Notes under the pieces: generated by a model | Seen by the model: only the letters and a program-made list of their open reading frames with translations | Database searches by the model: none | What the model was told of the DNA's origin: nothing | Virus record (IMG/VR): IMGVR_UViG_3300048574_000507 | Location: 1 to 27,096 of that record | Reading direction: 5' to 3' (one strand) | DNA from: a virus | Lineage: Duplodnaviria; Caudoviricetes | DNA: 27,096 nt | Made by a program: the position numbers and the translations under genes | Shown here: piece after piece, positions 1 to 27,096 of the stretch | Layout: every line of letters begins with the position of its first letter | How positions within the stretch are numbered: position 1 is the first letter of the stretch

Positions 1-219
1 CTATGGGACTGTGGGATCGATGTTGACGCGGTGATCGGGGAGTGTGGAGGCTTCGATCAGGATCGCGGATTTGATGCCGGCTGGGTCGAGGGGTGTGGTC
101 ATGATTCCGCTCCAGAGGGTTTCGAGCTGGCGGGCGGTGGGGGCCAGGATCACGAATTGGATGTCGCCGATCTGGGCGCCAGCCATTTTACCTTTGAAGC
201 CGTGGAAAGTTTTAATCAT
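1..219 (-). CDS. Hypothetical early phage protein (72 aa, MIKTFHGFKG...)
   Basis: ATG at 219 overlaps the TGA of the upstream gene (ATGA coupling) and has a GGAGG Shine-Dalgarno. The longer 546 start in the ORF track is low-complexity shadow sequence. Confidence 0.7.
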   Translation of the reverse strand: MIKTFHGFKGKMAGAQIGDIQFVILAPTARQLETLWSGIMTTPLDPAGIKSAILIEASTLPDHRVNIDPTVP

Positions 220-689
220 GCGAGCCTCCGGGACTTGAGGAATTGCTCGACGCTCGCCCAGGTGATGATGGCGGAGCCGGTCGGGCCGGGTCCCCACTTG
301 GTGCCGGGGACGGGGGTGAGGAGTTTGGCTTTGAGCAAATTGGTGACGTGCGAGCTGGAGCAGTTGAGGACCAGGCGGAGGCGGTCGCCGGTGGTAAAGG
401 GTTTGCCTCCCAGGGCGGCGTGGATGGCGGTCAGGATCTGGGCTTCGGTGGTGGTTTCCAAGCGCGATCCCCACGTGACTTTGTAATGCCCAACGCTCGA
501 CGGCCAGATGCGCACTTCCCGAGAGCCGATGCGGCCGATGTTCCAAGCCCAGAGAACGAAGCCGACTTCAATCAGTTCGAGGATGCTGTCCTCGTTTTCG
601 CCGAGCAGGTGGGTGCGCGCGGTGGAGATTTCCCAGAGGACTTCGGTGGGCTTTTCGTCGGGGAGTGAGAATTGAGGTTGGGCGGGCAT
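216..689 (-). CDS. Putative DNA-binding protein with two tandem excisionase/HTH_17-like winged-HTH units
   Basis: ATG at 689 lies next to the stop of 691..894. Two segments resemble Xis-like HTH: DSILELIEVG...REVRIWPSSV and LNCSSSHVTNLLKAKLL...IITWASVEQFLKSRR. Confidence 0.6.
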   Translation of the reverse strand: MPAQPQFSLPDEKPTEVLWEISTARTHLLGENEDSILELIEVGFVLWAWNIGRIGSREVRIWPSSVGHYKVTWGSRLETTTEAQILTAIHAALGGKPFTTGDRLRLVLNCSSSHVTNLLKAKLLTPVPGTKWGPGPTGSAIITWASVEQFLKSRRLA

Positions 690-690
690 T

Positions 691-894
691 TTAGTTGAGG
701 TCGGGGCGGGGTTGGCTGTTTTCGATGTGGGTGGCCTCGCTGAACCACAGGCCGCCAGTGCCATCGTTGCGCTGGCTGAGCCAGTCGCAAAAATCGTTGG
801 TGTTGATGAAGGGGTTGCGCGGCTGGCCGGTGACTGGGTTGGCTAGGGGCCAGCGAAGGGAGACGGGGGCGGATTGGGTTTGGGTGGGGTTCAT
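691..894 (-). CDS. Hypothetical early protein (67 aa)
   Basis: Coupled to both neighbours (ATGA overlap at 891-894, 1-nt gap to the next start). Confidence 0.6.
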   Translation of the reverse strand: MNPTQTQSAPVSLRWPLANPVTGQPRNPFINTNDFCDWLSQRNDGTGGLWFSEATHIENSQPRPDLN

Positions 895-1085
895 GACATT
901 TCGAGTTTTTTCGATTTGCAGTTGTTACGGCGCTTGCATCCCAACTTGGCGCGCATGCGTTCCCGCTGGTAAACGGCGTGAACCAGGCAGTAATAGGCAG
1001 CGACCTGTTTTTGGCCGCAGATAATGCAAAGGCCAGCGGCCTCCTTCCGAAGCTGCCAGCGGCGTTGTCGGGACGGTTTCTTCAT
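891..1085 (-). CDS. Small basic zinc-finger-like protein (64 aa)
   Basis: C-x2-C-x9-C-x2-H motif (CIICGQKQVAAYYCLVH), Arg/Lys-rich, ATGA overlaps on both sides. Confidence 0.7.
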   Translation of the reverse strand: MKKPSRQRRWQLRKEAAGLCIICGQKQVAAYYCLVHAVYQRERMRAKLGCKRRNNCKSKKLEMS

Positions 1086-1276
1086 GCGGCGGGTTTAAGG
1101 ATCAGCCGACCAGCCTCGAGGTCGGGAAGTATCTGGGTGATCGCCAGGCGCATGATGAGGGCTCGATTGGCACAGAGCATCTGCGCCACCTTGTCGAGGC
1201 GATCACAGGTCTCACCGTGCAAGCGCACAGGAATGGGCCGGGTGGTTGGAGTCGACTTATGTTTCATTCGTTTCAT
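1082..1276 (-). CDS. Ribbon-helix-helix (CopG/Arc-like) regulator, first early gene (Cro/Ner-like position)
   Basis: RPIPVRLHGETCDRLDKVAQMLCANRALIMRLAI has the RHH strand-helix-helix pattern. Confidence 0.8.
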   Translation of the reverse strand: MKRMKHKSTPTTRPIPVRLHGETCDRLDKVAQMLCANRALIMRLAITQILPDLEAGRLILKPAA

Positions 1277-1281
1277 GGGCT

Positions 1282-1350
1282 AACGTATATCCGTGGTATA
1301 CGATCCGTCAACAGAAAAAGTTGATTTTTTTCAGGGGTGTCGTATATCAA
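1282..1350. promoter_or_regulatory. Divergent promoter/operator region of the lysis-lysogeny switch
   Basis: Minus-strand TTGACG (1311-1306), 18 nt, TACGTT (1287-1282). Plus-strand TTGATT at 1321-1326. Inverted repeat CGTATA-N7-TATACG at 1284-1302. Direct repeat CGTATATC at 1284 and 1341. Confidence 0.6.
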
Positions 1351-1355
1351 TAGAA

Positions 1356-1865
1356 ATGGCCCAAACGAAACCAATCCCGGTGCGGCTTCCCGATGACGTG
1401 GTGAAGCGACTGGACAAAGCCGCGACCAAGATAGGACACAAGCGTGCCAGCCTGATGCGCTACCTAATCGAGACGTGGTTGGAAGAATTTGAACGAAAGG
1501 GGAAATTGATGCTGCCTGAAAATTGGGAGCAGATTCTGCAATCGTTCGACAGCCGGAGAACGGACGAAAATGTGCAAGCCCCAATAGGAAAGATGACGCA
1601 GCAAACAGTGAAGTTTGCAGCCCTGGGTGCCCGGGTCCTAGATCTAAGGGACTCCGAGGAAATTGCCGCGACTAATTTAGCAGCGGCCGAGGCGGTGGCA
1701 AAGGCGTCCATCCCCGCGGCGATCTCACGGGCCGTGCGCGAGAAGCCTGCGCGGAAGCCCGAAGCTCGCGAGCCCAAGACTCGTAAATCCCAGCCAGAGC
1801 GAGAAGTTGCTCGGGAGAAAGATGCTGAACAAGTGAGGCAAGCTCGGGGTCCAGAGCAGGGGTGA
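1356..1865 (+). CDS. Ribbon-helix-helix regulator with extended charged C-terminus (putative repressor)
   Basis: MAQTKPIPVRLPDDVVKRLDKAATKIGHKRASLMRYLI is an RHH pattern. Divergent from its paralog. ATG 1356 is preferred over GTG 1293. Confidence 0.8.
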   Translation: MAQTKPIPVRLPDDVVKRLDKAATKIGHKRASLMRYLIETWLEEFERKGKLMLPENWEQILQSFDSRRTDENVQAPIGKMTQQTVKFAALGARVLDLRDSEEIAATNLAAAEAVAKASIPAAISRAVREKPARKPEAREPKTRKSQPEREVAREKDAEQVRQARGPEQG

Positions 1866-2159
1866 AAACTCTTTTCATGATTCAAAAAAACCTAACGTGT
1901 GACTGCCCGGCGTTGCCAATAGGAAAACAAAGGGCGCGGACTCAACGCATCCGGCCAGAGGGCCTGCAACAGCCCAAACTCCGTACACGCCAAGCCGCGC
2001 CAATGGAGGCGCGTTTTGGACGTGGCGAAGTTTAAGAAAGGTTGCAGTTTTCTGGCCGCCATGCCCTACGCAAAATTTGCAAAACCAGCATGGTCCGATG
2101 CCGGGTTCGGGGCAAGAAAATGATTCATGTTTCATGCTGCACCAAGGATCATAAACGAG

Positions 2160-2186
2160 AGGGTAGGACAAAAACCGTCCTACCCT
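2160..2186. promoter_or_regulatory. Perfect 10-bp inverted repeat upstream of the accessory genes
   Basis: AGGGTAGGAC-AAAAACC-GTCCTACCCT. Confidence 0.5.
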
Positions 2187-2203
2187 AAAAATACGGAGTA
2201 CAT

Positions 2204-2830
2204 GTGAATAAGTTAATTCTGGCCACGATGCTGGCACTGGGGATCGTCGCCGCCACGGCTGGCAAGCTGGCCGATGATGCAATGTCGTTTCGGAATCCGG
2301 ATCGACTCATCGGTGGGTCACGGATCAACTTGAGGCCCTTGTTCACCTGGTGGACGAACGCGGTTCAGGTTAATCGGGATTCCCCCAACGCGGAGTTTGG
2401 TCGTCGTGTGCCAAAGGAGGTGGCAATGATGGATGCTATGATGGCGCAGCGGCCGCTGACTTCGTGGTCTCAAGTGATCGGATCGAAGGTGGCCGAGCGA
2501 GCCTCGGGCTGGATCGTTTCCGCGACGGTGTGTAGCTGGCCGGGTAAGGGGCAGAGCATGAAGATTTTTTTGAAGCATCCTCCCATTCCAGAAGAGCGAC
2601 AGGTGCTGGCACTACAACGGGAGAGAAAGGATCTGAGGGATAGGCGGGATCAGATAACGGGTGGCAATGTTCATCGGGCTGAATTACGGCGGGTTCAGAT
2701 TGAAAAGGAGCTGCTGAAGTATCCGACATCGCTGGACGTTGCGTATCGAATTGCTTTTTTTGCGATGAAAACAGGGGAAGTGTTTGAGGGGATGGAGGTT
2801 TTTGAGATGGGGCTGGTTTACGGGCAGTGA
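2204..2830 (+). CDS. Exported hypothetical protein (moron-like)
   Basis: Signal peptide MNKLILATMLALGIVAATA, GGAG upstream, short coiled coil. Confidence 0.75.
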   Translation: MNKLILATMLALGIVAATAGKLADDAMSFRNPDRLIGGSRINLRPLFTWWTNAVQVNRDSPNAEFGRRVPKEVAMMDAMMAQRPLTSWSQVIGSKVAERASGWIVSATVCSWPGKGQSMKIFLKHPPIPEERQVLALQRERKDLRDRRDQITGGNVHRAELRRVQIEKELLKYPTSLDVAYRIAFFAMKTGEVFEGMEVFEMGLVYGQ

Positions 2831-2846
2831 TGGGAGAGGGAAACCT

Positions 2847-3359
2847 ATGGGCAAAAGAGACATTGGGATGTTGGTTGGAGTTATGACAATCGCGGCGGCG
2901 ATTAGTCTGGGAAGTGCACATCCGGGAAGAACGGATGCCAGCGGTGGCCACACGGACAGAAGAACGGGCCAGTATCACTATCACGGTGGGGCGCGAACCA
3001 GCTCTTCACGATCTTCGGATTCTTTCACGCTCCCTGTAACTAAACGAGAGGCCGATGCCGTTCGCCCCGTCGTATCCAGGCCGTTGCCTCCGCCAGTGTC
3101 CAAACCAAAGACAGCGGATGAAATTTCGGCGATGCGCGAGAGGACGATTAAGTTCCGAATGGAACAGGCTACGAATGGGCTGCCCACGGCGCAGTGCGCT
3201 TTGGGGCAAAATTACCTCAATGGGACTGATGGTTTTGATACGAATAAAACCCTGGGAGTTTATTGGCTCACACAATCCGCAGCCCAGGGGAACTTGGAGG
3301 CTGAAGAGCTACTGAAGCGAGCCAAGCTGAAGAGTGAACCTTTGGAAAAATCGGAGTAA
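2847..3359 (+). CDS. Exported YHYH-motif protein with C-terminal Sel1-like repeat
   Basis: Signal peptide followed by HPGRTDASGGHTDRRTGQYHYH. C-terminal AQCALGQNYLNG...GVYWLTQSAAQGNLEA is Sel1-like. SD GGAGAGG before ATG 2847. Confidence 0.8.
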   Translation: MGKRDIGMLVGVMTIAAAISLGSAHPGRTDASGGHTDRRTGQYHYHGGARTSSSRSSDSFTLPVTKREADAVRPVVSRPLPPPVSKPKTADEISAMRERTIKFRMEQATNGLPTAQCALGQNYLNGTDGFDTNKTLGVYWLTQSAAQGNLEAEELLKRAKLKSEPLEKSE

Positions 3360-3401
3360 TCAATTAACGATCAAGGAGTCGGCCAAGGCGAAATGATTAT
3401 C

Positions 3402-3425
3402 ACGCGGAGGCGCGGAGGTGCGGAG
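3402..3425 (+). repeat. Tandem 8-mer (A/G)(C/T)GCGGAG x3
   Basis: ACGCGGAG GCGCGGAG GTGCGGAG; same family as 4733-4756. Confidence 0.7.
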
Positions 3426-3431
3426 AGGGGC

Positions 3432-3459
3432 TTGACAATTTTTTGCGGAGTGGTTTAAT
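3432..3459 (+). promoter_or_regulatory. Sigma70-type promoter, candidate late promoter
   Basis: TTGACA (3432-3437), 16 nt, TTTAAT (3454-3459) preceded by an extended -10 TGn. Confidence 0.65.
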
Positions 3460-3466
3460 CGCGGCA

Positions 3467-3501
3467 GACCTCGCGCCCACAAGGCTCGGGGTCGTTTTTT
3501 T
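3467..3501 (+). terminator. Intrinsic terminator
   Basis: GACCTCG-C-GCC[CACAA]GGC-T-CGGGGTC hairpin followed by G and a 7-T tract (3495-3501). Confidence 0.7.
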
Positions 3502-3542
3502 AGTGGCCGCTCGGTGCGATGCCGGGCGGCGTCTCTTCTGGG

Positions 3543-3608
3543 GACGTTGAAACGTTGAAGGGTTGAGGCGTTGATAGCTGATTGCGAATAGCGGATAGCT
3601 GATGGGCT
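3543..3608 (+). repeat. Degenerate tandem octamers (NNNGTTGA x4) followed by heptamers (ATAGCNG-like x4-5)
   Basis: gacgttga aacgttga agggttga ggcgttga / atagctg attgcga atagcgg atagctg atgggct. Confidence 0.7.
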
Positions 3609-3804
3609 TCGGATGGTCTTCTGATGCGGGTTTTCAAGGGTGGAATGATGGTCGCCTATGCTAGGGAATACTGTTGGCAGGAGGTGTGTCATGATGCGGC
3701 CTGCATGAGAAATCATGGGTGTTAGTTGACGCGAGCAAGGTCCTCCGGGGGTGTGGCGCCTCCGGAGGATCCCGCGACCCAAACATTATCGAGCATTAAA
3801 AATC

Positions 3805-4320
3805 ATGAGCACTGAAAATTCATCTTCGGGAAATCTGGACGGTTTCAAAACGTTTCTGCAGGGCAAGAAGACTTACTTCGTGGCGTTGGTGGCCGGGCTG
3901 TATTTGCTGGGGTGCTGGGCGGGAATTTTTGAATTTGATCAAAAGGTTTTGGCCGGGCTTGGGTTTACGGGGCTGGTCACGCTGAGGGCGAGTCTGAAGG
4001 GCTTGTTGCTGCTAACGCTCTGCGGGGTTGTCCTGGTGGGCTCTGGATGCGCTCGGTTCAAAACGAAACAGGTTGATTCCAGTTATGAAGACAAAGACAA
4101 CGTCCCCCACCGCACGATCACCACGACCGTCACGGCCTCTACGTTCTTCGCGAGCACTTCGGAGCTCTCGAAGTTTAAGGCCAGCCAGACGGATAAGACC
4201 CAGTCGGCCTCCGTCGGATCCCTGAACCAGGTGAGCGACGGGACGAATGCGGTGGCGCTGGTGGACAAGATCACCGGGGCTGTGGTGGGGGCGGCGATCA
4301 AGGCGGCCGCTGGGAAGTGA
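3805..4320 (+). CDS. Holin-like membrane protein with an internal lipobox and soluble C-terminal domain
   Basis: LQGKKTY followed by two hydrophobic helices, then LLLLTLCGVVLVGSGC (lipobox-like) and a Ser/Thr-rich tail. First gene of the late operon. Confidence 0.6.
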   Translation: MSTENSSSGNLDGFKTFLQGKKTYFVALVAGLYLLGCWAGIFEFDQKVLAGLGFTGLVTLRASLKGLLLLTLCGVVLVGSGCARFKTKQVDSSYEDKDNVPHRTITTTVTASTFFASTSELSKFKASQTDKTQSASVGSLNQVSDGTNAVALVDKITGAVVGAAIKAAAGK

Positions 4321-4354
4321 TTGCCCGCAGAACACGCAGAAACTGAACTGTTGT

Positions 4355-4729
4355 ATGGGGACCAATCCTCCGGTGGAAATAGCAGCGTGGCTTGGATGCC
4401 TCACGTTCGTGGTGATGCTGATTAACCATCTGATGAAGGTGGTGGATCGCGTGAGAGGAAAGCCGACGCCGGGCGAGGTGCAATCGGACAGCATCGAGCG
4501 TTTCGTGGCGAAGTCTGAGTTTCGCGATCACGTCCTCCGCAATGACCAGGAGCATGACAATTTCTTCAAGAAGCTGGGCGGAGTCGAACGGGGGCTGACG
4601 AGGGAACTCCAGGAGATGGAGCGGCGACTCAACGCGAGCGATGAGGCGAGGACTTCGAAACTGCATGACCGGCTGAATAATCTGGATAACGCAGTGGCGG
4701 CGGTGAATGAGCGGACCCTTAAAAAATAA
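4355..4729 (+). CDS. N-terminal TM plus coiled-coil protein (Mu gp25/DUF2730-like by architecture and position)
   Basis: IAAWLGCLTFVVMLINHLM helix, heptad-rich C-terminus, located upstream of gp26/27-like genes. Confidence 0.6.
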   Translation: MGTNPPVEIAAWLGCLTFVVMLINHLMKVVDRVRGKPTPGEVQSDSIERFVAKSEFRDHVLRNDQEHDNFFKKLGGVERGLTRELQEMERRLNASDEARTSKLHDRLNNLDNAVAAVNERTLKK

Positions 4730-4732
4730 ATC

Positions 4733-4756
4733 CCGCAGAGACGCGGAGACGCAGAG
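4733..4756 (+). repeat. Intergenic tandem repeat CCGCAGAG ACGCGGAG ACGCAGAG
   Basis: Directly visible, 3 nt after the stop codon at 4729. Confidence 0.8.
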
Positions 4757-4765
4757 AAGAAAATT

Positions 4766-4990
4766 ATGCACTATAAAAACGGACGGGAAGCAAAGCCGGG
4801 GGATAAGGTGGTAAACCTGGCCTGGGGTTTCAGCGGAATATTGCACAGCACAACTGCGAACAGTGAGACGTGCAATGGGCGAATTGCGGCTATCAGCCAA
4901 AACGATCCTTACGTAACGATCAAGGAATGCTTGCACATTGACGATGTGGCAAAGGCGGACGTTCCTGACTCGACTAAGGCTCCTGCCTAA
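4766..4990 (+). CDS. Small hypothetical phage protein (MHYKNGREAKPGDKVV...)
   Basis: Clean ORF that fills the gap, with globular beta-rich composition. Confidence 0.75.
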   Translation: MHYKNGREAKPGDKVVNLAWGFSGILHSTTANSETCNGRIAAISQNDPYVTIKECLHIDDVAKADVPDSTKAPA

Positions 4991-5006
4991 CAATTTAAAC
5001 TGAATA

Positions 5007-5035
5007 GGGGTGCGCCACTGCCAATGGCGTGCCCC
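5007..5035 (+). other. Intergenic 11-bp stem-loop
   Basis: GGGGTGCGCCA-CTGCCAA-TGGCGTGCCCC (two G-U pairs). No clear U tract. Confidence 0.5.
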
Positions 5036-5050
5036 GCGCTATTTACCGGT

Positions 5051-5299
5051 ATGAACCAAAAACTGAAGCGTTTGATTTTATTGGCGCTTTTGCGCTGCGA
5101 TGGGCTTTCGATGCCGGAGGATGCGCTGCTGGGCGCGGTGCAGTTGATGAGCCGTCCGGAGAATCCTACCAGGGCCGACGTGGAGCTGGCTCTGAAGGCA
5201 GTGGAGACATCCGGATATGTGCTCGGGCTGTCGGATGATCTGACGGGGAAATCCTGGTCGCTCACCCAGGAGGGAAACCACAGGGCCGCGAAGCTGTGA
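5051..5299 (+). CDS. Mu gp26-like winged-helix protein
   Basis: RLILLALL...TRADVELALKAVETSGYV...WSLTQEG wHTH pattern. Position before the DUF3486-like gene. Confidence 0.65.
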   Translation: MNQKLKRLILLALLRCDGLSMPEDALLGAVQLMSRPENPTRADVELALKAVETSGYVLGLSDDLTGKSWSLTQEGNHRAAKL

Positions 5300-5772
5300 A
5301 GACGTCTCTTACCAGATCGGACATTTTTACGTTCCTGCGCGAGATGCCGTCGCCGCGGTGGCCGGTGGACGCGATGCGGTGGGACATGCTGCTCGATGAG
5401 TATGAGCTGCCTTCGCGCGCGTGGGTGCAGACGCAGTTGCCTCGGCTCTGGGACGCGGAGGTGCAACGGATGGGGCTGGTGAGCCGCGACGGAGTTTACG
5501 TGTGCGGTCATTGGGCGCGGGAGTTGATGCAGGCCGTGGCGAGGTCGGATGCTGCGAATCCGTTGACCCAATATGGAACGTTGCTGGGGGACTGGCGGTT
5601 TGTGTCGCGGGAAACGCGGGACCGGCATGCGATCAACTGGACCGTCGTGAATGATGGGCTGCCTGCCTTGGGTAAGTGGAAATTGGCGGTGATGTATTTC
5701 GATCCGCAGGCAAAGGCGGTTTACCAACCGAATGAAAATGAAATTCTCTCTAATTATTATGCTGGCGCTTAG
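5296..5772 (+). CDS. Putative papain/transglutaminase-fold cysteine hydrolase
   Basis: Ordered motifs VCGHWA, HAINW and YFDPQ match Cys-His-Asp catalytic spacing. GTGA coupling to the upstream gene. Confidence 0.55.
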   Translation: MKTSLTRSDIFTFLREMPSPRWPVDAMRWDMLLDEYELPSRAWVQTQLPRLWDAEVQRMGLVSRDGVYVCGHWARELMQAVARSDAANPLTQYGTLLGDWRFVSRETRDRHAINWTVVNDGLPALGKWKLAVMYFDPQAKAVYQPNENEILSNYYAGA

Positions 5773-5860
5773 TGCGCTGCTGGTCGGCTGCGCATCGACT
5801 GCGACCGCGCCGGCTGAGCGGACGTACGAGTTCCAGAAGTGGAACATTGAGAAGTCCTGA
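5738..5860 (+). CDS. 40-aa lipoprotein (not in ORF track): MKFSLIIMLALSALLVGCASTATAPAERTYEFQKWNIEKS
   Basis: Canonical type II signal with LVGC lipobox. Overlaps the previous gene by 35 nt. Alternative in-frame ATG at 5732. Confidence 0.7.
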   Translation: MKFSLIIMLALSALLVGCASTATAPAERTYEFQKWNIEKS

Positions 5861-5883
5861 GAGGCCCGCAGATTGACGCAGAA

Positions 5884-6450
5884 ATGAAACAGAAGGCATC
5901 CAAACTCGACGCTTACGCGGAGCGACTGCAGGACTGGTTTATTGCAGGGCAAACGCTCGCGCAGGCCCAGGAGCAGCTGCGGTTGGATGGATGCGACGTT
6001 TCGTTGAGCCGGCTGAGTGATTGGTGGCAGGCGCGGCAGTCGGCTCGGCAAGAGGAGTTGCTGCTGTCACAAATCGCAAGTGGCGCGCGGCAGTGTCATG
6101 AGGTGAGGGCGGCGCTGAGTAAGAGCCCCTCGCCGGAAGTGGAGACGTTGATCGCGCTGCATCGCACGCTGGTGCTCAAGCTCTCGACGCAAGCGAACCT
6201 GGATCCGGCGATGTTCAAGGTGGTGGGCAGTCTGATGGATCGCGTGCTGGAGTGGGAAAAGGAACGGGGCAAAAAGGAGGATCGCAGTTTGGCGCGGGCG
6301 AAGTTTGAGTTCGACGCGGCCAAGGCCTGCCTCAAGAAGCTGCCGGAATTGAAGGTGATTTCAACGGACCGCTCGCTAACGGATGATCAACGGGTTGAAC
6401 AGATCCGGATGAAGCTGTTCGGCGAGTTGCCAGGGGAGGTCGCGGCTTGA
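5884..6450 (+). CDS. Mu gp27/DUF3486-like protein (putative small terminase)
   Basis: SKLD...HTH-like N-terminus (VSLSRLSDWW), helical body, LTDDQRVEQIRMKLFG C-terminus. Coupled to terminase. Confidence 0.75.
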   Translation: MKQKASKLDAYAERLQDWFIAGQTLAQAQEQLRLDGCDVSLSRLSDWWQARQSARQEELLLSQIASGARQCHEVRAALSKSPSPEVETLIALHRTLVLKLSTQANLDPAMFKVVGSLMDRVLEWEKERGKKEDRSLARAKFEFDAAKACLKKLPELKVISTDRSLTDDQRVEQIRMKLFGELPGEVAA

Positions 6451-7904
6451 AGCAATCGACGGTCATCAAGGATGCGATTGTCCGGTTTCGGAAATACCAG
6501 AGGCCGATCTTTCTGGACCGTACGAGCGGTATCCTGATTCTGCATTGGTCGCGGCAGATTGGTAAGAGTTTCACGCTGGCGGCCTGGGCGGTGGACCGGT
6601 TGCTCTCGCAGCTGCAAAAGTATGACACCTGGTTGATCACGGTGCTGAGCAACTCGCGGGACAACGGGGCGGAGTTCAATCTGAAGTGCGCGGAGATCTG
6701 CACGAAGATGGGCGTGGCGATGCACAACTCGGATCTCTCCGAGGATCTGACTTACGAGAATATGCGGATGGAATGCCGCATCACGCTGAAGGTGGGCAAT
6801 CGGGAGCGGATCGGGCGCATCAAGGTTTTGGCGGCCAACCCTCGCACGGCGCGCGGGTTCTCGGGCGATTTAATCCTGGATGAAATGGCGTTTCACGAGG
6901 ACAGCAACGCGATTTGGGAAGCCGCGGAGCCGATCCTTTCTTCGAATCCAGAGTTCCTCTGCCGGATCAGCAGCACGGGGAACGGCAAGCATAACATGTT
7001 TTACCGGATGTGCGCCGGGGTCGGTCCGGATGACGGCACGCCGTTTCTTTCTTCGGCTGGGTTCCTGGTCTCTCGCGTGACGCGCACCGAGGCTTGGAAG
7101 ATGGGGGTAAAGGTTTACGACCCGAACACGCGCAAGCCGATCACTCCGGATGAAGCGCGCAAGCAGGCGATGGACAAGCGCGCGTATGACCAGAATTACG
7201 AGTGCCGGTTCAATGACGAGAACATGGCCCTCCTGACGCATGAACTGATTAGCGCGGCGGAACGGGACCTGGTGCCAGTGGATGATCAGCGATGGAGTGA
7301 GGCGAGTATCCAACGAATGTTCCGGGCTGCTGGTGATCTGTACGTGGGCAACGACATCGGGCGGACTCGCGATCTCTCAGTCGTGACCGTGCTGGAGAAA
7401 GACGGGCAGATGAAGCGCGTGGTCGGGATGCTGCGGATGGCGGGTATGCGCCTCCCTGCGCAGCAAGCGCAAATCGAAATCGTGTGCCGGCTGCCGAAGT
7501 TCCGGGGTTACGAGGGGGACATGACGGGCATCGGCCTCGGCCTGGTGGAGTATCTCCAGGAGGCGATGGGTGACCACCTGGTGCGCGGGGTGAATTTCTC
7601 AAGCACCGAACCGATGACGCAGCGGATCCGCTCGGATGGTCGCAAGGGTGAGACGGCCAGAGTGACGGAGATCATGGCGACGGAGATGCTGGCGTGCTTT
7701 GAGGAGCGGTCGGTGGAGATCCCAATGGACCAGGAGTTGCGCGCGGATCTGTGCAAGCCGGAGAAGCTGACTTCACCAGGCGGGCGGGTGTCGATCGCGG
7801 CGACCAGGGATGAAGCGGGGCACGCGGATCATTTCTGGAGTGTGGCGCTGGCGATCCGGGCGGCAAGCCGGAGGGTGTCGGATTTTTGGAGTGCGCTGGT
7901 ATGA
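6447..7904 (+). CDS. terL: Terminase large subunit (Mu gp28-like)
   Basis: Walker A SRQIGKS, Walker B LILDE, coupling motif ISSTGNG, nuclease motifs GNDIGRTRD, DMTGIG and HADHFW. Confidence 0.95.
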   Translation: MKQSTVIKDAIVRFRKYQRPIFLDRTSGILILHWSRQIGKSFTLAAWAVDRLLSQLQKYDTWLITVLSNSRDNGAEFNLKCAEICTKMGVAMHNSDLSEDLTYENMRMECRITLKVGNRERIGRIKVLAANPRTARGFSGDLILDEMAFHEDSNAIWEAAEPILSSNPEFLCRISSTGNGKHNMFYRMCAGVGPDDGTPFLSSAGFLVSRVTRTEAWKMGVKVYDPNTRKPITPDEARKQAMDKRAYDQNYECRFNDENMALLTHELISAAERDLVPVDDQRWSEASIQRMFRAAGDLYVGNDIGRTRDLSVVTVLEKDGQMKRVVGMLRMAGMRLPAQQAQIEIVCRLPKFRGYEGDMTGIGLGLVEYLQEAMGDHLVRGVNFSSTEPMTQRIRSDGRKGETARVTEIMATEMLACFEERSVEIPMDQELRADLCKPEKLTSPGGRVSIAATRDEAGHADHFWSVALAIRAASRRVSDFWSALV

Positions 7905-8095
7905 GTGGCAAAATTATGGGAAGGCAAAATCATACTGAGAATTGCAAGACTGAGCCAAGTGCCTGCGTGCCCCTAGGACCGTTTTCGGGGTATCGACGTA
8001 GCCAAAATGAGCTTGCGGGGGTCTCCGGTCAATTTAATGGGGGTTTAATGGCCTTGTGGCGAGGGGTCTTACTGGGCAATGGGGGTGCCAATTGA
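7901..8095 (+). CDS. Possible small ORF or regulatory spacer between terminase and portal
   Basis: ATGA overlap with terL and TTGA overlap with the portal start. Contains repeated TTTAATGG (8033, 8044). Protein-likeness is weak. Confidence 0.3.
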   Translation: MSGKIMGRQNHTENCKTEPSACVPLGPFSGYRRSQNELAGVSGQFNGGLMALWRGVLLGNGGAN

Positions 8096-10470
8096 GCAAT
8101 GGGTGGAAATCTTTTGGGCAGAGGTTGATGGCCAGGGTGACTGGGAAGGCGCCGGGCGGGGCGGCCGGGTTTGCTTTTGCCTCTGGCTTGGACATGGTCT
8201 CGGCACCGGATCGGTTGACGGATCCATACCGGAAGTCGGCATGGGTGCGGAGCGCGATCGACAAGATTTCTGGGCCGATCTCGGCGGTGTGCGTGGATTT
8301 CTACGCGGCGGATGCAGGCTATATGGGCGTGGGCAAAGGGGCCAAGAAGTCCAGGTCCAGGGCTAAGGCACGCAAGTATCTTACGGAGCGGGGGCGCCGG
8401 GCGGTGGATGAGGATGAGGCGCTGGAGTTGCCGGTCATGCAACAGTTGCTGCGGTCGCCGATGAAGGGGCTCGGCTATACGGATTTTGTCGAGGCGACCA
8501 TTGGTTGGTTGCGGATGGCGGGGGAATCGTTCTGGCTGCTGCCGGATTCTACCTTGCTGCCGTATGCGTCTGGCGGTCCGATGCAGATCATCGTGGCCCG
8601 GCCGGATCGGATGCGGCATGTGGTCCAGAATGAGGAGCTGCTCGGGTGGGAGTTCACGGATGGCAAGGGTCGTCGGCATTTGCTCCTGCCTGACCAGGTG
8701 ATCCAGCTCAAACAGTGGAATCCCTACGACGCCTGGCGCGGTCTGGGTCAGTTCGAGGCGGCGGAGCTGGCGGCTGAAGCGGACTGGTTGGCGGGGCGGT
8801 TCGCCCGGAACCTCATGGCGAACAACGGGGACACTGGGCCGTACATCGTGGCCAAAAACGGAATCCCAAGCGATGGGCAGCGGGAGCAGATCCTGGCGGA
8901 TCTCCGGGCCAAGCGGGCAGCGCAGTTGCGTGGGCAGTTCAAGCCGATCTTCATGACGGGGGATATCACGGTCGAAGATCCACAGGTGCGCAGCGTGGAC
9001 GCGGCTTATGTGCTGGGCCGGATTGAGAATCGCCATGAGGTTTACATCGCGATGGGGGTGCCGCCATCGATGGCGGATGTGAAGGCGGCGTATTCGATTG
9101 GATCGGCCTCGGATTTTTACCAGCTCATCCTTAATACCTGCGTGCCCGCGGGCGGAAAGTTCTGCGATGGGCTGGAGCAGCTCGCGCTGAAGCTGACGAA
9201 GCAGAGCGTATGCGCGTTTTTGAATTGGGATGAACACCCCGTGTTCCAGGAGGTGCGCAAGGAACGGCTGGCATCTGTGGATACGCTGTGGTCAAAGGGC
9301 ATGCCGGTGTGTGAGATCTCAGAGTATCTCGGGCTGGGGTTGCCGCAGTTCCCCGGTGATGACGTGGGGTATCTGCCGTTTGGGGCGGTGCCGGTCGATG
9401 GGGCCATGCCTGGGAATGGGAATGATGGGACGAATGGGACGAATGATCCCGCGGTTGACCCGGCGCTGGGGGAAGAGGCGGACGTCGTTGTCGAGGCGCT
9501 GCGGGCTTTGCGAGGGCCGCTGTCGACAGGCGTTGACCGATTTCCCGCGAGGGGTCAGTGCTCGCTTTCTGTAGACGACACAGAAAGTCGAGAACTGACC
9601 CCATCGCTCGGTTGCTGCGGCTGCTCGATTGAGGAGCGGGATTTGGATGTGGATGGGCGGGACGCGAAGGAGTTGGCTCAGTGGCGGGAGTTGATCGCGA
9701 AGCGGTTGCCGACGATCAAGAAGTTCCGCAGTCATTTTGACCAGGTGCTGATGAAGGCGCGGCGCCAGGTGCTGGCGAAGTTGGAAGCCAAGAAATCAGG
9801 GACGGGGTGGAACCCATCCCTACCTGTTGATCGGGCTGCTGCTGCCGACTTCCTTTTTAACCTGGCGAATTTTGCGGCGGAGTTTCGGACGGCGATGCGC
9901 GGGGTGTCGCTGCAGGCGGTGATCGATTCGGGCAACCAACTATATAAGGAGGTTGGCCGGGATGATCCGTGGAAGGCGCCTTCGCTCGACACAATGCGGT
10001 TCATCGAGGAGCGGGAGAACAAACTCTCGAATGTGCCCAATGAAGTTTTCGGCCGGGTGCGCGATTCGATTGCCGAACAGATCGAGCTGGGCGGATCCAT
10101 GACGGACATTGAAAGGGCCGTTAAAGCGGAGTTCAACGCCATTTCAGATAAGCGCGGCAAGACGATTGCACAGACGGAAACCGGGGCGGCGATGGGGTTT
10201 GGCCGCCACAAGGCGATGGTCTCGGCCGGGATCCAATGGAAGCGATGGCTGGTGTCGGGTAACTCGAATGTGCGCGCGGCTCACAAAATGATGAACGGAA
10301 CCATCGTCCCCATCGACCAGAAGTTTTTGGTGATCGACCCCAAAACGGGGGCGAGTGACGAGGTGATGCATCCGGGGGATGCGAGCGGGGCGGCCTGGAA
10401 CGTGATCAACTGCCACTGCATTGAGGTGAGCAGCATGACGGGACCAGAGGGAACGGCGGAGGGAACCTAG
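8092..10470 (+). CDS. HK97-family portal protein fused to a Mu gpF/SPP1 gp7-like minor head domain
   Basis: Portal motifs GESFW, RPDRM, WNPYDAWRGL and MGVPPSM. C-terminal RGKTIAQTE, KRWLVSG..VRAAH and HPGD...VINCHC. TTG 8092 with G-rich SD (start uncertain). Confidence 0.9.
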   Translation: MSNGWKSFGQRLMARVTGKAPGGAAGFAFASGLDMVSAPDRLTDPYRKSAWVRSAIDKISGPISAVCVDFYAADAGYMGVGKGAKKSRSRAKARKYLTERGRRAVDEDEALELPVMQQLLRSPMKGLGYTDFVEATIGWLRMAGESFWLLPDSTLLPYASGGPMQIIVARPDRMRHVVQNEELLGWEFTDGKGRRHLLLPDQVIQLKQWNPYDAWRGLGQFEAAELAAEADWLAGRFARNLMANNGDTGPYIVAKNGIPSDGQREQILADLRAKRAAQLRGQFKPIFMTGDITVEDPQVRSVDAAYVLGRIENRHEVYIAMGVPPSMADVKAAYSIGSASDFYQLILNTCVPAGGKFCDGLEQLALKLTKQSVCAFLNWDEHPVFQEVRKERLASVDTLWSKGMPVCEISEYLGLGLPQFPGDDVGYLPFGAVPVDGAMPGNGNDGTNGTNDPAVDPALGEEADVVVEALRALRGPLSTGVDRFPARGQCSLSVDDTESRELTPSLGCCGCSIEERDLDVDGRDAKELAQWRELIAKRLPTIKKFRSHFDQVLMKARRQVLAKLEAKKSGTGWNPSLPVDRAAAADFLFNLANFAAEFRTAMRGVSLQAVIDSGNQLYKEVGRDDPWKAPSLDTMRFIEERENKLSNVPNEVFGRVRDSIAEQIELGGSMTDIERAVKAEFNAISDKRGKTIAQTETGAAMGFGRHKAMVSAGIQWKRWLVSGNSNVRAAHKMMNGTIVPIDQKFLVIDPKTGASDEVMHPGDASGAAWNVINCHCIEVSSMTGPEGTAEGT
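9412..9447 (+). repeat. In-frame 9-nt-period repeat encoding GNGNDGTNGTND
   Basis: gggaatgggaatgatgggacgaatgggacgaatgat. Confidence 0.6.
9542..9611 (+). repeat. 70-nt palindromic element, copy 1 (inside portal CDS)
   Basis: 57/70 identical to 16708-16777. Long imperfect hairpin GGGGTCAGTGCTC...GAGAACTGACCCC. Confidence 0.9.
9793..9825 (+). repeat. 33-nt GTAG-type REP-like palindrome, copy 1 (inside portal CDS)
   Basis: 32/33 identical to 12767-12799. Stem AGGGACGGG/CCC(A)TCCCT; reads GTAGGG on the minus strand. Confidence 0.9.
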
Positions 10471-10500
10471 TTTTACAGAAGGCAACAAAGGAAACGAAGT
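10471..10500 (+). repeat. Purine-rich spacer repeat (ACAGAAGGCAACAAAGGAAACGAAG)
   Basis: Similar to 15708-15736 (AACAGAAGCAAACGGAGTTAACGAAG). Both begin at the upstream stop codon. Confidence 0.55.
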
Positions 10501-11223
10501 ATGAAAATGGTGCGCAGAACAATTTATCCGGTGGCCAGGGTGGTGGATGCGAAGGCGGGCCTGGTCGAGTACGTGGCGAGTGACGAGACGGTGGATTCGT
10601 ATCGGGAGGTGATCCGCGTGAATGGCTGGCGGTTCGATATGTTCCGCCGCAATGCGCCGTTCGTGGATTCGCACAATTACGATTCGCTGGATTGCATGCT
10701 GGGGTCGGTGGTGGATTTCAAGGTCGATAAGGTGGGCGGCAAGCCCGCGCTGGTCGAGACGGTGAAGTGGGCCATCGACGTGCCGGAGAACAAGCTCGCG
10801 CAACTGGGTTTCAAGATGACGGAGGCCGGGTATCTCAAAGCCGTGAGCGTGGGGTTCTGGCCGGTGCGGGCGGTGAGCAAGTGGGACGCTGACCAGGCGG
10901 CGTACCAACAGCAGTTGCTGGAGCTGGGCCTCGGAGGTGAGCGTGCGCCGCGCGCGGTTTACCTGGAGCAACAGCAGGTGGAGTTGAGCGCATGCATCAT
11001 CGGGGCGAATCCCAATGCCCTGGCAAAAGCATACAAGGCGGGTCTCGCGAGTGAGGAGGATCTGAATTTCCTCGAAGCGGAGGCGCAAAAGAATTTGTCG
11101 TTGGAAAAGTCCGAGTTCGAAACTGCCGGTCCGGCTGCAGTCCCTGCAGATGCCGGCCTGGCTGAGCTGCAGGCGAAGTTGGGACTCCTGGCGACGGTAG
11201 TGCGGATAGCCAATAGCCAATAG
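10501..11223 (+). CDS. HK97-type prohead maturation protease
   Basis: ASDETVDSYREVI, PFVDSH, GYLKAVSVGF, ELSACIIGANPNAL. Confidence 0.9.
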   Translation: MKMVRRTIYPVARVVDAKAGLVEYVASDETVDSYREVIRVNGWRFDMFRRNAPFVDSHNYDSLDCMLGSVVDFKVDKVGGKPALVETVKWAIDVPENKLAQLGFKMTEAGYLKAVSVGFWPVRAVSKWDADQAAYQQQLLELGLGGERAPRAVYLEQQQVELSACIIGANPNALAKAYKAGLASEEDLNFLEAEAQKNLSLEKSEFETAGPAAVPADAGLAELQAKLGLLATVVRIANSQ

Positions 11224-11233
11224 CAAAACGCTA
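11206..11233 (+). repeat. Heptamer tandem ATAGCCA ATAGCCA ATAGCAA AACGCTA supplying the protease stop codon
   Basis: Directly visible. Shares GCGGATAGC with 3591-3599. Confidence 0.7.
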
Positions 11234-11279
11234 AAGGATTGGCCGTGGATTGAACCCACGATTGGACGGAGTTTGATAT

Positions 11280-12761
11280 ATGAAAAATCGGAAAAAACTG
11301 AATCGACGGAATGGCCGCATCGCAACCATTGGTTGGGTGTTGCTGGCATTGGTGGCGGTGTGTGTGCTGCCGGTATTGATTGCGGCCGCATTGGCAGCGC
11401 CGAAGAGCGCGGCTTTGGTGGCGACGTTTGGCCTGCTGCCCACACACATCCTGCGGGACGCATCCAGTGAGGGCGGCGGCGGTGTCGCCGGCGTGATGGA
11501 GAAAACCGCGAAGGCATTGGAATCGCTCGACGGCCGGCTGAAAGGTCTCGATAGCAAAGTGGCCGAGCTGGAAAAGAAGGGCGGCGATCCGGCGCTGAAG
11601 ACGGACATCGAGGGTCTGAAGACCAACGTGAATGAAATCAAGTCGGGCTTGGACGCGATCAAGAAGAACCGGCTGGAGAGCCGCATGCGCCCGGCAGTAT
11701 TGCGGGTGGGCGGGGCTGAGTCTCGCGGGTATGTGAGTGAGGAATGTGCGCGGGAGATTGCAGCGCATTTCATTTGTCACTGCGCTGCGAGCGGCAAACT
11801 GGAGGCGCTGTCGGCTAATTCGTCCACGCGGGATTCGTTGCTGGGTGAGGCTCGCGCCTCCCTGGGCATCACGGGCAAGGCCGCGCTCACGACTACGGAG
11901 ATTCCGCTGCCAGTAGTATATGGCGGTGAGATCAAGGAGTTGATCAGCCAGTTCGGGGTGATCCGTCGCAAGATGTCGCCCTACCCGATTGGCATGGGGA
12001 CGGCCCGGCCGGCACGGATGGGAACGCGTCCGGCGTTTGGCAGCATCGCGATGTCTGGCGCATTTGATGAGAAGGCGCCGACGATCACGTTCGCATCGCT
12101 GGAGTCGCACAAGCTCGGTGGTTTGGTGCGGTTGCCACGGGAGATCGACGAGCAGAGCATCGTGCCGATGGGCCAGTTCCTGGCGCGGTATGGCGCGGTG
12201 GAGTTTGCACGGGCCGAGGATCTCTGGGGATTCCTGGCGGATGGCACGGCCACTTATGAGTCGGTGAAGGGTGTGGCCGCAATTGCTGCGGATAACAACA
12301 AGGTGTTGTCGCTGGCAGCCGGCAAGACCAAGCCGAGCGATGCGACGCTGGAAGATTTCCGCGCGTTGCGCCGCCTGGTGAACAAGGCCGCGCTGAGCGG
12401 CGGTCTCTCCGCGTATTACCTGGATACGACCTGGGAGACTTCCCTGGCCCGATTCAAGACGCAGCAAGAGCCGCTGGTCTATCAACGGTTGCCGGATGGC
12501 AGTGCAACTCTCGATGGTTATCCCATCGTGTGGACGGATGTGCTGGAGCCTTATGGCACGGCAGCGGCCGCCAGCAAGTATCTGGCGGTGTTCGGCGCGC
12601 TCTCGTTCTGGTGGATGGGCGAGCATGGCAGCCCTCGGATCGATACGAGCGAGCATGTGTTCTTCGCGAATGATCAGCTGGCCACGCGGTTCATCGAGGA
12701 GATCGACTTTGATTACGCGGCTGCGGATGCGGTTGCGGTGATGAAGACGCCGGCGGCATAA
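11280..12761 (+). CDS. Major capsid protein (HK97 fold) with hydrophobic N-terminal leader and coiled-coil delta-like domain
   Basis: Follows the protease. Motifs KLGGLVRLPREIDEQS, FARAED, TLDGYPIVWTDVL and HVFFANDQLATRFIEEID. GGAG SD 8 nt before ATG 11280. Confidence 0.9.
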   Translation: MKNRKKLNRRNGRIATIGWVLLALVAVCVLPVLIAAALAAPKSAALVATFGLLPTHILRDASSEGGGGVAGVMEKTAKALESLDGRLKGLDSKVAELEKKGGDPALKTDIEGLKTNVNEIKSGLDAIKKNRLESRMRPAVLRVGGAESRGYVSEECAREIAAHFICHCAASGKLEALSANSSTRDSLLGEARASLGITGKAALTTTEIPLPVVYGGEIKELISQFGVIRRKMSPYPIGMGTARPARMGTRPAFGSIAMSGAFDEKAPTITFASLESHKLGGLVRLPREIDEQSIVPMGQFLARYGAVEFARAEDLWGFLADGTATYESVKGVAAIAADNNKVLSLAAGKTKPSDATLEDFRALRRLVNKAALSGGLSAYYLDTTWETSLARFKTQQEPLVYQRLPDGSATLDGYPIVWTDVLEPYGTAAAASKYLAVFGALSFWWMGEHGSPRIDTSEHVFFANDQLATRFIEEIDFDYAAADAVAVMKTPAA

Positions 12762-12766
12762 CGGAT

Positions 12767-12799
12767 AAATCAGGGACGGGGTGGAACCCGTCCCTACCT
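12767..12799 (+). repeat. 33-nt GTAG-type REP-like palindrome, copy 2 (intergenic, after capsid)
   Basis: AAATCAGGGACGGGGTGGAACCCGTCCCTACCT with a perfect 9-bp stem and 6-nt loop. Confidence 0.9.
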
Positions 12800-12817
12800 A
12801 GATTGGAGATTATCAAT

Positions 12818-13393
12818 ATGAAAAATCTAAACAAAATTGGATTGAGCCTGGCGTTGGGGTGCCTGGTGGTTTCGGCGGGGGCGCAGTCGCTGCCGGAGTA
12901 TGTGACGAAGTCGGCGTCCGGATCGACCACCTGTGAGGTGTTCTTCCCGGCGATTCCGGATCGCCAGGTGCGGATTGTCACCGCGATCGCGACGAGCGAT
13001 AAGGCGGCTTCGGTGCTGTCGTTTCGGTCTGGGGCTACGCCTTACTCGGTGAGCGCGGCCACGGCGGCTGGTACCAATGTGGTGATCGCATACACCAACG
13101 GGCTGGCACCTAGCGATGTGATTGCGGGCCAGCAATCCGGGACTAACTGGTCGGCAGTGATTCACTCGTTTCCGCAGAGCACGAATGTGGCTGTCACTAC
13201 CACGATCAATGCGACGACGGTGGGATCGGAGGTCTACAAGATGAGCGCGGCTACGACGATCAAGGTGGCCGCAACTACGGCGGTCTACTCCGGACAGGCG
13301 ATCTACGTGGGGGCGCGGGGGCGTCCGGTGCGCGTGGTCCTGGACGGGACGAGCGCGTGCAGTCTGGATGCAATTTCGGCGCTATACGAGTAG
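12818..13393 (+). CDS. Signal-peptide-bearing beta-rich protein in the head-decoration position
   Basis: MKNLNKIGLSLALGCLVVSAGA|QS. Ala/Thr/Ser/Val-rich. Immediately after the capsid gene, with GGAG SD. Confidence 0.8.
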   Translation: MKNLNKIGLSLALGCLVVSAGAQSLPEYVTKSASGSTTCEVFFPAIPDRQVRIVTAIATSDKAASVLSFRSGATPYSVSAATAAGTNVVIAYTNGLAPSDVIAGQQSGTNWSAVIHSFPQSTNVAVTTTINATTVGSEVYKMSAATTIKVAATTAVYSGQAIYVGARGRPVRVVLDGTSACSLDAISALYE

Positions 13394-13445
13394 CGCCGAT
13401 GCGAGGGGTCGCCCCTGGAGGCGGTTAGGGGTTTCTGCCGCCAGG

Positions 13446-13465
13446 GTGCTCGCCCGCACGGGGCA
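13446..13465 (+). repeat. 20-nt intergenic motif GTGCTCGCCCGCACGGGGCA, copy 1
   Basis: 19/20 identical to 15736-15755. Confidence 0.8.
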
Positions 13466-13501
13466 TCTGACTGATGAAAATTGGATCGACCTAATATCTA
13501 T

Positions 13502-13690
13502 ATGCCGACTGCGAATTTGAGGGAGGTAAAGAAGGCTGCTCATGCTGAAGTGGCCAGGCAAGCACCGGAGCCGCTGAATCGGATTGTGCGGCGCGAGAAT
13601 GTGCGCGAACGGCGAGCGACCAGGCGGGATCTACGGAAGGTGACGGATGAATGGCCGAACCCGAGGTTTCCGCAGCATGTGTGTGACTGA
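13502..13690 (+). CDS. Small basic hypothetical protein
   Basis: Fills the gap between head genes. Arg-rich. Start uncertain. Confidence 0.5.
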   Translation: MPTANLREVKKAAHAEVARQAPEPLNRIVRRENVRERRATRRDLRKVTDEWPNPRFPQHVCD

Positions 13691-13696
13691 ATTTTG

Positions 13697-13724
13697 ACCG
13701 CAGATTACACAGAGAACGCAGATA
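13697..13724 (+). repeat. 9-nt-period intergenic repeat (CCGCAGATT ACACAGAGA ACGCAGATA)
   Basis: Same family as 14362-14389 and 17389-17416. Confidence 0.8.
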
Positions 13725-13728
13725 AAAA

Positions 13729-14361
13729 ATGAACGCGGGTTTGACTAATTTGGACGGGTTGAAGGCGCACTTGCTGGCGGGGACGATGGCGAGTGATACG
13801 CGGTTTGATCCGGTGATCCTGGATATCGGGCGCGCGGTCGCGGGGCTATTCGACGCGGCGACGAACCGCGAGCTGGCGTACCAGGTGGACGCCGAGATTT
13901 TGTTCACTGGGGATCGGTCGCATTACGTGTTGCCGCGTTATCCGGTGGCCTCAATCAAGTCGGTGCAGATGCGCTTCTACGATTCTCAGCCCTGGCAGGA
14001 TATCACAGGGCAACCGCTGCGGACGAATCCGAAGTCGGGCCTGGTGCATTTCGGTGGGGTGCTCGGGACGGAGGCGCTGCAGGTGCGCATGGTATGGACT
14101 GGTGGTTACTGGTTCAACACGAGTGACGGCGAGGATGGGCCTGAGGTGAAGCCGGAGGGTGCCACGGAGCTGCCGATGGATTTGCGGGGCGCGTTCCAGA
14201 TCCAGTGCCGCACGGTGTGGCAGTCGCTGGACAAGCTGGGCACTGACATTTTGAAGACGGGGTCGTCGAGCCAGTTTGTGAGTGGGTCGATTTCGTCACT
14301 GGATCTCGCGCCGATGGTGAAGCAGGTGCTCAACGAGTATGTGCGGTACCAGCTGAGTTGA
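13729..14361 (+). CDS. Head-tail adaptor/connector (gp6-like)
   Basis: LTNLDGLKAHL, LPRYPVASI, VRMVWTGGY, LPMDLRGA, VKQVLNEY pattern and gene position. Confidence 0.8.
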   Translation: MNAGLTNLDGLKAHLLAGTMASDTRFDPVILDIGRAVAGLFDAATNRELAYQVDAEILFTGDRSHYVLPRYPVASIKSVQMRFYDSQPWQDITGQPLRTNPKSGLVHFGGVLGTEALQVRMVWTGGYWFNTSDGEDGPEVKPEGATELPMDLRGAFQIQCRTVWQSLDKLGTDILKTGSSSQFVSGSISSLDLAPMVKQVLNEYVRYQLS

Positions 14362-14389
14362 ACCGCAGATCACGCAAAACACGCAGATA
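14362..14389 (+). repeat. 9-nt-period intergenic repeat (CCGCAGATC ACGCAAAAC ACGCAGATA)
   Basis: Starts directly at the stop codon of the adaptor gene. Confidence 0.8.
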
Positions 14390-14393
14390 AACA

Positions 14394-14954
14394 ATGAGTG
14401 ATGCAATTAAAATCGAGCTGAGCCAGGAGGCGCAAAAGATCATTGCACGCCTCGGCAGCGCGGATCACTTGATGAAGGCCGTGGTCGTTGAGACCAATCT
14501 TCAGAATCAGTTGACGGTGGATGCGATTGCGGAAAGACGGCTGTCGGGCAAAGGGCCGTTTCCGGTGGGGTTGCATCGGTTGGGTGAGCGGACGCACCGG
14601 CTACGGCCGTCACTCCGGAGGGCGGATGCGACGATTAGCGGGAGTGCGGTGGAGAGCTCTATCGGCACCAACGTGGTTTACGCGGGCGTGCATGAGTTTG
14701 GTTTCGATGGTGAGGTGACGGTGAGGCCGCATGCGCGCAAGCGTTTTGAGCGGCAGTCTTTCAACGGACTGGGCAAGCGAGTGGTTCACCGCAAGGTGCG
14801 CAAGGCGGACACATCGGTGGGGGTGTTCAAGCGCAAGATGAATATTCCCGCGCGGGCTCCGATCACAACGGGGGTTGAGGAGCGCCTGCCGATCCTGGGT
14901 GCGGCGTTGAGCCGGGCCATCGTGGATGCGTGGGAGCAGACTTTGCCGCAATGA
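14394..14954 (+). CDS. Virion morphogenesis/tail completion protein (Mu gpG-like)
   Basis: T.RLR.S, IGTNVVYAGVHEFG and MNIPAR motifs. Confidence 0.85.
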   Translation: MSDAIKIELSQEAQKIIARLGSADHLMKAVVVETNLQNQLTVDAIAERRLSGKGPFPVGLHRLGERTHRLRPSLRRADATISGSAVESSIGTNVVYAGVHEFGFDGEVTVRPHARKRFERQSFNGLGKRVVHRKVRKADTSVGVFKRKMNIPARAPITTGVEERLPILGAALSRAIVDAWEQTLPQ

Positions 14955-14958
14955 TTTT

Positions 14959-15708
14959 ATGTTTGGCGTTTTAGATATCATCGAACGGTTGCCTTTTGAG
15001 CTGCAGGCGCGCCTTGAGGCGGATGCGTTCTTCGCGGACATCCCGGTGCTGGTGGCTGAGGACTGGAAGGTGAAGGCGGCGATTGCGCGCAAGCAGGCGC
15101 TGTTCACTGAGAAGGGTGGTAAGCGCGGGGCGGCGGTGATCATTCTCCCGATGATCGGGGAGGATATCTACCCCAACCTGGCGTTTGGTCCGCTCACACT
15201 GCAGCCCGCGTTCCAGGTGATCGAGCACGGCGAGTTGAATAATGATCCGAAGGGCACGCGCAAATCGGCTCGGCGCATTGCCCGGCGCATTGTGTGTGTG
15301 GTGAAGCCGTTGTCCCTTGGCGGACTGGTGACGGAGTTTGTCGCGGGCAAACCGCTGATTGATTCGGTGGATCTGGAGGCGGAGCTGGGCGCGCTGGTCT
15401 CCGCGCTGCAGGTGAATTTCCAGACCATCGAGGCGGACGCCGAGGAGCTGTGCCAGGTGGCGGCGCCGCAGTTTGCAACATTCCCCGCGGAAACGCCGAA
15501 GGTGCAGATCACGTGTGCGACTGAGGGCGCAAGCATTTGGTATTCGCTGAATGATGAATATCCGGCGCCTGGTCGCGATGGGGCGATTGCTTACACCGCA
15601 CCGATTGATGTGCCGGTGAGTGGGCTGACGATCCGGGCGTGCGCGTTCAAGGCGGGGATGATCGATAGCGCGGTGCCGAGGGGGACGATCTCGGTGGATG
15701 GGGTTTAA
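14959..15708 (+). CDS. Putative tail terminator with C-terminal Fn3-associated (CHB_HEX_C-like) domain
   Basis: Position before the tail tube. C-terminal VAAPQF...VQITCATEGASIWYSLND...YTAPIDV...TIRACAFKAGMIDS. Confidence 0.65.
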   Translation: MFGVLDIIERLPFELQARLEADAFFADIPVLVAEDWKVKAAIARKQALFTEKGGKRGAAVIILPMIGEDIYPNLAFGPLTLQPAFQVIEHGELNNDPKGTRKSARRIARRIVCVVKPLSLGGLVTEFVAGKPLIDSVDLEAELGALVSALQVNFQTIEADAEELCQVAAPQFATFPAETPKVQITCATEGASIWYSLNDEYPAPGRDGAIAYTAPIDVPVSGLTIRACAFKAGMIDSAVPRGTISVDGV

Positions 15709-15735
15709 ACAGAAGCAAACGGAGTTAACGAAGAA

Positions 15736-15755
15736 GTGCTAGCCCGCACGGGGCA
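15736..15755 (+). repeat. 20-nt intergenic motif GTGCTAGCCCGCACGGGGCA, copy 2
   Basis: 19/20 identical to 13446-13465. Confidence 0.8.
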
Positions 15756-15780
15756 AAAAACAAACTGAAGGAACAAATTT

Positions 15781-16707
15781 ATGGCAATTACTAGAGCTTC
15801 ATTGGGCCGGGGTCCGGCGATAGTCACGTTGGGCGGGGTAACGCTGTTCACGCGGGATGATATCGTGCCTCGGCATGCGCCGGTGTGGAATCCGGTTGCA
15901 TGTTCGCTTCACGGCCAGGTGGACAAGTTCAAGTCCGACCTGGTGATCAAACACTCGTTCACGCTGTTCGGGCATTGGTCGAATCTCTCGGTGCTGTTCC
16001 CCTCCGCGCTGATGAATCCATCGGTGGGCACCAGTCTGTTCGGCACGACGGATGCCGCGATGGTGATTCTGGCGCGAAATGGGGATCAGATCACGTACCA
16101 CAACTCGCGGATCACGAAGCTGATGGACCTCTTCCTCGGGGTGGATTCGGAGTTGTTCGCGGCGGCGATCGAGGTGACGTCGCTCCTGGCGAATAACAAG
16201 AACCCGGAGGACTCGGCGGCTTATTTCACGCGGGATACCGCGACGTACACGGAGACGAGCTTTGCCCTAACCACGTTCAAGAAGTCGCGGTTCTCGGCGG
16301 CATGGGGTGCGAAGACGGGGTTTACGTCGTTCGTGGGCGAGAAGGGTTTCAACGTGGGCTGGCAGCTGGATATCAAGCCACAGGTCGTGGATGGCCTGGG
16401 CACGGTGGATATGTATGTCGGCCCTGGCGGCCTGGTGGGTGGGCTGAAGTGTGTGCCGATTGGCCCGACGATGGCCCAGGTGGATACGCAGCAGGCAGTG
16501 GGGACGGCGCATGGCGCATTGCTGAGCGCGGGCGCGGCGGATCTGACGCTGACGGGCACCGGGGTTTCCGTGGTGCTGAAGAATGCGGGCATGACGGAAA
16601 GCGGGACGGCGTTTGGGGTGGATCCGCTGCGGGTGGGTGAGGTCGCGTGGGAAACGACGCGAGGGTTTGCATCGGGTGTGGCGGCGGCGGTGGCGACTGT
16701 TGCGTAG
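15781..16707 (+). CDS. Putative major tail tube protein
   Basis: Position, size, N-terminal GRGPAIVTLGG, beta-rich composition, AAGGA SD. No sheath gene is present. Confidence 0.65.
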   Translation: MAITRASLGRGPAIVTLGGVTLFTRDDIVPRHAPVWNPVACSLHGQVDKFKSDLVIKHSFTLFGHWSNLSVLFPSALMNPSVGTSLFGTTDAAMVILARNGDQITYHNSRITKLMDLFLGVDSELFAAAIEVTSLLANNKNPEDSAAYFTRDTATYTETSFALTTFKKSRFSAAWGAKTGFTSFVGEKGFNVGWQLDIKPQVVDGLGTVDMYVGPGGLVGGLKCVPIGPTMAQVDTQQAVGTAHGALLSAGAADLTLTGTGVSVVLKNAGMTESGTAFGVDPLRVGEVAWETTRGFASGVAAAVATVA

Positions 16708-16777
16708 TTCCCGCGAGGTGTCAGTGCTCACTATTTTTAAACGACAAAAATAGATGAGAACTGACACCGTCGCTCGG
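16708..16777 (+). repeat. 70-nt palindromic element, copy 2 (intergenic, starts at the tail-tube stop codon)
   Basis: 57/70 identical to 9542-9611, with compensatory changes. Confidence 0.9.
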
Positions 16778-16802
16778 GCGTGGTGAAACAGAGAATCAAG
16801 TT

Positions 16803-16994
16803 ATGAAAGACAAAATCACAACGATTGAAGGGCTCATTAATGGGCTGTTAAAGGGGCCTCAAGGGCCGTTTGTAGATGGAGCCATCGGAGGCTTGAAGAC
16901 GGCCCACGATAATCTGCGGTGGCATATGGAGCGGGCTGCAGCGGCAAAAGCTATTGACCAGCAGCTCGCTGAAATCTCCGGAATGAAGAAGTGA
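16803..16994 (+). CDS. Small helical hypothetical protein
   Basis: Clean ORF, GTGA-coupled to the next gene. Confidence 0.65.
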   Translation: MKDKITTIEGLINGLLKGPQGPFVDGAIGGLKTAHDNLRWHMERAAAAKAIDQQLAEISGMKK

Positions 16995-17389
16995 AAGCCG
17001 AATGGACATCGACGACGCCGGTGGTCGCTAAGGTGACGCTGGGGGATGATGCGGCCAAGCATACGCTGGCCCTGGAGTCGCTGGGGGGCGGCGCGTCTGA
17101 GCAGGTGGTGCCGTTGTTCCGCGCGGCGAATCCGGCGCGGTTCATGCGCGGGAATAGCGCGGGCGAGGTGGTGATCTCGGCGGCGAAGTCGCATGAGTCC
17201 AGGGCGGCGGCCGCGACTTACTTCCTGGCGGAGTATGGCCGGATCAACCAGGTGGGGACGCTGGAGCTGTCGATTGATGCGACCAAGCTGACGTTTGCCT
17301 CGGCGACTTTGAAGGCGGTGACGGCCGTGGGGGTGGAGGGGTTGCGGTGGACGGTGCGTTACCAGTTTGGGATTACGACGGTTGCTTAA
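16991..17389 (+). CDS. Hypothetical beta-rich tail protein (possibly tube/Dit-like)
   Basis: Position in the tail module and alternating hydrophobic strands. The fold is a guess. Confidence 0.6.
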   Translation: MKAEWTSTTPVVAKVTLGDDAAKHTLALESLGGGASEQVVPLFRAANPARFMRGNSAGEVVISAAKSHESRAAAATYFLAEYGRINQVGTLELSIDATKLTFASATLKAVTAVGVEGLRWTVRYQFGITTVA

Positions 17390-17416
17390 CCGCAGAGAAC
17401 GCAGAGAACGCAGATA
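17389..17416 (+). repeat. 9-nt-period intergenic repeat (CCGCAGAGA ACGCAGAGA ACGCAGATA)
   Basis: Starts at the TAA of the upstream gene. Confidence 0.85.
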
Positions 17417-17422
17417 CAATTT

Positions 17423-18076
17423 ATGAAGATGGCATTGGGAATTATAGCTTTGATGGGAGTTATGGTGCTGGCTGCCTCGGGGGCGGAGGTGGTTTTCTCG
17501 ACCTTCCAGCTTAGTGGAGCGCCGAATAATCGACCGATCCAGATCGAGATGGATGGCGATGTGGTGCTCGCGAACACAAATCTTTTCTATAGCCGCACGA
17601 TGACGGTGCAGCCGGTGGCGGGCTTGGCGCGGACGAATTTGGTGTGCGCGAACTACATTGTGATCCTGGACGGGAAGCGGCTGAGGATGCCGGTACCGGC
17701 GGGGGATGGAGTTTATTCGGCGGCGGAGTTGATCACTTCGGGGGCGACGGTGATGAATGCGGCGCTGCCGGCGGCTTACCTACAGCAGGTGCAGGCAATG
17801 AGTAATGCGGTTCAGAGCCAGGTGTCCGCGCTGTTGGCGGCGGTGGCCGTAACGAACTCGACATCGACCACACTGCCCTGGAGCGGAGGAACAAGCGGGA
17901 CCGCATATCACATGGAGTTGGTTTTGGTGGACGGAGTGCCGCTAATCACACTTGAGCCTGGTGCGGGAACTGGAAGTTCGACGCTGCCTTGGTTGGGTCC
18001 GAGTGATGGGCACAATTATAAAGCGGTATTGGTGATGGTGGATGATGTGGCTGTTTTGGACTTAGAACAATTATGA
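17423..18076 (+). CDS. Signal-peptide protein with duplicated C-terminal motif
   Basis: MKMALGIIALMGVMVLAASGA|EV. Two S(T/S)TLPW.G...Y...LV.VD.V....LE units. Confidence 0.8.
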   Translation: MKMALGIIALMGVMVLAASGAEVVFSTFQLSGAPNNRPIQIEMDGDVVLANTNLFYSRTMTVQPVAGLARTNLVCANYIVILDGKRLRMPVPAGDGVYSAAELITSGATVMNAALPAAYLQQVQAMSNAVQSQVSALLAAVAVTNSTSTTLPWSGGTSGTAYHMELVLVDGVPLITLEPGAGTGSSTLPWLGPSDGHNYKAVLVMVDDVAVLDLEQL

Positions 18077-19725
18077 AACTTCAAACTCTATTAATAGGCG
18101 CCCTGCTCTTGGCGCTTAATGCGGGCGCGGCCTACTTGGGAGTAAATACGAACGGCACTATCACCGCACCTTTGAATTTTCCTGCGGCAAATGGGCTGGC
18201 GACCGTGCCCTATGTGGCCGCTCAGGTAGCGGAGCAGGCGGCGGCAACAGCGGCGGCGGTGAATACGGCCAGCAATGCGCTGGTGCAGCAGATCGTGGGT
18301 GGGTCTGCGACGAATGCGATCAATAATAATGGGGGATCGGGTTCGAACATTACGCTGAACGGCACCACGATGTTTTCGGGGTCGGGCGCGGGGCAGATCG
18401 GGTTTTATAACGCCAGTGGATCGACCCTTGTGGCAGGGTGGAACGGGAGTTTCTGGTATGGCATCGCTGCGGGGTTGACCGGGCTGAATGCGTCGTCGCT
18501 CGCGGTTGGGATTGTTCCGCCGGCGCGCCTCTCCGGCATCTCAACGAACGAGATGGACCCGGCGACGGATGCATTATATCGAGCGCAGGGTTCTGGTGGT
18601 GGGCTGGGTGGTGCAACGAACACGGCCAACACATGGTACCAACTGCAGACGTTTGCGGGTGGAATTGCGCTGCCGGGGCCGGTGGCTATTGGTGCGCTCT
18701 CGTTTGGGACGTTGTCGGGGACGAATCTCGTGGCAAACCTAGCGCAGAGCACGAATTTGCCGCGCACTGGAGTGCAGGGGCTGGAGAGTGCGCTGGCGCA
18801 GATGACCAACTCAATCACCGCTCTTGCTGGTGGGCCGACGAATGGGGTGAGCGCCGGGACTGCCACGAACATCGCTGACACGGTAGTGGCTCGGTCAGGG
18901 TTGGCGACGACGAACATGCTGAACGCGACGAACTCGGTGCTGGCCCAGAAGCAGCTCGACGGGACGAATCAACTGAATACCGCGCTGGTGGCGAAGATCA
19001 ATTTGGCTTCGAATGAGGTAGTGAAGAGCGAGGCGTGGTTGAGGCAAGCGGGAAGGCCGAATCTGTCGAATTGGGCGGGGGTCGCGACGAGTAGCAAATT
19101 GAGCGTGGGGCAGTCGATTCCGGTGCCAACGGGAGATTGGGTGGCGGTTTTCACAGATCCGTATGGCGCCGCAAACCTTCTCGAGTACTCGGACACGGAG
19201 GGGAGATGGGTGATTCCGGGGGCAATTGGGTTGCGGGTGCAGGATCAATTGATGGCGTATCAATTGTACGTGGAGTCGACCGCGACAATGTCTGGGAATT
19301 GTGAAGTGTGGGCGAATTTCGATGTGAATGGCGCCAGCCGGTTGACGGGTGTTTTGCTGCTGGATGATGGGCCGGCTGGGGCGACGGGGATGCAGGCTGT
19401 GGGGACGAACATTTTAACGCTGTTTGGCCCGATGAAATTTGAGGGCACAACCTACGCGGATTCGATATATTTTAGCACCGCAGAAATGCATCTATCGGGG
19501 GATCGCGTGATGAAGCTCCAGGACGCGGGCTGGGACGTGGATGGTTCGGTGACAGCGGCTGAGGGGTACTTTTTACCGTCCGCAACTCCTGCGAGCTGGC
19601 CGACTGCTCCCCGCACGATGGGCGAGGCTTACTTTGGGCAGTCGAACGGGGTGGTCTACGTGCTGACCAGCATTCCGGGCAGTGGGCAATGGGACAAAAC
19701 GAATCTGATCGCTTCACCTTACTGA
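18073..19725 (+). CDS. Signal-peptide, fibre-like protein (Gly/Ala/Thr/Asn-rich)
   Basis: MKLQTLLIGALLLALNAGA|AY. Fibre-type GLTGLNASSLAVGIVPPARL motif, helical stretches and a beta-rich C-terminus. Confidence 0.8.
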   Translation: MKLQTLLIGALLLALNAGAAYLGVNTNGTITAPLNFPAANGLATVPYVAAQVAEQAAATAAAVNTASNALVQQIVGGSATNAINNNGGSGSNITLNGTTMFSGSGAGQIGFYNASGSTLVAGWNGSFWYGIAAGLTGLNASSLAVGIVPPARLSGISTNEMDPATDALYRAQGSGGGLGGATNTANTWYQLQTFAGGIALPGPVAIGALSFGTLSGTNLVANLAQSTNLPRTGVQGLESALAQMTNSITALAGGPTNGVSAGTATNIADTVVARSGLATTNMLNATNSVLAQKQLDGTNQLNTALVAKINLASNEVVKSEAWLRQAGRPNLSNWAGVATSSKLSVGQSIPVPTGDWVAVFTDPYGAANLLEYSDTEGRWVIPGAIGLRVQDQLMAYQLYVESTATMSGNCEVWANFDVNGASRLTGVLLLDDGPAGATGMQAVGTNILTLFGPMKFEGTTYADSIYFSTAEMHLSGDRVMKLQDAGWDVDGSVTAAEGYFLPSATPASWPTAPRTMGEAYFGQSNGVVYVLTSIPGSGQWDKTNLIASPY

Positions 19726-19733
19726 TTTTTACC

Positions 19734-20867
19734 ATGAAAAAATTGATCTTCATTTTGATGGGTTTGGCGGCTGTAGCAAAGGGTTACGGCCAGGTCTATA
19801 TCACGGGCGGGGAGATGTCCGGCTTGAGCGGATCAGGCTCGGGCGGGGCGTCTGATTTTTCCGGGGTATGGACTTCGACCAACAACACGGAGTCCGCAGT
19901 GTGGACCAATTCCCTGGGGACAAATCGTGCGATTTGGATGCAGTCGTGGGTGGTTGGGTCGGGGCCGACAAATTGGTACAGCCGACAATCGGCGCATCTT
20001 TTTTGGCGAGGAACCGGGGTGACGCACCTGGCGGCGAGCAGTGCGATTGCGGTGAACCGGAGTGACGCGGGGATTACCACCAGGTGGGACACGAACACAC
20101 AGCCGGGGGATGCCGTGCTGTACGTCTCGGGGATGACAAATGAGAATATGGCATGGTCGTTTCGTGGTTTGATGACAACGACGACGAATGGGGTGGCGGC
20201 GGTGGCAAGCCCGTCAACTCCAACTCCAGTTGGGTGGTGGAAGTTGAACGATGCCAGCGGGATTACTGCGGTTGATTCAAGTGGAAATGGGCTGGCGGGG
20301 TATTTGTCAAACAGTCCGACGTGGGGGACGGGGCCAAATACCAACGGAGATATCGTGTTTTACAGCGGTAACACCAACCAGGCCATATTTTGCACTGCTA
20401 ATGCGCTTCTGAAGGCAACGAACTCCGGGACGATGATGTGCTGGATGAAAATGGCAAACAGTGTCGGATCATATCAGAATTTAATGTCGAACGGTTCAGC
20501 TGCTGGCAGCCAGGCGAATGGTGTTAATTTTCTAATACTCAATAGCAAATTGCTAGGCTCAATTAACAGTGGCACCACCCAACATGCAACCCTATCCGGC
20601 ACAAATACGATGGCAGTTGGGTCATGGTATCATGCAGCGTTTACCTGGGATGGGTCATTCTTGGAAATCTACCTGAACGGTGTGCCAAACAATACCAATC
20701 AGGCGCAGACATTCGCCCCCACTGCGGCGTACGGTCTCAAAATTGGAAGCGATGGGGCGGGTACGACCGGAACCTTTTTCCGGTCTGAAATTGACGATGC
20801 TCGGTTTTACACAAATGCGCTGAGTGCGTCTGACATTGCTGCAATATATGCAGCGGGAGCCAAATAG
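19734..20867 (+). CDS. Signal-peptide protein with C-terminal LamG/concanavalin-A-like domain
   Basis: MKKLIFILMGLAAVAKGYG|QV. LamG motifs VGWWKLNDASG...DSSGNG, WYHAAFTWDG...IYLNG and IDDARFYTNALS. Confidence 0.9.
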   Translation: MKKLIFILMGLAAVAKGYGQVYITGGEMSGLSGSGSGGASDFSGVWTSTNNTESAVWTNSLGTNRAIWMQSWVVGSGPTNWYSRQSAHLFWRGTGVTHLAASSAIAVNRSDAGITTRWDTNTQPGDAVLYVSGMTNENMAWSFRGLMTTTTNGVAAVASPSTPTPVGWWKLNDASGITAVDSSGNGLAGYLSNSPTWGTGPNTNGDIVFYSGNTNQAIFCTANALLKATNSGTMMCWMKMANSVGSYQNLMSNGSAAGSQANGVNFLILNSKLLGSINSGTTQHATLSGTNTMAVGSWYHAAFTWDGSFLEIYLNGVPNNTNQAQTFAPTAAYGLKIGSDGAGTTGTFFRSEIDDARFYTNALSASDIAAIYAAGAK

Positions 20868-20868
20868 C

Positions 20869-22437
20869 ATGAAGCTGATTTTAGCAATTGTGGCGATGGT
20901 CGCACTTCTCGTTCCGGTTCGGGCGGGAATCACAAATACCATCTCGTGTGATTATTTGGCTATATCCAACGCCATCGCCGTGGTCGGAGATGGTGACACG
21001 ATTCACATACAACCTGGCGCGTGCATGATGAGTAATAGTATTGTGCATGATCGTGCCGTGTCGTTCACTTTGCGTGGATCCGGAACTAATCTCACGACAC
21101 TGATTTCAACAAATTTAGCTCAGGTCATAGGATTTCGGAAGAACAGCAGCAACCTGTTGACCGTCTCCGACTTGAACTGCGTAGGTCACATCAATAATTC
21201 TTACGGATTTTTTGCGGTTGGAGCAAACGCACCATCCGTGAAAATGAATGGTCCAACAAGGTTCACGAGGATACAGATGACCAACTGCATCTATCGCGGT
21301 TTTGATGTTGGTGCCAGCGATTCCTGGGGGGTAATCGACCACTGCTATTTTGTCACGAAGGCCGGGGCCGCGTGTGAGCCATTCACTTTTCGCGGGAACG
21401 ATATTGTCTCTTGGACAAATAGCAACCCGATGGGGACCACGAACATGTGGTATGCAGAGGACAATTATTGCTACAATGGAAACAACGCAGGAAACGGGTT
21501 CTTTGATGCGTATGCCGGAGCGGCTTTTTGCATGAGGTACAATTTTCTGGACGGCAATGCTCCTTCAGGCGTTCACGGTTACGATTCGCAGTATACATCG
21601 ACGCGGTGGTGGGAAATCTACAACAATATTTTTACCAACATAACTCCGATAGTTTTGGCGATTGAAATTCGCGGCGGAACTGGAAATATCTACTCCAACA
21701 AGGTGTACGGAGCTGGCGACTTTCTTCAGCTTGCTTACTACCGATCATGCCTCTATGCCCATTCAATCGTGACTGGAATAGGAGTGCCGGGGGTTACAAA
21801 TACCATCGACTTTGGAGGAATCCAACCAACCAACGGGCAAACCATTGCGCTAGGCTTTAATGATGAGCTTTATACGTTCGAGACTACCCTTACCACGGTG
21901 AACAAGCGCGTTGCACGTGGGGCATCGTTGGCCGAATCTCTCACGAACCTGGGCGCAGCCTTGCAGCTTTCTGGTGGTGCCGGGACGAAATATGCGACCG
22001 GGATGACGCGGAATAGGCAATGGGTGCAATCGTCCGTTAGTGCTACGGAATTGAAGATTTTCAACTGCCTGGATGGCAACATCGACGGCACTGGGTATCC
22101 GGCAAATCAGCAGCCGGGCGTGATTCAGGCGTGGCCTTACGGAACAAATGCGCAGACGTTGCTACCGATTTACGTTTGGGGAAATATGCAAGATGGAACA
22201 AACGCAACGACAAACCTGAAAGACGACTCTGCGGTCTGTAATCACAACATCACTAATTTGGTGAAGCTTGGAAGGGATTATTTCAATTCGGCCAGGCCGG
22301 GATACACGCCGCTGGCATACCCTCACCCGTTGGTTTCGGGAGCCGAGATGCCACCATACGTTCCGCCGTCGGGCGCAGTCCTGAATGGGAGGGTGTCGGG
22401 GAGCACGACTGTCACGGGAAGGGTGGGGGTTAATTAA
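20869..22437 (+). CDS. Signal-peptide right-handed beta-helix (pectin-lyase-like) protein, possible depolymerase or adhesin
   Basis: MKLILAIVAMVALLVPVRA|GI. AI...GDTIHIQPG start, Asn/Cys ladders (IDHCYF, AEDNYC, MRYNF, IYNNIF, IYSN), C-terminal RDYFN...PGYTPLAYPHPL. Confidence 0.8.
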   Translation: MKLILAIVAMVALLVPVRAGITNTISCDYLAISNAIAVVGDGDTIHIQPGACMMSNSIVHDRAVSFTLRGSGTNLTTLISTNLAQVIGFRKNSSNLLTVSDLNCVGHINNSYGFFAVGANAPSVKMNGPTRFTRIQMTNCIYRGFDVGASDSWGVIDHCYFVTKAGAACEPFTFRGNDIVSWTNSNPMGTTNMWYAEDNYCYNGNNAGNGFFDAYAGAAFCMRYNFLDGNAPSGVHGYDSQYTSTRWWEIYNNIFTNITPIVLAIEIRGGTGNIYSNKVYGAGDFLQLAYYRSCLYAHSIVTGIGVPGVTNTIDFGGIQPTNGQTIALGFNDELYTFETTLTTVNKRVARGASLAESLTNLGAALQLSGGAGTKYATGMTRNRQWVQSSVSATELKIFNCLDGNIDGTGYPANQQPGVIQAWPYGTNAQTLLPIYVWGNMQDGTNATTNLKDDSAVCNHNITNLVKLGRDYFNSARPGYTPLAYPHPLVSGAEMPPYVPPSGAVLNGRVSGSTTVTGRVGVN

Positions 22438-23975
22438 TGCCCGACTTCAAAATCAATATCACGACGGACGCGAGCTCGGCTGTGGCAGGGTCACAGCAGG
22501 CGGCGGCGGGCTTCGAGAAGACGGCGGCGGCCGTGGGGAAGGCGGCGGATGAATCGGAGCGGTATGAGCAGGCGCTGCAAAAGATGGCAGCGGCGCAGGC
22601 GGAGGCGCAGGGCAAAATAGCCTCTCCCGAAGACGAAGCCCTGATGGCCAAAGCGGCACAGCGCAAGGCTGAGAACACGGAGTTTTCACGCCTGGCTAAG
22701 GAGGCCAATGATGAGCTGGCGGGGTCGGTTAAGAATGTCACCAAAGAGGAGGTGGAGGCAGCGCTCAAGACCGATAAGCTGACCAGCAACAAGAAGGACC
22801 TGAAGGAGGTCATAAAAAATTTAACGCGGGACTATCCTCCGTTGCGTGCGGCTGCGCTGCTGTTCCTCAATCCCGTGACCGCTGCAGCGACTTTGGCGGC
22901 GGCGGCATTTGCGGCGATCAAGTCGCAGATTGACCAGTTGAACGAGAGTTTAACTACGTCGCAATGGGAGGGTTACGGGGAGGCGGTGAAGGCGCGGAAA
23001 GCGGATTTTGAGGCGGCTGCGATGGGTGCGGCCGCTTTCGCGCGGCAGATGCAAACGATCAGGGACGCGACGGAATCGGCGGCTACCGCGAGTGAAAAGG
23101 TGACGAGTGTTTTCAGGGCTCAGATGTCCGCCCAGGACAAGTTGGACGCAGCCCGCAAGGCGCTTGAGGTCTCGCAGGCGAATGGGGAAAAGGATCCGGT
23201 CCGCAAGGCGCGATCGCTATTGGAGATCGAGGAGCGGTATGCCACGCGCAAACTTAAGAGGGATGAAGAAACGAGCCGATTCGAGATCAATGAGCAGCAT
23301 CGACGACTGGGCAATGAGGTGGTGACCGCGATGATGGCGGAGACGGCGGTCAAAGCGGCCGAAAAGAAGGCGCAGTCGATGAAGACTGAAAGCCAGGTGG
23401 CCAAAGAGCTGGAGAACGCACGGCAACGCCTGGCGGATATTGAGGCGGAGCGCAATGCCAAACAGACGCGGCTTGATGCACTGAGTGGCCAGACTTTTCT
23501 CTATGGAACGCAAGACCGGCAGCGATACGTGCTGTATAATCAATTGCAGAGTTTGGAGCAACAGAAGGCATTACAGCAAGGGATCGTGGGGAAAATGGAG
23601 ACGCGCGGGGCGGACCAGATCAACGCCTGGCGTGGGAACCAGGAGTATATCGAGAACATGCGCGGTGCGGGGCGCAACGCGATGGAGCGGGCGAACGGGA
23701 TCCGCGCGATGCTGCCGACGCAGGAACGGGTAGCGGGGATTGAGAGTGAGGCTCGACTGGGCGAGGCGCGGCTAGGCTCGGCAACTCGATTGACGGAGGC
23801 TGGAAACCAGGCTGAAGGGATCTTGCAAAAGCAGGTGGAAGAGGTCATCAAGTCGCGGGAACTGGATAGGGCGGGGGCTGAGTTGTTGTTGAAGGAATTG
23901 CAGGAGACTCGGGTGTTTAAAGCGGAAACGCAGAAACAATTGAGGGAAGTCTTGGGCAGGCCGGGCTCAATCTAG
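22437..23975 (+). CDS. Tape-measure-like protein (512 aa)
   Basis: N-terminal FKINITTDAS, Ala/Glu/Lys-rich helical body, one hydrophobic segment (AAALLFLNPVTAAATLAAAAFAAI). Confidence 0.7.
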   Translation: MPDFKINITTDASSAVAGSQQAAAGFEKTAAAVGKAADESERYEQALQKMAAAQAEAQGKIASPEDEALMAKAAQRKAENTEFSRLAKEANDELAGSVKNVTKEEVEAALKTDKLTSNKKDLKEVIKNLTRDYPPLRAAALLFLNPVTAAATLAAAAFAAIKSQIDQLNESLTTSQWEGYGEAVKARKADFEAAAMGAAAFARQMQTIRDATESAATASEKVTSVFRAQMSAQDKLDAARKALEVSQANGEKDPVRKARSLLEIEERYATRKLKRDEETSRFEINEQHRRLGNEVVTAMMAETAVKAAEKKAQSMKTESQVAKELENARQRLADIEAERNAKQTRLDALSGQTFLYGTQDRQRYVLYNQLQSLEQQKALQQGIVGKMETRGADQINAWRGNQEYIENMRGAGRNAMERANGIRAMLPTQERVAGIESEARLGEARLGSATRLTEAGNQAEGILQKQVEEVIKSRELDRAGAELLLKELQETRVFKAETQKQLREVLGRPGSI

Positions 23976-23976
23976 T

Positions 23977-25959
23977 ATGGCAACCTATTGGACGATTCAG
24001 GCGGGGTCGGTGGAGAAAACTTTGGCCGATTGGGGCGTGAGCGAGGACATCGTTCTTGAGATCACAAATCTCGAAATGGGGGTGCTGACGGTACCGGTAC
24101 CAGGGGCGAGCATTACTGATGATGCACTCTGGGATTTCGAGGCTGCGATAACTCTGTGGCGGGGTCGGTCGCTCAGCGCGGGGGTGTTTAGCGGTGGCGC
24201 GCGCGAGTTCCAAGGGACGCGGCTACTGCATATCCTGGATGGCGCGCCGGAGTTTGAGGGGGTGACCTACCAGTTCGGGGATCCGTGGTACCATATTCGG
24301 AGCTGCCCGTACCAACAGACGATTTACCGCTATGACGGGGATCCTGAGGATCTCACGGAGATCATGCAATCGAGCGTGATTTTGCTCCAGAAGGTGACGG
24401 GCGCCGGCACGTGGATTTTGAGGAACACGGGGGAGCAGATCGGGGACATCCTGCAGCATGTGCTGGATCAGTATTCCGCGCAATCGCTGGCCGCGCCGTT
24501 TCAGATCGGGACGATAGACGTGGCGGTGAATCTCCCGACCTACCAGGCGCAGGATATAACGTGCGCTGAGGCTATAGAGTATTGCCTCCGGTGCAGCCCG
24601 GATGCGCGGGTGGTTTTTGATCATTCGACCGCTCCGCCCACGGTGATGGTGAAGTCGCGGGGGAATTGCACGCCGGCGAGCGTGGCGATCGCGGACGGGG
24701 TGAAGCATGAGTCGATTCGGTTGGTGCCGCGCTATGACCTGCAGGCGCGCAGCGTGGTGATCCTGTTCAAGCAGCAGCATACGGTCGACGAGACGGCATG
24801 GATCGAGGTGGTGAAGCAGAAGTACGGCCCCCACGGCGCGAACAGTGCGCTGGATCCGGACGGGGGGCTGCGGGTGGTGCTCCAGACGGTGGAGATGAGC
24901 GGCTTTTCGCGGACGAGTGTGGTGGGGTCGCTGGAAACAGAGGCGGTGTCGAATTCGTTCGACTGGTGGAAGAAACACGTTCCAGAGCTTCAAAGTGGTC
25001 GCGTGGTGCCTGATGTGTATTATCCACTCGTTGACGGCACGTTCCAAATTAAGGACGAAGCGGGCGTTGCCGTTGACCTGGCTGATTATCCTCGGAAGCT
25101 GAAGGACGGGCACATCTGCGAGTGGATGCGAATTGACGGGAATCCGATTTTGAGCAAACAGGTGACGATTTCGGTGCTGGCGGCTTACCAGGAGATGAGC
25201 GCGGTCTCGGACGGCTTTCCGTTTAGCCAGGTGAAGAACAAACTATTGACCGCGAAACTGACTTTAACGAATGGGGTGACGGGGACGTATTCGGCGACGG
25301 CATCGGGCGCGGAGGCTGAGGAGATCCCGACCGGGCTGGCGCAGTCGATTTATGAATCGCTCGCTACCCTGCAATACGACGGCCAGGTGACGCTTGTGGA
25401 GGCTGAGGTGAGCTCCGCGGTGGGGATGGCTAACACGCTGAATCTGACCGGGGGGCGCACCGAATGGGCTACGATGGCCGCGCAGATTAACTCGATTAAG
25501 CGGGAGTACGGCACTGGCCGAACGACGATCACGCTGGGCCCGGCCCGCCCGCTGAGCGCGAGCGATTTGACCAGGTTATTTCTGATCAATCGGGGGCGCC
25601 GGGTATGGTCGGATCCGGGCACGCAGGCGCGGGGGGCGGTGTCGGGTGGTGGGAAGGTGACACTAGCCAAGAATCTGCCGAAAGAGAACACCGCAGCGGG
25701 CTTACCAATGCACCAACTCTTCAGCGTGGCGGCGCCTCCAGCCACGGGGGCGGCGATGATCCGGCTGAAGGCGTACGATGAGCCGGAGATTTCAATGCGG
25801 AAATACGATGCCTCGACCGGGGCGCCGGTGGATGGGACGGGTGGAATCTCGGTAACACTGACGGCGTGCGGAGCGAGGGTGCTGACGGTGCGCGAGGTGC
25901 CGATCTGCATCGACAACACGCTGAAACACATGTTGGTGATCGGCACGGAACCGTATTGA
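23977..25959 (+). CDS. Putative tail tip/baseplate hub protein
   Basis: Follows the tape measure gene. Hub-like segments (IGDILQHVL, TCAEAIEYCLR, INSIKREYGTGRTTITLG). Confidence 0.65.
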   Translation: MATYWTIQAGSVEKTLADWGVSEDIVLEITNLEMGVLTVPVPGASITDDALWDFEAAITLWRGRSLSAGVFSGGAREFQGTRLLHILDGAPEFEGVTYQFGDPWYHIRSCPYQQTIYRYDGDPEDLTEIMQSSVILLQKVTGAGTWILRNTGEQIGDILQHVLDQYSAQSLAAPFQIGTIDVAVNLPTYQAQDITCAEAIEYCLRCSPDARVVFDHSTAPPTVMVKSRGNCTPASVAIADGVKHESIRLVPRYDLQARSVVILFKQQHTVDETAWIEVVKQKYGPHGANSALDPDGGLRVVLQTVEMSGFSRTSVVGSLETEAVSNSFDWWKKHVPELQSGRVVPDVYYPLVDGTFQIKDEAGVAVDLADYPRKLKDGHICEWMRIDGNPILSKQVTISVLAAYQEMSAVSDGFPFSQVKNKLLTAKLTLTNGVTGTYSATASGAEAEEIPTGLAQSIYESLATLQYDGQVTLVEAEVSSAVGMANTLNLTGGRTEWATMAAQINSIKREYGTGRTTITLGPARPLSASDLTRLFLINRGRRVWSDPGTQARGAVSGGGKVTLAKNLPKENTAAGLPMHQLFSVAAPPATGAAMIRLKAYDEPEISMRKYDASTGAPVDGTGGISVTLTACGARVLTVREVPICIDNTLKHMLVIGTEPY

Positions 25960-25962
25960 GCT

Positions 25963-27096
25963 ATGGACACGATTGGCGATTGTACCTGCCAGAATGTGGC
26001 TGAGTGGTTTACGTCGTCCGCCGTGCATGCGTTTTTAGGGGAAGCGGAGGTGACGCCGGCAATGCGGGGGACGAAGATCTGGGCACCGGGGTATTCCGCA
26101 GCATATGATGCGGTCAACACGGTGCTGCTGGGGGTGCACGCTGGCGGGCACCAGGTGCAGAGGGATCCCACGTCGAAGTTCAGTTGCACACGGTATTTGT
26201 CGATTGAATTCGATGTCACGTTTGAGCGTTACAAATCGACGACGACTGAGGACGGTCCGTGGGTGCTGAATTGGACCGGCCGCATTGTGCGCAATCAAAC
26301 CGTGGACCAGGATACCGGGCAGGTCTGCAGTGAGACGATGACGTTTACGGGTCCGGCTGGCACGGGGACGTATTCATGGGCGATGGACATGGGCACGGGG
26401 ACGGTGACGGAGTCTCAGGTGGACTACCCTAGCGAGGAGTGGTACGGGTTTGACATGGGCTGGCTTTACACAGCTAGCGCAACGGCGTCGCTGGGTGCGT
26501 CTGGGGGCACTGCGGAGAGGTGGACGGGGGCGCTGGGCGGCGGGGAGTTCATGACCTGGTATAAATACCACGAATCTGGAACGCTGACATTGAGCGGCCC
26601 CTACACGATTTTCGATGCTTGCGCCGACGCGATTGGGATGCTCGATGAGGTGCCGTTTACGTTGGGTGCAACCTACACTGACGAAACCGATACGGAGCGC
26701 ACGGTTGCCGACGGCACGGGCTGTCAGGCCTCGTGGGTGCCCGCAGTGGCAAACGTGAGCGGAAAGCACTTGGTTTTGCAGTACCTGGAGTATGGAATTA
26801 GCGTCAACACGATTGAAGCTCCATACGGGGTAAAAGAAGCTTCTTTTGGCAGCGCAACTACCCGCGTTGCAAAGTCCCGATTCAGGAATGCTGGAGACGA
26901 TGTTTACGGCATCAAGAACATGACGGTGCCATGCGCCGGGGGAGCGGATTCAACCGATACTACAAAGACCTGCACCTCGGACGTCTTTGAGGACACATCC
27001 ACGTGGAAAACAATCGACTGGACGCACCTCGCGACTGGCTACGGTTATTGCTATGTCAGCCCATGCAGCGCATGGCCTCTGGAGTGGTGGCCTTAG
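25963..27096 (+). CDS. Hypothetical distal tail protein (Thr/Trp/Cys-rich)
   Basis: Closely spaced after the hub gene. No signal peptide and no recognisable domain. Confidence 0.65.
   Translation: MDTIGDCTCQNVAEWFTSSAVHAFLGEAEVTPAMRGTKIWAPGYSAAYDAVNTVLLGVHAGGHQVQRDPTSKFSCTRYLSIEFDVTFERYKSTTTEDGPWVLNWTGRIVRNQTVDQDTGQVCSETMTFTGPAGTGTYSWAMDMGTGTVTESQVDYPSEEWYGFDMGWLYTASATASLGASGGTAERWTGALGGGEFMTWYKYHESGTLTLSGPYTIFDACADAIGMLDEVPFTLGATYTDETDTERTVADGTGCQASWVPAVANVSGKHLVLQYLEYGISVNTIEAPYGVKEASFGSATTRVAKSRFRNAGDDVYGIKNMTVPCAGGADSTDTTKTCTSDVFEDTSTWKTIDWTHLATGYGYCYVSPCSAWPLEWWP

What the first reader, a model, noticed from the sequence alone, without database searches (positions are those of the whole stretch)
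11280..11495. Major capsid protein begins with a signal/transmembrane leader
Seen: the 72 residues before the coiled-coil region are MKNRKKLNRRNGR, then 27 uncharged mostly hydrophobic residues ending ALAA, then a GGGG linker. ATG 11280 has a well-spaced GGAG, while the alternative ATG 11496 has no clear SD. Established: HK97-type capsids lose their N-terminal delta domain through prohead protease cleavage. Inference: procapsids assemble tethered to the inner membrane and are released by the protease. The capsid body lacks the TN bias (1 TN), which favours a membrane anchor over full export. The RR pair is only a poor Tat match.
Basis: partly seen in the sequence, partly recalled or inferred. 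Interest (0 to 1): 0.75.

Follow-up and report, generated by a model that had tools for sequence, protein, structure and literature searches.

The report
Phage capsid precursor with membrane-hairpin leader
The main shell protein of this uncultured Verrucomicrobia phage is encoded with an extra, evolutionarily maintained, two-part greasy front end that likely holds unassembled subunits on the cell's inner membrane and would be cut away during head assembly, although many relatives do without it.

Summary
The leader is real and under protein-level selection. ORF 11280-12761 is an HK97 capsid precursor. Its 11 closest relatives all keep the leader, third codon positions vary most, and close strains show 7 synonymous to 1 amino-acid change.

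Two such segments occur in 48 of 51 capsid leaders against 3 of 53 ordinary signal-like N-termini. This fits an N-in/C-in hairpin, not a signal peptide or single anchor.

Two limits apply:
- The leader is optional. It is absent from 60 of 95 DNA-checked relatives, including 2 of 12 tailed ones, mostly beside intact proteases.
- It sits on the delta domain, which faces the inside of the prohead, so a closed procapsid cannot hang from it as proposed.

Best reading: a transient membrane tether for subunits or open shells, removed by closure and destroyed with the delta domain. No membrane or cleavage data exist. Six searches found no paper describing this on a tailed-phage capsid. This scan has noted similar leaders on other DNA several times.

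The parts
11268..11271 (+). Shine-Dalgarno GGAG, 8 nt before the long start
   Evidence: anti-SD duplex -6.1 kcal/mol; start region nearly unstructured
11280..11318 (+). Leader n-region, residues 1-13, 7 K/R (predicted cytoplasmic)
   Evidence: basic n-region also in relatives
11319..11399 (+). Hydrophobic segment 1, residues 14-40, with Pro31 kept across the window's clade
   Evidence: KD19 3.06; alignment A1; helical in the AF2 model, pLDDT 77-90 over residues 1-40
11400..11453 (+).
   Evidence: strain variants: 7 synonymous codons, 1 change H56R
11454..11495 (+). Basic/acidic Gly-rich linker, residues 59-72; ends in GTG 11493, a possible weak internal start
   Evidence: low pLDDT at 55-68
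11496..11879 (+). Delta (scaffold) domain, residues 73-200, coiled-coil helices; predicted maturation cut K200|A201
   Evidence: helices 69-99, 104-135, 154-195; K/R|small-A-L-type junction in at least 104 of 120 hits; cut site inferred by analogy to HK97
11880..12761 (+). Mature HK97-fold capsid body
   Evidence: PF05065 E 8.8e-20, phrog_10, TIGR01554 83 bits against cut-off 27.5
10501..11223 (+). HK97-type prohead protease with His58 and Ser116 motifs intact
   Evidence: phrog_80 E 1.1e-4; motifs conserved in relatives
8056..10470 (+). Portal fused to a MuF-like domain (candidate membrane nucleation point by analogy to SPP1 and T4)
   Evidence: PF04860 and PF04233

Best explanation
The capsid gene encodes a 493-residue HK97 precursor whose 72-residue leader has two hydrophobic segments, which are predicted to insert into the host inner membrane as a hairpin with both ends in the cytoplasm, would hold unassembled subunits or open shells at the membrane, and are likely cut off or pulled out by the time the shell closes. 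SHOWN: the leader is coding, selected, two-segmented and unlike ordinary signal peptides, and it is an optional feature of the family. INFERRED: membrane insertion; a benefit from concentrating subunits where the portal nucleates assembly (as seen for SPP1 and T4); removal before closure, because the delta domain faces the lumen; and final loss with the delta domain at K200|A201 by the phage protease. The enzyme for an earlier cut (phage protease, or a host signal peptidase or intramembrane protease) is unknown.
For: CONSERVATION: leader in 11 of the 11 best hits and 51 of 120 listed hits. It is also in 18 of 48 near-full-length distant cluster representatives, by a threshold that misses some. 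SELECTION: pN<pS in the leader in 19 of 19 pairs, not all independent; codon-position bias p about 1e-6; 7 synonymous against 1 non-synonymous codon in close strains. HAIRPIN ANATOMY: two non-overlapping 17-residue windows with KD>=1.5 in 48 of 51 leaders against 3 of 53 control signal-like N-termini from the same loci; median low-charge span 42 against 27 residues. In the window's clade a basic residue follows segment 2 in 12 of 12 proteins (read by eye). PRECEDENT for membrane-initiated head assembly: SPP1 (PMC13212656, abstract, sections 9 and 13) and T4 (PMC9958956, PMC3185693, passages).
Against: No membrane-topology predictor or experiment was run; hydropathy is only a proxy. 60 of 95 relatives are leaderless, with at least 7 and about 19 state changes on the tree. 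Among loci without tail genes, 42 of 44 scorable leaderless ones have an intact protease. In the large tail-less clade the residues after segment 2 are acidic (median net charge -2), which does not favour a cytoplasmic C-terminal side. The known membrane anchor in SPP1 and T4 is the portal, so a capsid anchor looks redundant. In phage 80alpha the capsid leader can be deleted or made uncleavable without loss of viability (PMC5744158 section 3.1).
Confidence: 0.45

Rival explanations
1. Lipid-free assembly tag: the hydrophobic leaders cluster with each other, or with portal or protease, inside the forming prohead as an extension of the scaffold core, and are degraded with the delta domain.
For: The delta N-termini lie in the lumen and form coiled-coil towers on the portal (PMC10275583), so no geometric problem arises. 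The 80alpha scaffold N-terminus is essential for assembly without needing cleavage. Segment 2 keeps a sequence motif across the family, and remnants of its end survive in leaderless forms.
Against: A basic n-region plus about 40 nearly uncharged residues would be expected to engage SRP/YidC during translation (established knowledge). Segment 1 conserves hydrophobicity far more than sequence (about 40% identity within the window's clade).
Confidence: 0.25
2. Dual start: a minority long form anchors the assembly, while most subunits start at 11493/11496 and are leaderless.
For: A start codon with an SD-like element follows the Gly linker in the window, L059 and L060. Leaderless relatives begin exactly at the delta domain.
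Against: The internal starts sit in -17 to -20 kcal/mol hairpins. Position 73 is Met in 6 and Leu in 4 of the 10 aligned clade members. Only 12 of 35 leader loci have any ATG in a wide window around the junction.
Confidence: 0.1
3. One reading: leaders stay in the bilayer while the shell grows, so the lattice curves the inner membrane and either stays attached until proteolysis or encloses a lipid vesicle.
For: Every subunit would carry an anchor on its luminal face. T4 proheads are released from the membrane after proteolysis.
Against: A closed shell tethered through luminal N-termini is geometrically impossible without enclosing membrane, and a vesicle must be cleared before DNA packaging. 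Leaderless relatives keep a capsid body about 75-80% identical.
Confidence: 0.1
4. A Sec or Tat signal exports the capsid protein to the periplasm.
For: The n-region and segment 1 look like a signal. The next gene and four tail-region genes of this phage carry classical signal-peptide-like N-termini.
Against: The second segment is rare in signal peptides (3 of 53 controls; 0 of 5 in the window's own). There is no Tat consensus. Terminase, portal and protease have no export signal, and packaging needs the cytoplasm.
Confidence: 0.04
5. The leader is not translated (start at 11496) and is a chance open frame.
For: Many relatives start at the equivalent place.
Against: Codon-position bias, pN<pS, strain-level synonymous excess, and the SD with open structure at 11280.
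Confidence: 0.03

Closest known systems
HK97 gp5 with its N-terminal delta (scaffold) domain and gp4 protease (PMC10275583, passages)
   Same: Gene order portal-protease-capsid; helical N-terminal scaffold fused to an HK97-fold body; basic-residue junction at the predicted cut.
   Different: An extra 72-residue basic plus two-segment hydrophobic leader precedes the delta domain. The passages read describe none for HK97, and the word 'membrane' does not occur in that paper.
Membrane-initiated prohead assembly in SPP1 and T4 (PMC13212656 sections 9 and 13; PMC9958956 and PMC3185693 passages)
   Same: Heads begin on the inner face of the membrane and leave it on closure (SPP1) or after proteolysis (T4).
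   Different: There the portal is the anchor (T4 with gp40 and YidC); here each capsid subunit would carry its own anchor.
M13/f1 procoat (PMC5766580, PMC3185693 passages)
   Same: A coat precursor with a leader, inserted by YidC and cut by signal peptidase; two hydrophobic segments around a periplasmic loop (topology partly recalled).
   Different: In M13 the second segment is the mature coat of a filament. Here both segments are upstream of a soluble HK97 shell protein and would be discarded.
Prp-cleaved leaders of Staphylococcus phage 80alpha capsid and scaffold (PMC5744158, abstract and section 3.1)
   Same: A removable N-terminal extension, dispensable on the capsid protein.
   Different: It is cut at an F|A site by a soluble host protease; it is short and not membrane-spanning (recalled). 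No such site is seen here.

Membership tests
HK97-type capsid precursor (PF05065 / TIGR01554) | Profile match over the curated cut-off | tested here: met
   71.7 against 24.2 bits; 83.2 against 27.5 bits
HK97-type capsid precursor (PF05065 / TIGR01554) | Helical delta domain before the body and an adjacent His/Ser prohead protease | tested here: met
   helices in the model; protease motifs
HK97-type capsid precursor (PF05065 / TIGR01554) | HK97 fold by structure | tested here: inconclusive
   model pLDDT 59; best Foldseek rows are phage capsids but E>=0.04; no PDB sequence match
HK97-type capsid precursor (PF05065 / TIGR01554) | Proteolytic removal of the N-terminal domain | not testable with these tools
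   site K200|A201 inferred from conservation
Cleavable Sec signal peptide | One short h-region followed by a polar mature region | tested here: not met
   45 residues with one charge and two hydrophobic segments, against a median of 27 in controls; SignalP not available
Tat signal peptide | S/T-R-R-x-F-L-K consensus (recalled) and a moderately hydrophobic h-region | tested here: not met
   RR at 9-10 without F-L-K; RR in the first 25 residues of only 8 of 12 clade proteins as gene-called
Membrane hairpin / two-helix anchor | Two membrane-length hydrophobic segments behind a basic N-terminus | tested here: met
   48 of 51 against 3 of 53; hydropathy only
Membrane hairpin / two-helix anchor | Positive charge on the C-terminal flank | tested here: inconclusive
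   one basic residue right after segment 2 in the window's clade, but net acidic over 20 residues across the family
Membrane hairpin / two-helix anchor | Actual membrane integration | not testable with these tools
   needs fractionation or topology fusions
Prp-cleaved capsid leaders (80alpha type) | F|A cleavage motif near the N-terminus | tested here: not met
   no such motif in the leaders aligned; hosts are Verrucomicrobiota

The most novel reading that the evidence does not exclude
An HK97-fold shell is built from integral-membrane precursors: the hairpin leaders stay in the bilayer on the luminal side of the lattice, so the growing head bends the inner membrane like a coated pit and transiently encloses lipid, a PRD1-like route in a tailed phage, until the prohead protease cuts the anchors.
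Probability: 0.08. Interest if true: 0.9.

Novelty: new variant of a known kind. Interest (0 to 1): 0.58.

Why it matters
How tailed-phage heads attach to the membrane during assembly is stated to be unknown in the 2026 SPP1 tomography paper, and there it depends on the portal. A capsid precursor with its own membrane hairpin would be a second, genetically separable route. This family offers natural pairs with and without the leader whose capsid bodies are about 95% or more alike in some cases, even both forms in one host genome, so the leader's job can be tested directly by swapping it in a heterologous head-assembly system. Similar leaders noted elsewhere in this scan suggest a recurring, undescribed feature of tailed-phage capsids.

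Tried and rejected
Leader-only homolog search (residues 1-100) found only a near-identical protein: the leader is too divergent for word-based search. The tail-tube query found no viral loci, so the planned leader-independent sampling of tailed relatives failed, and the tailed set comes from capsid-based searches.

No cultured relative exists in the phage collection. The capsid hits only Campylobacter phages at 23% (PC10's capsid has no hydrophobic leader), and the protease has no hit. There was no PDB sequence match, and Foldseek was weak on a low-confidence model. The Atlas gave only sub-threshold leads.

No rhomboid or S26 signal peptidase was found in 5 tailed relatives each, but these records are 25-47% complete, so this says little. 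None was found among 27 window ORFs.

No RNA holder was listed, and the contigs laid cannot show expression or a start. The idea that leader loss follows decay of the element was rejected, since proteases and terminases are mostly intact. The 'broken' labels on three divergent tailed proteases are probably motif-search misses.

The idea that all HK97 capsids in this host phylum need a leader was rejected: 0 of 13 other PF05065 matches in 301 sampled genomes have one. The fold of the downstream signal-peptide protein was not identified (TM<=0.35). A homo-oligomer prediction of the leader was not obtained. The careful tree did not finish; the quick tree was used. Papers read without bearing on the finding (passages): PMC11445458, PMC5694885, PMC7911831, PMC4642752.

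Full report
CONTEXT. The window is part of a tailed phage genome. It holds a terminase (6447), a portal-MuF fusion (8056), a prohead protease (10501), the capsid gene (11280), an adaptor, a neck gene and tail-region genes. Relatives in genome assemblies are mostly labelled Verrucomicrobiota, several as Limisphaerales or subdivision 3. ORF 11280-12761 gives 493 residues and passes the cut-offs of PF05065 and TIGR01554. The AF2 model (38 sequences, mean pLDDT 59) shows helices at 2-39, 41-51 and 53-58, a disordered linker, then long helices from 69 to 195, the delta domain.

THE OBSERVATION. The basic n-region (7 K/R in 13), the 27 uncharged residues, the GGAG, the single TN and the poor Tat match are as stated. 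The description skips residues 41-64, which hold a second hydrophobic stretch; K42 is the only charge between residues 14 and 58.

THE START SITE. ATG 11280 pairs with a recalled anti-SD motif at -6.1 kcal/mol and ATG 11496 at -3.0. GTG 11493 reaches -6.3 through Gly codons. The two internal starts are buried in -17 to -20 kcal/mol structure, against -3.3 for 11280 and -0.5 to -3.3 for three other genes of the phage. Position 73 is Met in 6 and Leu in 4 of 10 aligned clade members, which reads as a hydrophobic helix position rather than a conserved start.

THE LEADER IS CODING AND SELECTED. The search gave 691 hits and listed 120. The best 11 all have the leader, and 51 of 120 do by a hydropathy threshold. 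Among distant cluster representatives, 18 of the 48 of 370 residues or more passed (150 listed). In 19 of 19 locus pairs pN was below pS in the leader; these pairs overlap and were aligned through the protein. A codon-blind DNA alignment of 11 disjoint pairs gave 118, 90 and 172 mismatches at codon positions 1, 2 and 3 of 491 each (p about 1e-6). Nine of the 11 pairs had only triplet gaps or none, and two divergent pairs had non-triplet gaps. Contigs of close strains from one wastewater study differ in 8 leader codons (44-56), of which 7 are synonymous and one is His56 to Arg. That table was cut, with 201 rows not shown.

IT IS NOT AN ORDINARY SIGNAL PEPTIDE. Two non-overlapping 17-residue windows with mean hydropathy of at least 1.5 occur in 48 of 51 capsid leaders. 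They occur in 3 of 53 signal-like N-termini picked by a rough filter from the same loci, and in 0 of 5 of the window's own signal-peptide-like proteins. The median low-charge span is 42 against 27 residues. With a basic N-terminus inside, one helix would export the body and two return it to the cytoplasm (positive-inside rule, established knowledge). In the window's clade a basic residue follows segment 2 in 12 of 12 proteins, read by eye. Against this, the 20 residues after segment 2 are net acidic across the family (median -2). No dedicated topology predictor was available.

IT IS OPTIONAL. From 166 loci plus the window (80 of 195 metagenome matches were returned), 7 lacked the start of the capsid body and 28 were dropped (cut ends, or a stop within the delta domain). 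The remaining 132 collapsed to 95 at 97% identity: 35 have the leader and 60 do not. Of the 60, 59 have a Met at the delta start, 45 have an in-frame stop within 35 codons upstream, and 8 show some hydrophobic window in any frame upstream, so the absence is not a gene-calling artefact. The quick tree needs 19 changes, at least 7 forced by strong branches, against a shuffled mean of 28.4. Leaders also sit on the deepest branches, which suggests repeated loss, but the tree is unrooted. Among loci with neck or tail homologues, 10 of 12 have the leader, against 25 of 83 others (Fisher p 0.0006, not corrected for kinship). L081 is clearly tailed and leaderless. Among loci without tail genes, the protease is intact beside 42 of 44 scorable leaderless and 21 of 22 scorable leader-bearing capsids. 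Two host genomes carry both forms. Of 15 PF05065 matches in 301 sampled genomes of the phylum, the 13 outside the centre genome have no leader.

MECHANISM. HK97 scaffold domains lie on the inner face of the shell, and their N-terminal coiled coils contact the portal (PMC10275583, passages). A leader on that N-terminus therefore points into the lumen, so a closed procapsid cannot hang from the membrane by it. Either the leader acts on subunits and open shells and is removed or extracted by closure (best reading, 0.45), or it never enters a membrane and extends the scaffold core (0.25). Less likely, only a minority form carries it (0.10), or membrane is enclosed (0.10). Open procapsid precursors at the inner membrane are documented for SPP1, where this depends on the portal and the molecular basis is called unknown (PMC13212656, abstract and sections 9 and 13). 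T4 proheads start on a membrane-bound portal and leave after proteolysis (PMC9958956, PMC3185693, passages). A K/R followed by small-Ala-Leu junction at residues 200-201 recurs in at least 104 of 120 hits, and the protease keeps its His and Ser motifs, so the leader would be absent from mature heads in any model. This cut is inferred, not shown. No phage rhomboid or signal peptidase was found in the window or in five partial relatives each.

KNOWN RELATIVES AND NOVELTY. The protein is an ordinary member of the HK97 precursor family apart from the leader. It may work like M13 procoat in topology (PMC5766580, passages) and like the 80alpha leader in being dispensable (PMC5744158, abstract and section 3.1), but it fails membership of the Sec, Tat and Prp classes. 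Six full-text searches (listings, plus passages of four listed papers) showed no description of a membrane-type leader on a tailed-phage capsid. Subscription papers and supplements were not seen. Earlier unchecked notes of this scan describe similar leaders on other phages, one with a phage rhomboid and one on a transposon. They are leads, not support. Verdict: a real, selected, optional two-segment leader; new variant of a known kind; interest 0.58.

Noticed in passing
window 12818-13393 (+): The gene right after the capsid, where decoration proteins usually lie, has a classical signal-peptide-like N-terminus. It is kept in 7 of 7 homologues aligned, including phages with leaderless capsids (L081, L085) and transposon-borne L047. 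The model is a confident all-beta fold (pLDDT 88) with no clear PDB match.
   Followed up: partly
window 17423-22437 (+): Four genes between the tail tube region and the likely tape-measure gene have signal-peptide-like N-termini, three of them with 13-14 TN pairs. Relatives L059, L060, L061 and L083 have similar large TN-rich, signal-bearing genes there. These may be exported virion or host-surface proteins.
   Followed up: no
L026, L032, L038, L039, L051, L053 and others (79-row clade): A large family of head-only modules (terminase, portal, protease, capsid, adaptor) flanked directly by host genes in Verrucomicrobiota chromosomes, mostly intact and several per genome. They resemble tail-less capsid-forming satellites (bioRxiv 2025.02.11.637232, abstract) or domesticated heads; an integrase was seen in L018.
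   Followed up: partly
L047:11207-16080 and L048:6519-10501: Capsid genes with hydrophobic leaders sit next to Mu-like transposase and transposition-protein genes. L047 has no protease gene nearby and only one hydrophobic segment.
   Followed up: partly
L072, L073, L077 upstream of the portal: A different, second portal-like ORF precedes the usual portal, and several kilobases of unrelated DNA separate portal and protease in L073 and L077; identity not tested.
   Followed up: no
window 14926-15708 (+): The gene at the tail-terminator position ends in an Fn3-associated / chitobiase-C domain (PF13287, PF13290).
   Followed up: no
P0173 N-terminus: A leaderless distant capsid keeps a short tag resembling the end of segment 2 and the linker of the window's clade, hinting that this part is a separate small signal.
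   Followed up: no

Follow-up and report, generated by a model that had tools for sequence, protein, structure and literature searches.

The window considered here, a stretch of 27,096 nucleotides from a siphophage, probably one of Verrucomicrobiota, carries four consecutive tail-module genes, SP1 to SP4, and a fifth gene, SPcap, whose products begin with secretion-signal-like leaders. Given these leaders, the five proteins are, judging from sequence, likely exported from the cytoplasm, and joining to the virion is supported for SP1 by a modeled phage collar domain. By established knowledge, tailed phages assemble their particles inside the cytoplasm. We nevertheless consider it rather probable that SP1 to SP4 and SPcap are exported, mature in the periplasm (likely with glycosylation at Thr-Asn sites) and dock on the particle at lysis. 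In titles and abstracts, among the matches listed and with subscription journals mostly outside coverage, no published description of such export-then-dock assembly in tailed phages was found. If true, such a route would bring a further compartment into virion morphogenesis, fibers could gain periplasmic modifications, and the capture of host secreted enzymes such as SP4 as receptor-binding parts, with their folding route kept, would be explained; genes of this type would be wrongly labeled as morons by annotation pipelines.

Gene Layout of the Window

A reading of the DNA from sequence alone had placed four coupled genes between a tail tube and a tape measure gene, and all four are present at those positions (Table 1), as are the tight junctions: an ATGA overlap, an 8-nt gap, a 1-nt gap and a TAATG overlap shared with the next gene, which begins at 22437. 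The upstream tube protein does have a tube fold, and this fold together with synteny places SP1 in a siphophage tail module. The tape measure label is drawn from position and composition, the protein having no Pfam or PHROG match. Between 15700 and 24000, promoter-like sites number 1 against 4.0 expected and terminator-like sites 17 against 7.2 expected, all 5 of those on the + strand lying inside coding sequence; the low promoter count is a weak guide to expression in a lysogen. The coupling of the genes is real, and the argument from it that they are not independent morons is weak on its own, because Lom of phage lambda, an exported protein, is also encoded among tail genes according to the accessible text of PMC12309495.

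Table 1. Features of the window discussed in the text.
Feature	Position	Strand	Description
Major capsid protein (PF05065)	11280..12761	+	Basic and hydrophobic N-terminal leader; Thr-Asn-poor body
SPcap	12818..13393	+	Leader 12818-12883, then 169 aa; directly after major capsid gene
Tail tube protein	15781..16707	+	Two-domain T5 pb6/p140-like fold; leaderless
Conserved small protein	16803..16994	+	63 aa
g132	16991..17389	+	Conserved, 132 aa, leaderless, precedes fiber genes; distal-tail-like by position only
SP1	17423..18076	+	217 aa; leader 17423-17485, tail-collar Ig-like domain ~17486-17758
SP1 distal part	~17858-18073 (repeats)	+	Ala/Gln-rich linker, then two ~33-aa C-terminal repeats
SP2	18073..19725	+	550 aa; leader 18073-18129, then 531-aa Thr-Asn-rich protein, likely fiber
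SP3	19734..20867	+	377 aa; leader 19734-19790; C-terminal LamG/concanavalin-like domain (Pfam match ~20388-20840)
SP4	20869..22437	+	522 aa; leader 20869-20925, then 503-aa protein with 11 Cys
Likely tape measure protein	22437..23975	+	By position and composition; leaderless
Likely tail hub/tip protein	23977..25959	+	By position only; leaderless
Cys-rich protein after hub	25963..27096	+	Leaderless; window's last base is the end of its stop codon

The hub protein has no named family or solved relative, and neither has g132, the candidate docking partner of the collar, so that the docking site is placed by position only. Past the hub region the window comes to its end, and a leaderless fiber gene may lie beyond. 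Among cultured phage records no match was found for the tube, SP4, the collar or SPcap, and a single-protein locus scan gave no matches.

Leaders and Their Conservation

The Sec-type leaders of SP1 to SP4, ending SGA↓E, AGA↓A, GYG↓Q and VRA↓G, read as the sequence-only reading had them, and an in-house n/h/c heuristic, on which all leader calls rest, is positive for 4/4. By chance such a call arises with a frequency of 0.017-0.043 per protein (1000 shuffles), and among 20 other late-region proteins tested it was made for the major capsid protein and SPcap alone, the latter being a fifth leader gene absent from that reading. Heuristic and sequence agree on a basic n-region, an uncharged h-region and small residues at -3/-1, with no lipobox and no twin Arg; the mature parts contain no further transmembrane segment. 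Among 55 database records of the collar domain that include the leader region, an h-region is present in 53, and residue -1 is A, S or G in 53, the domain starting immediately afterward. Gln stands at +1 in 51 of the 55, all from one clade, which recalls the Q-rule (PMC5837995); since the records amount to one clade and Verrucomicrobia are not mentioned in the accessible part of that source, the rule was set aside as evidence.

The small residues at -3/-1 right before the domain count against a highly improbable alternative, that the leaders are membrane tethers, uncleaved or cut by a phage protease, and keep assembly at the cytoplasmic side of the inner membrane. The major capsid protein has a leader of this kind here and in four other loci (L001, L002, L003 and L012), so membrane tethering may exist in the clade; its body, however, lacks the Thr-Asn excess common to the five leader-bearing proteins and host exported proteins.

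Whether relatives keep the leaders was a check proposed with the first reading. Leader-bearing fiber genes lie beside the tube in 23/23 loci of the window's tube clade (support 100/100), and the same slot is filled in the sister clade by leaderless tail genes. Collar genes number 25 in 20 of 32 loci, of which 20 were called by the heuristic, 4 more show a leader by eye and 1 is ambiguous; in 37 loci outside that count, 15/15 collar matches (duplicates included) have a hydrophobic leader by eye. Leaderless counterparts occur in other prophages, for the collar in L119 and for SPcap in L181, L183 and L186, where each relative is encoded immediately behind a major capsid gene and its sequence begins at the mature position. 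These matched pairs with and without a leader make the idea directly testable.

Internal starts raise the prospect of dual targeting, in which these or leaky export would supply a cytoplasmic form that lacks the leader and enters the virion by ordinary assembly, the exported form having another role or none. Of 63 collar database records, 8 start inside the domain; 7 of the 8 do so at an in-frame Met, which in the clade of L013 lies ~10 residues into the collar. SP1 itself has Met11 and Met14, and in L016/L060 an h-region is present with no in-frame start codon ahead of it. We regard this account as quite improbable: strand 1 of the model precedes the L013-clade Met, in neither L004 nor L005 does a Met separate start and domain, and in SPcap the Thr-Asn excess tracks the leader (4-6 per protein against 0-1).

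A Collar Domain at the Mature N-Terminus of SP1

Virion joining of SP1 is supported through its mature N-terminus, which is modeled as an Ig-like phage fiber collar domain of ~90 aa (AF2, pLDDT 87). Foldseek ranks three Bxb1 tail-tip chains first for this model (E 5e-5, TM 0.75), and the best five VIA rows are all phage fiber or collar chains. Alignment with 9d93_Ka gives Z 11.0 (rmsd 2.1, 80 aligned), followed by the A-1(L) neck fiber (Z 10.6), Ur-lambda Stf 9e7m (Z 8.5, rmsd 2.6, 82 aligned), the XM1 neck (Z 8.2) and the DEV collar (Z 7.5); the first non-phage row scores Z 7.0, with pilin/adhesin domains at Z 6.4-7.0. The collar fold being a small Ig-like sandwich, this pilin/adhesin likeness counts against collar identity. 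A collar profile finds Bxb1 "tail collar fibers gp4" (E 0.007), the Atlas label is PF08400 phage_tail_N, and an HMM search with Pfam PF08400 gave no match. The C-terminal part of SP1, including its two repeats, has no relatives.

The Bxb1 tail collar fiber gp4 and spacer gp6 (PDB 9d93) are the best structural and profile match to SP1; these chains, named after the entry titles and molecule names of 9d93, differ in aligning from residue 2, hence being leaderless, and identity is 17-19%. With lambda Stf, whose N-domain belongs to PF08400 (PDB 9e7m), SP1 shares a ~90-aa Ig-like collar with a short helix behind it; the distal part, variable in Stf, also varies among relatives of SP1. The accessible sections of PMC12617516 describe StfN as forming a 12-mer collar where gpV and gpM join, around the tail tip. 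The Stf collar, however, begins at residue 1, whereas that of SP1 follows a leader, and the SP1 gene precedes the tape measure gene and encodes a mere 196-aa stub.

Behind the collar anchor the distal domains are swapped, with an alpha-galactosidase in L001 and a pectate-lyase-like domain in L002. Such swapping resembles that of receptor-binding proteins.

The Thr-Asn Signature

The dipeptide Thr-Asn occurs 48 times in the leader-bearing proteins of the window against 13.6 expected (maximum of 5000 shuffles, 27) and is not enriched in 13 cytoplasmic virion proteins (ratio 1.13). Across loci, the ratio is 3.16 in 20 leader-bearing and 0.69 in 14 leaderless slot proteins; the 20 omit the SP3-like proteins present in the L013 clade (~250 aa), which have leaders and no Thr-Asn excess. 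In the host genome G001, Thr-Asn is the first-ranked of 370 dipeptides across 79 exported proteins, with a ratio of 1.39 in proteins without a called leader. Within the SPcap family the count is 4-6 per protein with a leader and 0-1 without, and this tracking points to selection on the exported form. The signature offers a simple marker for exported proteins of the host lineage and a testable candidate modification site. Classical N-glycosylation of the PglB/STT3 kind is unsupported, as N-x-S/T is not enriched (ratio 0.88) and an STT3 oligosaccharyltransferase was found in 0/5 host genomes searched, these being partly incomplete stand-ins for the virus's host. In literature titles and abstracts, with subscription journals mostly outside coverage, no Thr-Asn sequon appeared among the matches listed. 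PEP-CTERM proteins show a comparable Thr/Ser/Asn richness and were rejected as a model, the C-terminal anchor described in the accessible part of PMC1569441 being missing here.

Virion Parts or Off-Virion Proteins

The earlier claim that the four proteins are exported and joined to virions is upheld unevenly. Export gains from leader chemistry conserved across the clade and from mature parts with the Thr-Asn signature of host exported proteins; joining gains for SP1 from the collar at its mature N-terminus and for SPcap from leaderless counterparts at the same position, and is at most a proposal for SP2 to SP4, in which no docking domain is recognizable. SPcap is likely a head decoration protein, its relatives likewise following the capsid gene; it has no PDB or PHROG match and no named family. 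The labels given to the other three fared differently. The LamG domain of SP3 is confirmed (PF13385, E 7e-22). For SP2, which has no homologs and no Pfam or PHROG family, the fiber label leans on a single short repeat in common with the collar fiber P0308, and the beta-helix of SP4 is weakly backed, SP4 itself being unmatched and PF13229 found in 2/39 relatives.

SP4 has no match among PDB sequences, and its profile found nothing in genomes G001-G005 (0/5). It aligns with host exported proteins from its mature start, with no known N-terminal anchor seen, and its relatives are ordinary host exported proteins in polysaccharide clusters, as well as members of podovirus late operons. By sequence comparison, SP4 appears to descend from host polysaccharide-cluster proteins and is likely a beta-helix enzyme acting on polysaccharide; it may be released rather than attached to the virion.

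SP2 to SP4 could act off the virion, and for SP4 taken alone the two readings are evenly balanced. Extended to the whole set, the proposal is that the proteins work in the periplasm, on the host surface or upon release at lysis, stripping or masking polysaccharide as an aid to escape or a block to superinfection, with the collar domain repurposed for oligomerisation. In its favor, SP4 relatives adjoin Wzy_C, GT2, epimerase, acyltransferase or deacetylase genes in 6/6 host loci scanned for neighbors, and SP3 and SP4 have low GC (0.48-0.50) and travel as a pair into the podoviruses L069 and L071. Known precedents are lambda Lom, exported and encoded between tail genes (PMC12309495, accessible text), and the MAT proteins of Bdellovibrio, which resemble phage fibers, carry signal peptides and function on the cell (PMC10769870, accessible text). 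We nonetheless judge this wider proposal unlikely. The leader genes occupy the slot of the sister clade's leaderless tail genes, the mature parts lack a membrane anchor, and in L007, where host-type genes follow the hub, the sole fiber-like genes seen carry leaders. The collar domain, moreover, was found in just 6/301 class genomes: two copies lie beside capsid genes, one has PHROG minor-tail matches, one belongs to the L013 prophage, one is of ambiguous context and one is a weak partial host match.

Proposed Route and Known Systems

In the favored export-then-dock scheme, the leader-bearing proteins would leave through the host Sec system and be cleaved by signal peptidase I. In the periplasm they would mature, probably by glycosylation at Thr-Asn sites and, in SP4, by disulfides. 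Once the inner membrane fails at lysis, they could dock on the particle built in the cytoplasm: SP1 collars would ring the tube/g132 junction, as in lambda Stf, and SPcap would bind the finished head. At the weakest step, SP2, SP3 with its LamG domain and the likely enzyme SP4 might be attached to the SP1 stub, giving a branched appendage for host recognition. A bolder version, in which all outward-facing parts (collar fibers, spikes and head decoration) are exported, glycosylated at a new Thr-Asn sequon by periplasmic machinery and clipped on at lysis, is possible yet doubtful; if true, the virion would wear host-made glycans and Thr-Asn would be the mark of a system for protein modification spread across this lineage of Verrucomicrobia.

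Three known systems offer partial likenesses. Lom is likewise a signal-peptide protein among tail genes, but an outer-membrane beta-barrel expressed in lysogeny (PMC12309495, accessible text); the window's leader proteins gave no barrel match and show no transmembrane segment in their mature parts, SP1 being a collar and SP3 a LamG protein. The MAT fibers of Bdellovibrio bacteriovorus are phage-fiber-like adhesins with a conserved domain directly after the signal peptide, but are chromosomal predator proteins located on the cell and encoded outside a virion operon (PMC10769870, accessible text). A Pfam search found no S74 domain here. The coat proteins pIII and pVIII of filamentous phages are virion proteins with Sec-type leaders that stay membrane-anchored and assemble during extrusion, whereas here no membrane anchor is present in the mature parts, and an HK97-type particle made in the cytoplasm forms the core of the virion.

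The virus and its relatives

The window, which is an entire virus record of 27 kb, holds a head and neck set of terminase, portal, prohead protease, HK97-type capsid, head-tail adaptor and neck genes, and the model of its tail tube protein has the two-domain tube fold of T5 (pLDDT 90, Foldseek E 2e-8), so that the window is, on this predicted fold, a siphophage. Relatives of the tube protein led to 68 loci, 31 of which were compared with the window in detail, the other 37 being duplicates or short. By title, the nine genome-derived loci belong to Verrucomicrobiota (seven), Kiritimatiellae (one) and 'Ca. Angelobacter' (one). Cultured phage records gave no match for the tube, SP4, the collar of SP1 or SPcap. 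None of the window's genes was recognised as an endolysin. Seven loci (L013, L014, L015, L017, L036, L042, L043) form a tight clade of prophage-like elements with similar flanking genes, including a response regulator in L013 and L042, and with a short gene (~220 aa) or none at the tape-measure position; the clade is possibly a domesticated or gene-transfer-agent-like element.

Coordinates of features in the window and, where named, in compared loci
Feature	Position	Description
Two genes between early region and late operon	2204-3359	Hydrophobic N-termini, one with Sel1 repeat; candidates for ordinary morons
Candidate holin- or spanin-like gene	3751-4320	Several hydrophobic segments, lipobox-like Cys; holin- or spanin-like fusion by eye
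Its relative in L069	13548-13841	
Major capsid protein leader	11280-11450	Basic, hydrophobic, ~55 aa; TN-poor body
SPcap	12818-13393	Leader-bearing, after capsid gene
Likely tail terminator	14926-15708	Fn3-associated domain at C-terminus
Tail tube gene	15781	
g132	16991-17389	Leaderless, 132 aa; distal tail candidate by position; no named family found
Gap upstream of SP1	17390-17422	33 nt; short tandem repeat, unit ~9 nt
SP1	17423-18076	Leader-bearing
SP2	18073-19725	Leader-bearing
SP3	19734-20867	Leader-bearing
SP4	20869-22437	Leader-bearing
Protein downstream of hub	25963-27096	Leaderless, Cys-rich; similar Cys-rich starts in L001, L010; no relatives among 1354 proteins compared
SP3-position protein, L015	10534-11166	Twin-arginine-like leader; neighbours Sec-type
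SP3-position protein, L043	14263-14880	Twin-arginine-like leader; neighbours Sec-type

Leader-bearing genes of the tail region

The sequence-only reading described four tightly coupled genes with secretion-signal-like leaders in the tail region, and a re-reading of the sequence returned the same coordinates, junctions and leaders. A heuristic of our own for n-, h- and c-regions, used in place of SignalP, called all four leaders (per-protein chance 0.017-0.043); among 20 other late-region proteins it called only the capsid protein and SPcap, a gene that had been overlooked. The LamG domain of SP3 was confirmed, and the labels of SP2 as fibre, SP4 as beta-helix and the following gene as tape measure drew weak or positional support. 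Terminator-like sites number 17, more than the 7.2 due to chance, but all five on the + strand are intragenic.

The leaders are kept in relatives, as had been proposed for checking. Twenty of the 32 loci (the window and 31 others) carry 25 collar genes, with a leader called by the heuristic in 20, evident by eye in 4 more and unclear in 1, and all 15 collar hits in the remaining 37 loci show a hydrophobic leader by eye. In the unclear case, L016, and in L060, an h-region and cleavage-type site have no in-frame start before them. Among 63 database relatives, 55 include the leader region, with an h-region in 53 of these, and 8 begin inside the domain. In a tree of tube proteins, with leader labels assigned by us, the window's clade (support 100/100) has leader-bearing fibre genes in 23/23 loci; the six loci that have no such gene all fall in the other clade, which also holds three leader-bearing loci and is that of the Akkermansia and Luteolibacter prophages.

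SP1 as a collar protein

Mature residues 1-90 of SP1 correspond to a family that starts directly behind the leader. Their model (pLDDT 87) best matches Bxb1 collar chains (Foldseek E 5e-5, TM 0.75), and in VIA phage fibre or collar chains fill the top five places (Z 11.0, 10.6, 8.5, 8.2 and 7.5), adhesin and pilin domains ranking below them (Z <=7.0). A profile search gave an agreeing match at E 0.007, and Atlas returned PF08400 clusters, in agreement with the fold match; Pfam HMMs gave no PF08400-type match to the collar. On its predicted fold, SP1 is a collar protein, and in Ur-lambda the junction of tube and distal tail is encircled by twelve such domains (PMC12617516). Behind the anchor the domains are swapped, with an alpha-galactosidase in L001 and a pectate-lyase-like domain in L002; a YadA head occurs without the collar in L008 and L012. 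Between g132 and collar-less leader-bearing fibres, L008, L009, L012 and L020 encode a leaderless protein of 210-230 aa, a layout that may anchor the fibres in a second way, through an adaptor made in the cytoplasm.

A search of 301 class genomes for the collar gave six hits: the L013 prophage; L117 and L118, where a leader-bearing collar gene directly follows the major capsid gene in a neck-fibre-like position; L120, also with a leader; L119, leaderless and with PHROG minor-tail hits; and a weak host hit.

Two forms of the post-capsid family

In L003, L005, L012 and the podovirus-like L071, a leader-bearing SPcap relative follows the capsid gene. Nine matches, spread over four genomes, came from a search of 401 genomes. 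Six of them begin with a Met where the mature protein would start, one carries a leader, the start of another is unclear, and the ninth was not recovered; the DNA of the L183 relative encodes no leader. A major capsid gene was confirmed directly upstream of three of these six, and the family thus exists, by its gene starts, both with a leader and as a cytoplasmic protein.

The capsid protein's own leader recurs in L001, L002, L003 and L012, is absent in L004, and may tether the protein to the membrane until the prohead protease cuts it off. In L006, L019 and L024, proteins of the capsid region have hydrophobic leaders behind which a short motif resembling Ala-Leu-Ala-Asn recurs; a phage protease may cut there.

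A Thr-Asn signature

Thr-Asn (TN) is the top dipeptide of the five mature proteins (48 occurrences where 13.6 are expected; none of 5000 shuffles exceeds 27), with Asn-Thr (ratio 1.03) and N-x-S/T (0.88) flat and a TN ratio of 1.13 in 13 cytoplasmic virion proteins. In hand-picked slot proteins, near-duplicates and SP3-like ~250-aa proteins left out, the ratio is 3.16 in twenty with a leader versus 0.69 in fourteen without; the SP3-like proteins have leaders and no TN excess. Within the SPcap family, TN occurs 4-6 times with a leader and 0-1 times without. In 800 kb of the Verrucomicrobiae host genome G001, 79 leader-bearing proteins have TN as the first-ranked of 370 dipeptides (ratio 1.85), with 1.39 in 254 proteins without a called leader, and the phage proteins therefore resemble exported proteins of that lineage; Luteolibacter and Akkermansia MAGs are flat (0.82 each, in 400 kb of either). 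We infer that TN marks a modification site, most simply glycosylation, and is a candidate lineage-specific motif of the G001 lineage; a structural or compositional cause may instead underlie the excess, and STT3 was found in none of five genomes searched.

SP3, SP4 and a probable host origin of SP4

The SP3/SP4 pair, low in GC within the window, turns up again, leaders included, in L069 (with its duplicate L070) and L071, two podovirus-like records that carry it in their late operons. Leaders were called in 40 of the closest 46 SP4 relatives, against 1/120 tube relatives. SP4 relatives occur in 11/401 class genomes and, at the six loci with neighbours scanned, adjoin Wzy_C, GT2, epimerase, acyltransferase or deacetylase genes, for which reason SP4 is likely a captured host polysaccharide-acting enzyme. 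A depolymerase role, on or off the particle, would fit.

Probable export and proposed late docking

Core head and tail proteins are TN-poor and, with the exception of the capsid protein and its hydrophobic leader, leaderless. The core head and tail would be built in the cytoplasm, and the five leader-bearing proteins would likely be exported, cleaved and modified, reaching the particle on breach of the inner membrane. T4 long fibres, P22 tailspikes and the decoration proteins Hoc, Soc and gpD join finished particles in vitro, which makes late docking plausible. Export is very probable; the whole course of export, periplasmic maturation and docking at lysis is moderately favoured. SP1 and SPcap are probably on the virion, and for SP2-SP4 the chance is at or somewhat below even. 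Action off the virion is unlikely; its precedents are Lom, a lambda exported protein among tail genes (PMC12309495), and MAT, Bdellovibrio phage-fibre-like signal-peptide proteins (PMC10769870). A leaderless isoform of the window's proteins is quite improbable, and their tethering in the cytoplasm slightly more so. The export-then-dock route was not found in the titles and abstracts searched, few of them from subscription journals; the parts of the system are of known kinds. A conventional fibre may lie downstream, as the window stops behind the hub region.
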